From an uncultured bacterium (GTDB lineage Bacteria > Oederibacteriota > Muellerivitia > Muellerivitales > Muellerivitaceae), in contig CAZGKT010000009.1 in NCBI GenBank assembly GCA_964525605.1, forward strand, positions 5,815 through 69,814: a stretch of DNA of 64,000 nucleotides, in the 5' to 3' direction. Numbering within the stretch: position 1 is the first letter of the stretch; the number at the start of each line of letters is the position of its first letter. Below, piece after piece: positions 1 to 64,000 of the stretch. The position numbers and the translations under genes were made by a program. Under the pieces are notes generated by a model that was not told where the DNA came from, made no database searches, and was given only the letters and a program-made list of their open reading frames with translations.

Positions 1-173
1 TGGGCTAGGGTCCGACGGTAAGGCTCCTCCAGAATCTGAAAAAGGAGGGCTGATTTCCAAAACGCTAGGCACACTCCGAGGGTAATGGCGATCAGGCTCT
101 GCACCAGCATTTGGCGCAATTCCTTTAAATGATCGAAAAAAAATCGGGGCTTGTCTGAAGGTGAACTTTCCAT
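1..173 (-). CDS. tatC: Twin-arginine translocase subunit TatC, N-terminal part (runs off window start)
   Basis: Manual translation from ATG at 173: MESSPSDKPRFFFDHLKELRQMLVQSLIAITLGVCLAFWKSALLFQILEEPY..., matching the TatC N-terminal 'xHLxELRxxL' motif followed by TM1. Not in the ORF track. Confidence 0.75.
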   Translation of the reverse strand, partial: MESSPSDKPRFFFDHLKELRQMLVQSLIAITLGVCLAFWKSALLFQILEEPYRRTLA

Positions 174-263
174 AGGGTGACACTTTAGGGGGATTCGGCT
201 TTTTTGGAAAGCTTCGGCAGCTCAGAAAATCATTTGTAATTATTCATGGCAGAAAACCCACGG

Positions 264-498
264 CCAACACGAAGACACAAAGGCACCCAGAAAGGCCTTT
301 TTTTAATTCAAAGGCAACCAAACCAAAGACGTGAACGATACGGTAATACCTCAGTTTGGAAACATCACCCCTACCCCTTCCCTCTCCACAAGGGGTGAGG
401 GTCGGGGTAGGGTGGGATAGCCGCTTCTCATAAAACTGAGTCACTACCAACCATACAAATCTTTTGTTTTGCTTTGTGCCTTCGTGTGTTTGTGTTGG
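264..498. repeat. Intergenic element with imperfect terminal inverted repeats and a central GC-rich hairpin (REP/MITE-like)
   Basis: 264-286 CCAACACGAAGACACAAAGGCAC is an imperfect inverted copy of 472-498 CTTTGTGCCTTCGTGTGTTTGTGTTGG. Central palindrome ~366-414: CACCCCTACCCCTTCCCTCTCC...GGGGTGAGGGTCGGGGTAGGGTG. Confidence 0.4.
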
Positions 499-526
499 AA
501 GTTGTTTTTAGCCTGAACCGCTACAA

Positions 527-1894
527 TTATTTTTTAGGCGTGGTGGCCGGCAAAGGGGTCAGCAAAACGCTGAAGTCACTCTCCATAAGAGAAAGCGTAC
601 TGGGGGATACCAGGTAGACATCCTTGCTCCTGTCGGAGGCAAGGTAAACTTGTTCCTTTTCCCTGCGTCCGAACCGGTAACGGCGCACGCTTCCATCGTT
701 CATGGTCACTTCCGCCGCATAAGAGGGATTTTGAATCCCCGTTTGGGTGGTCGGTGCCGCGAAATCGGAGATGGTGGTCTGGGCGAGACCTGAAAGGATA
801 GCCGCCGCTTCGGTCTGGGCTTGCAAACGACCCGGACTGGTCCATTGTCCCTTGGCATCCTTCTGGTATGCATAAACCTGCTGGTTATGGGTGATGGAAA
901 GGGATTTGACTTGAGTTGCGTCAAACCCCATGACGCTTTTGTCCCGAAAATCATTCAATTTGAAGTGAAGGGTCGTATCCAGGAAGCTCGAGACAAGAAA
1001 AACGGATGGTTGATCATTCAATTTAGCGAAATAGCTGGAAGTTTTCAGTTTTTCCCGTCCCAGCAAAACCTTTTTTGAACCCGTGTGATCCGCAGGCCAA
1101 ATTTCAAGGGAAGCGCGAGGGGAAGTAAGGCCATATACCCCCAGGTTTTTAGGTTGGTCGTCGGCAAAATCATCAATGCGTTGGGTATTGATGGAGTTCA
1201 AAAAGTCACGAATTTTGTTGGCATCAGCCTTTTCTTGAATGGGTTTTTCAATGTTCCATGTGTTTTTGGCGTCCTTGGCCAAGAGCAAGGTTTTTCCCTG
1301 GTAATTAATTTCAACCTTTTCATCCGTCACCTGATCGGCTTTGAGCAGTGTATGATCGCGAAGTTCGTTGGGAGTTTTCATCAAGCCTTCAACAATATAA
1401 GGCTGAATCAAAAAGACCGTCTTCAAAGAGGGATTCATCAAGTAATAATCGTTGCCATTGATGGTTTTGTCCCCCACCGCTACAACGTCCGGGGTCTTCC
1501 CCTTCGATATAAAGGTCAACCGGGCGGAGGGGTTCGCCAAACCGTAATCGGAAAGGCTGGCGGGAGCCGTGAGACTGTCTTCCGGGCTCAATTGGCCCAT
1601 GTTCGTTAAGGCTTGCCGCACCAGGGTTTCATCAGCCTTCAACTGAACAGGTTGCGTGATCTGCCATATCCCCTTGTCATCTTTTTGGAGCGTTAATGGC
1701 GGCTTGTGCGCTGGAAGGGTATTCGAAGGATATTCCACTTTAATTTCTTGAACGTCATCCGCGACAAAGGTTGTAAAAACCTTTTCCTTTTTCTCGGAGT
1801 CGTCTTTCTTCGGACCCCTCTCAAAAAAGAAAATATAGAGGCCCAGGGCTAGCCCTAAGCCTAAAAAGATCAGGGTGGATTTAAAGTTTTTCAT
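527..1894 (-). CDS. DUF4340 domain-containing membrane-anchored protein
   Basis: N-terminal TM (MKNFKSTLIFLGLGLALGLYIFFFE), then repeated units such as 'LSDYGLANP' and 'LGVYGLTSP'. Usual partner of GldG-type ABC systems. Start moved to ATG 1894, which overlaps the upstream stop (ATGA). Confidence 0.75.
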   Translation of the reverse strand: MKNFKSTLIFLGLGLALGLYIFFFERGPKKDDSEKKEKVFTTFVADDVQEIKVEYPSNTLPAHKPPLTLQKDDKGIWQITQPVQLKADETLVRQALTNMGQLSPEDSLTAPASLSDYGLANPSARLTFISKGKTPDVVAVGDKTINGNDYYLMNPSLKTVFLIQPYIVEGLMKTPNELRDHTLLKADQVTDEKVEINYQGKTLLLAKDAKNTWNIEKPIQEKADANKIRDFLNSINTQRIDDFADDQPKNLGVYGLTSPRASLEIWPADHTGSKKVLLGREKLKTSSYFAKLNDQPSVFLVSSFLDTTLHFKLNDFRDKSVMGFDATQVKSLSITHNQQVYAYQKDAKGQWTSPGRLQAQTEAAAILSGLAQTTISDFAAPTTQTGIQNPSYAAEVTMNDGSVRRYRFGRREKEQVYLASDRSKDVYLVSPSTLSLMESDFSVLLTPLPATTPKK

Positions 1895-3507
1895 AACGAA
1901 CGGCGGCGGTACCAGACCCAGCCGCCCAGGGCCAAAATCGCAATGGGCATCACCCAAACCGTCAGGTAATAAATGAAACCGGCTCCCACGTTGGAAAGAT
2001 TCATAACCCGCATATCATCCTCCTTGGGATGAATGGAAATCTTGTTCTCTTCCAAAGCCACCCAACTGAAGGTATTCAGCCCCATATCCAGGTTGCCCGG
2101 TCCCTGGAGGAACTGGTTCGTAAAGATATTGGAATTTCCAAACACCACGATCCGCGCCTTTTTAGTAGCGTCCGTGGGAATCGACCATTCGAAGGCTAGC
2201 GCCATGGTCACAGGGCCCTTGGTATCGATCCCGGGATGAAATTTAAGAGTTTTGGATTTCAAGTCGCTCAAAGCCCAGCCCTTGTCGGTGGTTTGCATGA
2301 TAGGGCTTTGAGTCACATCTTTTAGCAAGGGGGTCAGGGCCTGGACACTCCGGGTATAGGGCATCAGGGTCGCAATGTGGTCATTGGAAAGTTTTTCCAC
2401 GATGGCCTGTGAAAGATATTGGGGAATAACCACCCTCACATCGGGAAATGCGTAACTGGTCTCATCCACTACCAGGTCATTGCCCAGTTTGATTCCAAAG
2501 TCCTTTAGAACCGGTTCCAACCCCACCTTCACTCCCGGATCCACGCAAAGGATCAACTTGCCGCCTTTTTTAAGATAATCGTCTATCAGAGCCGACTCAG
2601 CCGGTTGGAAGGAATGCGTGGGGCCGACGATGGCCAATCCCGTTGCGTCGTCCGGAATCTTTCCCGTTGTCAACAGGTTGAGGGTTTTCACGGCGTAATT
2701 CTGCTGGTCCAACATATCCTTGAAAGTATTGAACCCCTCCGGTTGGGGACTCCCGGATTCCTTTTCCCCATGTCCTTCTAGGAAATAAAAAACGGGGTGA
2801 GTGGTGTCATTCATCTTCACGAGGGCGGAGGTAAAAGCCCCCTCCCCCTGAAACTTGGGGGTGGGCTGGCGCCCCTGCATGGAATAAGTGACGTAATCAC
2901 GCTGAAGGACATCCTTCCGGTTGTCCCCGCTCTCGAAAACCACGGTATTGTATTCATGGATCCCCAACTTCTTGGCATCGGATGGATTTTGGTCCACATC
3001 CACCAACTTGAAGTGAAACTTCGGAGTAATCTTCGCGTATTCCTCCAAAAGCTGCTGGGCCCGGTGAACCTCCGCCTGGACATTGGTCTGGCGTTTATTG
3101 GAAACGAACATGGAAACGTTGACATCCTGCTTGAGGGCTTTCAAAACTTCTTTGGTTTGGTCGGCGAGGGTGTAGAGTTTGTTGGAGGTCAAATCAAAAC
3201 GGATCGGATGCCGGGAAACCACATAATTAAGGCCGCATACGATTCCAACCATGGCGAGGGCTACCAGGGTGAGGTTGGCCCTCACCAGGGTCGACCTCTT
3301 TTTACCCACTTCCTTTACTTCAGTCAGGTTGGCGGCCAGGAACAATCCCAGGTCAACCACCCCAAGACCCACCAGGGTTAGGTTCCACCAGTTGGTGGTA
3401 TTGAAGATGAGAACGGCAAGAATTCCAGCCAGCACAAGAACCAAACCCATGACCAATAGGGGCTGGTTGTAGGTGCGTACTTTGATGAAGAAGGGTGTTT
3501 GGGCCAA
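1891..3507 (-). CDS. GldG-family ABC transporter auxiliary component
   Basis: N-terminal TMs, 'RFDLTSNKLYTLADQT', 'YFLEGHGEKE', 'RIVVFGNSNIF..N.D..LN..SW', C-terminal TM ending WYRRRSL. Confidence 0.85.
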   Translation of the reverse strand: MAQTPFFIKVRTYNQPLLVMGLVLVLAGILAVLIFNTTNWWNLTLVGLGVVDLGLFLAANLTEVKEVGKKRSTLVRANLTLVALAMVGIVCGLNYVVSRHPIRFDLTSNKLYTLADQTKEVLKALKQDVNVSMFVSNKRQTNVQAEVHRAQQLLEEYAKITPKFHFKLVDVDQNPSDAKKLGIHEYNTVVFESGDNRKDVLQRDYVTYSMQGRQPTPKFQGEGAFTSALVKMNDTTHPVFYFLEGHGEKESGSPQPEGFNTFKDMLDQQNYAVKTLNLLTTGKIPDDATGLAIVGPTHSFQPAESALIDDYLKKGGKLILCVDPGVKVGLEPVLKDFGIKLGNDLVVDETSYAFPDVRVVIPQYLSQAIVEKLSNDHIATLMPYTRSVQALTPLLKDVTQSPIMQTTDKGWALSDLKSKTLKFHPGIDTKGPVTMALAFEWSIPTDATKKARIVVFGNSNIFTNQFLQGPGNLDMGLNTFSWVALEENKISIHPKEDDMRVMNLSNVGAGFIYYLTVWVMPIAILALGGWVWYRRRSL

Positions 3508-3509
3508 GG

Positions 3510-4223
3510 TCAGCTCCTCTTGCTTTCAAGGACCTTTACCGAAAGGAAAAGGCCCACAAAGATGATGCTCAGGAAATAAAAGACATGGGTCAAATCCACC
3601 ACGCCCTTGAAAAAATCATCCAGATGTTCAAAAACCGAGATGTACTTCAAAAAATCGCCCAAGGGTCCCTGAACATTGCCGCCCGCCGCGCCGATCACCC
3701 AAAGCATCAGGAGCATTCCGTAGGTAATGACGGCCGAGACAATTTGGTTTTCCGTCAAGGTAGACGCCAACAAACCCAAGGCAAAAAAAGCACCCGCGGC
3801 CAGGATGTAGCCCATGTAATTGGCAAGGGTAGGGCCAAGATCAGGATTTCCAGAGGACATCATGACAGCCAGGTAAACCAGCGTTGAGCTGAGCATGGCT
3901 CCGAAAAAAGCTAGCGCAGCCAGGTATTTGGCCAGGACGATCTCCCAAAGGGTCAAGGGCGATGTACAAAGCAGTTCGGCCGTCCCCGACTTTTCTTCCT
4001 CCGACCAGAGGCGCATCGTAATCATGGGCGTGATGAACAAAAGCAAGATAACCGTATTCTGAAATACCGGGATCATGCTGGCATTGCGACTTTGCACAGC
4101 GATCAACCAGAAGAAAAACCCACCCACCAGAAAATAAACCGCCAAAACGAGATACCCCATGGGAGAAGCAAAATACTGGGTCAGGTCTTTTTTCACCAGG
4201 GCCATTATTTTACGGGCGTTCAT
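3510..4223 (-). CDS. ABC-2 type permease (GldF-like)
   Basis: Six TMs; 'ITMRLWSEEEKSGTAELLCTSPL', 'EIVLAKYLAA'. Confidence 0.9.
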   Translation of the reverse strand: MNARKIMALVKKDLTQYFASPMGYLVLAVYFLVGGFFFWLIAVQSRNASMIPVFQNTVILLLFITPMITMRLWSEEEKSGTAELLCTSPLTLWEIVLAKYLAALAFFGAMLSSTLVYLAVMMSSGNPDLGPTLANYMGYILAAGAFFALGLLASTLTENQIVSAVITYGMLLMLWVIGAAGGNVQGPLGDFLKYISVFEHLDDFFKGVVDLTHVFYFLSIIFVGLFLSVKVLESKRS

Positions 4224-4306
4224 GCCGACTCTCCTTTGGTTTTAATCATCAACGGATGTCGGTATTGACCCGATAACCTTGTAAGCATCAGGGAGTATCG
4301 GGTCAT
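4220..4306 (-). CDS. Putative 28-aa ORF translationally coupled between ABC ATPase and permease
   Basis: ATG (4306) overlaps the ATPase TGA, and its own TGA overlaps the permease ATG. AAGGAG precedes both starts. MTRYSLMLTRLSGQYRHPLMIKTKGESA. Confidence 0.3.
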   Translation of the reverse strand: MTRYSLMLTRLSGQYRHPLMIKTKGESA

Positions 4307-5247
4307 GCCGCAGACTCCTTCGTGGTCAGTTTGAGGAATACATCCTCTAAACTCATCCCCACCGGGCTTAGTTGATAAAGAACCCATTTGTTTTTGACGA
4401 CACAATTGAATAAAGCTTCACGGGACTCGTTGGCCCCATCGGTAACCACCTCAAACTTGGTGGCGCCCCGGCTTTCCTTGCCCAGAACCCTCACGGAGGA
4501 GACCCCCGAGGTCTTCTCCAATGCGGATTTAATGTCTCCCGCCGGTCCCTTGATTTCGACTTCAAGCGTCTTGGCGCCCTCGAGCTTTTGGGATAGGTTT
4601 TCCATTGTATCCGCTGCCACCACCTTGCCCTGGTCGATGATGACCACGTTGTCGCAAGTGGATGCCACTTCGGGCAGAATATGGGTGGAAAGAATGATCG
4701 TCTTGCGCCCACTCAAGGACTTGATAAGTTTACGAATTTCGAGAATTTGCTTCGGATCGAGTCCTCGGGTGGGCTCGTCGAGAATCAAAACGTCCGGATC
4801 ATGAATCAAGGCTTGAGCCAATCCGACCCGTTGGCGATACCCGAGGGAAAGATGAGAAATAAGGCGACGGCTAATGTCATCGAGAGACAGCATTTCTAAA
4901 ACTTCCCCAATCCGGTTTACTTTCTGAGCCTGGGGAACTTCCTTGATGTCCGCCACGAACTTGAGGTAATTGATAATGGTCATATCACCGTATATGGGTG
5001 GAATTTCAGGCAGATATCCTATCCGCTTGCGGATTTCTTGGGGAGCCTCGGAAACATCATAACCCGCGACCGTAACTTTGCCCCCGTTGGGCGGAAGAGA
5101 GGTGGTAATCACCCGCATAGTGGTGGTTTTCCCGGCGCCGTTGGGGCCCAGCAGGCCCAAGATGGTTCCTTTAGGTACGGAAAAAGTAACCCGATCCACG
5201 GCAGTCGTGGTTCCATAAATCTTCACGAGGTCTTTGACTTCAATCAT
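4303..5247 (-). CDS. ABC transporter ATP-binding protein (GldA-like)
   Basis: Walker A GPNGAGKTT, signature variant LSLGYRQRVGLAQAL, Walker B ILDEPT, H-loop STH. Start set at MIEVKDLVK (5247). Confidence 0.92.
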   Translation of the reverse strand: MIEVKDLVKIYGTTTAVDRVTFSVPKGTILGLLGPNGAGKTTTMRVITTSLPPNGGKVTVAGYDVSEAPQEIRKRIGYLPEIPPIYGDMTIINYLKFVADIKEVPQAQKVNRIGEVLEMLSLDDISRRLISHLSLGYRQRVGLAQALIHDPDVLILDEPTRGLDPKQILEIRKLIKSLSGRKTIILSTHILPEVASTCDNVVIIDQGKVVAADTMENLSQKLEGAKTLEVEIKGPAGDIKSALEKTSGVSSVRVLGKESRGATKFEVVTDGANESREALFNCVVKNKWVLYQLSPVGMSLEDVFLKLTTKESAA

Positions 5248-5373
5248 GGGTGGACCTTTAGTCGAAATTGATAAAAACAATAACAACCAGGCAAAGACTA
5301 TAAACGACCGACACAAAATATAAACACTTTTTAATCATTTTCAAGGGGGTTTAGCAGGCTTCGGATAACGAAA

Positions 5374-6651
5374 TCAACCCACATCTTTAAAATTAGCCGC
5401 CGCTTCCTTCAATCGTTGGGCCACGCCTTCCAGCTGCCGAGCCGCCGCAACCATGGATTCCATGGAGGCGGTAAGTTCTTCGGTTGAAGCCGAGATTTCC
5501 TCCGTTGCGGATGCGTTTTCTTCGGATACAGCCACGATATTGGTGATCGCTTCCACCACGCTGGAGGCCTGATCCGCCTGGTTCTCGAATGATTTTGATA
5601 TTTCCTGGACCTGTTTGACCACCTCATCCGAGGCGCCCTGGATTTCTTTCAAGGCTTCCCCACCCTCCGTCACCACCGTTAAGCCCTCGGATACTTTTTC
5701 GGCACCCTCGCCCATGGTGGTCACCACTCTGGATATTTCCTTTTGTATTTCCCGGATGATGACAGAAATCTTGTTGGCAGCTTCCGCTGAACCATCGGCA
5801 AGTTTTTTGACCTCCTCGGCCACTACGGCAAATCCCCGTCCATACTCCCCAGCCCGGGCCGCCTCAATGGCGGCGTTCAAGGCCAAAAGGTTAGTTTGGT
5901 CCGCTATCTGGGTAATGACATCCACGACCTTGCCAACCGCCTTGGATCGGGTTCCCAATTCGGTGACTTCCCGGGTAGAGCTTTGTACTACTTCGTGAAT
6001 GGCCTTCATTTGCTGAACGGTCTTCTGGAAGGATCGACTGCCCGATTCGGAGGCGTTGACGGCCCGCGCCACCACTTTTTCGGAGTTGTTCAAAAGCTCT
6101 GCCGATACCTGGATGTTGCCCGCCATCTTGTCGATGATGTTGAAGGCTTCTTGCACTTTCAGCGCCTGTTCCTCAGCGCCCCGCGAAATGTTCTGAATGG
6201 TGGAGGAAACCTCCTCGGTGGCGCCGTGCATTTGTTGGATGGTTTGGGTGAGCTGTTGAGCCAGGAGAAGCGTTTCCTGGGAACTGCTCTTCAACTGTTC
6301 GACCGAGGAACGCAGGGAATCCAGCATAATATTGAAATGCCGGGCCAAGGTTTCGAAATCGCCCGAATATTTTCCCACGACCTTCACTTGCAGGTTCCCC
6401 TCCGAAACCCGTTCCATGGCCTCCAAAAATTCTTCCAGGGGCCGAAGAACAATTTTTTGCACTACCCAGAGGATCAGGCCCGCAGCAAAAACCCCCGACA
6501 GAACACAAATGACAAAAAACCAGAACTGACTGGCGGGTTTGAAATAATTGAGCAGGGGAAACGCCAGGCCAACAGCCACACCTAGAAGCGTGATGATCCC
6601 GTAAAGGAAAATTTCCGACTTTTTGGGCGCGAGCAGGTTGAAACCGTTCAT
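5374..6651 (-). CDS. Methyl-accepting chemotaxis protein (2 TM, HAMP, signalling domain; almost no periplasmic sensor)
   Basis: Hairpin motif [37 protein letters not shown]; HAMP '[18 protein letters not shown]'. Confidence 0.93.
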
Positions 6652-7709
6652 AAGAGGCTCCCTTGCGTATCAGGTGGCGGAGTCAGTGACAGGTGCCGAT
6701 ATGCCAACGCCGTGGCCTTACGCCCGTTAGGCGTGCGTTGGAGAAAACCCATTTGTACCAGAAAAGGCTCATAAACATCTTCCACGGTTTCCGGCTCTTC
6801 TCCCACCGAAAGGGAAAGGGTATCTACCCCCACCGGCCCTCCGGAAAATTTTTCAATCACGCTGGTCAGAATACGCCGATCCATGCGGTCCAGCCCCAAG
6901 GCGTCCACTTCCAAAAGCCGTAAGGCGGCGTCCGCCACCTCCCGGTCCACTTTTCCCTTCCTCTTAACCTCGGCGAAATCTCTAACCCGGCGTAATAACC
7001 GATTGGCGAGACGAGGAGTACCCCTGGATCTTTGGGCTATTTCCTTCGCTCCATCCTCCGTCAAATCAACTTTTAACACCAGGGCGGAACGTCGAACAAT
7101 TTCCATCAATTCATCCGGAAGATAAAACTCCAGTCGAAACGAAAGACCGAATCGGTCCCGCAAGGGAGCGCTGACTTTTCCAGCCCTTGTGGTGGCTCCC
7201 ACCAGCGTGAAGGGCGGCAATTGGAGCCGTATGGCCCTGGCCGTGGGGCCCTTGCCAATCATGATATCGAGTTGAAAATCTTCCATGGCGGGATAAAGAA
7301 CTTCCTCCACAATCCTCGGCAGGCGATGAATTTCATCAATAAACAGGAGATCGAAAGGCTGAAGATTGGTCAGCAGGGCTGCCAAATCCCCGGAGCGTTC
7401 GATAATGGGTCCTGAAGTTGCCTTCAAGTTGACGCCCATTTCCTTCGCCACGATGGATGCCAAGGTGGTTTTTCCAAGGCCCGGAGGGCCGGACAACAAA
7501 AGATGCTCCAGAGCTTCTTTGCGCTGTTGAGCCGCCTTCAGGGCAATGTGAAGGGATTCTTTGAGGGAGGTTTGTCCTACATATTCGGCGAGGTGTTGAG
7601 GCCTGAGCGTCGGCTCTTCTTCCCCCCCCAGGGCATCCGTATTCACGAGACGGACGTCTTTCGTCGACTTTTGGATTTCCTTGGAGGATGAGGATGGGGG
7701 GCGGGACAT
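6648..7709 (-). CDS. ruvB: Holliday junction branch migration helicase RuvB
   Basis: '[12 protein letters not shown]', [60 protein letters not shown]. Confidence 0.97.
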
Positions 7710-7822
7710 ATGATTTATTTTACCCTCAATCGAGGTCGGTTCAACAATGAAAGGTTTGCCTCCGACCGTCGGGAGAGCGGTTGGTTGGGTTTTGCGGCCC
7801 AGGGATTCCGATCCCCGGAAGG

Positions 7823-9907
7823 TTATTTCTTTAAATGAGGTTTGGAACTCCGTTTGGCGGCATTGCTTTGGGATCCCTTGGAAGGTAAATATGGATTTTC
7901 GGCCAGCCCTGGTTTAGAGAGAAAAACCTTCTCACAGTCTGGCAAGGAATCGAGAAAAATCTTCCCCCACCGCTCGGTCGTGACGCGGGGATCCAAAAGG
8001 GTAAAGGTGCCCACATCCGCTGAGCTTCGAATCAACCTGCCGAATCCCTGCTTGAGCCGCAAGACTGCCTCGGGAAGACTTTCTGCCTGGAACGGCTCCA
8101 AACCCTGCTCCTTCATTCGAGCGTGGCGCGCTTCCACTAACGGGCCTTCCGGCACCTGGAAGGGAAGCTTGGTGATAATCAGGTTGGAAAGAGCCTCGCC
8201 CGGGACATCCACCCCCTCCCAAAAGCTGTTGACCCCCAGTAAAACCGAGTGAATATCCTCGCGAAATACCTTCAGGAGCCGGGTGCGGTCCCATCCCTCC
8301 TCGCCCTGCACCAGCAAAGTGATGCCCAAATCGTCCAAATCTCCCCGGATGGCCTCCGACACTTGGCGCATCATCTTGAAGCTGGTAAAAAGCACGAAAG
8401 CCTTGCCGTGGGATTGTTTGAGGGACGCGCGAATGTATTCCACAACCTCTCGATGGTACCTTTCCTCCTCCCGGCGGGGATGGGGCATCGTGCGGGGTAG
8501 AAACATCGTGACCTGGCGGCGAAAATCAAAAGGCGAGCCCACTCGCAAGGCCTTTACCTGCGTCTCCCCATCCAATCCCAATGCGTGACGGAAATAAGAA
8601 AAATCTTCCCCTACCGAAAGAGTGGCGCTGGTAAAAACGCCGCTCCGAACCGAGGAGAGCAAATGTTCCTTAAGAAGTTCGGAAGAATCCAGCGGCACCG
8701 CACGCACGGCCGAAGCCCGAATCTCGCCTTTTTTATAGGCATAGGTATCTGGTTCCACCAGATAGCAGGCATCCTCGCCCCAACCCCTTTCCAAAATATA
8801 GGAAAGCCGACGGACGAGTTCACGGCATTCTTCCCTAGTCCCTTTGGCTTCCATTTCCAATTCCTCCGAAGAAGCCATTTCGGCGGCGTCTCCCAGGAGA
8901 GATTCCAGCCGGGCCAACGGTTTCGCGAGAATGTCCATATCGGGAGGGGGTTCGGGGAGGCGAACCGCTTTGATGCCGCCCGTACCGACTTCCAGACATT
9001 TTCCTAAAATGCTGAAAAATTCATGGACACCCAGTTTGAAATCCGAAACCGCCTCACCAGCTCCGGCCGTAGGGATGGCCGTAAAAAGCCCTTTCCCGCC
9101 CGGGGCCTTTTCATCGGTAAATAAAAGACGCCTGATCAATCCCTGGCATTCCGACTGGCTAACTGATGTGGCCAGGTGCTCTGCGGCTAGTGCCGGAAGA
9201 TGATGGGCTTCGTCCACGATCAAGGCCTGGTAGGGCGGCAGGACTCCTTGTTCCGAATCTATTTTCAACGCGAGATCGGCCAATAACAGCGCGTGATTTA
9301 CGAGAATCAAATGAGCCTGGTAGGCCCTCTTTCGTGTGGAGTGGTAAAAACAAGTATCGAAAGTTGGGCATTGGGGGCCCAAGCAATGGTAAGGATCGCT
9401 TTTAACTTCGTTCCATACTTCACCCGGTATAGGAAAGGGCGCCGTTGAAAGCGTTCCTTCTGGGGAAGTGGCAGCCCATTCCTGAATTTTGTAAAGCGCG
9501 TCTTCCTCACCCAGCAGATCGGTTTGGCCGCTCCCTTCCAACGCGAGTCCCAAACGTCTTTTGGAAAGATAATTCCCCCTGCCCTTGAGCAAGACCGCCC
9601 GAATCGGGCCGAGCCCCTCAGTCTGTAGCGCGTGGGCAACAATCGGCAGATCTTTTTGAAACAACTGTTCCTGAAGATTGAGCGTATGGGTCGAGACGAC
9701 CACCGGGCCGCCTTCCCTCAACGCGTAGTCCAAGGCCGGTAGCAAGTAGGCAAAACTTTTTCCCACTCCGGTCCCCGCTTCCACCAGCAGGTTGCCTCCT
9801 TGCTGAAGAATCTCGGCGACCGCTTGTGCCATTTGATTTTGCTGGGGGCGATTTTCGATCGTTCCGGGAGGGAGAGATTCCGCAAGCCGCCTGGCAATAT
9901 CCATCAT
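7823..9907 (-). CDS. dinG: DinG/YoaA-family ATP-dependent helicase (Fe-S)
   Basis: EAGTGVGKS, Cys cluster [40 protein letters not shown]. Confidence 0.9.
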
Positions 9908-9927
9908 GGTTTCAAACCCCCGTAAAT

Positions 9928-9959
9928 AAAAAAGAGAGGAGACCTACCCTCTCTTTTTT
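9928..9959 (-). terminator. Intrinsic (possibly bidirectional) terminator after FecR-domain gene
   Basis: AAAAAAGAGAGG-agacctac-CCTCTCTTTTTT perfect inverted repeat with A/T tracts on both sides. Confidence 0.7.
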
Positions 9960-10002
9960 GATTCTAACCAAGACGGAGGCTGTAAAACCAGTCTTTCTCG
10001 TT

Positions 10003-10818
10003 TCAGGGCTGATAATGTTTTTCGGAACGCGGTTGATTCCACTTTCGTTTGGCTTGTCCCCAGCGATTACCCGGGTGAGCCGTACGCCGCTGCCAGGGCT
10101 GACGCCGATGTTCCCGAATCGATTGAATCCGTTGAATCCTTTTTTGAAAAACAATCTTACGGTATTGTCGCCACTGCTGAAACCGAGCCGTTTCCTGTCG
10201 TTCGAGACGCCGTTGGAGACGAAAATGTCCTTGGTTGAAAGTGGATGCGTTGCCGGCCTCAACGAAATGGGATATATGGTCTTTGTCCACCACCTCGACT
10301 TTTCCCTCGTGGGTAGCTGTCCGCAGATCGGTACCATTCCAGCCGACCTCAAACGCCGTTCCCCGGACCCCGCAAACCACTCCATTAGCGCTCACTTCAA
10401 AGGAGGAATGGCTGTCCTGGAGGTTCTTTTTTACGTCCGCCAAAAGGTTACCCGCCAGCATCTCCATCCGGCTGAGGAACCCTCCGTTGTTATTGGAAAC
10501 AATTTGGTCAATCTTGAGGGTGCTGTTCGGATCCAGATGGACCGCCGTATCCGATTCCAGGGTAAGGGTGGCCTGGCTGTCACTTCCGGTCTTAACTTTA
10601 TCCCCCGATTCCACTTCTTGGCCTTCCTGGGCGGCCTCCCATGTCTTGCTACCGTCTTCCTGCACTTGAACATCCGATCCCTGGATGTCCTCTATAACAT
10701 ATTCCACCGGTTGAACTTCCCCCGCAGTTTGGGAAAAGCCCCGATAAGTGCCCCCAAAAAACATCAGGGAACTCAGCATCCCATAAATAACCCATCTCTT
10801 ATTTATCCGACTGTCCAT
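10003..10818 (-). CDS. Secreted FecR-domain protein with basic C-terminal tail
   Basis: Signal peptide, 'GDKVKTGSDSQATLTLESDTAVHLDPNSTLKI', 'VCGVRGTAFEV', 'THEGKVEV'. Start set at ATG 10818, which follows AAGGAGG. Confidence 0.75.
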   Translation of the reverse strand: MDSRINKRWVIYGMLSSLMFFGGTYRGFSQTAGEVQPVEYVIEDIQGSDVQVQEDGSKTWEAAQEGQEVESGDKVKTGSDSQATLTLESDTAVHLDPNSTLKIDQIVSNNNGGFLSRMEMLAGNLLADVKKNLQDSHSSFEVSANGVVCGVRGTAFEVGWNGTDLRTATHEGKVEVVDKDHISHFVEAGNASTFNQGHFRLQRRLERQETARFQQWRQYRKIVFQKRIQRIQSIREHRRQPWQRRTAHPGNRWGQAKRKWNQPRSEKHYQP

Positions 10819-10944
10819 GAACGCCTCCTTATTGAAACTTTCACCTACGCCCCCGATGACGGGGATTTTCTCGTCAACCAATTAGACGGTCAACTCAAAC
10901 CAATGGTTCCCTCCCCAAATAATAAAGAACCCTTTGAATAGGAC

Positions 10945-11364
10945 TTATTTGGGATAGGGATGTCCCTTGAGGATCGCCCCTGATCGGTAAAGTTGTTCCA
11001 AAAGCATCACCCGAGCAAGTTCGTGGGAAAAGGTCATAGGTGACAAACTGATTTTGCGGAAACCGGAAAGATCCAACCCATCCTGGGGGCCCCGGGCTCC
11101 CCAGGCACAAAAATAGAGGTCCCTGGAATTTTGGGTTACCCAATTGGCGAATTCGGTCGAATCCATTGTTTTACCGGCCGGGTCCAAAGATACAAATATC
11201 CCCCGGCCCTGGTGCTGGTCGACCCATTTTTGAATTTCACGCGGGGATTCCTTGAGAGGCACTAAGATCACCGGCCAAAGACGGTTCAGGCGTTTATGAA
11301 AATCATTCGCCAAGGCTTCCAACCTTGAATCTTTGAAAGCGCCTACGAACAGGCAGTAAACCAT
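10945..11364 (-). CDS. rlmH: 23S rRNA (pseudouridine-1915-N3)-methyltransferase RlmH
   Basis: C-terminal 'ISLSPMTFSHELARVMLLEQLYRSGAILKGHPYPK'. Confidence 0.88.
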   Translation of the reverse strand: MVYCLFVGAFKDSRLEALANDFHKRLNRLWPVILVPLKESPREIQKWVDQHQGRGIFVSLDPAGKTMDSTEFANWVTQNSRDLYFCAWGARGPQDGLDLSGFRKISLSPMTFSHELARVMLLEQLYRSGAILKGHPYPK

Positions 11365-11378
11365 AAATCACCCTTATC

Positions 11379-12788
11379 TCAGTCGAGTTCACGCAGTGAG
11401 GAAATTCTTTCGGAGACCGTCTTGAGTAAATCAGGAAAGTTCTGGAGCCATTCTTCAGTTAATCGAATTAATTGGGCCCGGTTTTCCGCCTCAAAACGGC
11501 AGGAAAGGACTGGTTCGGTGACCGAAAGCCGGACAATTCCCCAACTTTCTTTAAAAACAGCCCGCACCCCGTCGGCCCCGGTCACCTCCCCGCCCATTTC
11601 CAAGGCCCTCGTTTTCAAACCTTCAAAAACAACCTGGGCACGATCCGTTTCCATGGGTATTTTGACGTCGTGTGTGGAGAGCCTTCGTGGAAAAGCCGGT
11701 AGGGCCTGGGATAGGGTTTGACCCCGGGTTTTCAACGTTTTTAAAAGAACCAAACAGGCAAAAAGGGCGTCTCCCGGAAAGGGTCCCGGTAGAAAAAAAT
11801 GTCCGCTGGCTTCCCCCGCCATGAGGGCCTTTTCCATTTTTAAGCGATCATAGATAAAAGTATGTCCCGATCGTTCCAGAACCGGTTCTCCGCCTTTGGA
11901 ACGAACCCATTTATCTAAACCATCCGAGCACTTGCCGTCGTACACAACTTTTTGTCCCGGTTGGCGGCCTAGGGGCTCCTCGGACAAAAGACCCAGGATA
12001 ATCTCATTGGGTATTTCTTTTCCGAATTCATCCACAAAACTAGCCCGGTCCCCATCGCCGTCAAAGGCGACACCCAGAGAAGCCTTTGCTTTCAATACAC
12101 GCCGCCCCAAAGCCTCAAGGGCCTTGGGATCGGAACTATCCGCTCCCCGGCCGGGGTAATCCCCGTTCATCTTCTCGTTCATCATTTCCACTTCAAGACC
12201 AAGGGTCTGCAAAACGGGAGTCGCGGTTAAGGCGGCCATGCCGTTTCCGGCATCCACGATGATTTTATACCCATGAAAATTGGCGGCGATTTGACGAACC
12301 AGGCGGTTGCGGTAATCAGGAAGAAAATCTTTCTTTTCAGTAATGCCCGCACCCTTGCGAAATGACCCCTTCGATAGGATTTGGTAGAGCTGTTTGATCC
12401 AGGAGGCCGAGGCGGGCTCCCCGTAGGTGAAAAATTTAAACCCGTTGTATTCGGGCGGGTTATGGGAAGCGGTGACCATGATACCGGCGGCAGCTGAGGC
12501 GAAACCGGTGGCAAAATTAAGCAATGGGGTGGATACCAGCCCTGCGTCAACGATCTTAAGTCCCGAATCGACCAGTCCTTGGAGCAAACTTTTTTTTAAC
12601 GCTTCGGTGGAATCCCGGATATCCCCTCCCACGACGACCTTGATGTTTCGGTTCTGGGATTCCTTGAGGAAGGTACCGACCGCAAGCCCCACCATATGGG
12701 CTTGAGGCTTTCCCAGGGGCTTAGGATATTTACCGCGTATATCGCAGAGCTTGAGAATGGCCTCTGGAACCAGATCGGATTGCTCCAA
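11379..12788 (-). CDS. Phosphomannomutase/phosphoglucomutase (alpha-D-phosphohexomutase)
   Basis: TASHNP active-site loop, FDGDGDR metal loop, GEASGH sugar loop, 'IRGKYP'. Confidence 0.92.
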   Translation of the reverse strand: MEQSDLVPEAILKLCDIRGKYPKPLGKPQAHMVGLAVGTFLKESQNRNIKVVVGGDIRDSTEALKKSLLQGLVDSGLKIVDAGLVSTPLLNFATGFASAAAGIMVTASHNPPEYNGFKFFTYGEPASASWIKQLYQILSKGSFRKGAGITEKKDFLPDYRNRLVRQIAANFHGYKIIVDAGNGMAALTATPVLQTLGLEVEMMNEKMNGDYPGRGADSSDPKALEALGRRVLKAKASLGVAFDGDGDRASFVDEFGKEIPNEIILGLLSEEPLGRQPGQKVVYDGKCSDGLDKWVRSKGGEPVLERSGHTFIYDRLKMEKALMAGEASGHFFLPGPFPGDALFACLVLLKTLKTRGQTLSQALPAFPRRLSTHDVKIPMETDRAQVVFEGLKTRALEMGGEVTGADGVRAVFKESWGIVRLSVTEPVLSCRFEAENRAQLIRLTEEWLQNFPDLLKTVSERISSLRELD

Positions 12789-12998
12789 GGTTTCACTCGC
12801 TTTGGAATAGGATGTCTTGCTTTTTTAATGCGCCAAAACGCCTTTAAACATTTTCAGTGTCTGGTTTTTCGCAGTTCAATCATTGGGAATCGGAAACGGG
12901 GGCAAAAAAGGCCCCAGGTATCAATCGTTTAAAAATCCAACTTCTTATTATTTTCTTTCCTTCAAAATTGATTATCAGCGCTAAGTGCCATTGAAAAA

Positions 12999-13074
<76 letters not shown>

Positions 13075-13111
13075 GGCAAGGGCCAAGGACAAAAAGTGAA
13101 AACAGCCCTGA

Positions 13112-13140
13112 AGATTATCAGGCGAATAAGGGCTTGTCAA
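13112..13140 (-). promoter_or_regulatory. sigma70-type promoter for tRNA-Phe
   Basis: TTGACA-N17-TAATCT about 40 nt upstream of the tRNA. Confidence 0.6.
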
Positions 13141-13172
13141 TTGGAGAAAGGTTTTGGAGTAAGGATGAAAAA

Positions 13173-14180
13173 CTACAGGATCCGTAGTTGGTTGAACTTG
13201 ATGTTCAAACCGAAAAAGAAAGTATCCTGAGAAGTCTCTCCAAAATCGGCGGGAGCGTAAGCAATATCTACCGAGAAATCATCTCCGTCAAAATCACGAG
13301 TCAAAGAACACCCAAGCGTGTAATTATTGAAAACGTTCTGAGTGGCTTGCCCCAAACTCTCGAATTTATATCCGCCCCTTATGGCGAACAGATCAGGAAA
13401 AAGCCAAGCTTCCGCGCCTATGGCCATCTTGATATCTTGGTCGGAGGGCTTGAAGACTTCGAGTCCGGCGTTGAAATCCCTGTGACCTTCAAAAACCTGG
13501 TGAATACCCAAACCCAAACGAATAAACATGGGTAATGGATCGGCCGAAGACGCCGGGTTGAACGTCATTCCCGGTCCAAGGTTTTGTATCGCTAACCCCG
13601 CCTTGATTCCAAGTGGCAGACGATCCAGTTGGAGTCCCAGATCGCCCATGACTCCGCCCGTTGTGTATTGAGCCAAGGTGCTTTGCAGATATTTCAAGGA
13701 AAGACCTATGCGGATATTATCCCCCAGTTTTCGCGCATAGCTCAAAGCGCCCAATAGATCCTGGGAGTTCGCCGGTGGATTTCCATTTTGATTGTCAATG
13801 GGCGGCATGTGTCGATAGGTAAAAGCAGCCTCCACCGCACTTTCCGCGCCCCACGCCGTGGCGAATGTCAAATATTCGTACGAGATATCAGCCAAACTGT
13901 CTAGGTGGGAAAGAAGTAACTGGCTGGCTGTGACCTTGGCAATTCCAGCAGGATTGTATTCAACCGAGTAGGCGTCATCTCCCATTGCCGTGAACACTCC
14001 GGCCATTCCGGCCGGACGAACGCCTTGATTGACCTTCAGGATATCCGCAGTCGTTGTTCCCACCGATTGTGCCGAAGCCAACTGGGGTTTGAAAAAGGCC
14101 ATTGAGGAAACAATCATTGAGAGGATTGCTATCCACTTGGCCCGCGGACCTAAAAACCTGTTCATAGAAATGAGCCTCAA
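13173..14180 (-). CDS. PorV/PorQ-family (FadL-like) outer-membrane beta-barrel
   Basis: Signal peptide, then 'GVRPAGMAGVFTAMGDDAYSVEYNPAGIA', the family N-terminal motif; alternating beta-strand pattern. TTG start overlaps the upstream TGA. Confidence 0.75.
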   Translation of the reverse strand: MRLISMNRFLGPRAKWIAILSMIVSSMAFFKPQLASAQSVGTTTADILKVNQGVRPAGMAGVFTAMGDDAYSVEYNPAGIAKVTASQLLLSHLDSLADISYEYLTFATAWGAESAVEAAFTYRHMPPIDNQNGNPPANSQDLLGALSYARKLGDNIRIGLSLKYLQSTLAQYTTGGVMGDLGLQLDRLPLGIKAGLAIQNLGPGMTFNPASSADPLPMFIRLGLGIHQVFEGHRDFNAGLEVFKPSDQDIKMAIGAEAWLFPDLFAIRGGYKFESLGQATQNVFNNYTLGCSLTRDFDGDDFSVDIAYAPADFGETSQDTFFFGLNIKFNQLRIL

Positions 14181-15142
14181 AATTTTGTCGTCAATGATAA
14201 GCGATTGGTATCTCCAAAAACGTCCGCAGGGGCGAAAGCGTAATCCAAGAAAAGGACCGCTCCCGTTAAATCGAGGCCGTAACCCGCGCCTAACGTTATT
14301 CCCTCACCGCCCAATCCATTGTTTTGAAACTTGTAGCCAACGCGAATACTTGCCCGGTTACCAATCCATTTATAGTTATATTCCACACCCAGCGCTGCCC
14401 CGACTGGGTCCTCAATGGGTTGAATGGGAAAAGAAATATCGCCCGTAATGGCCCCGTCATCCTGGTCAGAAAAAAGCTCGTACTGGCGATAGGAAAGCCC
14501 CCCCGCGAGTATGAAGGGAAGGTTAAAGCCTGAAGCCTGGGCTCCCAGATTCTTAATTTCTAATCCAATCCTTAAGCCTTGGGAAGGTGGAATCACCACC
14601 AGACCTGCGTCAACCGCAAAAAGGGAGGATTGGATAGTGTCGATTTGCTGGTCCAAAAGCTTTAAAGAAACACCCACGTGAAGTGTGGGACTAAAATCCT
14701 TGGCATAGGCCAGGGTAAAAACTTGATCACCGCTCGAAAAGGTTCCGGTTGTAACTCCCGAATCATTGGTACGGGACATGTTTCCAGGCTGGAGCATACC
14801 CACGCTTAAGGCAATCACCCCTCCCAGGGAGGATATCGCGGGTTGGAGAGGAGTCGCAAAAGCGATAAACTCGTAATTCATCTGTTGATAGAGAGAAAGG
14901 TAGGTAATGTTCATTTCGTTGGTCAAAATGCTGGCCAATCCCGCCGGGTTGTAATAAACCGATCCCACGTCATCCCCCAGGGCCGAATAGGCTTCCCCAA
15001 CCCCTACCGCTCTGGAAATGGGCGAAAGATTCAAAAAGTCAAAAGCATCTCGGCCCCCGTTAGCCGTCTGTGCCCAGACCGGCGTGAAAGCCATAAAAGA
15101 CACACAAAAAAAACCAAAAAAAATATTTTTAATTAAGTTCAT
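14177..15142 (-). CDS. PorV/PorQ-family (FadL-like) outer-membrane beta-barrel
   Basis: 'FLNLSPISRAVGVGEAYSALGDDVGSVYYNPAGLAS'; ends with a beta-signal-like RLSLTTKF. Confidence 0.8.
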   Translation of the reverse strand: MNLIKNIFFGFFCVSFMAFTPVWAQTANGGRDAFDFLNLSPISRAVGVGEAYSALGDDVGSVYYNPAGLASILTNEMNITYLSLYQQMNYEFIAFATPLQPAISSLGGVIALSVGMLQPGNMSRTNDSGVTTGTFSSGDQVFTLAYAKDFSPTLHVGVSLKLLDQQIDTIQSSLFAVDAGLVVIPPSQGLRIGLEIKNLGAQASGFNLPFILAGGLSYRQYELFSDQDDGAITGDISFPIQPIEDPVGAALGVEYNYKWIGNRASIRVGYKFQNNGLGGEGITLGAGYGLDLTGAVLFLDYAFAPADVFGDTNRLSLTTKF

Positions 15143-15144
15143 GG

Positions 15145-16743
15145 TTAGGGGCCGTTCAATGAACGAGAAATAGCGAATTTTCCAAAAGTTTGCCCATTAG
15201 GGCCTTCAATCTTATAGAAATAAAACCCAGAAGCCACCGGATTTCCATCCCCGTTTTTACCATCCCAGGTTATCAATCCCGTCCCAGTTAATGAATTGTA
15301 GGTGTAATTCGGGTCGTAAGGCCCAAAGGACCGGACAAGCGACAAGGTGATCGTATATAGGTTCAAGGTGGATTGTGGCGGTATACAGCTGAACTTGATA
15401 CACGGATCCGAAGAAGGACACTGGTTGTTAAAGGTGGGGTTGTGTTGAAAATCCATCGGATTGGGATAAACATTCACGGGACACGGTGTATCGGTTGGAG
15501 TGGGGGAAGGCGGCGGTGTGTTGGTTATAGTGGGCGTGAGAGTGATTGTCGAAGTGAACGTTATTGTAAACGTGAAAGTATTTGTATGAGTGGAGGTGAA
15601 TGTCGGGGTGAGAGTAATGGTGGAGGTTGAGGAAGGGGTAGGGGTCCAGCTAAAGGAAGGAGTATTTGTACTCGTAACGGTGTTGACAGGTGTATCCGTG
15701 AAAGAGTTGGTTGCTGTGATCGTTGGGGAAAACGAGCTTGTCGAGGTGGCAGCCGGAACATTGGTAAATGTAGGCGTGGGCGAAACGGTAGGGGTGTTCG
15801 TAGAGGTAATGGTCGAAGTAGCGGTAACGGTGGGAGTATTCGTTTTCGTTTCGGTCATGGTGTAGGTCCCTGTCGGAGTAGAGCTATCGGTGCTGGTAAA
15901 AGTCATGGTGATGGTAGGGGTAGAGGTGGAAGTGGGTGTGGGTGAGGACGTATTCGTGGGAGTCGATGTCGAAGTAATTGTGGGTGTCGGGGAGATAAGG
16001 CATGGCAGCGAAGCCGCATCATGAAGATCATCAACGTAAACATAATCTCCGTCGCTTTCATCGAGTGTCGCCGTAGTGTCGCTAGGAATGATTAAACTTA
16101 CAGTGGAAACCGGAGCGGTCAATGTATTCTGGATAAATACCGTGGCCCATTCGTTCGTGAGGGTGTTTTGCGCCTGGTTTGCCGTAGCAGGATTCAGGCA
16201 ATTGTTTAAAATGTTACTCGCGTTTGTTGCGGTCGTAATCGCGGAACCATCGGTTCCTGTCACAACGAGTTGAAAAGAACTGGGAATCCCCGAGTTGACA
16301 TCTATCAATATGTAATTGGCGCTAAGAGCAGTAGTGACAGCATCCGTATAGGTAAGTGTCACAGGTGAACAAACAACGCAACCGGAAGGTTCAGTGGAGT
16401 AAATCTTAGCGTATTCATAAGGCGGTTCCCCCGCAACAACAGCCGGATAGTTCACTAGCCCGTCGGAGGTCACGGGGCCTCCAGTAGCACTGTTCATGAA
16501 TTGGGTCACCGACATTGAGAATGTGTATCCGCTAATATTCTGATAAGTCAGCGCCCAATTGGTGGTGACCGGAAGACTTGCGGCATTTGTGACGGGATTT
16601 CCCGCCGTAAAAACATCAAACCATTGCTGGAAATTGTCGGTCAAAGCATAAGCTGAGGATAAACCCGGAATCACAGGAAACAACAAAAACAAGCCGAAAA
16701 CACCCAGATAAAAGCTTTTCAACATTCGGCTTCGAAGAAGCAT
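15145..16743 (-). CDS. Secreted protein: N-terminal unknown domain, long Thr/Pro/Ser linker, C-terminal T9SS type-A CTD / FlgD-Ig-like domain
   Basis: Signal peptide; ~170 aa TPT-rich stretch; C-terminus 'VYPNP...LYTITLSLVRSF...ITWDGKNGDGNPVASGFYFYKIEGPNGQTFGKFAISR'. Confidence 0.75.
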   Translation of the reverse strand: MLLRSRMLKSFYLGVFGLFLLFPVIPGLSSAYALTDNFQQWFDVFTAGNPVTNAASLPVTTNWALTYQNISGYTFSMSVTQFMNSATGGPVTSDGLVNYPAVVAGEPPYEYAKIYSTEPSGCVVCSPVTLTYTDAVTTALSANYILIDVNSGIPSSFQLVVTGTDGSAITTATNASNILNNCLNPATANQAQNTLTNEWATVFIQNTLTAPVSTVSLIIPSDTTATLDESDGDYVYVDDLHDAASLPCLISPTPTITSTSTPTNTSSPTPTSTSTPTITMTFTSTDSSTPTGTYTMTETKTNTPTVTATSTITSTNTPTVSPTPTFTNVPAATSTSSFSPTITATNSFTDTPVNTVTSTNTPSFSWTPTPSSTSTITLTPTFTSTHTNTFTFTITFTSTITLTPTITNTPPPSPTPTDTPCPVNVYPNPMDFQHNPTFNNQCPSSDPCIKFSCIPPQSTLNLYTITLSLVRSFGPYDPNYTYNSLTGTGLITWDGKNGDGNPVASGFYFYKIEGPNGQTFGKFAISRSLNGP

Positions 16744-16989
16744 TATTCAAAACTCCCGCGTTGAAAAATCAAATCTTGGGCGGCTTCGCCCGTAATTTTA
16801 TTCAATTTCCGGCTGATTTAACGTCAAGTTAACGATCTTAGCGTTTGCTTCAAAGCCTAAATTTTAAAGATTTAAGCTCAGGCAAGCTGTTTTCAACGCA
16901 TTTTTATTATTATCGCCCTACTTTTGCCATCACGCAACTATTTCAAATGCGCTATTTAATCCTATGTATATAGACGGGCAAGTTACTTT

Positions 16990-17184
16990 TCAGGAGGAAC
17001 TTTTTGGGAAACATCTTGATTTAAACTCGATAATCTTCTCAATGACTGCCGGAATGCTTTCCTTAACTGTGACCTTTTTGCCATTTTGAAGGGTCAGAAT
17101 GGTTTCTGGGGATTTTTCAACAAAAAGGATCAGGTCAGAATTGACATACACTTCTTGTCCGTCGAGGCGGGTTACCTGGATCAA
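16990..17184 (-). CDS. flbD: Flagellar FlbD/SwrD-family protein
   Basis: MIQVTRLDGQEVYVNSDLILFVEKSPETILTLQNGKKVTVKES..VIEKIIEFK, the typical 64-aa family pattern. Confidence 0.88.
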   Translation of the reverse strand: MIQVTRLDGQEVYVNSDLILFVEKSPETILTLQNGKKVTVKESIPAVIEKIIEFKSRCFPKSSS

Positions 17185-17206
17185 GGTTTTTCCTTCTCAT
17201 CTTTCT

Positions 17207-18304
17207 TCAATTGGTTGACCAAACATCATTGTAATAGGTAATGGCACAGCTAGGGGTCGTCCAACATTGGTTGTTGTAACCGCCCATCACCCAGTCGTGG
17301 CTGTTGTATGAAAGAGCCACATGACCGCAACGAGGCAAGTAAGGGGAATTTCCGTAAGACCAATTGATACCATTTGAAGAAGTGTAATAGCCGTCATAAG
17401 TTAATGCGCCCGGGGCGGAACCAGGGGTCAACCAAAGCAGTCCATTATTGGCGGTAACTTGGTGATAAAGCATAGGGTAGGGCAAGTTTCCAAGATCCGA
17501 ACCCAAACCAACCAAGGTTAAAGTGGCCCCATCAAAAGTCCAGGCGTCACCGTTCGAGGACCCGGCAAGCGTGGAGGCAGTATAGGGATTTCCACCATCA
17601 CCCTCTAAGATCCATATCAACCCGTTGAAAACTGTGGCGGACGAACCCCAGCGCGGTGTAAACCCGAGCTTGTAATTCGCGATTGCCGCTGTATTCAACG
17701 CAGGATTGACTTGGGTCCAATTGATCCCATTGACTGATGTCCAAATATCAGCGTCGGAGTTTCCATCCCATCCACCAATGATATACATGGTGTTGTTATA
17801 AACGATGGAGATGAAATCTTCCCGGGCGGTAAAAAGGGGTGCAACGGTGGTGACCTGGGTCCAATTGGATCCATCAGGAGAGTTCCACACATCATTCTTT
17901 AACGTACCGTTTTGATTTCCTCCTATAACCCAAAGCTTATTGTCGAATGAAAGAACACCAGGTGAATAACGTTTTCCAAAATGGCTCGTGTTCGTGTCAC
18001 CAACCGTATTATTCCATTGACTACCGTTGCTGGAATTGTAGACGCCACCGTAATAATCGGTGACGGACCCTGAAATACCCCAAGCTCCTCCGACCACCCA
18101 CATTTCGTTATTAAAAACGGCCGCACCCATTCCATATCTGGGTGACCAGGAGGCGTTTGCCGTGGCTTCATTCCATGAGCCCCCATTGGGTCCGGTAGGG
18201 TTATTTTTTGAACAACCTTGATTCAATAAAAACGAACCAATCAATCCAAAAACCAGCAGGTATTTAGGGGAAATTTTATCCAATGGAAACCTCTCATTAC
18301 CCAA
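17207..18304 (-). CDS. Kelch-like beta-propeller putative lipoprotein
   Basis: Hydrophobic leader ending NQG-C-SKNNP; repeated blades 'R....VFNNEMWVVGG', 'FDNKLWVIGG..NDVWNSPDGSNW', 'YNNTMYIIGG..DIWTSVNGINW'. Start codon uncertain. Confidence 0.7.
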   Translation of the reverse strand: MGNERFPLDKISPKYLLVFGLIGSFLLNQGCSKNNPTGPNGGSWNEATANASWSPRYGMGAAVFNNEMWVVGGAWGISGSVTDYYGGVYNSSNGSQWNNTVGDTNTSHFGKRYSPGVLSFDNKLWVIGGNQNGTLKNDVWNSPDGSNWTQVTTVAPLFTAREDFISIVYNNTMYIIGGWDGNSDADIWTSVNGINWTQVNPALNTAAIANYKLGFTPRWGSSATVFNGLIWILEGDGGNPYTASTLAGSSNGDAWTFDGATLTLVGLGSDLGNLPYPMLYHQVTANNGLLWLTPGSAPGALTYDGYYTSSNGINWSYGNSPYLPRCGHVALSYNSHDWVMGGYNNQCWTTPSCAITYYNDVWSTN

Positions 18305-18440
18305 CGACGTTAGAACGTATTACGAATAAATCTTTTCACTACCGAAAGGCTTCTTTCGGGTTTCAGCCTGACTTTTTTTAATTCCTAAGATTCTTAAATC
18401 AAATGCAATGAAGTGTCCCTTTAAACTCTTGAAGGGTTGA

Positions 18441-18475
18441 AAAATAAACGGCGCCCCCCAATTTGGAAGGCGCCG
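18441..18475 (-). terminator. Intrinsic terminator downstream of flgE
   Basis: Stem CGGCGCC/GGCGCCG (18449-18475) followed on the minus strand by TTTATTTT. Confidence 0.6.
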
Positions 18476-18521
18476 GGAATCACAATGACCGCAAGAGGCG
18501 GTCCCTCAACTCAAACCTTCA

Positions 18522-20492
18522 TCAACCGCCCTGGCCCAGCTGGGTCAGAACCTGCAGGTTGGCGTTCTCCACCGCGATCACGCGAGAATTCACGTCAAAT
18601 CCTCTTTGCGCGATGATCATGTTGGAAAGTTCCGTGGTCAAATCGACGTTGGAATTTTCAAGGTAGCCGCCCTGAATAGACCCCATGCCGTTTTTACCCG
18701 CCAAGCCCAGTGTTTGCGCACCGGCGTTTGGCCCGGCTTGGTAATAATTGTCACCCACCTGATCCAAACCGTTTATATTCTCGACGCTGGCCATCAAGAC
18801 CTGACCCAAAGCCGTCGTCTGGCCGTTGCTGAATTGGCCTTGAATGGTTCCGGTTTCGTCGAAGGAAAGGCTTGTTAGCGTTCCATCGGCATAGCCATTC
18901 TGGCTGGTGGTGGCGTGACTGTCCGCCACGTAAGTGTTGACGCCGTTGATGACCTGATAGGAGCCTTCCGCATCGCTGAACAAGCCATCTCGCCTGGCAC
19001 CAACTATCGTTCCAGCAAGAGGAATACCGTTCGCGCCCGCTCCGGCGACATTGGCGGCGGTATACCCTGCTGTTCCGAAATTCATAGTGATGTCCATAAT
19101 TTCAGCACCGAGAGTCGGAATCGGTGAGGCGGGAGTGGCTGGGTCTGGCGGATTCAACACCTGGGCCGCCGGGAGATACACATGAGCTTGGCACTGGGTT
19201 AGAACCCCGGCCGCGTCTTGGACTCCGCCCATCGAAGCGAGTGATCCATCCGAATTGAAGTAAATCAGATCTCCAAAGTAGGTATCACCAGTTCCACGGT
19301 TATAACCATCAACATTAGCACCAACCGGTTGCCCCGATCCCTCGTAAATCCCCGTTCCACCCAATAAAGTAGCTGTGCTTACAGCAGCTCCGTTAGTTGT
19401 GTCGAAGGAATACCAGGCATAGGCCACCTGGTTCAATGGCGAGGGGTTGACCGGGGGATTCGCCTGTCCAAGGTCATTTATCTGGTAAAACAGAGTCGTG
19501 ACTGTGTGGGCCGTCCCTGTCGAATCGTAACACGTTTGGCTGGAAGTCAAAGCCGGCGTAATCGGAGGCTCCTGGTTCCAGGCAAAGTTTTCATCCGCGG
19601 CATTGGCAGGAAGCTGGATCGCGGCCAAGGTTTCTGCGTCCCCAATGACCGGGGTCGTATGGGGGCCCAAGATATTATTCGCGTCCACACCTGTCGCCAA
19701 ATCCTGAAGTTGTTGCATAACGTTTTCGTTAGCGGCACCTGGCGGGGGAGGATAGGCCAAAATCGCAGCCTTCGCCGGAGCCCCGTTAAAGGGATTCGCC
19801 AACTGTCCTATGGGTAACGTCGCCTGTCCGCCGGCCCCTAGGGTGGCAAGGACGAGAGGCTGAGCTGGCTGGAATGAATCCAGGTTCCCCACGAAATTCA
19901 ATTGCGAGGTGGCCTTAGCAGGCTCCACGAAATTTGGGTTTATCTGGATATTCGAGGCAGCCGACAGGTTGGAGTTGTTCACATTCAGATTGGCGTAGGT
20001 GACTTCCATTGGGCCGGTCCCAGCTGCACCCACCGTGTTGATTTCAGTTTGACTATATTGAACCGTAGCGGTAAAGCCTTGAATCAAGCCGCCGCTTTGG
20101 TCAACCAAATTGCCTTGGCTGTCAAAGGTCAAGTTGCCAGCGCGGGTGTAATAGCTGTTATCGCCGCTCTTGGAAACCAGGAAGCCATTTCCCTGAATGG
20201 CGATATCGGTCGAGACGCCTGTTTGTTGCAGGGCGCCTTCCGTCCAGATCGTCTGAATGGAAGCCACACGAGTACCCAACCCAACTTGTTCGGGGTTGAT
20301 GCCGCCCAGGTTGCTGCCGGTGTTGTCTCCCGTACCGGCATTAAGCGTTTGGCTGAACGCGCTCGCGAACTCAGCCCGGCTGGCTTTGTAAGCCACCGTA
20401 TTTACGTTTGAAATGTTATTTCCGATGACGTCAAGCCAAGTGCTGTTGGCCTGGAGCCCGGAAATCGCACTGTACATATCTCGCATACCCAT
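18522..20492 (-). CDS. flgE: Flagellar hook protein FlgE, long form with large central insertion
   Basis: 'MYSAISGLQANSTWLDVIGNNISNVNTVAYKASR', 'TDIAIQGNGFLV...YTRAGNLTFD', C-terminal 'LENSNVDLTTELSNMIIAQRGF'. Start 20492 chosen by SD spacing. Confidence 0.93.
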   Translation of the reverse strand: MGMRDMYSAISGLQANSTWLDVIGNNISNVNTVAYKASRAEFASAFSQTLNAGTGDNTGSNLGGINPEQVGLGTRVASIQTIWTEGALQQTGVSTDIAIQGNGFLVSKSGDNSYYTRAGNLTFDSQGNLVDQSGGLIQGFTATVQYSQTEINTVGAAGTGPMEVTYANLNVNNSNLSAASNIQINPNFVEPAKATSQLNFVGNLDSFQPAQPLVLATLGAGGQATLPIGQLANPFNGAPAKAAILAYPPPPGAANENVMQQLQDLATGVDANNILGPHTTPVIGDAETLAAIQLPANAADENFAWNQEPPITPALTSSQTCYDSTGTAHTVTTLFYQINDLGQANPPVNPSPLNQVAYAWYSFDTTNGAAVSTATLLGGTGIYEGSGQPVGANVDGYNRGTGDTYFGDLIYFNSDGSLASMGGVQDAAGVLTQCQAHVYLPAAQVLNPPDPATPASPIPTLGAEIMDITMNFGTAGYTAANVAGAGANGIPLAGTIVGARRDGLFSDAEGSYQVINGVNTYVADSHATTSQNGYADGTLTSLSFDETGTIQGQFSNGQTTALGQVLMASVENINGLDQVGDNYYQAGPNAGAQTLGLAGKNGMGSIQGGYLENSNVDLTTELSNMIIAQRGFDVNSRVIAVENANLQVLTQLGQGG

Positions 20493-20537
20493 GGTCATTC
20501 TCCTTAAGAGTTGGCGGATATTAAACCCGCCTGATTC

Positions 20538-20564
20538 CGGGCTTCCTCTAGGAGGTCCAGCCCG
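20538..20564 (-). promoter_or_regulatory. Structured RNA motif in flgE 5' leader (GGA/A internal-loop hairpin, copy 1)
   Basis: CGGGCT-GGA-CCTC-CTA-GAGG-A-AGCCCG; same architecture as 32434-32459. A second hairpin follows at 20513-20531. Confidence 0.6.
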
Positions 20565-20584
20565 TTACTGCTATTGCCTAAAAC

Positions 20585-20995
20585 TTAAACAATTACCGCG
20601 CTATCGATGTTGGTGAAGACGTTCTCTTTCATGCTTCCACCATCCATCGCGGTAATCACAGTGCGGTTCGGCACACTCACGATAAAAGCCTGGTGTTCCA
20701 TCACCAGCAGGGACTGACGCGCCCCCTTCGAAGCCGCCTTATCAACTGCGGCATTCATGCGGGCCATGTCGTCCTGCGAAAGGTTGATATTGCGCAAAGC
20801 CAGCCTTTCCTTGGCGTGGGCCGAAAACTTCAACGATTGGGTTTTATCGACCGCCGTTTGAAATACGGCGTCAAAGGGCTGGACGGCTGCCGCAGCCTTG
20901 CTAGCCTGCTGCTGGATCTGCTGCAACTGGCCTTTGCTTTGGACGTCATCCACCGGTTTGAAAGCCAAGTCATTAAAGTTAACTTGCTGAACCAC
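20585..20995 (-). CDS. Flagellar operon protein, TIGR02530 family
   Basis: 'LKFSAHAKERLALRNINL', 'KGARQSLLVM...AFIVSVPNRTVITAMD...ENVFTNIDSAVIV'; located between flgD and flgE. Confidence 0.88.
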   Translation of the reverse strand: MVQQVNFNDLAFKPVDDVQSKGQLQQIQQQASKAAAAVQPFDAVFQTAVDKTQSLKFSAHAKERLALRNINLSQDDMARMNAAVDKAASKGARQSLLVMEHQAFIVSVPNRTVITAMDGGSMKENVFTNIDSAVIV

Positions 20996-21056
20996 TTGTC
21001 CTCACCCGCCCTTCATGGGCCCGAATCAACAGGGCCAAAATAAAACGAACTAAATC

Positions 21057-21485
21057 TTACGAACCGGTAGTAGAAGTAACAGTGCCAACGTTTTGAATAT
21101 CCGACAAAGGATAGTTCTGCCCGTTGACCTGAACCGCCGGAGTATTCGAGTAATAAACAATCCCGCTCACCGTTCCTTGAACCATGTTTCCCTGGGAATC
21201 AAGCAACGTTACGTTTTGGCCAATCAAACTTGTCGCCGAATTATCCAAAACGTTATTCATGGAAGTGTTCATCGCCGTCATTTGTTCCAACGATGAGAAT
21301 GAAGCCAACTGGGACACAAACTGACTGCTGTCCTGAGGATTCATTGGATCTTGATTTTGCAGCTGTGTGATCAGAAGAGTTAAAAACGTGTTTTCTGACA
21401 CGAACTGGCTGCTCATACCCGACAAAGCGCTTGATAAAGCGCTACTTCCGTTGGTGCCTGAGGTACCACTTACACCTGAAACCAT
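21057..21485 (-). CDS. flgD: Flagellar hook capping protein FlgD (short form)
   Basis: 'FLTLLITQLQNQDPMNPQDSSQFVSQLASFSSLEQM'. Start ATG 21485 after SD. Confidence 0.92.
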   Translation of the reverse strand: MVSGVSGTSGTNGSSALSSALSGMSSQFVSENTFLTLLITQLQNQDPMNPQDSSQFVSQLASFSSLEQMTAMNTSMNNVLDNSATSLIGQNVTLLDSQGNMVQGTVSGIVYYSNTPAVQVNGQNYPLSDIQNVGTVTSTTGS

Positions 21486-21513
21486 GTAAATCACCCCCTC
21501 TTTCTTATAATTT

Positions 21514-21540
21514 CTAACGGCATTATGCCGAAAAACTTGA
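21514..21540 (-). promoter_or_regulatory. sigma28 (FliA)-type promoter upstream of flgD
   Basis: TCAAGTTT-N11-GCCGTTAG versus consensus TAAAGTTT-N11-GCCGATAA; near-identical site upstream of flgM. Confidence 0.6.
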
Positions 21541-21562
21541 GCTTTTGCCTGCTAAAAACGTA

Positions 21563-24529
21563 TCAAGCCAGCAGGTTTACCAGGGATTTCCGAACTGAAA
21601 GAGGCCCTGAAACTGCCTCGTTTTCACCCAAATTTCCCATTTCGGTTGATCCAAAAGTTGGCAAACTGGAGCCATAACCTTCCTGCTGAAATTGATAATA
21701 CTGGGACAAAAGGCTGGCTCCCCCACCCTGAACTTGAACCTGTAGCTGGTCAATTTGAAGCCCAGCTTGATTCAGGGAAGTCTTGAGATCGACCAAATGT
21801 TGTTGGAGGGCGTCTTTAACGTCAGGGTTTGTCACCAGAATTCTCGCTGAAACCGATTGATCGACCAGGGAAACCTGAATGGTCATCCGACCCAGGTTTT
21901 CTGGCACCAGTTGGAAATTGATCGTGGATACGCTTTTTAATTCCCCTGACTTAGTCGAAACTTGATTGGAAATCTGACTGATCAGATCCTGGGCATTGAC
22001 GGGAATCTGATTCCCGGCAGGATTCACTGCTTGTACTTCCCCATTTTTACCAAGGGTATAAAACACGCCTGATGCAGAAGGATTCGTAGGGTTTTGGGTA
22101 GACAGCTGATCGGCAAAAGAATTTTTGTCCTGAAGCGAGACGGATTGTACCTTTTCGGTTTCTCCCAATGTAGAAACGGCTGTTACCGCCTGAGGAGTGA
22201 TCGACGGAACCGTTTCAGAGGGCTGAACCGGATTAGCAACTAATGGAGTTTGTGTGGGGTTCGACTGGTTTTGGGCCATGCCTTCGTTAAAAACATTCAC
22301 GGCCGCGACAGAACCCGCGAGGTTTTGAGCCAAAGAAACCGGGGGAGTTGAAATCCCGGGATTCGCGGCTTGATTCAACGTGTTTTGGCTTTGAGCCACG
22401 GCGTTTGCCTGGACAACTTGAGCCAAATTAGCCTGCGAAATAATTTGCTGGGAAGGCGTCACCACTTGTGTGCCGGGAAGAGCTGCCGTACCCGAAGGAG
22501 TTGTAGGAGTGGAAGGATTGATACCAACAGAGGGTGTGATTGTATTGGTCGTCGGGGTAAAGGGGGTCGAAACCTGGTTGTTGTTTACAGGCAAAGTTGT
22601 GAAATTAAACCCAGTTGGGTTAAGCGAAGTGTTTTGTGTATTAATGTTTGTTTGTGTCTGCACGGGAACCGAAGTACTGGAAGCTTGGGACTGACTCTGC
22701 ACCTGCGTTGAGGCACCTTGGTTTTCCGATTGAGATTGGGATAACAAAGTTTGATCTTGGGTTTCTCCCTGGCTTAGTACGTTGACCGAAGCATGGGGCG
22801 GAAGCGTAGGTTGAAGTTGCACCGTACCGGGGGTCAAGATGTTATTCACCGTTTCCTGCTGATCCCCATCGGGAAGCTGGGATAAAGCTACCGGCGATGC
22901 CTGGGGGCCAACCGAAGCACCCACTTGAGCCGTAATCGCGCTGGGAGAATTGGCGACCGCGATTTGGGCGGGACCTTGAGGGGTTGTAACAGCCTGGGTC
23001 GAGGTAGGTTGACCAATAAAGGCCGTAAACCGAAGGATCAAATCGTTAATCTTGTTGAAATTAACTGATGACCAGAAAGATTTAGCATTTCCGGAAGAAA
23101 CGGGATTCGCTGTGGCTTGGCCTTGGTCGGCGGGTAAATTGGAAACGGACAGGGGTAAGGAATTTTGCGCAACAATATTGACAGGCAAGGGATTGGGATT
23201 AATGGTTGGATTTCCAGAGTTTTCCGTTGGTTGAATAGGCTGAACAGCAACAGATTGAGAGGATGTATTTAGGTTTGCGCCCAGTAGCGCAAAAGGATTT
23301 CCATTAACGGCGGCAGGTGCTTGAAGGTTTGGATTATTCGCGGTGGTTCCCTGCTGGATGATAGCAGACTGAAGCATCACGGGCCCGGCACCGGCCTGAA
23401 GCAATACTTTAAAAAGGGATTGAAGATTCTGGGTACTCGTTGCGTCTTGCGACCCTTGGTTGGCTGCAGCGGGATTTACAATGGTTACCGGAAGGTTAGC
23501 GCCTGGTTGGGCCCCCAACTGGGACAAAGCATTCAGAATCGAATTTACTTTGTCCTGGGGAATCGGCTGAAAATTAGCCGAACTATTCAGGACAGGCTGG
23601 TTTGGAACAACCGCACTCGCAATGCCAGTTCCGGCGCCATTCAAAGTGGGTGCATTTTGGTCTTCAAACGTTTGAGTGAATACACTTAATTGTGCGCTTT
23701 GGACATTGACGAACAAATTGGAATTTTGATTTCCAGCGGTCTGAGTTTGGGTGATTTGGGCGTCCGTGAACATAAAACGCAATGTAACGTTGGATAGGGC
23801 GTTGGATTGGGAAGTCCCCTGTACCGTTTGAGAAGCCGCCCCCGACTGGTTGTCCGTTTGAATGGCAGTTGGTGGAGCAAGAGCAAAAGCCACCTGCTGG
23901 TTTTGAAGCATTTGCTGTAACATCTGCCCCATCAGTTGATTTTGGTTTTGTTTGTTCAGGTCAAGTGGGTTTTGACCCTGGGGCAGGTTTTGCACGAAAG
24001 ACAAAACCGCAGAAACCAACTGGGCCGCTTCCGCAGAGGTGATTTGGCCGCCCGAATTGGCGACCAATTGAGCCTGGATTTGGCTCGAATTTTCGCCGGT
24101 TAATTGCTGGGCCTGGGAAAGAAGATTCGCCAGGCCAGAGGCCATGGCAAAAAAAGTTTTTTCAATCGAAGCCACATCCTGTGGTTTGACTCCCTGAAGC
24201 TGTTCACTCACCAGCAAGGTGTCCCGGGAAGCTTCACTAGTACCCGCAGAGGCCGTCGAAAGAGCGGGGGTCTGGTTACTTGTTCCGGACTGCGTAACGA
24301 TAGCAGGTTCAATAATCGGGATCGGCGAGGAATCATTGGTGGAAACTGGGGCCGGGTTGTTGTTATTTCCGTTTTGCTGCTGATCAGACATCTTAGCAAT
24401 CACCTGCCCAAAAGAATTACCGTTCGGATCTGTGACCTTGCTCGCTGGTGTACTTGTGGCTGTGGGATTTAACCCATTCTCCGCGGATTTGGCGGAAAGG
24501 CTGTCCAATAGTTCGCTGATATTTTTCAC
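21563..24529 (-). CDS. fliK: Flagellar hook-length control protein FliK (988 aa)
   Basis: Long Q/N/S/T/P-rich low-complexity body; C-terminal T3S4 domain 'FQLVPENLGRMTIQVSL...ARILVTNPDVKDALQQHLVDLKTSLNQAGLQIDQLQV'; directly upstream of flgD. Confidence 0.88.
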   Translation of the reverse strand: MKNISELLDSLSAKSAENGLNPTATSTPASKVTDPNGNSFGQVIAKMSDQQQNGNNNNPAPVSTNDSSPIPIIEPAIVTQSGTSNQTPALSTASAGTSEASRDTLLVSEQLQGVKPQDVASIEKTFFAMASGLANLLSQAQQLTGENSSQIQAQLVANSGGQITSAEAAQLVSAVLSFVQNLPQGQNPLDLNKQNQNQLMGQMLQQMLQNQQVAFALAPPTAIQTDNQSGAASQTVQGTSQSNALSNVTLRFMFTDAQITQTQTAGNQNSNLFVNVQSAQLSVFTQTFEDQNAPTLNGAGTGIASAVVPNQPVLNSSANFQPIPQDKVNSILNALSQLGAQPGANLPVTIVNPAAANQGSQDATSTQNLQSLFKVLLQAGAGPVMLQSAIIQQGTTANNPNLQAPAAVNGNPFALLGANLNTSSQSVAVQPIQPTENSGNPTINPNPLPVNIVAQNSLPLSVSNLPADQGQATANPVSSGNAKSFWSSVNFNKINDLILRFTAFIGQPTSTQAVTTPQGPAQIAVANSPSAITAQVGASVGPQASPVALSQLPDGDQQETVNNILTPGTVQLQPTLPPHASVNVLSQGETQDQTLLSQSQSENQGASTQVQSQSQASSTSVPVQTQTNINTQNTSLNPTGFNFTTLPVNNNQVSTPFTPTTNTITPSVGINPSTPTTPSGTAALPGTQVVTPSQQIISQANLAQVVQANAVAQSQNTLNQAANPGISTPPVSLAQNLAGSVAAVNVFNEGMAQNQSNPTQTPLVANPVQPSETVPSITPQAVTAVSTLGETEKVQSVSLQDKNSFADQLSTQNPTNPSASGVFYTLGKNGEVQAVNPAGNQIPVNAQDLISQISNQVSTKSGELKSVSTINFQLVPENLGRMTIQVSLVDQSVSARILVTNPDVKDALQQHLVDLKTSLNQAGLQIDQLQVQVQGGGASLLSQYYQFQQEGYGSSLPTFGSTEMGNLGENEAVSGPLSVRKSLVNLLA

Positions 24530-24555
24530 AGTGAGTTCCTCTATTAGTTCTTAGG

Positions 24556-26982
24556 CTAACTTACAAATGTGCTACTGCTAGTGCTGGTGTTGGTACCGCC
24601 CACCACATTGATGAGATCCGCGTACATGTTGTCAATAACCTGCATAACTTCCACGAGGGCGTTATAGGTGGCTGCGGCCTGCGTGGCCTGCTGTTGGATG
24701 CTCGCGATTGGAACACCGGATGTGGAGGAGGTAGGAATGCCAGTAGAGGAGGATGACGAAGAAGAAGTTCCCGTGTTGATTCCTGCGATGTTGGCCTGTG
24801 CGGTATTCAATTGGTTCAGGGAATCTTGGTCCTGACTGGTTAAAAGCTGTTGGTTGCTCAGATCATTTGTAATTTGACCCAACATAGAAGTGGAGAGTTC
24901 GCCCAAAGTATCATCTTCGTTATTAAGCCCCACCACGGACGTGAAATTACCTGAAATGTCATTGATTTGCATAGGCTGGTCTGAGTTCAGAGCGTAGACC
25001 TGCGCCTGATTCCCTCCAAAGAAGGTTTGAAAATGCTTGGTCATATCAGAATAAGCCTGGGCGGTCACGCCATTAACTTGCGCGTCAATGTTCGCGTTGA
25101 CGTCAAGAATTGCCTGAGTGTCGTTCCAATTAACGGTTGTCCCATTTAATGAAAAGGTTCCGTTGGAAGAGGGGGTCACCACGAAGGCGGAGGCGTTGGG
25201 CCCAAAACCCGACAAATAAGGGGATGCTGGGGGAGGAGGTATTGTGAATTCGGGTAGAATCGAATCCATGGCCCCAACCGGGTTCGTGCCGACGGCTACC
25301 GTGGCCACTTTGTACTGAAGAGGAGTAAAACTATTGTTTAGCGTCGAGGTCCCGATCATGTAATTGGAGACCTTAGCCCAACCGGCCCCAACACCATTTT
25401 GATCGGCAAACATGGGTATTCCAGCCGTTCCGGTTAGGTTGATAATGTTCACAGGGCCAGAAGAAAAAATGAAAAATTGCTGGGTCGAGGCGTTGAAGAC
25501 CGCTGTCACGCCCGAAACGTTGTCGTTGATTCTTTGTACGAGGCTAGAGGCGCTATCGGTCGCCCCGTTATAATTGATCGTCACCCCGTCCACTGAAAAC
25601 GAGCCCGTGCCAATTCCACCCGGATACAAGGTATTTAAATCTGCAAAGGGGTTGGTGAGCCATGTGAGGGGTTTGTCGCTTGCCGCGAAGTTTTGAGCTA
25701 TTAGGCCTGTTAGCCCGGGATAAATATTGCTACCCACACCCGTGGGTCCCCCACCCAACATTTCAGCGATCTGGGTATCCCCTGTCGCAGGAGCTCCCGG
25801 ATATGGAAACCCAGGCGCGCCATTATTGAAGGCTACGCTAGATTCAGCTACCAGCCCAGGGTTGGAACTCAGAACCCCGTTAACTACGATGTTGGAAGCT
25901 CCGGTTCCCTCAAAGAACAAGGTCCCCGTCGTTCTGCCATCAGAGGCAAAACCTGCGGACTCAAGGGTGTTGGTGATATTCATGACCGAAGTTGCGGCCT
26001 GGTTCACCTGTTGCTTGTAATTTTCAAGGATGACATTTCGAGCATCAAGTTCCCCGCCGAGATTTCCGCCCGTGATGAGGTAAGTTAAATCCACTGTTGA
26101 AGAGGGAGTCGGGGGCGCCGCATTTTGATCTCCTCCTGACTGCATTGAATTCGGGTTAGCGGGAGGGATTAGGGTGATATCGGCTAGTGCTGGATTGTTG
26201 GGATCAGGAAGATCAGCTTCGAGTTGCCCAGCGCCTCCGGAGCTAACCAGTGAAATGCCGTTTAGAAAAAGACTCGCCGTCCCGTTATTGCCGAATGTCA
26301 CCTGGAAATTCATAAGGCGGGAAAGTCTATCAAGAGCGTAATCCCTCGCGTCCAATAGGCTGTTGGGGTTGGAACCTTGGGAAGTATTGAGTTGACCATT
26401 GATATCGTTCAACTGCCCAAGTAGTTGGTTGATCTGAGTTACTGTGTTTTGGATGTTGCTGTTATAGGCGACCTGTAGATTTTGCAATTGGCTGTACTGA
26501 CCGTTGGCCGTTTGGGCAAAAACGGTTCCCGCACTCACAACGGCGGACTGGCTACCTGTGCCATTGGCCAAGTTTAGCCATGCGGATTGAAACTGGGTCA
26601 GGGCGAAATTAATGGTGTTAGTGCTACTGCTGTTAAGGATGGTGTTGACTTGGTTCAACACGCCGGTTCCTGACGTATTGGCCAAAATTTCGTTGTAGCC
26701 CACGGTTGTACTTGCCTGTCTTATCTGGCTATCAAGAAACGAATTTCGCAGTCGAGTAATGGAGTCCGCAGTCACGCCCGTCCCCACGGTCATCAGGCCA
26801 TTTGCCCCGTTAAAGGAAATACCGGGCGATGTTCCCGTGTTGATGGTTTCCAGGCTGTTCATCAAATAGCCCTGCGCATCCAGTGACGGTTGGGCCAAGT
26901 TGGAGGCGTTGATGTCTTGCTGCAGTTCTTGAAGAATCAGCCCGCTGTTGATGGTGCTAAGGCTTTGGAAGCCGCTAATCAT
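24556..26982 (-). CDS. flgK: Hook-associated protein FlgK, divergent (808 aa)
   Basis: 'VGTGVTADSITRLRNSFLDSQIR', 'QINQLLGQLNDIN..LLDARDYALDRLSRL', 'GGNLGGELDAR'; follows flgM-flgN. Terminal motifs are degenerate. Confidence 0.75.
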   Translation of the reverse strand: MISGFQSLSTINSGLILQELQQDINASNLAQPSLDAQGYLMNSLETINTGTSPGISFNGANGLMTVGTGVTADSITRLRNSFLDSQIRQASTTVGYNEILANTSGTGVLNQVNTILNSSSTNTINFALTQFQSAWLNLANGTGSQSAVVSAGTVFAQTANGQYSQLQNLQVAYNSNIQNTVTQINQLLGQLNDINGQLNTSQGSNPNSLLDARDYALDRLSRLMNFQVTFGNNGTASLFLNGISLVSSGGAGQLEADLPDPNNPALADITLIPPANPNSMQSGGDQNAAPPTPSSTVDLTYLITGGNLGGELDARNVILENYKQQVNQAATSVMNITNTLESAGFASDGRTTGTLFFEGTGASNIVVNGVLSSNPGLVAESSVAFNNGAPGFPYPGAPATGDTQIAEMLGGGPTGVGSNIYPGLTGLIAQNFAASDKPLTWLTNPFADLNTLYPGGIGTGSFSVDGVTINYNGATDSASSLVQRINDNVSGVTAVFNASTQQFFIFSSGPVNIINLTGTAGIPMFADQNGVGAGWAKVSNYMIGTSTLNNSFTPLQYKVATVAVGTNPVGAMDSILPEFTIPPPPASPYLSGFGPNASAFVVTPSSNGTFSLNGTTVNWNDTQAILDVNANIDAQVNGVTAQAYSDMTKHFQTFFGGNQAQVYALNSDQPMQINDISGNFTSVVGLNNEDDTLGELSTSMLGQITNDLSNQQLLTSQDQDSLNQLNTAQANIAGINTGTSSSSSSSTGIPTSSTSGVPIASIQQQATQAAATYNALVEVMQVIDNMYADLINVVGGTNTSTSSSTFVS

Positions 26983-26991
26983 AAATGTCTC

Positions 26992-27486
26992 CTAAACCAC
27001 GCTATTGAAGAAAGACGATTCGACTTGATCATTTTTCTTGGGGTAAGTGGACGAACTTTTGACACGGCCTTTTCCCCTCAAAGCTTGAAGGGTGACATCA
27101 GCAAGAGAGAGCGCGTTATGGGCAAGCTTCTCATTGCCCTGATTGATTGCTTCCAATTCGCGGGCCGAACGGACGAGTTCAACCACCGCTGATTTGAGTT
27201 CTTCTGCGATTTCCATGGGCGCTTTTTGCAGAATCTGAGTTAAGGTCGCATTGGGAAGTCGGAATGATTTTCCCAGGGCCGCTATAAGATTGTTTCGATC
27301 ACCCAGCAGAGGTGATAAAGCGAAAACTTCTTTTTCTTGTCTTTTTAAATTCTCAGCCACTTTTTCCACTTCACCGGAAATCAGAAACTGTTTCTGCGCC
27401 AAAGCAAAGGATGCCAACCGTTCATAGCACCCTTTTTCTTTTTTCAACTCTTCAATAAGTTTTTGATACAACTCCATCACGCTCAC
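26992..27486 (-). CDS. flgN: Flagellar export chaperone FlgN
   Basis: Helical 164-aa protein between flgM and flgK, 'LEAINQGNEKLAHNALSLAD'; GTG start overlaps the flgM TGA. Confidence 0.75.
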   Translation of the reverse strand: MSVMELYQKLIEELKKEKGCYERLASFALAQKQFLISGEVEKVAENLKRQEKEVFALSPLLGDRNNLIAALGKSFRLPNATLTQILQKAPMEIAEELKSAVVELVRSARELEAINQGNEKLAHNALSLADVTLQALRGKGRVKSSSTYPKKNDQVESSFFNSVV

Positions 27487-27770
27487 CCTTTGAAATCAAT
27501 GATGTTCGATTCAACCAATTTCGAAGCAAGTTTGTTTAAATCGACTGGGTATTTCCCAGACTGAACCTGCTGTGCCAATTGATCCACCTTTCCTGCGTTG
27601 GCCTGAGAGGCCTGGGCCGATTGCCGCTGTAAGGATTGAAAAATCTCAGCGAAAGAACTAAGGGAAACCGAACTAGAGGGGGAATTCGCTTCCGATTTTT
27701 GTGAGGGTTGGGCCGACTTTTGAAAAGATTGAAGGATGGCCGGGATGTTTTGAAATCCGTCGATTTTCAT
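27483..27770 (-). CDS. flgM: Anti-sigma28 factor FlgM
   Basis: 'SVSLSS', 'KVDQLAQQVQSGKYPVDLNKLASKLV'. Confidence 0.8.
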   Translation of the reverse strand: MKIDGFQNIPAILQSFQKSAQPSQKSEANSPSSSVSLSSFAEIFQSLQRQSAQASQANAGKVDQLAQQVQSGKYPVDLNKLASKLVESNIIDFKG

Positions 27771-27798
27771 GGGGAACTCCTTAGGTTTTCTGATGAAC

Positions 27799-27825
27799 CT
27801 AACGGTCTCCGGAGGAAAAACTTGA
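27799..27825 (-). promoter_or_regulatory. sigma28-type promoter upstream of flgM
   Basis: TCAAGTTT-N11-ACCGTTAG, 29 nt upstream of the flgM start, where such a promoter is expected. Confidence 0.65.
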
Positions 27826-27884
27826 GTTGAATTGAGTGTAAATATCGACTAAAAAACGAATAAAAAGACAAAAAAATAGGGGTT

Positions 27885-28331
27885 TTATTCGCCCCGGTAT
27901 TTTTTCAAGTATTTTGGGCCTTTTTTGGATACTCGGGGAGCTGTTTTTGTATTTGTGGGTGCATGGGGTGAGTCTTTGTGATTTTCCTTAGTTTTAACTA
28001 TGTCTTGTTGAATTTCCGAGGCAAGTTTTTGAAAGCACTTTTCGCACATCTTCCCCTGAGAGATTGGCATGCCACATCCTTCGCAAAATAACCCGGTATC
28101 GTTTTTGACAAGTCTGAGCCGGTTTTCCCTGACATATTTGTAAATTTCTTTGATATCCACGCTTGTTTCTTGGGCTATTTCCTGGGCGGTGGCGGCTGGC
28201 CGTGTGGTTAAATACCTGAAAACTTTTGTGAAATTATCTTCTTCTTCTCGAGTGCAGGATTGGCAGATTTCTCTGCTCCCGGTAGCGCGGGTGAAGGCCC
28301 TGCCACAACGGGAACAATTAGCCCAGGTCAT
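27885..28331 (-). CDS. Flagellar operon protein YvyF-like (TIGR03826; Zn-finger/HTH)
   Basis: 'NCSRCGRAF..ICQSC..EEEDNFTKVFRYL...IYKYVRENRL..CEGCGMPISQGKMCEKC'. Confidence 0.8.
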   Translation of the reverse strand: MTWANCSRCGRAFTRATGSREICQSCTREEEDNFTKVFRYLTTRPAATAQEIAQETSVDIKEIYKYVRENRLRLVKNDTGLFCEGCGMPISQGKMCEKCFQKLASEIQQDIVKTKENHKDSPHAPTNTKTAPRVSKKGPKYLKKYRGE

Positions 28332-28786
28332 GAGAATGTTTTTTGGTGGGAGACCGAAGCCTTCTGGAGCTGCTTGTAAATTACATTACCGATACCGATT
28401 CCACCCGCATTAGCTAATTGATGCGAAAGCTGCTCATCCTGCATAGATTCAAAAAATTGCGTGGCTTGAGAGTTGCCCATGAGACTCGATTTTTGAACGG
28501 AATTACGCATTTCTTTAAGCATCATTTGAATGAAAATTGATTCAAAATCCTTTGAAACCTGCCTAATCTGCGCGTCTGAGTGGGAATGTGCCTCGGTCAG
28601 ATTAAATACCGGGCGTAGAGGGTCCATATGGCTTTGTCCTGAAACAGTTGGCGCATGCGATAAAAGAGTGTTGCCCATTAAAGTTTGGGCGGCCATTTGA
28701 GATTCCATAGCGTTGGAGTTTCCTGCGGCTTGGACCCCTTGGGTAAATGGTTGTACGCCTGTGATTGGTTGAATAAAAGGAATCAA
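28328..28786 (-). CDS. flgJ: FlgJ rod-binding protein (no muramidase domain)
   Basis: 'SKDFESIFIQMMLKEMRNSV...FFESMQDEQLSHQLANAGGIGIGNVIYKQL'. Confidence 0.85.
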   Translation of the reverse strand: MIPFIQPITGVQPFTQGVQAAGNSNAMESQMAAQTLMGNTLLSHAPTVSGQSHMDPLRPVFNLTEAHSHSDAQIRQVSKDFESIFIQMMLKEMRNSVQKSSLMGNSQATQFFESMQDEQLSHQLANAGGIGIGNVIYKQLQKASVSHQKTFS

Positions 28787-28799
28787 ACAACCCTCCGAA

Positions 28800-29924
28800 T
28801 TACAGAATAGTCAAATCTGCATGAAGAGCGCCGGCTTCTTTGATGGCTTGGAGAATGGAAATGAGGTCGCGTGGCGTGGCGCCCACTGCGTTGACCGCGG
28901 TTACAATATCAAGCAAGGTGGCCCCTTCCGGGATCACCACCAAATTTCCTTGTTTACCCGTATCTTCTGCTGAAACGGTAGTAGTGTGGGTTAATTCGTC
29001 ATGTCCAAAAACCGCATCATGAGAAACTTCTGTTGTTTTTTTCACGACCAAACGTAAATTACCGTGAGCGATGGCAACCGCGTCAATGCGCACATCCTGG
29101 CCCAAGACAACTGTTCCGGTGCGTTCATTAATGACAACTCGGCTGGCAGGAGAATCAGTTTGGACCTGGGTTTCCTCAACGGCAGCAACAAAATCAACAA
29201 CGTTATCCTGGTAATTGAGTGGAAGTTTGACGTCAATTTGCCCCCCATCCACAGCCTTAGCAACAGGTTCTCCAAATTGCTGATTTAATGCCTGAGCTAC
29301 AAGGGATGCTTGGCTAAAATCCGGGCGACTCAAAAGTATAGAAATTGTGTTGTTATCGATGAATGAAGAAGGTACTTCCCTTTCGACCATGGCACCATTG
29401 GGTACCCGACCGGTTGTGGTGGTGTCTACCTGAACAAGAGGAAATTCTCCAGTATTGTCGGAATAACCACCCACGGCGAGCGGGCCTTGGGCAACCGCAT
29501 ATACCTGGCCATCCGGCCCCTGAAGAGGGGTCATGAGGAGATCGCCTCCCTGTAGGCTTCTTGCGTCTCCAACCGAGGAAACCACCACATCGATTTTGTC
29601 TCCCGATTTCAAAAGAGGTGGCAATTGCGCGGTCACCATGACGGCAGCGACGTTTTGAGTTCGAATCTGGTCGGAACTTATTTTGATTCCGAATTGAAGA
29701 AGCATATTGGTGATGCTTTGAAGAGTTGAAACTACCCTTTGGGTGTCTCCCGTACGTTGAAGTCCAACCACCAATCCATAGCCAATCAGTTGGTTTTCCC
29801 GCACACCTTTCACTTGGGCAATGGTTTTGAGACGCACTTGCGCGCTCAAAGCTGGGCAAACGGGGAAAATCATTAACCCTAACATCAACCCAATAAAGAG
29901 AACATTAATCGCAGTTTTTCTCAT
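28800..29924 (-). CDS. flgI: Flagellar P-ring protein FlgI
   Basis: 'VRLKTIAQVKGVRENQLIGYGLVVGLQRTGD', 'GDARSLQGG.LLMTPL', 'VVINERTGTVVLG', 'ISILQAIKEAGALHADL'. Confidence 0.95.
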   Translation of the reverse strand: MRKTAINVLFIGLMLGLMIFPVCPALSAQVRLKTIAQVKGVRENQLIGYGLVVGLQRTGDTQRVVSTLQSITNMLLQFGIKISSDQIRTQNVAAVMVTAQLPPLLKSGDKIDVVVSSVGDARSLQGGDLLMTPLQGPDGQVYAVAQGPLAVGGYSDNTGEFPLVQVDTTTTGRVPNGAMVEREVPSSFIDNNTISILLSRPDFSQASLVAQALNQQFGEPVAKAVDGGQIDVKLPLNYQDNVVDFVAAVEETQVQTDSPASRVVINERTGTVVLGQDVRIDAVAIAHGNLRLVVKKTTEVSHDAVFGHDELTHTTTVSAEDTGKQGNLVVIPEGATLLDIVTAVNAVGATPRDLISILQAIKEAGALHADLTIL

Positions 29925-29936
29925 TTTACCATCCCT

Positions 29937-30554
29937 TTAAAAAAGGCCTAGCCAGCTGAGTACTCGAGTCAAAATTCCGGGTTTAGCAGACTCAGAAGAA
30001 GGCCCCGTCCCCGTGATTTTGATTTTTGCATCTGCCACTCGGGAAGAAAGAATTGAATTATCTCTGGAAATATCATCCGGTCTGATTTCTCCTACCACCT
30101 CTACCGTTTGCTTATCGTCATTGACTTCAACATAACGAGTTCCTTCAATCTGGAAATTTCCGTTGGGAAGAACCGACACAATCTTGGCGGTCATCTGCCC
30201 CGTAACGGTAGTACCCCTGCTCGAAGAACCTTGCCCCTGATGGCTGGCTCCGGCACCAACACCTATCTGACTTAGGCCGTTTAAGACGTTAGACCCATAG
30301 GTACCTAAATAACCGCTTCCTGCCCCAATACCAACACTGGCTGTTTTTTGAAATTGGCTGCTTGTTCCCTGACTCCCTTGGGTGTTTTCTTGAATCATGA
30401 CGGTTATAACATCTCCTACCCGGTGTGCCCTTTTTTCAGTGTAAATAGACGAGCCGCCCTCGACCGGAAAGATAGAATCAGCGGTAGATATTTGGGGAAT
30501 AAATCCCAACCCAAACATGCCCATCCACAAAAAACCTAAGAGTGTATTTTTCAT
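29937..30554 (-). CDS. flgH: Flagellar L-ring protein FlgH (no lipobox cysteine)
   Basis: 'SIYTEKRAHRVGDVITVMIQE', 'VLPNGNFQIEG', 'GEIRPDDISRDNSILSSRVADAKI'; protein contains no Cys. Confidence 0.92.
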   Translation of the reverse strand: MKNTLLGFLWMGMFGLGFIPQISTADSIFPVEGGSSIYTEKRAHRVGDVITVMIQENTQGSQGTSSQFQKTASVGIGAGSGYLGTYGSNVLNGLSQIGVGAGASHQGQGSSSRGTTVTGQMTAKIVSVLPNGNFQIEGTRYVEVNDDKQTVEVVGEIRPDDISRDNSILSSRVADAKIKITGTGPSSESAKPGILTRVLSWLGLF

Positions 30555-30571
30555 GGCAACCCCCAATCAGC

Positions 30572-31543
30572 TCACGGCTTCGTTTGATCAATCAAAACCC
30601 TATTCTCATCCAACACTCTGGCCCAAAGCACTTTATGCGAATCGGTGTTTTCAACCCTAATTTCTTCACCTGCTTTTCCATCCTCAATGGCTCGAGCATG
30701 AATCATAATCTCCACGTTCCCGGACTCAACAAACGCCTGAACCGTTGTACCTCTCTGTATTACTGGCGGATCGTTGATTTCGCTGAAACGGACAGGAATA
30801 CCGGCCCCCAGATCAAAAGCAGCTGTCCTACCCAATACATCGTTTAAATGTTGGAGACTTCCTTTAAGCAACTTAGAGGTTTGTATTTTACCTACCGTCA
30901 CATTTTCTATCGTGAACTTATCCCCTTTTTTAACTATTTTACTAGTTAAAACAATAGTATGAAAAACCTGAGTATCCAGCCGAACCGGCACGACTCGGAT
31001 ATCACGGCCGTCCACGGTCAATTCAGCGGTTAGTATTTGAGTGCCCTCGTACTGCCCAACAAGGGCAGGCCGATAACGAATTTCCAAATCTCCGTTTGGA
31101 ACCACCACATTCTTGAGTGGTCCCAAAAGCTTGATTTCCAGATTTCCCGGATTTTCACCGGTTTGGGAAAGAATGAACAATTTAGCCGCTTCTAAGAGTT
31201 GATCAGGCGTGACTTCCTGTGTCTCTGTCAAAACTAGGATCGAATCGGCACCTTCCCAATGAAAGCCTTCTAGAGAATAACCCTCCCGCGTCAAAGCAAT
31301 TTTGACCATCGAATGGGTGATGGTAACCTTTTGACCCGATGGAGCAGCTTTAATTAAAGTCACGCGGTTTAGGCGTTCCAAAAAAGCTTTATCCTCGGAG
31401 TTTATTTTAGCTACATCGCCTAAAGTTATATTGGGACCTGCCACTGTTGCCTGTCCCAAAAAACGAATCGTAGCTGAATTCTCTGCGCCCCAAACAGAAA
31501 CAGTCAACAAACAAAGCATAGAGGTCTGAATAAATCTCCTCAT
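30572..31543 (-). CDS. flgA: P-ring assembly chaperone FlgA (long form)
   Basis: Signal peptide, 'ITLGDVAKI', SAF-like C-terminus 'VIQRGTTV...ARAIEDGKAGEEIRVENTDSHKVLWARV'. Confidence 0.88.
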   Translation of the reverse strand: MRRFIQTSMLCLLTVSVWGAENSATIRFLGQATVAGPNITLGDVAKINSEDKAFLERLNRVTLIKAAPSGQKVTITHSMVKIALTREGYSLEGFHWEGADSILVLTETQEVTPDQLLEAAKLFILSQTGENPGNLEIKLLGPLKNVVVPNGDLEIRYRPALVGQYEGTQILTAELTVDGRDIRVVPVRLDTQVFHTIVLTSKIVKKGDKFTIENVTVGKIQTSKLLKGSLQHLNDVLGRTAAFDLGAGIPVRFSEINDPPVIQRGTTVQAFVESGNVEIMIHARAIEDGKAGEEIRVENTDSHKVLWARVLDENRVLIDQTKP

Positions 31544-31558
31544 TATTCAGCTATGCCA

Positions 31559-32356
31559 TCAGGGGAACTGCTTCATGGTCGAAACATCGTAAAGCATGGT
31601 ATCTGACGTTGACACAGTCTTTGAATTGAGCTCATAAGCCCTTTGAGCTACGATCAAATTGACCATTTCTTCCGTGACGTCGACATTAGATTGTTCCAAT
31701 GATCCTTGTTGAACATTAGAAAAACCGGTCGACCCAGGCGTTCCTTGGATAGGATCTCCCGATGCCGGGGTTGATAAGTACAGGTTATTTCCAATTGCGT
31801 TTAAACCTGTAGGATTAACAAAGCGGGTCAACTCAAGTTGTCCGACTTGAGTTGATTGGGTCGAACTGGCCGTTTGGACCATGATCTGCCCAGAAGTCGT
31901 AATTTGAATGGAAGAAGTATCTGCCGGAAGCTGGACCGGCGGGTCAAGAAAGTACCCATTTGCAGTGACGATATTCCCATTCGCATCTTGTGTAAAAGAA
32001 CCGTCCCGTGTATATGCAGTCTCACCATTAGGAAGGGTGACTTGGAAAAAGCTTTCCGACCCCTCAATCATAATGTCCAAAGGGTTGTTTGTGTTTTCAA
32101 CTGGCCCTACGGTAAAAATACGCTGTGTGGAAACTGGTTGAACACCTTCTCCAATTTGCAGCCCTGCAGGTGTGTTGGTTTCTGGAGAAGTGGGAGTTCC
32201 GGGAGGTTTGAGATTAATATAAAGGAGATCTTGAAAATCTACACGTTGCTTTTTAAATCCGGTAGTACTGACGTTGGCTAGATTGTTCGAGATTGTATCA
32301 ATGTTCAACTGTTGAGCCGACATACCTGTCGCGGCCGTAAACAGTGACTGCATCAT
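31559..32356 (-). CDS. flgG: Flagellar distal rod protein FlgG
   Basis: 'MMQSLFTAATGMSAQQLNIDTISNNLANVSTTGFKKQRVDFQDLLY', 'QGSLEQSNVDVTEEMVNLIVAQRAYELNSK'. Confidence 0.95.
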   Translation of the reverse strand: MMQSLFTAATGMSAQQLNIDTISNNLANVSTTGFKKQRVDFQDLLYINLKPPGTPTSPETNTPAGLQIGEGVQPVSTQRIFTVGPVENTNNPLDIMIEGSESFFQVTLPNGETAYTRDGSFTQDANGNIVTANGYFLDPPVQLPADTSSIQITTSGQIMVQTASSTQSTQVGQLELTRFVNPTGLNAIGNNLYLSTPASGDPIQGTPGSTGFSNVQQGSLEQSNVDVTEEMVNLIVAQRAYELNSKTVSTSDTMLYDVSTMKQFP

Positions 32357-32405
32357 AGAAGCCTCCTTGTTTCTCAGCCTTAAGAACACTTAAGGCGATC
32401 AGCAG

Positions 32406-32459
32406 TTACCACCTCTGTCGTTCGGTGGTAAACCGGCCTCCGCTATTGCAGTCCGGCCG
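32406..32459 (-). promoter_or_regulatory. Structured RNA motif in flgG 5' leader (GGA/A internal-loop hairpin, copy 2, plus adjacent hairpin)
   Basis: CGGCC-GGA-CTGC-AATA-GCGG-A-GGCCG (32434-32459) followed by TTACCACC-GAACGACAGA-GGTGGTAA (32406-32431). Confidence 0.6.
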
Positions 32460-32488
32460 TCATGATATTAAAACTAAAACTCCCTTTT

Positions 32489-33274
32489 TTATCCCTTCAA
32501 TGATCCAATCTCAGTTGCGGCTTCACTCATGAGATGGTCGTATGTTGAAACAATCCTAGAATTCAACTCATATGACCGATAAGTATCAATCATATTGACC
32601 ATTTCCATTGTCGAATTCACGTTCGATTGTTCCAAAAACCCTTGTTGAACCTGAACATCCTCCGGCATCAATTCGACCTTATTACCAGGATCAATTTGAA
32701 ATAGAGAATGTCCCACTTTAATCATCTGATTTTCATTTTTCACTTTAACAATCATGAGTTGATCCAATGCTTTTCCATCAACCGTCAGATTGCCTTCCCG
32801 ATCAGCCGCCACTTGTGTCCCATCAATGAAAATTTCCCCATTATGACCCAAAACGGTCAACCCATCTTTGTTAACAAGTTTCCCGGTAGAATCCAAATTG
32901 AAATTTCCATCACGAGTCAAATAAGTCTTTCCGTTCGGGCCTAATACAGCAAAAAAGCCCTGGCCATTTAAGGCGAAATCCAATGGGCTTTTTGTTTCAA
33001 GATGAGCTCCTTGGGAATAATCTGTTGTAACGGCCTGGGGAATAACACCGCCCCCCATAAAACCAATAGAAGGTCTCAATTCGGCCGTTCCATCCATAAC
33101 CTTAATTCTTTGATCGTGAAGTCGGGCGATCAAAAAAGTTGGAAATGCTACGTCGACAGAACGATTCTGTTTAAATCCAACCGTGCTGACGTTTGCCAAA
33201 TTGTTGGCAATAACATCCTGACGGGCCATTGTCGAATTCATACCAGAGGCGGCTATGTAAAGACCACTAGGCAA
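32489..33274 (-). CDS. flgF: Flagellar rod protein FlgF (FlgG/FlhO-like)
   Basis: 'GLYIAASGMNSTMARQDVIANNLANVSTVGFK', 'DFALNGQGFFAV..YLTRDGNF', 'QGFLEQSNVN'. Confidence 0.9.
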   Translation of the reverse strand: MPSGLYIAASGMNSTMARQDVIANNLANVSTVGFKQNRSVDVAFPTFLIARLHDQRIKVMDGTAELRPSIGFMGGGVIPQAVTTDYSQGAHLETKSPLDFALNGQGFFAVLGPNGKTYLTRDGNFNLDSTGKLVNKDGLTVLGHNGEIFIDGTQVAADREGNLTVDGKALDQLMIVKVKNENQMIKVGHSLFQIDPGNKVELMPEDVQVQQGFLEQSNVNSTMEMVNMIDTYRSYELNSRIVSTYDHLMSEAATEIGSLKG

Positions 33275-33294
33275 AAACAGTCTCCGTTTTCAAC

Positions 33295-34860
33295 TCAACG
33301 AGGAGCAGAAGTCGTTGAAGTCTGTTGGATTACACTGCTGTAAGGCAATGCAACTACCGACACTTCCCTGGATCTGGCGCTTTCAGTTCCATCCGAACCC
33401 ACCGAAGTAAATGAGAAGAAATAGCGTTGTCCCACTTTTAGTTTTCTAACTAAGTACGTTGGAACATTTGCAAGAGGCTGGGCGTTAACTTTATCGAAAC
33501 GACCACCCGAAACCTCAGAAACGTAAATATTATAGCCTCTTAAACCGTTTTTACTAGGGTCAGGAAATCCGGCCATTCCTGCTTGTCGAGCAATATCGAC
33601 AACCCCTTCGTTTTGCAACTCACTCTGAACAACCACCGGAGCTCCAGGAGCGGAAGTCGTACCCGCCACCACTTCTCTAGAGTATTGGCTTTCAACGGGA
33701 GGGATCGTATTTGTCACAGATGTTACGACAAAATAGTAGTGGGTGTTTTTCTCTAAACCTCTTAACGAGTAGTAATTAGCCTTAATTGGTTTTTGGTTGA
33801 TTTTTACATACCCGCTGCCAGTTGTCTTTGAAAAATAAGCGTTGTAGCCAGCCAGAGAAATTGAAGGAGAGTTGATCCAACGGAGGGTAATTATGTCGCC
33901 GTCCACATAAGCAGTTACCCCTTCAGGAATAAAGCTTTTTACCTTGCCCAAAAACGAATTGCCAAACCGCCAACTTGCGCCAATACGATGTGAAGATCCT
34001 AAATACTGAGCATGACCGATATAAGCATAATCAATTCCCCATGTTTGAGAACGATAGCTTATTCCGGCCGTGAATTGACCGGGTAACGTCATAAAATCTG
34101 AATAGCCAGTACGCAAACCTAATTGATCGGCAAAAAACCAACCTTCAATCCCTGCGTGTAGAAGAGTATGTTGCCCCACATTGGGGTCGTTGATAGTTTC
34201 AAACTCCCAAGCCGTTAGCAAATCTTCAGTAAATTCGTAACTTAGTCCCCCTTTAACAGCCAAGGCCACTGGATCTGAATTACCCGCCTGCCAACGGATG
34301 GATGTATCCAAATCTTGAGCGCTTAACCCAATATTTATCTGTTTCCCGTATCGAGGATCATAAATGGGTAGATGGTAAAGAAATCCCATATCCAATCCAA
34401 ACCCGCTAGCTTGAAACCCAGGTTGAGTTGGAGAATCGACCCCATATAATTTTGCGTTCAGTCCAAAAGAGATTGATTTGTCAATGGCTAAAGGAGCGGC
34501 AAAGGAACCAATGTAAATTCGATCATTCTCGGTCCCATCCGAAAATAGTAATTGGTGGGTAGAAATCGCCCAGGCCATTTGATCACCAAAAGGCTGAACA
34601 TAGGCAAGGTCAAAAAGATCCTCCTTGCCATTTAAAAGCACTGCGCCCATGCCAGATATTTCTGGGCGTAAAAGCTGAACCAATCCAGCAGGATTATAAA
34701 AAATTGCTTCAGAAGAATCTGCAACACTGGCAAAAGCCCCTCCCATCCCCTCTGCTCTCGTCCCATCACCAGAAACTCCACCTTTATCAAAAGCGGCATG
34801 CCCTGATTGAGTTATAAACAAAGAAAAAAATGTAAATAAGAAAAATAGCCTAATAACCAT
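33295..34860 (-). CDS. PorV-like outer-membrane beta-barrel fused to two C-terminal fibronectin type III domains
   Basis: 'GTRAEGMGGAFASVADSSEAIFYNPAGL'; barrel ends 'HRIGASWRFG'; FN3 motifs 'ITLRW..LAGYNAY..LEKNTHYYFVVTSV..ESQYS' and 'GYNIY..LKVGQRYFFSFTSVGSDGTESARS'. Confidence 0.72.
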   Translation of the reverse strand: MVIRLFFLFTFFSLFITQSGHAAFDKGGVSGDGTRAEGMGGAFASVADSSEAIFYNPAGLVQLLRPEISGMGAVLLNGKEDLFDLAYVQPFGDQMAWAISTHQLLFSDGTENDRIYIGSFAAPLAIDKSISFGLNAKLYGVDSPTQPGFQASGFGLDMGFLYHLPIYDPRYGKQINIGLSAQDLDTSIRWQAGNSDPVALAVKGGLSYEFTEDLLTAWEFETINDPNVGQHTLLHAGIEGWFFADQLGLRTGYSDFMTLPGQFTAGISYRSQTWGIDYAYIGHAQYLGSSHRIGASWRFGNSFLGKVKSFIPEGVTAYVDGDIITLRWINSPSISLAGYNAYFSKTTGSGYVKINQKPIKANYYSLRGLEKNTHYYFVVTSVTNTIPPVESQYSREVVAGTTSAPGAPVVVQSELQNEGVVDIARQAGMAGFPDPSKNGLRGYNIYVSEVSGGRFDKVNAQPLANVPTYLVRKLKVGQRYFFSFTSVGSDGTESARSREVSVVALPYSSVIQQTSTTSAPR

Positions 34861-36982
34861 TCGGCCCCACCTTCACACCATTGATGTGGATATCCGACAA
34901 TTGCATTAATTGCAATTGACTTATCTTTCCAGAAGCATAATTGGCGGCGGCTTGAGTTGACGTCACCAGATCAAGCTCATTTTTTCCATAATATACACGA
35001 GTCGAAATTTCTTTTAAACCTGTTCCTACAGAATTGACTGTCGTTTTAATGACATCCGCAGCCTCTTGGCACAAATACGGAATATAGCTTTGTTGGGATT
35101 TGTAACTCACCGTAACAATTTCATCCCCGTTGTCATTTTTGTCAAAATGAGCGTTTAACGGTTGATCGGGCGTTAAACTAGGGAACCCTAAAGATGGTAC
35201 CCCCCCAGCTTGTGGATACAGGGTATTGCCTTGACCTTCAACAGGGGTTGCCGTGATGGCTGCTGGCTGAGTATTAGAAGCTCCTTCGCCCAAAAGGTCT
35301 TTCAATGTTTGTTGAGCTAAAGAAGTAAGTTTTGCCCTTTCCTGAGCCAAAAGAGAAGCTTCTTGCTGCCGAATGGCCAACAATTTCGATGGATCCTTCG
35401 TAGCCGGAGGCGGCGGGGTAATCAATTCAACCGTTTGAACGGGAGTTGATCCGATATGGTCTAGTTGATCTTCAACTTGAAAGGCCCAAGAATAAACCCC
35501 GGCTGGCAACGGTCTGTACAAATCGTCCTCTCCCCCCCAAGCAACTTTTGTGGGAGGAGTTCCCTGTCCTCGTAATCCCCTTACTAAATGATTATTTTGA
35601 TCATAAATCAAGACACTCCAATGATGGACAGGAACGTCCTCAGTGGTATCCAAATAAAACATTGCCGACTCGCCCTGAGAAGGGGTAAACGAAGGCGGCT
35701 GCACATAAGCACTGACTTTCGGGGGAGGTAATTCTGCTCCTCCACCAAACCGATAAGCTAACCCAATATGGAATGGTTCGTAGTTAATTCCCCCTTGATC
35801 GATCGTTTGAAGCGACGAGCCTGCTGATATATCTGCCTCAGGGCCAACGGGCATCAAATAAGCCAAATCAGTTTGGAAATCACCGTTAAGCACTCGGACG
35901 CTTAAGCCCAATGAAATAGTGCCCGGACTAATAAAAGGGGTTGAATAACCCGCTCTCAATCCTAAAACATCTCTAAAAAACCAAAACTCCGTCCCAAACC
36001 GCAAATACTTGTTAGCTAAAGCTAGCGAAGAATCATCGAACCGGGGATCTGAAATTTGGTCAAAATCCAGGTCTGTTATGTTTCGAATTTTAAAAAGATA
36101 GTTATTTTTATAGGCTAATCCCAGGATAATTTCCGGCGGAACTGATGTCTCGTAACCCGGCCCCACACTAAACGAAACTGGTACGTTATAAATAGTATCA
36201 TCCAAATTAAGCCCATTCGTGTATTGAACACGACTAACCAGGTTGTTTAAGGCAACACCTAAACGAAATTCCTCAGTGTATTTTGAAACAGGAATCCTAA
36301 AAAGCAGACCAATATCAACACCATAGCCAATAACTTGAATAGGATCGCTCAGGGCGGATGCGACTTGATTATTGGGGTTCCCAAAATAGCGAATATAGTA
36401 TTGATCGTTCGTCACTCGCTTTACATTGATTCCGACTGAAAAATTTTGAATGGCAGAAAACCGAGCAGCATAGGACAGAACGATTTCACTTTCTTGAAAT
36501 GTTGGATTTAATAAATAGCTGGCTTCCCCTCTAATGGGCGAAGATAGTGGGCTACCCGCCAGAAAATCGATTTGCGGATGAAATGGGCGAAAGAGGGAAA
36601 TCCCCAAAGTGTTTTCCTTGGCGATCGGCATAATGAATTGAAAAGATGCGTAATAAGGGAACCCAAAAGCCGGTAACCCGTTCAAGTTTTCAGTAAAATA
36701 AACCGGTGCGCTCGAAATGGAAAATTCATAGGATGAAAGTTGTGATAATCCCGCGACATTCCAATAGGCGGCAGAAGCATCATCTGCCACAGCAGTAAAT
36801 GCACCTCCCATACCCATTGCTCTTGGTCCAATCCCCAAACTATCGGGACGAGCAAAAATCAAATCATCGTTTTGTGAATAAACCGCTGTCGTTAAAAAAA
36901 CATAAACGAGGAAAAGACATGCTACCCCCGCCAAACGGGGAAAAGTCCATTTCGGGGACAGTTTATTGGAGAACGATTTCAT
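34850..36982 (-). CDS. PorV-like outer-membrane beta-barrel fused to a FlgD-Ig/CHU_C-like domain and a C-terminal unknown domain
   Basis: 'GIGPRAMGMGGAFTAVADDASAAYWNVAGL'; barrel ends 'HIGLAYRFGG'; then 'FTP...HWSVLIYDQNNHLVRGLRGQGTPPTKVAWGGEDDLYRPLPAGVYSW'. Start set at ATG 36982. Confidence 0.7.
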   Translation of the reverse strand: MKSFSNKLSPKWTFPRLAGVACLFLVYVFLTTAVYSQNDDLIFARPDSLGIGPRAMGMGGAFTAVADDASAAYWNVAGLSQLSSYEFSISSAPVYFTENLNGLPAFGFPYYASFQFIMPIAKENTLGISLFRPFHPQIDFLAGSPLSSPIRGEASYLLNPTFQESEIVLSYAARFSAIQNFSVGINVKRVTNDQYYIRYFGNPNNQVASALSDPIQVIGYGVDIGLLFRIPVSKYTEEFRLGVALNNLVSRVQYTNGLNLDDTIYNVPVSFSVGPGYETSVPPEIILGLAYKNNYLFKIRNITDLDFDQISDPRFDDSSLALANKYLRFGTEFWFFRDVLGLRAGYSTPFISPGTISLGLSVRVLNGDFQTDLAYLMPVGPEADISAGSSLQTIDQGGINYEPFHIGLAYRFGGGAELPPPKVSAYVQPPSFTPSQGESAMFYLDTTEDVPVHHWSVLIYDQNNHLVRGLRGQGTPPTKVAWGGEDDLYRPLPAGVYSWAFQVEDQLDHIGSTPVQTVELITPPPPATKDPSKLLAIRQQEASLLAQERAKLTSLAQQTLKDLLGEGASNTQPAAITATPVEGQGNTLYPQAGGVPSLGFPSLTPDQPLNAHFDKNDNGDEIVTVSYKSQQSYIPYLCQEAADVIKTTVNSVGTGLKEISTRVYYGKNELDLVTSTQAAANYASGKISQLQLMQLSDIHINGVKVGPNGY

Positions 36983-37095
36983 TTTGTCCACTTCCCTCAC
37001 CCTTCTCGCCACCCCTAATTAGGCGCGAATAAATATGGTCCAACTGCTCTCTCTCCCCAATTCCAACATAACAAGGAAGGGGTTCTTTGTGTGTA

Positions 37096-37404
37096 TTACA
37101 ACTTTACCTTTCGAGCGTTTTCCGCACGATAAACCGCCACCAATATTTCGGCTATAACCTGATAAAGTTCTCCAGGAATGTCCTGGTTTACATTCAATGA
37201 ATCCAACATTTCTACCAACAACTTGTCTTCAACTATCGGTACTCCATTTTGCCTAGCCAACCCAATCAAACGGTCTGCAATCAATCCTCTGCCCTTAGCA
37301 ACTACTCGGGGGGCCGTCATTGTTTCCCGGTCATATTTCAAAGCCACTGCGGCTTTACGTGAGCTCTTTTTTCGCGGAGCCGGACTCAAAATCAAACCTT
37401 CCAA
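37096..37404 (-). CDS. Stand-alone FlhB C-terminal (EscU/YscU/HrcU-like, YlqH/FlhX-type) protein
   Basis: 'KAAVALKYD...APRVVAKGRG..ADRLIGLARQNGVPIVED..LVEML...IPGELYQVIAEIL' corresponds to the post-cleavage FlhB-CC fragment. Confidence 0.85.
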   Translation of the reverse strand: MEGLILSPAPRKKSSRKAAVALKYDRETMTAPRVVAKGRGLIADRLIGLARQNGVPIVEDKLLVEMLDSLNVNQDIPGELYQVIAEILVAVYRAENARKVKL

Positions 37405-38054
37405 TCAAGGCGAAAACCTTGCGGAATTCGAAAGGGTTCCTTAAGTCGATTCACGGTACCTGTTAGGCAAAAACCAGCCTTTCGAAGGGATTGTTCAACA
37501 TTCTGAACCAATTCACGAATAACTTCCTCTTTGTTTTTTTGCCCACCATAAAGTTGAACTTCCGCGTTTTTCCCCCATAAATGAATACTCCATTGTAAAT
37601 CCCCCAAACGTTCTGTGGTAAATGTAATGATGAAATAAACAACTTTTTTTTTGCCCAGTTTTTCTTTTCCATTAGGAGTATAAATCTCAATTCTTGCTTT
37701 GCCCCCCTTGCCGCCAAACGCCAAAGGAAAAAAGGCCGTTAAAGCCAATACAGCTTCACTTTCTATTAGCCAAGCATTAACAACATTTCCGTCAAAAGCC
37801 TCCGAGGAAGGCACGTTCGAAGTGCGAAAAACCCGCACTGGCGTGCCGATTTTCAAGCCTACAGCGCCTTTAACTTTAGCCTGCACACTATCCCGAAATG
37901 TTGCCAAATATAGTCCGGGGGAAAATATCTTTTCAATTAAAGCGGTCTCTCCATCCTTAAACCCTAATGGTAACAAACTCGTTGAAGCAGACCCCAGGAT
38001 TATCAAATTAGGATCCTGAGAAACAATCTTATCCATGATTCTCAAATGCCCCAA
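37392..38054 (-). CDS. Small protein with FliK C-terminal (T3S4)-like domain
   Basis: 'YFIITFTTERLGDLQWSIHL...EVQLY...LVQNVEQSLRKAGF'; adjacent to the FlhB-C gene. Confidence 0.5.
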   Translation of the reverse strand: MGHLRIMDKIVSQDPNLIILGSASTSLLPLGFKDGETALIEKIFSPGLYLATFRDSVQAKVKGAVGLKIGTPVRVFRTSNVPSSEAFDGNVVNAWLIESEAVLALTAFFPLAFGGKGGKARIEIYTPNGKEKLGKKKVVYFIITFTTERLGDLQWSIHLWGKNAEVQLYGGQKNKEEVIRELVQNVEQSLRKAGFCLTGTVNRLKEPFRIPQGFRLDWKV

Positions 38055-38065
38055 AAGTCAAAATT

Positions 38066-38689
38066 TCAATTTGGCGTCGTAAATCGATTTCCGCGCAAAT
38101 TCAAAATAAGCTGAATTTCCGCAAGGCTCAACTTGGTTTTCTCACAAATCGACTTCAAATCATTTTCTTCATCGATTAAGCGGTAAACTTCACGGACAAT
38201 TTCTGAAGAAAGCCCATGCATTCCAGACCCTTCATCTTTTGATGAATCCGGTTGGTTTTTTTTAAATAGATCTTTTGACATTTCTCTGGGGATATTCTTA
38301 GAGTTTGATTTTTTATCACCTTTGGGCAATTGAATAAACGCAACATTATTATCTTTGTTTTTTCTTGTGATTTCGACATCAGGTTTCAAAGCATCTATTC
38401 GGATGGATTCTTTTTGAATTTTTTTAATCAACTTCTGTAACAGATCTGTTTTTTCCTCCGCAATGCGGACTTCTTTTTGGATACTTTGAGAAACTTCATT
38501 CCCAAGTTGTTTAAGGGTAAGAAGCAAATCTTGAAGTTGTTCTTTAATTTCAGTCGCCTGAACACTTTTCAAAACTTCAAAGTCATCGTTTTTTTTACGA
38601 GTTTGACTGATAGAGTAATTGAACAAAAACATAATCCCAAAAATAAAAATAGCATCGAAAAGGATTTGAAGAATGTTAAAAACGTTCAT
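38066..38689 (-). CDS. SwrB/DUF2802-like membrane-anchored coiled-coil protein with C-terminal HTH
   Basis: N-terminal TM, coiled coil, C-terminal 'REVYRLIDEENDLKSICEKTKLSLAEIQLILNLR'; located after fliA-fapA. Confidence 0.55.
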   Translation of the reverse strand: MNVFNILQILFDAIFIFGIMFLFNYSISQTRKKNDDFEVLKSVQATEIKEQLQDLLLTLKQLGNEVSQSIQKEVRIAEEKTDLLQKLIKKIQKESIRIDALKPDVEITRKNKDNNVAFIQLPKGDKKSNSKNIPREMSKDLFKKNQPDSSKDEGSGMHGLSSEIVREVYRLIDEENDLKSICEKTKLSLAEIQLILNLRGNRFTTPN

Positions 38690-38721
38690 ATGACACCTTA
38701 TCAGTTATTGGCTAAAGGAGA

Positions 38722-40416
38722 TCAATTCCCCCTGAACGGCCCAACTTTCACTTCCCCATCTGATTCGGTCAATGTGCAATATTTCAATTCCTCCGAGACC
38801 TGACGAGAAGCCTTATTGATGGTAATTTTTACACCTGTATGAATGATTCCCATACAAGTAACCTTTGCCATTCGACGTCTTTCTTCAGCCCCCTGTTGGT
38901 CGATTTTTTCTAATTCTTGTTTTTTCTCAGTCTGGGCTTTTGTATCTGCCATTAATTTAAATTGGGCCCGAGTGAGTTTGGTCAATAGCTCTTTTTTGTC
39001 CGGGGGAAGATTTCCACCCATTTTCGTTTGCAAATCCTTTAGGAACTGGATTCCCTTTTTTGTTTTGTCTAAATTCTCCACGGATGCTTTTAATTCATTT
39101 TCGATTTTTTGAATCTCATCACGAAGTCCTATCGCTTCTCCCACAATGATTTCAGTCGGAGTCGCGAAATTGGAGCCCATCGAGGCTGCGTTCACTTCAA
39201 GGCCCGCAATTACTTGGCCACCGACAACAACCCCCTTTTTCCCTGCCACAGTTACCTTTCCGCCCACTGTTACCTTACTGTGCATAATGGCTTGAGATGT
39301 GGATAGGTTCCCGCCCACCTCGACAATGGCATTTCGGATATATTTAATGTTTGCATCACTTTGACAGATGATTTTACCCTTGTCGTTTCCGCTAACCCCC
39401 CCCGCTATAGTCAATTTACCTCCGCACTTTAATTCGGCCCCCTCAACCACGCCATTAACTATCAGGTCTTCTCCCGCAAAAACTTTGAAGCCATCTTTCA
39501 CATCGCCTCTCACGATGATAGTTCCAATAAAATCAAGATTTCCCGTAGATAAATTGACATCACCCGGGATTTCATAAAGGGCCATAACTGAAATTTTATT
39601 ATCTTTTACGATAACTTGTCCGTCACTATCTGCGATCCATTCATCGTTATTGTCGGGAGAGACAATAACGCCCTTTCCGGCTGTCACTTCAATATCTTGC
39701 CCATTTTTAGCTTCAAGAGCCTTTCCAGTAACAGTCATCCCCGAGACACCTTTTGTTGGAGGTATTTTTCTGGCCAGAAGTGTCCCTTTAATAATATTGT
39801 CGATTTTATGGACTGCACGATAATCGACTCGGCCATCCTCTGTTTCTTCCAGAACCGGCGTTTGTTGTTCTGTTTCTTCGGCCTTTGCTTTATATAGATA
39901 TTCGACTCTAGCATCCTCACCATTAGTAACAGGTGTTCCAAATGCAATTTCTAACTCAATGGGTTCGGAGATGTTCTTGGAAGCAGTCATTTGAGCTAAC
40001 TTCGAGGAAAGTTCCGCCATTCGATTTTCATCAATTCCATATACAACAGATCTCCGAACCAACGCTTCCCGAACATCATCAACGGTGGAAAAATGCCCTG
40101 TATCTGCCGAAGGAGGAACAACAGTTAGTTTTACCGACATTTCATCGTCACTTATTTCAACGAAGACTTGATCCTGACCAGGGGATGTTGGAGCTTTTTT
40201 ACTTACTATTTTTTGAGGTTTTCCCAATGCCTGCGAGACAATTTGGGTCAACATCACAGGGTTATCTGGGTTAACTTTATGCTTAAATAGTTCTTTTTTC
40301 ACATCCTCGAGGGTGACTTTCACGCCCTTCCCCGCAGGAGGAAAAACGGTTAAATAAACCCCGTCATTTTCGGTGGTGATCGTCGTGTATCCGTTCTGAT
40401 CCTTTGAAACGACCAT
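38722..40416 (-). CDS. fapA: Flagellar assembly protein A (FapA/DUF342)
   Basis: 'GRVDYRAVHKIDNIIKGTLLARKIPPTKG', 'GDVNLSTGNLDFIGTIIVRGDVKDGFKV', beta-helix repeats. Start at MVVSKD (40416) after a strong SD. Confidence 0.85.
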   Translation of the reverse strand: MVVSKDQNGYTTITTENDGVYLTVFPPAGKGVKVTLEDVKKELFKHKVNPDNPVMLTQIVSQALGKPQKIVSKKAPTSPGQDQVFVEISDDEMSVKLTVVPPSADTGHFSTVDDVREALVRRSVVYGIDENRMAELSSKLAQMTASKNISEPIELEIAFGTPVTNGEDARVEYLYKAKAEETEQQTPVLEETEDGRVDYRAVHKIDNIIKGTLLARKIPPTKGVSGMTVTGKALEAKNGQDIEVTAGKGVIVSPDNNDEWIADSDGQVIVKDNKISVMALYEIPGDVNLSTGNLDFIGTIIVRGDVKDGFKVFAGEDLIVNGVVEGAELKCGGKLTIAGGVSGNDKGKIICQSDANIKYIRNAIVEVGGNLSTSQAIMHSKVTVGGKVTVAGKKGVVVGGQVIAGLEVNAASMGSNFATPTEIIVGEAIGLRDEIQKIENELKASVENLDKTKKGIQFLKDLQTKMGGNLPPDKKELLTKLTRAQFKLMADTKAQTEKKQELEKIDQQGAEERRRMAKVTCMGIIHTGVKITINKASRQVSEELKYCTLTESDGEVKVGPFRGN

Positions 40417-41206
40417 GTGCCTTCCCTCCTTCGACAAATTCCTGCAGACGAAAGACCGCCATATGATGAATTTGACAAACCCTGGATTCGCTGACTTGGA
40501 GAACTTTTCCAATTTCCTTAAAAGTCAGTGTCTCCATATAATAAAGTTGTAAAACCTTTTGTTCCGAATCTCCCAATCTTTTCAAGGCATCGGTAACTTG
40601 TTCAATTTTCTCCTGAATCTCAACTTTATCAAGCGGATTCTCAGCTTTATCGTCAACCAAAACATCTGCCCAAGTGCTTCCATCCCCAGCTTTCTGCATT
40701 TCCGCGTCCAACGATAAAAGGTTCAACATATTGATTTCAGCCACCCAATCGTAAAAAACTTCTAAATCCACCCCCAAAGCTTTTGCGGTTTCCTCAGGCC
40801 GGGGTGATCTTTCAAGTTTTGACTCTATTTTTTTTTCCGCCTCCTGAATCATTCTGGCCTGTTTTCGAAGGTTGCGCCTGGCAAAATCCATTCCCCTGAG
40901 CTCATCCACCATCTGGCCACGTATTCGATACCGCGCGTATGCCTCAAAAGCTCTTCCCGGGACATCTTTTTTATCAGGCGGAGGGACAAAAAGATCTAGC
41001 GCTTTTAAAAGACCAATCGCACCTGCAGAGGCCAAATCATCTTTTTTTTCCCAATAAACCTTGGAGGGCAACCGGGCAAGGAGTCTTCTGTTTTCTGCAT
41101 CGACCAAAAAAAGATAATTTCTTGCAAGAACGTCACGACATTCCAGTTCCCTTTTGTTTTTAAGATATTTTTTCCACACGCCCCGCAACACATCTTCTTG
41201 GGTCAT
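40364..41206 (-). CDS. fliA: RNA polymerase sigma factor FliA/WhiG (sigma28)
   Basis: 'DDLASAGAIGLLKALDLF..FEAYARYRIRGQMVDELRGMD', 'LLSLD', 'LYYMETLTFKEIGKVLQVSESRVCQIH'. Confidence 0.9.
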   Translation of the reverse strand: MTQEDVLRGVWKKYLKNKRELECRDVLARNYLFLVDAENRRLLARLPSKVYWEKKDDLASAGAIGLLKALDLFVPPPDKKDVPGRAFEAYARYRIRGQMVDELRGMDFARRNLRKQARMIQEAEKKIESKLERSPRPEETAKALGVDLEVFYDWVAEINMLNLLSLDAEMQKAGDGSTWADVLVDDKAENPLDKVEIQEKIEQVTDALKRLGDSEQKVLQLYYMETLTFKEIGKVLQVSESRVCQIHHMAVFRLQEFVEGGKAHGRFKGSERIHDDHHRK

Positions 41207-41216
41207 CAAAAAAACG

Positions 41217-41627
41217 CTAACCTTGCTGATCGGGGGAAATTTCAGGAAAAACAAAATCAACCGTTTGGCCCTTTTCTTCACTAGATTCTATCGGTGCAGA
41301 GGAGTCCAACGGTATGGCTGGTTCAAGTATGAGATTCTCAGACAAAGTGTCTATTTTTTCTTGGTCCATTTTTTCCAAAATTGGGCCAATATATTTTATG
41401 CCCAACCATGTCATGACCCCTCCGGTCAAAAAACCTAATAACACTGCTGTTAGAAAAGCTAAAATGATCGAATCGATGGGCAAACCTTCATAAGCCCCTA
41501 TCAAAGAAACCATCAAAAAGGCCAAAACAGCGCAGGCGGTTCCGCCTACCAGAATCATATGAAAAATTCCATAAGGCTTTTCCCTGGTCAACTCATAAAA
41601 TTGCTTTCCGTTTTTGTGGTCAGGCAT
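41217..41627 (-). CDS. Hypothetical 2-TM membrane protein between flhG and fliA
   Basis: Two hydrophobic segments and an acidic C-terminal tail; no recognised motif. Confidence 0.55.
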   Translation of the reverse strand: MPDHKNGKQFYELTREKPYGIFHMILVGGTACAVLAFLMVSLIGAYEGLPIDSIILAFLTAVLLGFLTGGVMTWLGIKYIGPILEKMDQEKIDTLSENLILEPAIPLDSSAPIESSEEKGQTVDFVFPEISPDQQG

Positions 41628-41746
41628 ACTCTTCTCCTAACTTTTGTTTTTAACTTTTCAAAATTCTTTTCGTTAAAATCCAATTATAAATTTCGTTATT
41701 TGTTCCTGACATCTGACTCGACTTCAACAAAATTAATTTTTCCACT

Positions 41747-42652
41747 TCAACCATGTCCATGTCCCCCAAAAAGAAGGGTAACTTTCTTGAAAAATTGGGA
41801 AAGGTTTCCGTCGCCAGAATAAATCTTGCCAGAAAAATAAGTCTCGGCGATTCGGGTTAAGCCAAGAGCTGCAGGACTCATCGGGGATGAAAGCAGAATT
41901 GGATTTTGCTCCTTAACTGCCCTGACCATTCCCATGTCCCTCAGAATAGAACCTATATAATTGACCTCTAAGGATAAAAACCTCTTGGAAAGAACAACTA
42001 ATTTGCGACCAGCCTCTTCTCCCTCTGCGGGATTGGATGCCATATTAACAACAACAGAAATAACCGGGTTTTTCTTTTCACGGTAAATGGTTTTTATCAT
42101 ACCGTAGGCATCCATAAGCGCCGTAGGTTCGGGGGTCGTAACCACAATGACTTCCTCTGCGGCTAATACAAACGCCAAAACGTTGCGATGTAATCCCGCA
42201 CCCGTATCAATCAAAATGACATCTTCGCGATTCTGAAGTTCAAGAAGATCTTGGAGAAACCGATTACGTTGAACATCAGTTAATTCTGCAAGTTCTTGTA
42301 TCCCACCTGAACCTGAAGCGACTAACCTCAAACCTAGCGGTCCTTCAATAATGATTTCTGAAAGTTGTTTTTTCCCAGTTAAGACATCGAACAAAGTGTT
42401 AGGCGGGATAATTCCCATCATGACATCCACATTGGCCAAGCCCATATCTGCATCCATGAGCAAAACACGTTTCCCTTTTCTGGCAAGAGCAAGTCCAAAA
42501 TTGACGGATATGTTTGTTTTTCCAACCCCCCCCTTACCGCTCGTTATGGCAACAATACGGCACGAACCCGCTGAACCCGAAGATATATCCAGAAGTTGAG
42601 GGGTACTAATTTTTCCGACTAATTGTCGAAGCTTTTCAGCTTGATCCTGCAT
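41747..42652 (-). CDS. flhG: Flagellar number regulator FlhG/FleN (MinD-like ATPase)
   Basis: 'MQDQAEKLRQL', 'ITSGKGGVGKTN', 'DADMGLANVD', 'IDTGAG', 'TTPEPTALMDAY'. Confidence 0.93.
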   Translation of the reverse strand: MQDQAEKLRQLVGKISTPQLLDISSGSAGSCRIVAITSGKGGVGKTNISVNFGLALARKGKRVLLMDADMGLANVDVMMGIIPPNTLFDVLTGKKQLSEIIIEGPLGLRLVASGSGGIQELAELTDVQRNRFLQDLLELQNREDVILIDTGAGLHRNVLAFVLAAEEVIVVTTPEPTALMDAYGMIKTIYREKKNPVISVVVNMASNPAEGEEAGRKLVVLSKRFLSLEVNYIGSILRDMGMVRAVKEQNPILLSSPMSPAALGLTRIAETYFSGKIYSGDGNLSQFFKKVTLLFGGHGHG

Positions 42653-42665
42653 GAAAGCCCTTTCG

Positions 42666-43859
42666 TCAGCTCAAAAGCGAACGCGTGATACGTTCAGCCA
42701 ATATTGGAATGTCTGGAACTTCTAGGTCGTCGGGAACATTTTGACCTGTTGAATAATAGGCCAATGGAATCTGAAAATTATTCATCAAATTTAAAAAAGC
42801 TCCATAAAAACGGGTTTCATCTAGCTTTGTAAAAATCATCCGGTTCAAAGGAACAGACATCCCAAATTTCTCAATTATACGGATCATATCCAAATATTTA
42901 GTTGTTGCTGATAAGACCAAATGAATCTCATCCACCTGGCTCTTGGCTATGAATTGTTTGAGTTCCTCCAACTGTTCTTCGTTAGAAGGGCTTCTTCCGG
43001 CGGTATCGAGCAGTATCAGATCCACCCCTTTATGCCGATTGAGAACAGTCCTAATCTCATCTGCACCATTGGCCACTTCAACCGGTATACCCATGATTCT
43101 TCCATAAGTCCGAAGTTGTTCTGTCGCTGCAATCCGGTAAGTATCTGCAGTTATCATGGCTACTTTTTTACCTTCCATTAAACTGAACCGGGCAGCCAAT
43201 TTGGCCAGAGTGGTGGTTTTTCCTACGCCAGTAGGGCCTACAAAGGCAATCACTTTTTGAAATCCGTTGAAAGCCATGGGCGGTGAAATTTTCAACGATG
43301 ATGCTACTTGTCGGTTTAACCATAAGAAAACTTCTTCTGGCCGATCAGGATCAATTTTTTCTTGAATCATTCCTCGAACAATTTTTTGAATGAGAAAATC
43401 TTCCACTTCTTGTTTGGCCAGTCTTTTTTTGAGTCGGTTTAGTCCTTCGGAAATAATCGCGTTCCCGTCGGGCTGTTGCATCTCTTTTATCAAACTTGCA
43501 ACACTCGATGTCTTCATCTCATTCAGTTCTCTTTGAAGCGCTTTTACCTTCGTCCGGGCTGGATCAAGTGTTCCCATCGGACGTCCCGAGGATAAAGGGG
43601 AGGAATTAGATAATGGAATTTCATTTCTTTCTAGAATAGGCGGAACAGCTACCGGCGCGAGCTTTCGTCTGGACATATCATCCATAAGATTAAGTTCTAC
43701 GCCCGCAGTGATCTCAGCCACTGGTTTACCGAAAAGACCCAAAACCCCGCCTTTCCGAAAGGTCTTCGTATACAGAATGACCGCTTCCGGCCCCAAATCT
43801 TTTTTTACCTTCATAAGCGCTTCTTGTATTGTAGGAGCTTCGTAGCGTTTGATTCTCAT
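42666..43859 (-). CDS. flhF: Flagellar biosynthesis GTPase FlhF
   Basis: 'MRIKRYEAPTIQEALMKVKKDLGPEAVIL', GPTGVGKTTT, DTAGRS, TKLDE. Confidence 0.94.
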   Translation of the reverse strand: MRIKRYEAPTIQEALMKVKKDLGPEAVILYTKTFRKGGVLGLFGKPVAEITAGVELNLMDDMSRRKLAPVAVPPILERNEIPLSNSSPLSSGRPMGTLDPARTKVKALQRELNEMKTSSVASLIKEMQQPDGNAIISEGLNRLKKRLAKQEVEDFLIQKIVRGMIQEKIDPDRPEEVFLWLNRQVASSLKISPPMAFNGFQKVIAFVGPTGVGKTTTLAKLAARFSLMEGKKVAMITADTYRIAATEQLRTYGRIMGIPVEVANGADEIRTVLNRHKGVDLILLDTAGRSPSNEEQLEELKQFIAKSQVDEIHLVLSATTKYLDMIRIIEKFGMSVPLNRMIFTKLDETRFYGAFLNLMNNFQIPLAYYSTGQNVPDDLEVPDIPILAERITRSLLS

Positions 43860-45952
43860 CCGCTGGCCTCGATTGTCCCCACCGATTGGATTTCCGTTCG
43901 TGGAAGCAATTCACTGAAAGAAAGAACCGTCAAATGGGGTATAAAACGCTCAATCATTTTTTTAAAGTACGGACGTACATTCGGTGAACAAAGAACAAGA
44001 GGTTGACGGTTTTGAAGGGCCATTTTCTCGATACCGCTCGAGAGACTCCTAAACATGGTTTGAAGAATGCGCGGATCTAAGGCGGCAGTATTTCCCGACT
44101 CTGCAGCTTGTACAGAATCCATAATCGTTTTTTCGAACTTGGGATCCAAAGTTAATGCATAAACTTTTCCCTCGGAAGAAAGATGCTGTTTCGTAATAGA
44201 CCTGGCCAGAGACCTCCTGGCATATTCGGTTAAAACCTGCGTATCCTTGGTTTCTTTCACGTGATCAGCGACAGCTTCCAAAATACTCTCCATATCCCGA
44301 ATCGGGAGATGTTCTTTCAATAGATTTTGGAGGATTTTTTGTAAATCTCCTATCGACAATTGACTGGGAATCATTTCGTCCACAACAGCTGGCGACTCTT
44401 TTTTAATCTGATCGAGAAGTTTCGAAACGCTCTGCCGGGTCAAAAATTCATGAGCATGGTTTCGTATTACTTCAGTAAGATGGGTTGCAATCACCGTTGA
44501 TGCATCCACAACAGAATATCCAATTTGTTCTGCTTGAGCTTTTTCTTCATCCGTTATCCAAAATGCGGCTAAATTGAAAGTGGGTTCTTTCGTTGGAATA
44601 CCTGGGATTTTCGGCATATCCGGGCCCGTCGACATTGCCAACAAATGCCCGGGCATAATCTTCCATCGGGATACTTCCACGCCCTTTAATTTAATCATGT
44701 ATTCAGAAGGCTGTAATTGCATATTGTCCCGGATTCGAATGGGTGGAACAACTAAACCCAAATCTCCCGCCATTTGGCGACGGATACCCGTAATCCGCTC
44801 TAATAAGTCTCCACCCTGTGCCTCATCCACTAGCGGGATTAGGCTATAACCGATTTCGATTTCCAAATGATCAACTTGCAAAAGCGAAGTCACATTTTCC
44901 GGTTCTTTTTTCTTTTCCGGAACACTTAATTTTGCTTTTTCGGCGGTTTCAGATTCTATTCGGACCATTACCCGCAAATAATAGGCGATACCGCCCAATG
45001 CAGCAGACACTATCAATAGCGGGATGAAAAGTTGCCAATTGCCGGTTACCAAAGCCCCAATGGCAAACACACCTAGTAGACCAGAAGCGATAATGAGGGC
45101 GCGGGGCTGGGCAATAATTTGTTTTATCAAGTCCGTCCCAAGGTTGCTGTCTGAAGCTGCTCGGGTAACAACAATACCTGTAGCCGTGGAAAGCATTAGA
45201 GCTGGAATTTGAGTTGCTAATCCATCCCCTATGGACAAAAGAGTGTAGCGCTGAAGTACAACCGGCAGAGTCAAACCTCCGTTGATAATACCAACTGCAA
45301 AGCCACCCAAAACGTTGATGATGACGATAATAATTGCCGCTATGGCATCTCCACGAACGAATTTACTCGCCCCATCCATCGCACCATAAAAATCTGCTTC
45401 CCGCTCCACTTCTTTGCGCCGCTTACGAGCCTGATCGTCGGTAATAAGCCCAGAATTAAGGTCGGCGTCAATAGCCATTTGTTTTCCAGGCATAGCATCT
45501 AAAGTGAACCGAGCTGCAACTTCCGCAACGCGCTGAGCGCCGTTGGTAATGACTACGAACTGTATAATGACAAGAATCAAAAAGACCACGAAGCCAACCC
45601 AGTAGCTCCCTCCCACGACGACTGTTCCGATAGCTTCAATTACATGTCCCGCAGCGTCTTGACCATCATTACCATGGAGGAGAATTAATCTAGTTGCGGA
45701 AACATTCAAGGCAAGTCGAAACAAAGTCGTGATCAAAAGTAATGTTGGAAAGATAGAAAACTGGAGGGGTTCCAACGTATACATTGTTATGAGAACAACC
45801 ACCAAAGCCATGGTGATGTTAAAGGAAATTAAGAGATCTAAAATAATGGGCGGGAGCGGGATGAACAACATCAAGATCACCATGACCACTGCAAAAGCAA
45901 TAAACAAATCGCTGTTCTTTTGTATTGTGTTAAGTGTTATTGATTCAGCCAT
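43856..45952 (-). CDS. flhA: Flagellar export gate protein FlhA
   Basis: 'FSIFPTLLLITTLFRLALNVSATRLIL', 'RVAEVAARFTLDAMPGKQMAIDADL', 'DFYGAMDGASKFVRGDA'. Confidence 0.97.
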   Translation of the reverse strand: MAESITLNTIQKNSDLFIAFAVVMVILMLFIPLPPIILDLLISFNITMALVVVLITMYTLEPLQFSIFPTLLLITTLFRLALNVSATRLILLHGNDGQDAAGHVIEAIGTVVVGGSYWVGFVVFLILVIIQFVVITNGAQRVAEVAARFTLDAMPGKQMAIDADLNSGLITDDQARKRRKEVEREADFYGAMDGASKFVRGDAIAAIIIVIINVLGGFAVGIINGGLTLPVVLQRYTLLSIGDGLATQIPALMLSTATGIVVTRAASDSNLGTDLIKQIIAQPRALIIASGLLGVFAIGALVTGNWQLFIPLLIVSAALGGIAYYLRVMVRIESETAEKAKLSVPEKKKEPENVTSLLQVDHLEIEIGYSLIPLVDEAQGGDLLERITGIRRQMAGDLGLVVPPIRIRDNMQLQPSEYMIKLKGVEVSRWKIMPGHLLAMSTGPDMPKIPGIPTKEPTFNLAAFWITDEEKAQAEQIGYSVVDASTVIATHLTEVIRNHAHEFLTRQSVSKLLDQIKKESPAVVDEMIPSQLSIGDLQKILQNLLKEHLPIRDMESILEAVADHVKETKDTQVLTEYARRSLARSITKQHLSSEGKVYALTLDPKFEKTIMDSVQAAESGNTAALDPRILQTMFRSLSSGIEKMALQNRQPLVLCSPNVRPYFKKMIERFIPHLTVLSFSELLPRTEIQSVGTIEASG

Positions 45953-46032
45953 ATTTTCCTCGACTCAGCGGTTTGAAATGAAGGGTCATTTTAACCTCAA
46001 AAAGCTGTCTGGTCATTCATCCTTTTAGCAAA

Positions 46033-47100
46033 TTAAACACCCTGTTTTAGACTTTGGCGTTTGTTCAAACGATAGACAAAGGCTAGAACCTCAGCCACAG
46101 CCTCAAACAAATCTGGGGAAATGGGCGCTCCTACCGGGCATGACTTTAAAAGAGCCCTAGCAAGCGGAGGATTTTGAACAATTGGAATTCTATTTTTAAT
46201 GGCCATATCACGAATGCGTTCCGCCACTACCCTTTCTCCTTTTGCCAAGACGACAGGTGCTTGCATTCCCTCCTTGTATTCCAAGGCTACAGCCACATGG
46301 GTTGGATTGGTAACCACTACATCCGCCCTGGGAACGGCGTCGAACATTCGCCTTCGTGCCATTTCCCTTTGAATCTGGCGGATTCGCGCTTTGATCATTG
46401 GATCGCCCTCTGCTTGCCGAAACTCGTCTCTTATTTCTTGCTTGGACATTCGCAAATTATCCTCGTAATCCCATTTTTGATATAAATAATCTAAAATAGC
46501 TAAAACCACGAGGACAAGAATTATCTTAGAAAGTATAGAAAGCGCCATGCTTCCTACAAAAGCCAATGCCTCTGTTCCCTGCATGTCCATGGCCATTACC
46601 AATTGTGGCAAGACCGCCTTCACCCCTGCGTACGCAATCCAACCGATAATTAAAAGCTTCAGGATGGATTTGATAAATTCCACTATGGCTCGTCTTGAAA
46701 ATAAACGTTGAAAGCCAGTGGTCGGATTAATATTGCTGAACTTCGGTGTCAGAGGTTTTAGGGAAAAAAGCACGCCTACTTGAAGATAATTCGCCAGGAG
46801 GCCTACGAAAAGAATGGTGCCTAATACTGGAGCAAGAATGAGAAATATTCTTCCCATCAGAAATATCCCGTAAGTGTAAATGTTTTCCGTCCCTAAAGAA
46901 GTATTCATATTTTGGTAAAAAAAGATTGTAATATCCCGCAAGGAATCAACCATATAAGGTCCCGCATAACGAATGGTCAAAAGACCCGCAAGTAAAACTA
47001 CAACAGAATTAATTTCCACCGACCGAGCTACTTGCCCGCGTTCCCTTGCTTCTTTTATTCGATGAGGCGTTGGTTTTTCTGTTTTCGATGGATCCGGCAA
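46033..47100 (-). CDS. flhB: Flagellar export protein FlhB
   Basis: 'KTEKPTPHRIKEARERGQV', 'EGDPMIKARIR', autocleavage motif NPTH. Confidence 0.96.
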   Translation of the reverse strand: MPDPSKTEKPTPHRIKEARERGQVARSVEINSVVVLLAGLLTIRYAGPYMVDSLRDITIFFYQNMNTSLGTENIYTYGIFLMGRIFLILAPVLGTILFVGLLANYLQVGVLFSLKPLTPKFSNINPTTGFQRLFSRRAIVEFIKSILKLLIIGWIAYAGVKAVLPQLVMAMDMQGTEALAFVGSMALSILSKIILVLVVLAILDYLYQKWDYEDNLRMSKQEIRDEFRQAEGDPMIKARIRQIQREMARRRMFDAVPRADVVVTNPTHVAVALEYKEGMQAPVVLAKGERVVAERIRDMAIKNRIPIVQNPPLARALLKSCPVGAPISPDLFEAVAEVLAFVYRLNKRQSLKQGV

Positions 47101-47118
47101 GAATATTGTCCTTTGTGT

Positions 47119-47904
47119 CTATCTTAAGGCGTGAATCAGAATGGCTAAATCACGGTTTAATCCATGAAACAAATCCTGCAAAGTATAAACAAAGAAACTC
47201 ATGGAAATAGCAACTATCAAAAGCCCTATTCCCATGTTCAAAGGCATCCCCACAATAAATACATTCATTTGGGGAACCGTTCGGGCTACCACACCCAAGG
47301 CCAAATTAGTGATGAACAACGCGCCTATGACGGGGGCGCCCACCCGAAAAGCGATAAAAAATACATTTGAAAATAGATGCATCATTTCCGTGCCTAACGC
47401 GATGGTAAAATGAGCACCGCCAAGGGGCAATAACGCAAAACTGTCCACCACCGCACGGATGAGGAGATGATGTCCGTCAACTGCCAAAAATACCAAGGTG
47501 GCAATCATAAAGTAAAACTGTCCCATTACAGAAATTTGAACATTGCTAACTGGGTCAATAATAGTTGCCATGCCAAGGCCCATTTGAATATCAATGATTT
47601 GCCCAGCCATTTGGATTCCAGTAAACAAAAGCTGGGCCCCGAAGCCTAAACACATCCCAATTGCGGCTTCTTTTACCACCGACAAACCCAAAGCCAACCC
47701 CGGCGCCGGAAGGGTAGAAGTCTGATAAGAGACAACAGGGAAAACGAGGAAAGTCATTAACAAGACCCAAGCAGCCTTCAATTGAGGCGGGATATTCCGG
47801 CTGGAATAAACAGGAGCCGTTATAAAAAGCCCGGCCAATCGCACTAGGATAAGAACAAAGGCAACAACATCTTTTGGGTCGAAATCAAAAGGGTTTGTCG
47901 GCAA
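47119..47904 (-). CDS. fliR: Flagellar export protein FliR
   Basis: 'AGQIIDIQMGLGMA', 'DGHHLLIRAVVDSF', 'RTVPQMNVFIVGMP'. Confidence 0.94.
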   Translation of the reverse strand: MPTNPFDFDPKDVVAFVLILVRLAGLFITAPVYSSRNIPPQLKAAWVLLMTFLVFPVVSYQTSTLPAPGLALGLSVVKEAAIGMCLGFGAQLLFTGIQMAGQIIDIQMGLGMATIIDPVSNVQISVMGQFYFMIATLVFLAVDGHHLLIRAVVDSFALLPLGGAHFTIALGTEMMHLFSNVFFIAFRVGAPVIGALFITNLALGVVARTVPQMNVFIVGMPLNMGIGLLIVAISMSFFVYTLQDLFHGLNRDLAILIHALR

Positions 47905-47910
47905 GGGCCC

Positions 47911-48180
47911 TCACTTGACATATTGGGGCAAATTGCTCCAAAGATTCGATGTGTAATTAAGTAATATGAGTATCATCCATTTTCCGAAAATGAGAATTGC
48001 AAGAAAAATGGCAATCACCTTCGGAATAAACGTAAGAGTCATTTCCTGGATTTGAGTTACTGCTTGGAAAATAGATACAGCCACCCCGACCGCTAACCCG
48101 AGCCCGAGAATAGGAGCGGAAACAAGAAGAGTGACCCAAAGGGTCCGGGTAGCCAGATCTGATATGAACTCAACGCTCAA
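47911..48180 (-). CDS. fliQ: Flagellar export protein FliQ
   Basis: 'GVAVSIFQAVTQIQEMTLTFIPK'. Confidence 0.95.
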   Translation of the reverse strand: MSVEFISDLATRTLWVTLLVSAPILGLGLAVGVAVSIFQAVTQIQEMTLTFIPKVIAIFLAILIFGKWMILILLNYTSNLWSNLPQYVK

Positions 48181-48192
48181 GTTAAACTCTCC

Positions 48193-48948
48193 TTAATTAA
48201 AACTAAGGGCAATGGAGCGAACGATCAGATTCCATCCATCAACCATGATAAAAAGCAAAATCTTAAAAGGTAGCGAGATCAAAACCGGCGGTAGCATCAA
48301 CATTCCCATGGACATTAGGACTGAAGAAACCACCATGTCTATGACCAAAAACGGAATGAATATTATGAATCCCATCTCGAAAGCTTTTTTTAACTCGCTT
48401 ATAACGAAAGCCGGAATTAAAACCCAGGTTGAAATGTCGGCCGGGATTCTGGGTCGGCTTGATTTGGAAAGGGCTACGAAAAGCGCCAAATCCTTTTCCC
48501 GTGTTTGCTTGAACATAAACTGACGAATTGGATCTTCCCCCTTTTTAAAGGCATCGGAAGTGCTGAGTTTTCCCGCCAAGTAGGGAGTCAATGCCTCTTT
48601 ATCTATACGGTTAAAAGTTGGCTGCATAGTAAAAAAGGTTAGAAACAAGGCTAAACCTATAAGGACCTGATTGGGTGGGACTTGTTGGGTTCCTAGGGCT
48701 TGACGTAAAAATGCAAGAACAATGACAATTCGTGTAAAAGAAGTCATCAAGATAAGAATTGCCGGAGCCAGGGACAGGATTGTCAACACTAGAAGGATCT
48801 GAAGGCTTAATGCGACATCTTGCGGAGTTTTAGCTTGTTCAACTCCAAACTTAATCGCCGGCAATGGAAGATCTGCAGCCCCCGCAAAACGGCTCACAAA
48901 AAAAAGCATGATCATGAATAAATAAAACTTTAATGATTTGTTTCTCAA
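48193..48948 (-). CDS. fliP: Flagellar export protein FliP
   Basis: 'TSFTRIVIVLAFLRQALGTQQVPPNQVLIGLALFLT', 'PAFVISELKKAFEMGF', 'LPFKILLFIMVDGW'. Confidence 0.96.
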   Translation of the reverse strand: MRNKSLKFYLFMIMLFFVSRFAGAADLPLPAIKFGVEQAKTPQDVALSLQILLVLTILSLAPAILILMTSFTRIVIVLAFLRQALGTQQVPPNQVLIGLALFLTFFTMQPTFNRIDKEALTPYLAGKLSTSDAFKKGEDPIRQFMFKQTREKDLALFVALSKSSRPRIPADISTWVLIPAFVISELKKAFEMGFIIFIPFLVIDMVVSSVLMSMGMLMLPPVLISLPFKILLFIMVDGWNLIVRSIALSFN

Positions 48949-49640
48949 TCTTTCTCTCCGTCTTTTTCCCCTGATCCTTTTTGTTTTTTCTTGGAAGCAC
49001 CTTTAAGACGCTCGATATAACTGTCGAGCGTTTTTTTACTATCCGCAATCATTTCTTCTGCATCCACCGTCGTAGGTTGAGAATCTGTTCGATGGAGTAT
49101 TTTTTCTAGCAGAACCGGGAAACCTTGTTTCGAGCTTTTCTTCAGTTCTTCAACTTCGTCTGGATCGTCAATGACATCCAATGGATGTATTTCTTCGTTT
49201 CCAACACCTACTACAATGATTCTTTTTCCGATTTCAATTAATTGAATAGTTTTTCGTGGCGCAATGAAAACCGATGAAAGAACTCGAAAAGATTTCCCAT
49301 CATCCCCCGGATGATTCAACCCTCTCTTTTCCCAAATCAATTTAAGACCCCAAATGGTAGCAACAATAAGAACTATTACGAGGGTTAACGCCACAAGCAC
49401 TCGAGCTAAAGTATCTAGGAGACTTGGAGATGCACTTGGAATCTCAGACGGGAGGTCTAAAGGAAGCCCTTTAGATCCGTTCAAAGTCGCAGAGCTTGAA
49501 GCTGAGTCAAACAAGGATGAATCAGGTTCTATTCCCAAAGACCTGGTAGGCAAAAAATAACAACTGGCCCCTACTAATAACAGGGCCAGAAAGAGAAAAG
49601 CACTCAACGAACGATTAACCAGCGAGGGTCGAGGAATCAT
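48945..49640 (-). CDS. fliO: Flagellar export protein FliO
   Basis: TM followed by 'FRVLSSVFIAPRKTIQLIEIGKRIIVVGVGNEEIHPL'; lies between fliN and fliP. Confidence 0.85.
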   Translation of the reverse strand: MIPRPSLVNRSLSAFLFLALLLVGASCYFLPTRSLGIEPDSSLFDSASSSATLNGSKGLPLDLPSEIPSASPSLLDTLARVLVALTLVIVLIVATIWGLKLIWEKRGLNHPGDDGKSFRVLSSVFIAPRKTIQLIEIGKRIIVVGVGNEEIHPLDVIDDPDEVEELKKSSKQGFPVLLEKILHRTDSQPTTVDAEEMIADSKKTLDSYIERLKGASKKKQKGSGEKDGEKD

Positions 49641-49662
49641 AAAAAACTTCGCTACGGTCGAA

Positions 49663-50622
49663 TCAGGACTGGACCGCGGTAAGCCGTTCCTCTGGATTCA
49701 AAATCTCGGTAATGCGAACACCGAAATTTTCGTCAATGACGACAACTTCCCCTTTAGCGATAGGTTTTTCGTTGACTAAAATATCCACCGCTTCGCCTGC
49801 TAGCTTATCTAGTTCCACGACAGAACCAGGCGCGAGGGCCAGAATCTCTTTTACAAGTTTTGTAGTTCTGCCAAGTTCAACTGTCAACTTCAAGGGGACA
49901 TCCAAAAGCAAGCCGATGTTCCCTCCCGCCGGGCGAGTTGAACCCGAAAATTCCTGTTCAAATTGCTGCATTGAAGTACCTCCTGCGCGCATTTGGGTGT
50001 TCATGGAAACACCACTAGGTTGAACGGAAACCTCCACCGGAGCCTGAGCAACCGTTGGTGTTCCCGCTGGATTGGCCAGCCTTGCTGCGGCCAAATCGGG
50101 TAAACAAAGCCACATCTCACCGGTAAAAAGGCCCGGAACATCCAAGGCGAATGAAATTATCGCCAAAGGCGAACCTAAGGGAGTTAAAAGGGTTTCCATA
50201 GACCCCACTTCCTTGGATTCAGTTGATTTAATCGAATAGCCAGCCTTAGGTCCTGCGTATTGTTGAATTCCCTTGTTTAATACCTCGGTCAATTGTTGAA
50301 GGACTTCACCAAAAGCAGACAAGTGCAATTCCGTTACTTTGTCCGGGGCGCTTGTACCATCCTGCCCTATCAACAAATCTGCCATAATGGCAGAATTTTT
50401 CTCTCCAGTTAATAATAAAGCCGGTCCAGGGAACCCCCCCAACCCTTGAAGAATCGTAACCAACCAATGCCCACTTATTCCTGATAAAAAATTTTCTGAT
50501 CCAGTAGTTTGCACTTCCTTCGAATGAACTTGGGCATCGCGACCCAATAAAGACCTTAGTACTAGTCCAAGTCCTTCTGCAACGCCTTTAGCCAAAGCTT
50601 CAAGATTTACCACATCAGCCAT
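49663..50622 (-). CDS. fliN: C-ring switch protein FliN with CheC-like N-terminal extension (FliY-like)
   Basis: C-terminal SpoA '[57 protein letters not shown]'; ~190-aa N-terminal CheC-type region. Confidence 0.85.
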
Positions 50623-50637
50623 GTTCTTTACCTTCCA

Positions 50638-51675
50638 TTAGCTCTTATCATCGCGGGAAACAATCCGCGTAATTTGAATGGCCTTTTTTTTAGAAGAAAT
50701 ACCTGGTCTTCCTTTAAGCTTTACCAACCCCTCTATCAGAACGTCTATTTCATTGTGAGGGCTCGTGTTCAATCTAACAACGTCCCCCGCTTTTAGGCGC
50801 AATAAATCTTGCACCGTGATTTGGGCTGCCCCCACTTCCGCTACAAACGGAACTTTTGTTTCTTTCATGACTTTCGTCAAGCTCTCAACTGTTTCCGATG
50901 TTGATTCTTTTTTACCCACCGTGAACCACTTTTGAGCTGATAAATCCCCGATAACTGGTTCTAGTACCACATATGGGATACACATGGACATCTTTCCAGC
51001 CACTTCATTAACTTTAACTTCAAACTCTATAACCGCAGAAATTTCGCTTGGGGCAACTATCTGAACAAACTGAGCAGTAGTTTCATAACCACTTAGTTTG
51101 GGTTGAAAATGACCAACTTTAAGCCATGCTTCCTGAAGATTCTCCATACCGCGATTAATTATTTTTTCAATAACTGACTGTTCAATCAGGGTTAATTCCC
51201 GCGCAGCTGTCGGAGCCTTTCCAGGTCCACCAAGAATTCGATCAATCAAAGTCAAGACCAACTCCGGGTTAATTTCCAATAAAAACGATCCATCCAAAGG
51301 TTCCATTTTAACAACGAAAATACAGTCGGGCCGCGGAAGAGACATGGTGTATTCCCGAAAGGGAAGTTGAACCACTGACACAACTTTTATTTCCGCCACT
51401 GTCCGTAAGTAAGCCGCCACAGATGCCGTGAACCCACGAGAAAATATTTCATGAAGCATTTCCAAAGTTCTCATATGATCTTTGGAAAATCTATTTGGCC
51501 GATTGAAATCATAAGTTTTAATTTTCCGGCCCTGCTCATCGACGGTCACACCGCTTTCGGGTGTTGATGCAGAAGATGCCTCTGAAGTCGCTTCTGGACC
51601 ACTCCCTCCAGACATGTCAACGTCGAGTTCCGAAAGTAGTGCGCTTACCTCGCCGTCGCTTAAAAGGTCATCCAT
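50638..51675 (-). CDS. fliM: C-ring switch protein FliM
   Basis: 'LLSDGEVSALL', 'YDFNRPNRFSKDHMRTLEMLHE', 'DRILGGPG', 'MCIPYVVLEP'. Confidence 0.94.
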   Translation of the reverse strand: MDDLLSDGEVSALLSELDVDMSGGSGPEATSEASSASTPESGVTVDEQGRKIKTYDFNRPNRFSKDHMRTLEMLHEIFSRGFTASVAAYLRTVAEIKVVSVVQLPFREYTMSLPRPDCIFVVKMEPLDGSFLLEINPELVLTLIDRILGGPGKAPTAARELTLIEQSVIEKIINRGMENLQEAWLKVGHFQPKLSGYETTAQFVQIVAPSEISAVIEFEVKVNEVAGKMSMCIPYVVLEPVIGDLSAQKWFTVGKKESTSETVESLTKVMKETKVPFVAEVGAAQITVQDLLRLKAGDVVRLNTSPHNEIDVLIEGLVKLKGRPGISSKKKAIQITRIVSRDDKS

Positions 51676-51705
51676 GATCTAGTCCTTCTTTCCCCAAAGC
51701 CAAAA

Positions 51706-52179
51706 TCATTGTATGGCGAATTTTGTGAGGAAAACGTTGGTGACTGTCCCGAATTTTAGGGTTTCATTGATCTTCAATTGAAGATCTCTTCTGAATCTTT
51801 CTTTTCCTTCAGCCGTTGATAATTCTGCGGCTTTCCGATCGTTCAAAAGGGTATTTACTAAGTCTTGGAATTGTGGCGCCCGTTCTTTGATTTCAGCGTC
51901 CAATTCCTTATTAACTTTGCTGTATTCCAATTGAACTTCAGCATTGACATACCGGGAAGCTTCTTCATCCGCCAAATTAACAATGAAACTACCTAAGTTA
52001 AAAATTTTCCCTGGTTCAGGTTTTTGTTCAATGATCTTTGCTTCCTTTGATTCAGTCTTGGAAGACCAAATCATAAACGTTCCCCATCCCATTAAAATGA
52101 GTAAGAGAAGCGATACTCCGGTGATGGCCAGTATGATGGTCAACACCCCTCGAGAGCCCCTCTCTCCTTGATCTGCCAT
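51706..52179 (-). CDS. fliL: Flagellar basal body protein FliL
   Basis: TM followed by 'FNLGSFIVNLAD...RY' and 'VTNVFLTKFAIQ'. Confidence 0.9.
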   Translation of the reverse strand: MADQGERGSRGVLTIILAITGVSLLLLILMGWGTFMIWSSKTESKEAKIIEQKPEPGKIFNLGSFIVNLADEEASRYVNAEVQLEYSKVNKELDAEIKERAPQFQDLVNTLLNDRKAAELSTAEGKERFRRDLQLKINETLKFGTVTNVFLTKFAIQ

Positions 52180-52195
52180 GTTCGCCCCTCCTAGT

Positions 52196-52972
52196 TTAAT
52201 CCAGCTTCAAAATGACAATGTCGACCCGGCGATTCATCCGACGGTTCGCCTCACTGATGTTCGGCACCAAGGGCTGGTATTCAGCATAACCCGCAGCCGA
52301 AAAGCGACTCGGGTCTAACCCTCGTTGCGTTACAAAAAACTTTACAACCGATGTCGCCCGAAGGGCGGAGAGTTCCCAGTTGCCTGGGTACTTCGACGTA
52401 TGAATGGTCAAATCATCCGTGTGTCCTTCTACCGCGATTTTATTCTGCGGATTGTGTTGGAGAAAATCCCCAATTTCATCTAATACCGGGATCATTTCAT
52501 TCTTAATGTGAATGTCACCTAGATCAAATAATATTTTATCGGTTAACAAACTTACTACCAAACCTCTTGCTTCTTTCCGGATTTGAACTTTATTAGCGCC
52601 TAATTGCCTTTGTAGAATTTTGCGGAGTTCACCTTCTTTGTCTCCCCCAGTTCCAGCCTTTGGCGTGGGTTTTTTATTTCCCCCAGGACCACCTTCCTCT
52701 GGCTCACCTGGCAATACCTTGTAATGTTCTCCAGCATTCGCCGAAGAACTTTGGAGAATTGATGTATTTCCTACAATTGGACCGAAGACCGCCCGGATCT
52801 GTGCCTTGATTTCTTCAACAACAGCTTTGCTTTGTGTAGCAGTCGCAAAAAGAATAATAAAGGTTGCCAGAAGCAAAGTAATCAAGTCAGCATAAGTTAA
52901 TAGCCAACGCATCATACCGCCAGATTCCAGCTCCAATCCTGCCTCATGGCCACCTTTACGCCGTTTTGGCAT
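52196..52972 (-). CDS. motB: Stator protein MotB
   Basis: 'WLLTYADLITLLLATFIILF', OmpA-like 'VEGHTDD..NWELSALRA..GYAEYQP..NRRVDIVI'. Confidence 0.95.
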   Translation of the reverse strand: MPKRRKGGHEAGLELESGGMMRWLLTYADLITLLLATFIILFATATQSKAVVEEIKAQIRAVFGPIVGNTSILQSSSANAGEHYKVLPGEPEEGGPGGNKKPTPKAGTGGDKEGELRKILQRQLGANKVQIRKEARGLVVSLLTDKILFDLGDIHIKNEMIPVLDEIGDFLQHNPQNKIAVEGHTDDLTIHTSKYPGNWELSALRATSVVKFFVTQRGLDPSRFSAAGYAEYQPLVPNISEANRRMNRRVDIVILKLD

Positions 52973-53026
52973 TTGCTGCTCCCTTGGCTAAACCCGCAAA
53001 AAGACGGGGCGAAATTTGAAATACCA

Positions 53027-53839
53027 CTATTCTTCCTGCTTTCCTTCACCTTCAGCTTTTTGAGCTTCTAGATTAACTTTTAATTTTGGCGGAAGAAAAG
53101 CTTTTAACTTTTCTTCCACGATGCGAGGGTTGTCGCCTGCTGAAATTGCAAGTATCCCTTCCAGCATCACTTCGCGAAGAAGAACCTCCTGTTGACTATT
53201 CTGCTTTAACTTAAAGGAGATCGGAAGAAAAAAGAGATTAGCGAAACCAATCCCATATAAAGTCGCGATGAAGGCCGTAGCGATTGCGGCTACTAGAGCT
53301 ACTGGATCCGCCTCACCAGAGCCGAAAGCTGACAGGGCGTGAACCAATCCAATAACGGTTCCGATAATTCCGAGTGTAGGAGAAAAGCCACCAAAGGTTC
53401 CAAATATACTCTCACCTACTTTGTGTCGTGATTCCAAAAAGGCGATGTCTGTTTCCATGATGTTGCGGATCATTTCAATATCTGTTCCATCAACCACCAA
53501 TTGGAGTCCCTTTTTCAAGAAAGGATCAGCTACAGCTTCGGCTTCTTCTTCTAAACCCAAAAGACCTTCCCGACGAGCTTTTGTTGCGAAACCAACCAAT
53601 TGAGTGACGATTGCCGAGGGGTCCAATTCTTGTCTTTGAAAAGCCTTCTTCAGGACAGGAATAATTTCCTTCATGGTGTCGTAAGGGAAACTCATCATAG
53701 TGGCACCCAAGGTACCAAAAAATATGATTACGAAAGCCGCAAACTGAAAAAGAGCCCCGATAGGAGTTCCATCTAGGAGAGCACCTCCGAAGACTCCCAA
53801 AATACCCAAACCCAAGCCAAACCACGTTGCGAGATCCAC
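53027..53839 (-). CDS. motA: Stator protein MotA
   Basis: 'KARREGLLGLE', 'FLKKGLQLVVDG', 'SPTLGIIGTVIGL', 'TLYGIGFANLFFLP'. Confidence 0.95.
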   Translation of the reverse strand: MDLATWFGLGLGILGVFGGALLDGTPIGALFQFAAFVIIFFGTLGATMMSFPYDTMKEIIPVLKKAFQRQELDPSAIVTQLVGFATKARREGLLGLEEEAEAVADPFLKKGLQLVVDGTDIEMIRNIMETDIAFLESRHKVGESIFGTFGGFSPTLGIIGTVIGLVHALSAFGSGEADPVALVAAIATAFIATLYGIGFANLFFLPISFKLKQNSQQEVLLREVMLEGILAISAGDNPRIVEEKLKAFLPPKLKVNLEAQKAEGEGKQEE

Positions 53840-53857
53840 AATTTCACCTCCTCAAAT

Positions 53858-54340
53858 TTAAGGCATCCCCGCCTGCTGGAGCTTTAAAGCGCGTTCCCGG
53901 CGGACGAAAGCGATCGAAGAAATTTCATCAAGAAACTTCTGTTCCTCCACAGCCATCTCATTCGAATGGGTTTTTTGCTGTGTCTCCTTAAGATTTACCA
54001 GTAATCTTTTTTCACGAGAAGCTTTTACCGCAAGTACGCGTCTGCGTTCAACCTCACCAGCCCAATCCTTTTCTTTATTTTCGAGATCTTTTTCACGGCG
54101 ATGCAGCCAGTTTTTGTAGTCGCTAAAGGCAATTCCTTGATTCACATCAAAAACGCCCATTCTTTCCATTTCACTGAATGCGGCGAGAAAATCAGCTTCA
54201 TTTTCTTGATGAATCCGAATCAATTTCTCAATTTTTAATAATTCGCTTTTTGCCAAAGCCAATTCCTTTGTACATACCTCTTCCCTCTGTTTTCTAAAGG
54301 TCAAAATCTGTTCTAGTCGAAAGTGGAATCGCAGAGCCAT
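53858..54340 (-). CDS. fliJ: Flagellar export protein FliJ
   Basis: 'FHFRLEQILTFRKQREE', 'EQKFLDEIS'; follows fliI. Confidence 0.82.
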   Translation of the reverse strand: MALRFHFRLEQILTFRKQREEVCTKELALAKSELLKIEKLIRIHQENEADFLAAFSEMERMGVFDVNQGIAFSDYKNWLHRREKDLENKEKDWAGEVERRRVLAVKASREKRLLVNLKETQQKTHSNEMAVEEQKFLDEISSIAFVRRERALKLQQAGMP

Positions 54341-54346
54341 GTGTCC

Positions 54347-55687
54347 CTAGTTTAAAAAGGTTTTTAATTTTCGAATCGTCTCTTCCCACTTAGCGTCTTC
54401 ATTACGTCCCTGCCTTAAAAAGGTTTGGCAACTTTCCAGTCTTGCAAGAGCGTAATCCACTTTGGGATTACTGCCCTTGACATAAGCTCCAATCGCTATT
54501 AAATCTTCAACTCCCTTATAGGTTGATAGAACCGATCGAATTTTTCCGGCAGCCTCCAAGTGGTCAGGCGAAACGATATCCCCCATTACCCGAGAAACAC
54601 TATTGAGTACGTCAATGGCAGGATAATGGTTCTGAGAAGCTAATTCCCGCGAAAGAACGACATGCCCATCTAATATTGCCCGGCATGAATCCGCCACCGG
54701 CTCGTTCATGTCATCCGCCTCCACCAAAATGGTATAGAGCCCCGTGATACTACCATTATGGCTAGTCGTTCCCGCCCTTTCCAAAAGTTTCGGCAAGAGA
54801 GCAAAAACAGATGGCGTGTATCCTTTGGTGGTTGGTGGTTCACCAATTGCCAATCCTACTTCCCGTTGGGCCATTGCAAATCGGGTTATCGAATCCATCA
54901 TTAGCATAACTCTTTTGCCTTGATCTCGGAAATACTCGGCGACCGCAGTTGCTACCAAAGCAGCTTGAATTCGAAGTAACGAAGGCTGATCGGATGTGGC
55001 CACCACCACCACACTTCGGGACAAACCTTTATCACCCAAATCCCTTTCCAAGAAATCTCGAACTTCCCGTCCTCTTTCACCAACTAATGCAATTACATTT
55101 ATATCCGCTCCAGTATCCCTTGCCACCATTCCAAGAAGAGTACTTTTTCCAACACCCGATCCTGCAAATATTCCCAGTCGCTGTCCTTCTCCCAAAGTTA
55201 GAAGGGCATCCAACGCCCTTACTCCCGTAGCCACTGGAGCTTGAATTCTTCGTCGTTCCAAAGCAGGGGGCGGTTCTCGATGAATAGGGTAGTGCTCGTT
55301 CATAGTACCCAAAGGCCCCTTTCCATCTATCGGTTCACCCATGGCATCAATGACTCTTCCCAAAAGAGCTGTTCCCACGGGAATTTGAAACGGAGCCCCC
55401 GTTTTTAATACTTCACTGCCAGGACCTAATCCTCTCATTTCACCCAATGGCATAAGAAGCACCCGATTTTGACGAAATCCAACTGCCTCAGCCAAAACTG
55501 GCGACCCTTGTCGGTCAACCGGGGTAATCCAACACGCTTCTCCCACGGATGCCGCAGGACCGGAAGATTCAATGACAAGACCCACAACTTGTTCAACACG
55601 ACCGCTTACCCGAGTAATATCAACTTTTTGGATTTGGCTTTTCAATTGTTCCAAAGAAGGTAGAACATCGTTCAAAACTGGGTTCAA
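54347..55687 (-). CDS. fliI: Flagellar export ATPase FliI
   Basis: 'GQRLGIFAGSGVGKSTLLGM', 'GERGREVRDF', 'MDSITRFAMAQREVGLAIGEPP', 'ILDGHVVLSR'. Confidence 0.96.
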   Translation of the reverse strand: MNPVLNDVLPSLEQLKSQIQKVDITRVSGRVEQVVGLVIESSGPAASVGEACWITPVDRQGSPVLAEAVGFRQNRVLLMPLGEMRGLGPGSEVLKTGAPFQIPVGTALLGRVIDAMGEPIDGKGPLGTMNEHYPIHREPPPALERRRIQAPVATGVRALDALLTLGEGQRLGIFAGSGVGKSTLLGMVARDTGADINVIALVGERGREVRDFLERDLGDKGLSRSVVVVATSDQPSLLRIQAALVATAVAEYFRDQGKRVMLMMDSITRFAMAQREVGLAIGEPPTTKGYTPSVFALLPKLLERAGTTSHNGSITGLYTILVEADDMNEPVADSCRAILDGHVVLSRELASQNHYPAIDVLNSVSRVMGDIVSPDHLEAAGKIRSVLSTYKGVEDLIAIGAYVKGSNPKVDYALARLESCQTFLRQGRNEDAKWEETIRKLKTFLN

Positions 55688-55700
55688 AGTTTTATCTCCT

Positions 55701-56633
55701 TTATGGCTTTGGGGCTGTCAAACCTGCTCCCAGGGATTCCTTCACCTGAAAAGCAATTGTGCCTAATCGAGCATCTACCGAACCCGCCTCAGTTTCCAAA
55801 AGACATCCACCTTGCTCTATTCGTGCATCTGCGACCAATTCCAAAGGTCCTGACCCAACGGTCAACTGCAGTCTTTCACGATTTGCTTCAAATTCTTCCA
55901 AGTCACCAGGATTCACATGCAACCGCAAAAGAACCCGGTCATAAGCTTTTTTGATTAATTCTTCTGCAAAAGCCACAGCCATTCCTCTATTACTTTCGGC
56001 TTCCTTTCGAAGACAACGCAATAGCGCTTCCTGCAACAGTTCAGTCAACAGATTTTTCATATCCAATATAACATTCTTGCGATTTGCTAATAGGTTTTGA
56101 GCCATGCCATCCCATTTTCGCACAGAATCATCAAAAACCTTTAAGCCCTCTTCTTTACCTTGTTTTATCCCTTCTTGGCGCCCATCCAACAATCCTTCTG
56201 AATGGGCAGTAATTTTTGTTTCTTCTTTTAGAATCGTTGATTCTTTTTCCGCTTCGTCTCGAGCTTTAGCCAAAATTTCTTGAACTTCCCAATGAGCCTG
56301 CTCTGTAATTTCCAACGCCTTTTTTCTAGCTGTTTCCTTTATTTTTTGGGCTTCACCTTCCGCCAAGGTAAGAATTTGATCTTTTTTTTCCTCGTCTGTT
56401 GGTTCCCTTACTGTTTCAGTCAAATCTGAAGAGGTATGGGACTCCTCAAAACTTCCCAATTCAAAAGATTGAACTTGAACCGTTCCATTCCCCAAAGACC
56501 ACGGTTGAATTGGACTTTTTTTTAGTTCGGCTTCCAGCCGACGCAGAATTTCCTCTTGCCAAGTAGAGTTATCAACCATGTATCCACTTGGAGAGAACTG
56601 GTAATCCTGCTGGGCCAACACTTCTCTACTCAA
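55701..56633 (-). CDS. fliH: Flagellar assembly protein FliH
   Basis: AxxxG/GxxxG repeats 'EGLLDGRQEGIKQGKEEG', 'LHVNPGD', 'GGCLLETEAGSVDARL'. Confidence 0.9.
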   Translation of the reverse strand: MSREVLAQQDYQFSPSGYMVDNSTWQEEILRRLEAELKKSPIQPWSLGNGTVQVQSFELGSFEESHTSSDLTETVREPTDEEKKDQILTLAEGEAQKIKETARKKALEITEQAHWEVQEILAKARDEAEKESTILKEETKITAHSEGLLDGRQEGIKQGKEEGLKVFDDSVRKWDGMAQNLLANRKNVILDMKNLLTELLQEALLRCLRKEAESNRGMAVAFAEELIKKAYDRVLLRLHVNPGDLEEFEANRERLQLTVGSGPLELVADARIEQGGCLLETEAGSVDARLGTIAFQVKESLGAGLTAPKP

Positions 56634-56661
56634 TGAGGTTCTCCAGTGTTATCCCCTAAAT

Positions 56662-57681
56662 TTAAATCATCACTTCTTCTTCGCCGCCACGGGCAACCAC
56701 GATTTCACCCATTTCTTCTAATTGCCGTACGACATTGACAATCTTTTGTTGTGCTTCCTCCGCATGTTTTAGGCGCACGGGGCCCATCACTTCCATATCT
56801 TCAAGAATCATGGCCTTCGCGCGACTGGACATGTTTTTCAATAGGTGTTCTTTCACCTCTTCTTTTGCGCCTTTCAAAGCCAAAGCCAGATCCTTGGCAT
56901 CAACTTCTCGCAATACCTGTTGAATGGTACGATTGTCCAAGTTAATCAGATCGTCAAACACGAACATGAGACGTTTGACCTCTTCAGCCAATTCAGGGTT
57001 AGATTCTTCCAATTTCTCCATAATGGCTTTTTCGGTTGATCTGTCGGCTCGGTTGAGCACCTCCGCCAATGCCCGAACTCCTCCAGCAGCAGTAAATTCT
57101 TGAGTAAAAATGGATGAAATTCGTCTTTCTAAAACCCTTTCAATTTCCATCACGACATCTGGAGCAGCACGATCTAAAACGGCTATTCGCGTAGCCACAT
57201 CAACTTGAACATCCGCAGGTAAAGCTCCCAAGATAGTGGCCGAATGCTCAGGAGTTAGGTGAGCTAAAATTAAAGCTATAGTTTGGGGATGCTCAGATTG
57301 GATGAAATTCAGTAATTGTTGGGGATCCGTCCTTTTTATGTAATCAAAAGGAGTCATCTGCAGGGAACCCTGCAAACGGTTTATGATCTCCATGGCTTTG
57401 TTAGCCCCTAATGCCTTTTCGAGAATCTCGTGTGCATACTCCACGCCACCCTGAGAAATATATTCCTGGGCCGCGGCAATATTCAAAACCTCCTGCATCA
57501 CCGAGTCTTTTTCTTCGGGGGTGATCTTTCGAAGATTGGCGATTTGCAGAGTTACCTGCTCAACCGTTTCTTCTTTTAAATGTTGATAAACTTTGGCGGC
57601 CAACTCCGGCCCCAAAGAAATCAACAGGGCTGCAGCTTTTTGCTCGCCCGACAAGACCATTTTTTTCTTGGTTTCTGCCAT
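56662..57681 (-). CDS. fliG: C-ring torque protein FliG
   Basis: 'GEQKAAALLISLG', 'EHPQTIALILAHL', 'MFVFDDL', 'EAQQKIVNVVRQLEEMGEI'. Confidence 0.96.
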   Translation of the reverse strand: MAETKKKMVLSGEQKAAALLISLGPELAAKVYQHLKEETVEQVTLQIANLRKITPEEKDSVMQEVLNIAAAQEYISQGGVEYAHEILEKALGANKAMEIINRLQGSLQMTPFDYIKRTDPQQLLNFIQSEHPQTIALILAHLTPEHSATILGALPADVQVDVATRIAVLDRAAPDVVMEIERVLERRISSIFTQEFTAAGGVRALAEVLNRADRSTEKAIMEKLEESNPELAEEVKRLMFVFDDLINLDNRTIQQVLREVDAKDLALALKGAKEEVKEHLLKNMSSRAKAMILEDMEVMGPVRLKHAEEAQQKIVNVVRQLEEMGEIVVARGGEEEVMI

Positions 57682-57686
57682 GAATC

Positions 57687-59339
57687 CTACTCCTCAGAAA
57701 GCCATTTCTTAATTATTTGGGCGACATTTTCCGGATTGCGATTTGCCATTTCGAAAACTTCTTTTCGAACCGCTTCACGTTTCTTGGCTTCACGAGCGGA
57801 TTCAGCCCTAGCCAAGTCTTCTGCGGTTACGTCCGTCGTAATGATATCTTCCACCTGCGGTACCACAACCGGCTCTTCCCCTAAATCGTCTAAGGCCTCA
57901 ACATATTTCTTTTCGCGTTTAGGCTTCAATAACGATCTGAGGAAAAGGAGGACTCCAAAAGCCATTAGTACCAACAAGCCGACTTTCAAAAGCGTCATGA
58001 CGAAGTTTTGCTGAGTTTCCATCTGCGTCTCCTTCAAGTTGGCCACTTCCTGGGAGTTGTCGAACGGCATGTTTTCAACATCAACTTGGTCACCGCGATT
58101 TAAATCTAAACCCGCAGCTGCCACTACCGCCGACTTGATGGCCAACACTTGCTGAGGCTGAAGATTATCCACAAACACGCCGATCGAGATGCGCTTTGGC
58201 GATCCGGGGGCCATGACGTTATGTTTGACTGTACGATTAATTTCAAAATTTGTTGTGTTTTCTTCTTTTGAATATTGTGCGTTAGAACCGGAGATCGCTT
58301 GATAGCCCGGAATATTAGTGTCGGTTCCAGGCACACCGCCTACGACATTAGAAGGGAACCCCCCATCGCCAACGTATTGTTCTTTTTTTGATTGCGTGGA
58401 GCGTGCAATTCCTTGACCGTCCACAACTGGTTCAAACACCTCCGAATCAGCTTCAGTTTTGTCAAAATTAAGTTCCGCGGAGACAGAAACCGCAATGCGA
58501 TTGTTCCCACCCATAACCTTCGTCAACATCGCCGTAACTTTTCGTTCTAAATCCTTCTCAAAATTTTGTCGAACTTCCATTTCATGTAAGGTTAATTTCG
58601 CTTGTTGGGTTAGACTACTTCCACCACTCACCGTTTCTTGGTTGTTGTCTTCCGCCTCCTCCTGTATGAACCCCGAAAGAATATTTCCCTTGCTATCAAT
58701 GACTTCGACGTTCTCTGGTTTTAAACCCTCGACACTTGCGGCCACTAGATGGACAATTCCCCGAACTTGTTCTCGTTTGAGAATCGCATCCTGTTTCATT
58801 TCTAACACTACCGAAGCAGTCGTTGGTTTTTCTTGCTCAGTAAATAATTCCGGCTCAGGTATAACAATACTTACACGTGCGGTTTGAATTTGTTGGAGGT
58901 TGCCAATCGTTCTTTGAAGTTCCCCCTCCAAAGCCCTTTTATAGTTAACCTTTTGCGTAAAATCAGTCGTTCCCCACTTGGGCTGGTCAAAAATTTCATA
59001 ACCGACACCGTTGCCCCGCGGAAGCCCTTGTCCAGCCAAGTTCAATCGGGTGTCATAAACTTTTTCCGACGGAACCAACACCAATACAAAATTGTCTTTG
59101 GAAGCGATGCGATAGGGAATATTTTCTTTTTTTAGCTCTGCCGTAACCTCTGCAGCATCCTTTTCTTCCAAATGCGAATAGAGAACTTCATAATGCGCCT
59201 TGGAGGAAAGAAGGATAAATGCCAACATACCCGCGAACAAAAGGGTTGGTATTCCAACCAATAAGCCTTTCTGCCAGGGATTTAACCGTCCCCATACTTC
59301 TTTAAATTGTTGAACGAGTTTTTGAATGAAGTTGTCCAA
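57687..59339 (-). CDS. fliF: MS-ring protein FliF
   Basis: 'GVGYEIFDQPKWGTTDF..NYKRALEGELQRTI', 'ARVSIVIPE..LF', 'PTASVVL'; two TMs. Confidence 0.95.
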   Translation of the reverse strand: MDNFIQKLVQQFKEVWGRLNPWQKGLLVGIPTLLFAGMLAFILLSSKAHYEVLYSHLEEKDAAEVTAELKKENIPYRIASKDNFVLVLVPSEKVYDTRLNLAGQGLPRGNGVGYEIFDQPKWGTTDFTQKVNYKRALEGELQRTIGNLQQIQTARVSIVIPEPELFTEQEKPTTASVVLEMKQDAILKREQVRGIVHLVAASVEGLKPENVEVIDSKGNILSGFIQEEAEDNNQETVSGGSSLTQQAKLTLHEMEVRQNFEKDLERKVTAMLTKVMGGNNRIAVSVSAELNFDKTEADSEVFEPVVDGQGIARSTQSKKEQYVGDGGFPSNVVGGVPGTDTNIPGYQAISGSNAQYSKEENTTNFEINRTVKHNVMAPGSPKRISIGVFVDNLQPQQVLAIKSAVVAAAGLDLNRGDQVDVENMPFDNSQEVANLKETQMETQQNFVMTLLKVGLLVLMAFGVLLFLRSLLKPKREKKYVEALDDLGEEPVVVPQVEDIITTDVTAEDLARAESAREAKKREAVRKEVFEMANRNPENVAQIIKKWLSEE

Positions 59340-59404
59340 GTTTTCCTCGTCTTTTTATGTGCCCAAATTCAATGAGCGACCAACAAACCACCAAACTTTT
59401 TTTA

Positions 59405-59731
59405 TTAGATCTGCATTTGAATGACGGATTGATAGGCTTCCAAAACTTTATTACGGATTTGAATCGCATACTGCAATGTCATGCTAGCTTTTTCCATAGA
59501 AATAATAACATCGTGGAGATTATCTTCCCCGCCAGTTGCAAGGCTTTTAATAGAGTCATTTGCGCCAACTTGGCTCGCATTCAAGTCAGTTAAAGCTTTT
59601 TTCAAAAGGTCCTTAAAATTAGAGGGAGAAACTTCCGCAGTACTTTGTGCCATTTCCGTAGTGAGATTCGCAATAGGTTGAATTAACCCTTGGGTCAATG
59701 AGATAGGCATTTGAATGGCTTGAATTTCCAT
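59405..59731 (-). CDS. fliE: Hook-basal body protein FliE
   Basis: 'LHDVIISMEKASMTLQYAIQIRNKVLEAYQSVIQMQI'. Confidence 0.93.
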   Translation of the reverse strand: MEIQAIQMPISLTQGLIQPIANLTTEMAQSTAEVSPSNFKDLLKKALTDLNASQVGANDSIKSLATGGEDNLHDVIISMEKASMTLQYAIQIRNKVLEAYQSVIQMQI

Positions 59732-59787
59732 AGGTTTGGAAAACTCCCTTAAAAACGATTTGCGTCACGGACAACCTTGTTCAAAAC

Positions 59788-60246
59788 CTAGGATTTACCA
59801 ATGCTCAATGCCGATAATGCCATTGATTTAGTAGCATTAAATGCTGTGATATTAGCTTCGTAGGCCCTGCTAGCTGAAATCATGTCTACCATCTCATTAA
59901 CAACGTTGACGTTGGGATAGGAAACATATCCCTCAGCATTTGCATCTGGATGCCCTGGGTCAAAGACCATTTTGGGCGGAGAGGGATCTTTTTGTATCCC
60001 GGCAACCCTTACACCTACAGGTAAGCCTTCACTAGTCATAGTAGCCATCAGTGGGGCAAATCCGGGCGCTGGGTCAAATCGAGGGGAAAACACAACTCGT
60101 TCTCGAATGTAAGGGCCACCTTGCAAAGTGCGCGTGGTATTGGCATTGGCAATATTATTTGAAATAACATCCATCCGTAGACGTTCTGCCGTTAATGCCG
60201 AAGCACTAATTGCGAAAGGTGCAAAAACTCCTGAAAGAGCACCCAT
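59788..60246 (-). CDS. flgC: Proximal rod protein FlgC
   Basis: 'ISASALTAERLRMDVISNNIANANTTR', 'DPGHPDANAEGYVSYPNVNVVNEMVDMISASRAYEAN'. Confidence 0.96.
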   Translation of the reverse strand: MGALSGVFAPFAISASALTAERLRMDVISNNIANANTTRTLQGGPYIRERVVFSPRFDPAPGFAPLMATMTSEGLPVGVRVAGIQKDPSPPKMVFDPGHPDANAEGYVSYPNVNVVNEMVDMISASRAYEANITAFNATKSMALSALSIGKS

Positions 60247-60248
60247 GA

Positions 60249-60671
60249 TTATTGTCTCCCTTCACTGATAGCGTGTCTTAAATCGGCAATATATCGACCG
60301 GTCACATCGGTCAAACTGTTGTAAAGAAGGTTGTTTTCAGCTAAAAGTCCAGACTCCATTTCAAGATCCACGTTATTTCCATCGTTCCGTCCAATTGTGT
60401 CGGAGATATTCTTTACATCCGGCTGGAAGTCTTTTAACGAAATCGATGAAGAAAGTGGAAAATGCATCGGATGGGTCCTCCACAAAGGAGAATTTTGGTT
60501 TTGATCCAACGCGAGCTTTAGCTTGTCCTGAAATGAAACAACCGAGCGTTTGAAGTTTGGGGTGTCAATATTTGCCAAATTGTTGGAAATAATTTGATGT
60601 TGAACGGAAAGCGAATCCAGGCTTTTTTGAAGAATCATAAGCGGATCTGGGAAACTGACTGGATTAATCAC
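60249..60671 (-). CDS. flgB: Proximal rod protein FlgB
   Basis: 'QHQIISNNLANIDTPNFKRSVVSF', 'RNDGNNVDLEME'. Confidence 0.94.
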   Translation of the reverse strand: MINPVSFPDPLMILQKSLDSLSVQHQIISNNLANIDTPNFKRSVVSFQDKLKLALDQNQNSPLWRTHPMHFPLSSSISLKDFQPDVKNISDTIGRNDGNNVDLEMESGLLAENNLLYNSLTDVTGRYIADLRHAISEGRQ

Positions 60672-60792
60672 GCTTTCTCCTCGCCTTTTTCATCGGAATC
60701 TTAACAGAAAGGCTTTTTACAAAACAGAAATCCCTAAACTACATTTACAAATAGAGTCGTCTGAATTTCGTCATCGGCGAAAAATTAATGCC

Positions 60793-60820
60793 ATTATGAC
60801 AAAGGATTTATCACTGTCAA
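60793..60820 (-). promoter_or_regulatory. sigma70-type promoter of the flgB operon
   Basis: TTGACA-N16-CATAAT with extended -10 TGn, ~120 nt upstream of flgB. Confidence 0.55.
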
Positions 60821-60846
60821 GAAAGAATCAGTTTAAAACCCTTCAT

Positions 60847-61088
60847 TTACCACGTTTTTCCTTCCTCAAAAAACTTCTCTTGCGAAGTAGTTAAAAAATT
60901 TTCTTGACCCGTCCCTGTGGAGCTAAAAGCTTTACATTCACTACCCCGCCGTTTTTTTCCAAGGTCAAAAGAGCTTTAATCCACCATAAGTTGATTCCTT
61001 TATCGGAAAAGTTCGCAATTTTACGACACAAGACCAAGATCATTCTCGCTATAAACTCTTGCCCAATCGGAACCCAGCCTTGATATCT
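60847..61088 (-). pseudogene. Possible frameshifted STAS (anti-sigma antagonist)-like remnant
   Basis: Open frame '...LTLEKNGGVVNVKLLAPQGRVKKIF*'; one extra T in the T6 run would continue it as 'LTTSQEKFFEEGKTW*', resembling the STAS C-terminus. N-terminal match is poor. Confidence 0.25.
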
Positions 61089-61348
61089 TCAATAAACTCA
61101 ATTTTTCTCAATGGGGTAGGGTTTGTTCGTGAACTTTAAGTTTGTTGGCAATTTCACGGATGGACAGGATCATTCCGAAACCCTGAAGGGTTTATAATTA
61201 TCTGCTTATCCCGTTGATAGCCACATTTTAAATAGTCGTGCAATCCAACCAAGAGAAAAACCAAAAAGTGTATAAATTATTATATTTTTATTTCAGAACC
61301 TACATATTTTAGTGGGAAGGGATTTATCCCTACTAGATCTGGGGTTCG

Positions 61349-63499
61349 CTAAATCGCAGTGGAAATTACAGGTTTAAATTTTTTAACACAATTGCGCCCA
61401 CTTTTTTTAGCGTCATATAACGCTTGATCAGAACATTGTATTAGTAGCTTTTTTTCAATCGCGTCGAACGGAAAACTAGAAACCCCTAGCGAAATGGTAA
61501 CGCGATATATCTTTTTCCCTTCATACTCGAATAACTGGTTTTCGACGTTTTTCCGGATACGTTCGCCTAAATCATATGCAGCATTCCCATCAGTCTCTGG
61601 AAGGATCATTGCAAATTCCTCTCCACCATAACGGGCAACGGTATCCGCTTTTGCCCGAACTGTTTCTTGTAATATTCTGCTGACGCCCATCAGCACCTTA
61701 TCCCCTTCCTGATGGCCGTACATATCATTGAACTTTTTGAAATGGTCAACATCTGTCAAAATCAGACTCAAATCCTTTTTATAACGGTCCGCTTTGACCA
61801 TTTCTTCAGAAAGTTTTTCTTGAAAATACCTGTGGTTATAAAGCCCCGTCAAGCCATCTCGAACCGCCAGGTTTTTGATTTGTTGAACGATATTTACTTT
61901 GTCTAATACCAATGCGGTTTGGTTTGTGAGAGTCTCCAGTACGTCTTGTTCGAATTCACTGTAAGCTCTTGGCTTTTGACTGTTCAACCTTAAAACTCCG
62001 AGCAATCTTCCTTCCACCATAATAGGAAGCATAAGAAACGATTGGATCGATCCAAGTATCCCCTCCTGCCGTTCAAATGATGGAAACCATTTTTCCTTTT
62101 GTCCCCGGGTATAGCGGATTGGTTTTTTGTTTTGGCACATCCAATCAGCTAATTCCCCCTCGAATCCCACGGGTTTCAAACCACCACGAGCGGGAGCCAA
62201 GAAGCTTTCAATTTTGAAATTCGACGTTTCCCCTTCGCGAAGAGCGATGTAAGCCATATCACATGGAGCGATTTCTGCGGCCTTTTTGACAGCAGCTTCC
62301 AAAGTGGGTTCAAGATCAACCGATGTTGAAAATATTCGCGAAATCTCATAAAGAGCATGAAGATTACTTGTCTTTGTCTTAGAAAAATGGAGGATTCGGT
62401 GATTTTGCACCATGTCCGCCAACAACCGGCTTAAAAGTTCTATTGATCGCAACCGCTCTTCATTAAAGTAATTGGGTTCAGGAAAATCCAAAACAAGCAC
62501 TCCTATCAATTCCCCCTCCCCGATAATTTTGGTTAATTCCGGATCGGATTTTAATAAAAGAGGTAAGGACAAAAAGGATCCAACAGATTGAGGTTTAAGG
62601 TAATAAGGCAACGCTTTAGCACTATCCGTTGGCATTTGGTTTAACAGTACTTTTCGTTTTTCTTTAGCCGCCAATCCCACTAATGTTTCACCTGGAATCA
62701 AGGTTAGATCGGACGCCAAATCTCCTGTTGCGCTCGAAAACGCGCGCAAACGAAGGATTTCCCTATCCTCTATCGATGTTAAAAGAAAACAAGCGGCGGT
62801 TTGAATCCCACTTATCGTACGGAAAAGAGAAAGCAGGTGTGTCAATGATTCTTCTAATTCCATGACTGAACCCGCCCGGGCACTAAAGCGATTCTCCTCC
62901 ACGAGCGAATGACTGGAGGAAGTCTCAAAAACCCTTGGCTCGGAAGATGCGGCAAGTCGGGCCGCCTCATTTTTCAAAGCTACAAGTCTTTGATCGAGTC
63001 TTTCCTTATCCCGGCGTATTTGAACAACTTTTGCCAAAAAAAATGCGGTAATAAACAAGGAAAGCCATCTCAAATAAACAGATGTATATTCATCAGAAAT
63101 TGAACGGCGGAGGGAAATGGCTTCGCAAAGGCAAACACTAAAAGCAACAGCAAAAGCATAAAACCCCTTACCTTCCCAAGCAACTATACCCATCAATAAG
63201 AAAATGGAGAAAAGGAGAGGTGATTGCACGCCACCGGTGGATTGAGTCAACAACACTAATAAAAGAGTGGCGCCAAAAATCCAAAGAAATGGATGAGATT
63301 GATTTTCGCCGATAAGTCTCAAGCGTAATAAAAAGAAAAGGCATATAAAAGGCAAAACCCAAGCTAAAACCAACCAAAAAGAAAAGCCATCGTTCAGGGG
63401 TCTGACACATACACCACTTGCCGCAACCAGAAACGCTGCGGCAAGAGTTATATAACTAACTCCCACAAATAGACTAAAATTTTTAGGTTTTTGAACCAA
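61349..63499 (-). CDS. Membrane-bound sensor diguanylate cyclase (TMs + 2 GAF + GGDEF)
   Basis: N-terminal TM bundle, two GAF-like domains, 'RDGLTGLYNHRYFQE', 'DVDHFKKFNDMYGHQEGD', 'ARYGGEEF', 'ADQALY'-like 'SDQALYDAKKSGRN'. Confidence 0.92.
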   Translation of the reverse strand: MVQKPKNFSLFVGVSYITLAAAFLVAASGVCVRPLNDGFSFWLVLAWVLPFICLFFLLRLRLIGENQSHPFLWIFGATLLLVLLTQSTGGVQSPLLFSIFLLMGIVAWEGKGFYAFAVAFSVCLCEAISLRRSISDEYTSVYLRWLSLFITAFFLAKVVQIRRDKERLDQRLVALKNEAARLAASSEPRVFETSSSHSLVEENRFSARAGSVMELEESLTHLLSLFRTISGIQTAACFLLTSIEDREILRLRAFSSATGDLASDLTLIPGETLVGLAAKEKRKVLLNQMPTDSAKALPYYLKPQSVGSFLSLPLLLKSDPELTKIIGEGELIGVLVLDFPEPNYFNEERLRSIELLSRLLADMVQNHRILHFSKTKTSNLHALYEISRIFSTSVDLEPTLEAAVKKAAEIAPCDMAYIALREGETSNFKIESFLAPARGGLKPVGFEGELADWMCQNKKPIRYTRGQKEKWFPSFERQEGILGSIQSFLMLPIMVEGRLLGVLRLNSQKPRAYSEFEQDVLETLTNQTALVLDKVNIVQQIKNLAVRDGLTGLYNHRYFQEKLSEEMVKADRYKKDLSLILTDVDHFKKFNDMYGHQEGDKVLMGVSRILQETVRAKADTVARYGGEEFAMILPETDGNAAYDLGERIRKNVENQLFEYEGKKIYRVTISLGVSSFPFDAIEKKLLIQCSDQALYDAKKSGRNCVKKFKPVISTAI

Positions 63500-63510
63500 G
63501 CAGGAAAAGT

Positions 63511-63615
63511 TTAAAGTCTGCCTTGCCGGCGCAGCAAAGCCCGCATCTTGCGGCGATGCTTTTTACGTTTATGTGTCTTAATTTTGGCACGGTGCCGTTT
63601 CTTACCACAAGGCAT
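63511..63615 (-). CDS. Small basic protein, AURKAIP1/COX24 (mS38)/bS22-like ribosomal protein, 34 aa
   Basis: GGAGG SD, then MPCGKKRHRAKIKTHKRKKHRRKMRALLRRQGRL*; matches the 'MP.GKKR.R.K..THKRKK..R' pattern. Below the ORF-track cutoff. Confidence 0.8.
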   Translation of the reverse strand: MPCGKKRHRAKIKTHKRKKHRRKMRALLRRQGRL

Positions 63616-63717
63616 TCCTAATCCTCCGAATCAAATTGGTAAAAGGCCCGGGGGCCATTTTTTTGCGCCACAGTTTAACAGGAATCCAAGCTTAAAAAGC
63701 AAAAATGTTTGGAAAGA

Positions 63718-64000
63718 TCAATTAAACGCCATGCATTTGGCTTGGGCTTCTGCAACAAGGGTATTATTACCCAAGCAGGCCTGAGCCGCTGTCATATAAA
63801 GTCTTTTTCGTTTTTCTAGACTCCAGGCTGAAAGAAACACCTTTTGATCAACCGGGCAAGGCGCCTTCAAGCGAACCTGGTACTCAGCCGTGACCACCTT
63901 CAACCCTTTCAGCCAATAAAGATTCACCATCAATTCATCCAATAAAGCGCCTAATACTCCCCCGTGAACCACATTCGCAAAACCCTGAAGTTCTTTGGGA
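63718..64000 (-). CDS. PaaI-family hotdog thioesterase (5' end outside window)
   Basis: Frame stays open to the window end: ..PKELQGFANVVHGGVLGALLDELM..VVTAEYQVRLKAPCP. Confidence 0.82.
   Translation of the reverse strand, partial: PKELQGFANVVHGGVLGALLDELMVNLYWLKGLKVVTAEYQVRLKAPCPVDQKVFLSAWSLEKRKRLYMTAAQACLGNNTLVAEAQAKCMAFN

Follow-up and report, generated by a model that had tools for sequence, protein, structure and literature searches.

The flagellar gene cluster and its leader hairpins

The window (the whole 64-kb stretch of DNA that was analysed) contains a large flagellar gene cluster, whose coding strand, also for both of the hairpins described here, is the minus strand. The genes are arranged on this strand in the order flgB, flgC, fliE, fliF, fliG, fliH, fliI, fliJ, motA, motB, fliL, followed by fliM, fliN, fliO, fliP, fliQ, fliR, flhB, flhA, flhF and flhG; then by a gene encoding a small membrane protein, fliA, fapA, several unknowns, flgF, flgG, flgA and flgH; and finally by flgI, flgJ, flgM, flgN, flgK, a FliK-like gene, flgD, a TIGR02530 gene, flgE, a Kelch-repeat gene and flbD. 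A gene encoding a GGDEF protein adjoins the cluster. The nearest relatives of the FlgG and FlgE proteins of the window were found in MAGs of candidate division FCPU426.

The hook protein gene flgE (18522..20492, minus strand; 656 aa; Pfam Flg_bb_rod, D1, FlgE_D2 and Flg_bbr_C, NCBIfam TIGR03506) is the last gene before a strong terminator detected by the terminator scan at 18449-18475. Directly upstream of its leader lies a gene of the TIGR02530 / PF12611 family ('flg_new'; 20585..20995, minus strand), identified with both Pfam and NCBIfam (equivalog match to TIGR02530 of 114.6 bits, compared to a cutoff of 83.2). The first hairpin of the flgE leader, HP1 (20564..20538, minus strand), was read directly as CGGGCU-GGA-CCUC-CUA-GAGG-A-AGCCCG, and is located 20 nt past the preceding stop codon and 45 nt ahead of the likely flgE start codon, the ATG at 20492-20490 (minus strand). 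Between them there is a second hairpin, GGCGGGU-UUAAU-AUCCGCC (20513..20531, minus strand), which is present in the minimum-free-energy fold and is lineage-specific, and a Shine-Dalgarno sequence, AAGGAG (20500..20505, minus strand; direct reading), that forms part of a UAAGGAG(G) conserved in all the relatives.

The second leader belongs to flgG (31559..32356, minus strand), which encodes the distal rod protein (265 aa; NCBIfam TIGR02488, 354.8 bits compared to a cutoff of 252.75, and Pfam) and is preceded by flgF (32489..33274, minus strand; Pfam rod-protein domains). Its HP1 (32459..32434, minus strand) reads CGGCC-GGA-CUGC-AAUA-GCGG-A-GGCCG, 29 nt past the preceding stop codon and 77 nt ahead of the flgG start codon (ATG, 32356-32354, minus strand; direct reading). 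It is followed on the same strand by a second hairpin, HP2 (UUACCACC-GAACGACAGA-GGUGGUAA, 32406..32431); by a third, variable hairpin seen in the minimum-free-energy fold (GCCUUAAG-UGUU-CUUAAGGC, 32377..32396), at whose place the relatives also fold a hairpin of unconserved sequence; and by the Shine-Dalgarno sequence AAGGAGG (32362..32368; direct reading), with GGAGGC invariant in 15 leaders. The minimum-free-energy folds of both leaders contain HP1 (z = -2.6 for the flgE leader and -3.1 for the flgG leader), and the stability of HP1 alone is -13 to -15 kcal/mol. An earlier, sequence-only reading of this DNA had drawn these two hairpins, given their coordinates and their distances to the stop and start codons, and noted a second hairpin after each of them; direct reading of the minus strand and the folds agree with it in all these points.

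Both leaders match one family

The bare hairpin pattern is unremarkable in the window alone, no more frequent than expected by chance (4 matches to a permissive architecture descriptor, compared to 2.0 +/- 1.4 in shuffled sequences). A covariance model built only from the flgG-type copies of other genomes ranked the flgE copy sixth in the window (10 bits, E = 1.7). The significance of the hairpins comes from the comparative data from relatives and other phyla, and the link between both window copies emerged only after the cross-phylum copies were included. Among FCPU426-like genomes, HP1 was conserved in 14/14 flgG loci anchored by protein and in 9/10 flgE loci; the stretch from the upstream stop codon to the hairpin cannot be aligned among these relatives, and the flanking intergenic sequence diverges.

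A two-hairpin covariance model trained without the window (R3) gave its best score there to the flgG leader (63.4 bits at 32406-32460, E = 8e-10) and its second best to the flgE leader (32.8 bits at 20524-20564, E = 3e-4); everything else in the window scored below 15 bits. The same two sites were ranked at the top of the 64 kb by a sequence-only nhmmer profile built from 30 non-FCPU426 rows alone (flgE leader, E = 1.5e-7; flgG leader, 32408-32458, E = 5.4e-4; next match, E = 4.8). The copies of the flgE and flgG leaders are, as judged by both models, members of one family, and the kinship proposed for them in the earlier reading is upheld.

Other candidate matches and relationships were discarded. 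A weak match at 20873-20915 (plus strand) is a false positive, antisense within the TIGR02530 gene and with an impossible 1-nt loop, as is a weak match at locus L207, which lies within a GC-rich coding region. The octamer GCAATAGC, which the sequence-only reading had pointed out in both leaders, is conserved in no relative, and its sharing is at chance level (around 0.16 common 8-mers are expected between two leaders of such length). A dispersed repeat (REP/MITE-like) was also rejected: there are just two significant copies in 64 kb, the flgG-type copy is present once per genome in 23 genomes, and 76/80 copies are located before an axial-protein gene.

Structure and covariation of the motif

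The full unit comprises about 55 nt and consists of two adjacent hairpins situated 19-121 nt upstream of the start codon. HP1 (consensus GGGC-N-GGA-CCNC-loop-GNGG-R-N-GCCC) is built of a G+C-rich outer stem, an asymmetric purine internal loop (5' N-GGA / 3' R-N), a 4-bp inner stem and a variable apical loop of 3 or 4 nt. HP2, which starts 0-5 nt after HP1 in most of the carriers outside FCPU426, has a stem of 7-9 bp and a conserved loop of 10-12 nt (GANYGAYNGA). The flgG leader of the window represents the canonical two-hairpin unit, because its second hairpin matches the cross-phylum HP2 loop; this hairpin is aligned by R3 and its stem covaries in the relatives. The flgE leader of the window retains HP1, with a second hairpin that differs from the canonical HP2: it does not have the GANYGAYNGA loop and is unmatched by the HP2 part of R3. 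The FCPU426 flgE leaders keep this second hairpin, with 3 double-sided pair changes.

Pairing was quantified in an alignment of 48 non-redundant copies from which the window was excluded (A8), and 60 unique instances were parsed with a hand-made table. MAFFT misregistered copies with 3-nt compared to 4-nt loops, and this was handled by sub-setting and by means of the hand-parsed table. Standard pairs accounted for 95.6% of the cells in A8, compared to 71.4% in column shuffles (0/500 of which reached the observed value) and 40-51% with slid partners. Double-sided changes were found in 14/18 pairs, including 8/8 of those of HP2, whose stem positions each show 4-6 different pair types in the 60 unique instances. 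In the metagenome matches, retrieved with a pattern that left the HP2 stem unconstrained, at least 6 contiguous pairs were present beside the HP2 loop in 29/33 unique sequences, compared to around 1% at random. The covarying pairs of HP1 are o2 (G-C / C-G), t2 (C-G / U.G / U-A) and t3 (U-A / G-C / C-G); the invariance of HP1 is partly overstated, because retrieval was partly pattern-based and the search patterns fixed several of its positions. The FCPU426 flgE leaders were retrieved by protein similarity, and in nine of them the HP1 stems are invariant despite FlgE identities of 47-71%, with the neighbouring hairpin covarying. This invariance of the HP1 stems goes beyond the needs of pairing, which would fit sequence-specific recognition.

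The internal loop, described in the sequence-only reading as an invariant GGA/A, is conserved only approximately. Of 60 copies, 50 have A and 10 have G as the 3' bulged base; GGU takes the place of GGA at three loci (L075, L211 and L168), and GGC does so in four Desulfuromonadaceae-like copies; and the HP1 position beside GGA fails to pair in around 20% of the copies, as does the distal one (C.A, U.U, A.G). As the adjacent pair is often unpaired, the loop is better written as 5' N-GGA / 3' R-N.

A U.G pair is conserved in the inner stem of HP1 and many G.U pairs are found in HP2. These pairs would become A.C mismatches on the other strand, so the functional strand is the sense mRNA. At the level of sequence comparison, the pairing statistics, the strand asymmetry and the gene context show a selected sense-strand RNA structure with a specific position, in line with the selected structure that had been postulated from the two window copies.

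Distribution across bacteria

In a scan of 185,579 species genomes, the flgG-type pattern was found exactly once per genome in 23 MAGs, and in 22/23 of them it had flgF upstream and flgG downstream, with the flgG start 67-156 nt away. Among the matches listed, the motif precedes flgE in Geobacteraceae, Desulfuromonadaceae, Ignavibacteriales/Ignavibacteriae, Clostridiales and other Bacillota, and Phycisphaeraceae, and weaker, HP1-only forms precede rod/hook-type genes in Dehalococcoidia and Thermoleophilia; flgE leaders with the motif are also present in FCPU426. In high-GC genomes the relaxed flgE-type pattern was insufficiently specific, and most of its listed matches are due to chance. A recurring actinobacterial match (...TACGGGCGGGACCTCACCGAGGACGCCCG) is also attributable to chance, without a downstream rod/hook gene among the matches listed. 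The taxonomy labels of the MAGs may be wrong at some loci. A metagenome scan in which only the HP1 core bases and the HP2 loop were fixed returned 39 loci: a rod/hook-type N-terminus resembling FlgE was encoded downstream in 33/39, and the preceding gene ended in ...FTNIDSAV..*, the PF12611/TIGR02530 signature, in 26/39. There was no motif in the flgG loci of other phyla (around 57 examined, including proteobacterial loci). Homologous leaders and covariation, sought in other genomes, were found across about seven phyla, and the motif is far older and more widespread than the genome represented in the window.

The search of Rfam 15 (4227 models) at gathering thresholds gave one tRNA only in the window and nothing in ten cross-phylum loci. 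At E <= 10, the window leaders matched only snoRNA/sRNA models at chance level (E > 1.5), and the leaders at L136 and L192 matched none. A description of the motif was not found in the literature search, which included the large motif-discovery papers. The motif apparently constitutes an undescribed family of structured leader RNA, putatively cis-regulatory; the sequence-only reading, which knew of no named family for the hairpin, agrees with the Rfam result.

Gene context and the TIGR02530 family

The tie to rod/hook-type genes suggested by the two window copies is general: in 76/80 of the R3 matches of at least 45 bits, a FlgE/FlgG-type N-terminus is encoded within 19-121 nt (median 40). A TIGR02530 C-terminus precedes 43/80 of these matches, and the remaining strong matches are located before flgN-flgK, before a Flagellin_N gene or at a contig end. 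This context, together with the absence from the flgG loci of other phyla, indicates that the motif is specific for axial-protein genes, chiefly that of the hook. The motif is most at home in the leader that separates a TIGR02530 gene from flgE.

Several loci carry the motif in other arrangements. The gene order in Ignavibacteriales is motif, flgE1, TIGR02530, second motif and second flgE paralogue; in Desulfuromonadaceae-like contigs it is flgD, motif, a 264-aa FlgE/F/G-family gene, TIGR02530, motif and flgE. The motif lies between flgM and flgN-flgK in an 'Armatimonadetes'-labelled MAG; two tandem copies lie ahead of a Flagellin_N gene in one metagenome contig; and a reduced HP1 with a canonical HP2 is found between TIGR02530 and flgE in a low-GC, Firmicute-like locus.

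The most consistent neighbour of the motif is TIGR02530, a family of 6,634 homologues (1,980 clusters at 50% identity). Its AlphaFold model is confident (pLDDT 83; an earlier model had a pLDDT of 45) and has three helices packed on a four-stranded sheet; the protein has no sequence relative in the PDB, and the model has no significant Foldseek match there (best E = 0.3). RNA binding by TIGR02530 is neither supported nor excluded by this model, because it has no structural relative. The two-hairpin unit, the canonical HP2 in the flgG leader, the cross-phylum breadth and the flgE/TIGR02530 home of the motif had all been missed in the sequence-only reading.

Readings not supported by the leaders

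An intrinsic terminator or attenuator was discarded: there is no U-tract (the sequence flanking the hairpins is GAAUC.. or GUUUACC.. in the two leaders), and the terminator scan called neither HP1 nor HP2 in either of them. No sigma-70-like or sigma-28-like promoter was found beside either leader, and sigma-28 boxes were unenriched. HP1 is not a kink-turn; its bulged GGA is followed by Watson-Crick C-G pairs (CCNC/GNGG) and not by G.A pairs, and the opposite strand has 1-2 unpaired bases. An anti-Shine-Dalgarno switch or RNA thermometer was considered when RNAalifold paired the 5' half of HP1 with the real Shine-Dalgarno sequence, the 3' half of HP1 being similar to a Shine-Dalgarno sequence. 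It was rejected: the RNAduplex energies between the HP1 5' half and the Shine-Dalgarno sequence (-4 to -9 kcal/mol) were no better than those of shuffled controls (24 leaders, median rank about 0.5). A contact between the HP2 loop and the conserved VIGNNIAN stretch of the coding region was also rejected (median rank 0.5 compared to shuffled loops). There was no expression platform in the leaders scanned, neither a terminator nor an alternative pairing sequestering the Shine-Dalgarno sequence.

Discussion

It seems moderately probable that the motif represents one ancient structured leader RNA of axial-protein genes, working as a cis docking site for a flagellum-specific factor. The RNA would act in cis on the mRNA by binding a trans-acting factor, most likely a protein, that would adjust the translation and/or the stability of the axial-protein messages inside the long flagellar operons, perhaps depending on how far flagellum assembly has advanced. 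The conserved unpaired purines would constitute the recognition surface and the stems would be the scaffold. This protein-recognition profile is suggested because unpaired purines (GGA, R, GA..GA..GA) are displayed on covarying stems with no expression platform. The protein-binding or processing site, and hence the rod/hook regulon, postulated in the sequence-only reading would be a reasonable extension of these findings. A point against is that the distance to the start codon varies (19-121 nt), which makes it less likely that the ribosome-binding site is simply blocked by steric hindrance. The TIGR02530 fold and csrA in the genomic flanks were checked as candidates, and no factor could be tied to the motif.

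A comparable logic is found in the autogenous operators of ribosomal-protein and phage structural genes, which also consist of short hairpins with conserved loop purines before genes encoding abundant subunits. The sequence-invariant HP1 stems suggest direct protein recognition as in these operators, and subunit supply would likewise be matched to assembly. However, the leader resembles no known RNA target that it could mimic, unlike autogenous operators, and we know of no flagellar axial protein or chaperone that binds RNA.

The main rival, although a rather unlikely one, is an mRNA processing or stability element, in which the hairpins would label or shield the 5' end of an flgE or flgG segment that is processed within a polycistronic transcript or, in a variant of this explanation, would block 3' exonucleases for the upstream segment; the axial subunits would then exceed their operon neighbours without the need for a dedicated binding factor. 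Both window copies are intercistronic, with no adjacent sigma-70- or sigma-28-like promoter, the downstream genes encode high-stoichiometry subunits (the hook has about 120 copies and the distal rod about 26), the hairpins are very stable (the -13 to -15 kcal/mol of HP1 alone), and the variable start-codon distance suits a stability element better than an operator occluding the ribosome-binding site. However, a hairpin with a generic protective role could have any sequence, yet cross-phylum conservation extends to the unpaired GGA, the 3' purine and the 10-nt HP2 loop, and the HP1 stems are invariant within FCPU426. The first copy of the Ignavibacteriales, moreover, has no gene for at least 260 nt upstream, so there is no need to separate cistrons. 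The conservation of the motif could reflect a conserved endonuclease site.

Binding of CsrA or a CsrA-like protein, in which a dimer would contact the GGA of HP1 and a second GGA (the 3' GAGGA or the Shine-Dalgarno sequence) and repress translation in a feedback of the FliW-CsrA type, is unlikely. The motif shares with the CsrA-bound leaders of B. subtilis hag and C. jejuni flaA a structured 5' leader of an axial-protein mRNA and a conserved unpaired GGA, which is the most conserved unpaired feature of the motif, and the control proposed for it would follow the same post-transcriptional, assembly-linked logic. In many copies the 3' strand contains another GGA, and the Shine-Dalgarno sequence is AAGGAGG; the AAGGAG(G) of both leaders lies 50-90 nt from HP1 and may simply be a strong Shine-Dalgarno sequence. 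The set of genes preceded by the motif (hook, rod, HAP1 and flagellin) also resembles the CsrA regulon of C. jejuni, where CsrA binds mainly flagellar mRNAs, including flgE (68x) and flgG2 (44-77x), as determined by co-immunoprecipitation (PMC4894983). In CsrA sites, however, the GGA belongs to (C/A)A(A/T)GGA and is displayed in the apical loop of a hairpin (PMC4894983), whereas the GGA of the motif is in an internal loop between stems of 4-6 bp and 4 bp, in a Y-GGA-C context and with no A(N)GGA. Natural copies have GGU or GGC, those with GAGG-G-G have no 3' GGA, and the strongly conserved HP2 loop is free of GGA. Neither csrA nor fliW was found in the 64-kb window or in 1.78 Mb of flanks, and they may be encoded elsewhere in the genomes. 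CsrA itself fits the motif poorly.

Improbable too is a bolder reading, in which the motif would be an RNA address or checkpoint for type III export substrates, or the operator of a hook feedback run by TIGR02530. In the export reading, localised or co-translational delivery could tie the translation of the subunits of hook, rod, junction and filament to the export gate. Were TIGR02530 to run the hook feedback, it would be an RNA-binding sensor of assembly of a novel type, comparable to FliW-CsrA but distinct from it.

A small riboswitch, in which two loops, the asymmetric one of HP1 and the GA-rich one of HP2, would dock to form a pocket for a ligand, e.g. a motility second messenger, is a weaker rival and very unlikely. 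The conserved nucleotides are confined to internal and terminal loops on covarying stems, as in small tandem-hairpin aptamers, a GGDEF protein gene lies beside the cluster, and riboswitch control of flagellar operons has a precedent in the c-di-GMP-I riboswitch that precedes flgB in Clostridioides difficile, also a structured flagellar-operon leader with a two-hairpin architecture. Unlike this riboswitch, the motif has about 55 nt, is unmatched by the GEMM models and is located before hook and rod genes inside operons, with neither a terminator nor an alternative pairing of the Shine-Dalgarno sequence. Its start-codon spacing is variable, no Rfam riboswitch model matches at E <= 10, and the tandem copies and the several axial genes involved suit a protein operator better.

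A signal at the DNA level (a sigma-54 or other promoter, or the operator of a dimeric transcription factor) is scarcely credible and largely refuted: the element is an operator-like imperfect inverted repeat with a variable centre, and in several phyla the hook and rod genes depend on sigma-54, but the spacing of the sigma-54 GG-N10-GC (TGGCAC-N5-TTGC) is wrong in both leaders, any fixed sigma-54 spacing would be shifted by the 3- or 4-nt loop, the half-sites differ by a 2-nt indel (GGA versus R), the conserved U.G and the many G.U pairs work only on sense-strand RNA, and the HP2 stems change their sequence completely with pairing kept, which a protein-DNA site would not tolerate.

Among the described RNAs, the flg-Rhizobiales motif, a Rfam family found upstream of flagellar genes in Rhizobiales, is similarly an orphan, computationally defined motif of flagellar-gene leaders. 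Its Rfam model is unmatched at E <= 10 by the window leaders and the cross-phylum representatives, and the carriers of the motif described here are FCPU426, Desulfuromonadota, Ignavibacteria, Bacillota and Planctomycetota, compared to Rhizobiales in the case of flg-Rhizobiales. At the level of the gene, the proposal resembles the control of FlgE in Salmonella, which Bonifield, Yamaguchi and Hughes reportedly described in 2000 as post-transcriptionally regulated by assembly stage (cited in PMC4032328): the same gene and the same post-transcriptional level are involved. This control and the largely flagellar CsrA regulon of C. jejuni (PMC4894983) are precedents in favour of a docking site that tunes these messages. 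To our knowledge there is no cis-element of this kind in enterobacteria, which are without TIGR02530, and the motif is absent from the proteobacterial flgG loci examined.

Flagellar gene control is mostly viewed as a transcriptional hierarchy, and post-transcriptional control has been documented mainly for flagellin (CsrA-FliW) and, with no defined cis-element, for FlgE of Salmonella. The motif suggests an unstudied post-transcriptional layer in flagellum assembly, with a range (Geobacter, Clostridia, Ignavibacteria, Planctomycetes and the uncultured FCPU426) that combines unusual breadth with a clear functional address. It provides a concrete, mutable handle on how subunit supply is adjusted to assembly inside operons of 20-30 kb, R3 is a covariance model ready for genome annotation, and the orphan TIGR02530 family (about 2,000 clusters at 50% identity) is linked through the motif to a testable function. 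If the partner of the motif proves to be new, a molecular machine that ranks among the most thoroughly studied would gain a further regulatory module.

Leader motif at unusual loci and the TIGR02530 protein

Among the cases found, a filament-type gene follows the two-hairpin motif at a single locus, L236, a short metagenome contig in which two tandem copies (360-538, minus strand) precede a Flagellin_N (flagellin-type) gene; the loop of the second hairpin is divergent in the second copy (GAUUUACCGA). The motif is absent from the flgE locus of another contig, L078 (DAHXKG010000008.1, about 2340-2500), the only such flgE locus among those labelled FCPU426, and the TIGR02530 gene is also missing upstream of this flgE. 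This double absence, a single case, fits a link between the presence of the motif and that of TIGR02530.

The TIGR02530/PF12611 'flg_new' gene of the window (20585-20995, minus strand) belongs to an uncharacterised family of approximately 2,000 clusters at 50% identity. AlphaFold, given a diverse alignment, produced a confident model (pLDDT 83), with predicted helices at residues 41-51, 59-67 and 74-89 and predicted strands at 94-98, 102-107, 112-118 and 132-135. A Foldseek search of the PDB with this model gave no match (best E = 0.3).

Gene content of the flagellar cluster

Two very large axial/control proteins are encoded on the minus strand: a 988-aa protein whose FliK (Flg_hook) domain is confined to the C-terminus (21563-24529), and an FlgK of 808 aa (24556-26982). 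None of flgL, flagellin, fliD, fliS, fliW or csrA was found within the 64-kb window. Full-length flhB (46033-47100) coexists with a gene for a stand-alone 102-aa FlhB C-terminal-domain protein (37096-37404, minus strand), whose match is restricted to Bac_export_2 positions 261-335. The cluster is flanked by PorV/PorQ-family outer-membrane proteins, type IX secretion-like, and includes, just upstream of flgF, a 720-aa protein weakly similar to TraF_2/UPF0164 (outer-membrane beta-barrel) and a 521-aa fibronectin-III protein; the coordinates for this set are 13173-15142 and 34850-37012 (minus strand). The only Rfam match at gathering level in the whole window was a tRNA gene (13002-13074, minus strand).

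Sigma factors and transcription unit boundaries

The sigma-28 gene fliA (40364-41281, minus strand), whose product has Sigma70 r2, r3 and r4 domains, is bordered on one side by the gene of a small membrane protein and on the other by fapA; one of the two start codons, that of fliA or that of fapA, is probably mis-called, because fliA and the long ORF call of fapA overlap by approximately 150 nt. The window also carries flgM (27483-27770). Directly upstream of the flgB operon is a GAF-GAF-GGDEF diguanylate cyclase gene (61349-63499, minus strand), separated from it by 677 non-coding nt. An exact sigma-28-type -10 box, GCCGATGA (60771-60778, minus strand), is located approximately 100 nt upstream of flgB; it is just a weak lead for the main-operon promoter, because such boxes are not enriched across the window (105 observed versus 85 ± 9 expected, with one mismatch).

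Between flgE and flbD lies a gene encoding a 365-aa Kelch-repeat beta-propeller protein (17207-18304, minus strand), unusual in a flagellar cluster. A strong intrinsic terminator (18449-18475, minus strand), composed of a 12-bp stem with nine G-C pairs followed by UUUAUUUUU, is present immediately 3' of flgE. Consequently, the transcription unit closes with flgE, and the downstream Kelch gene and flbD therefore require their own promoter.
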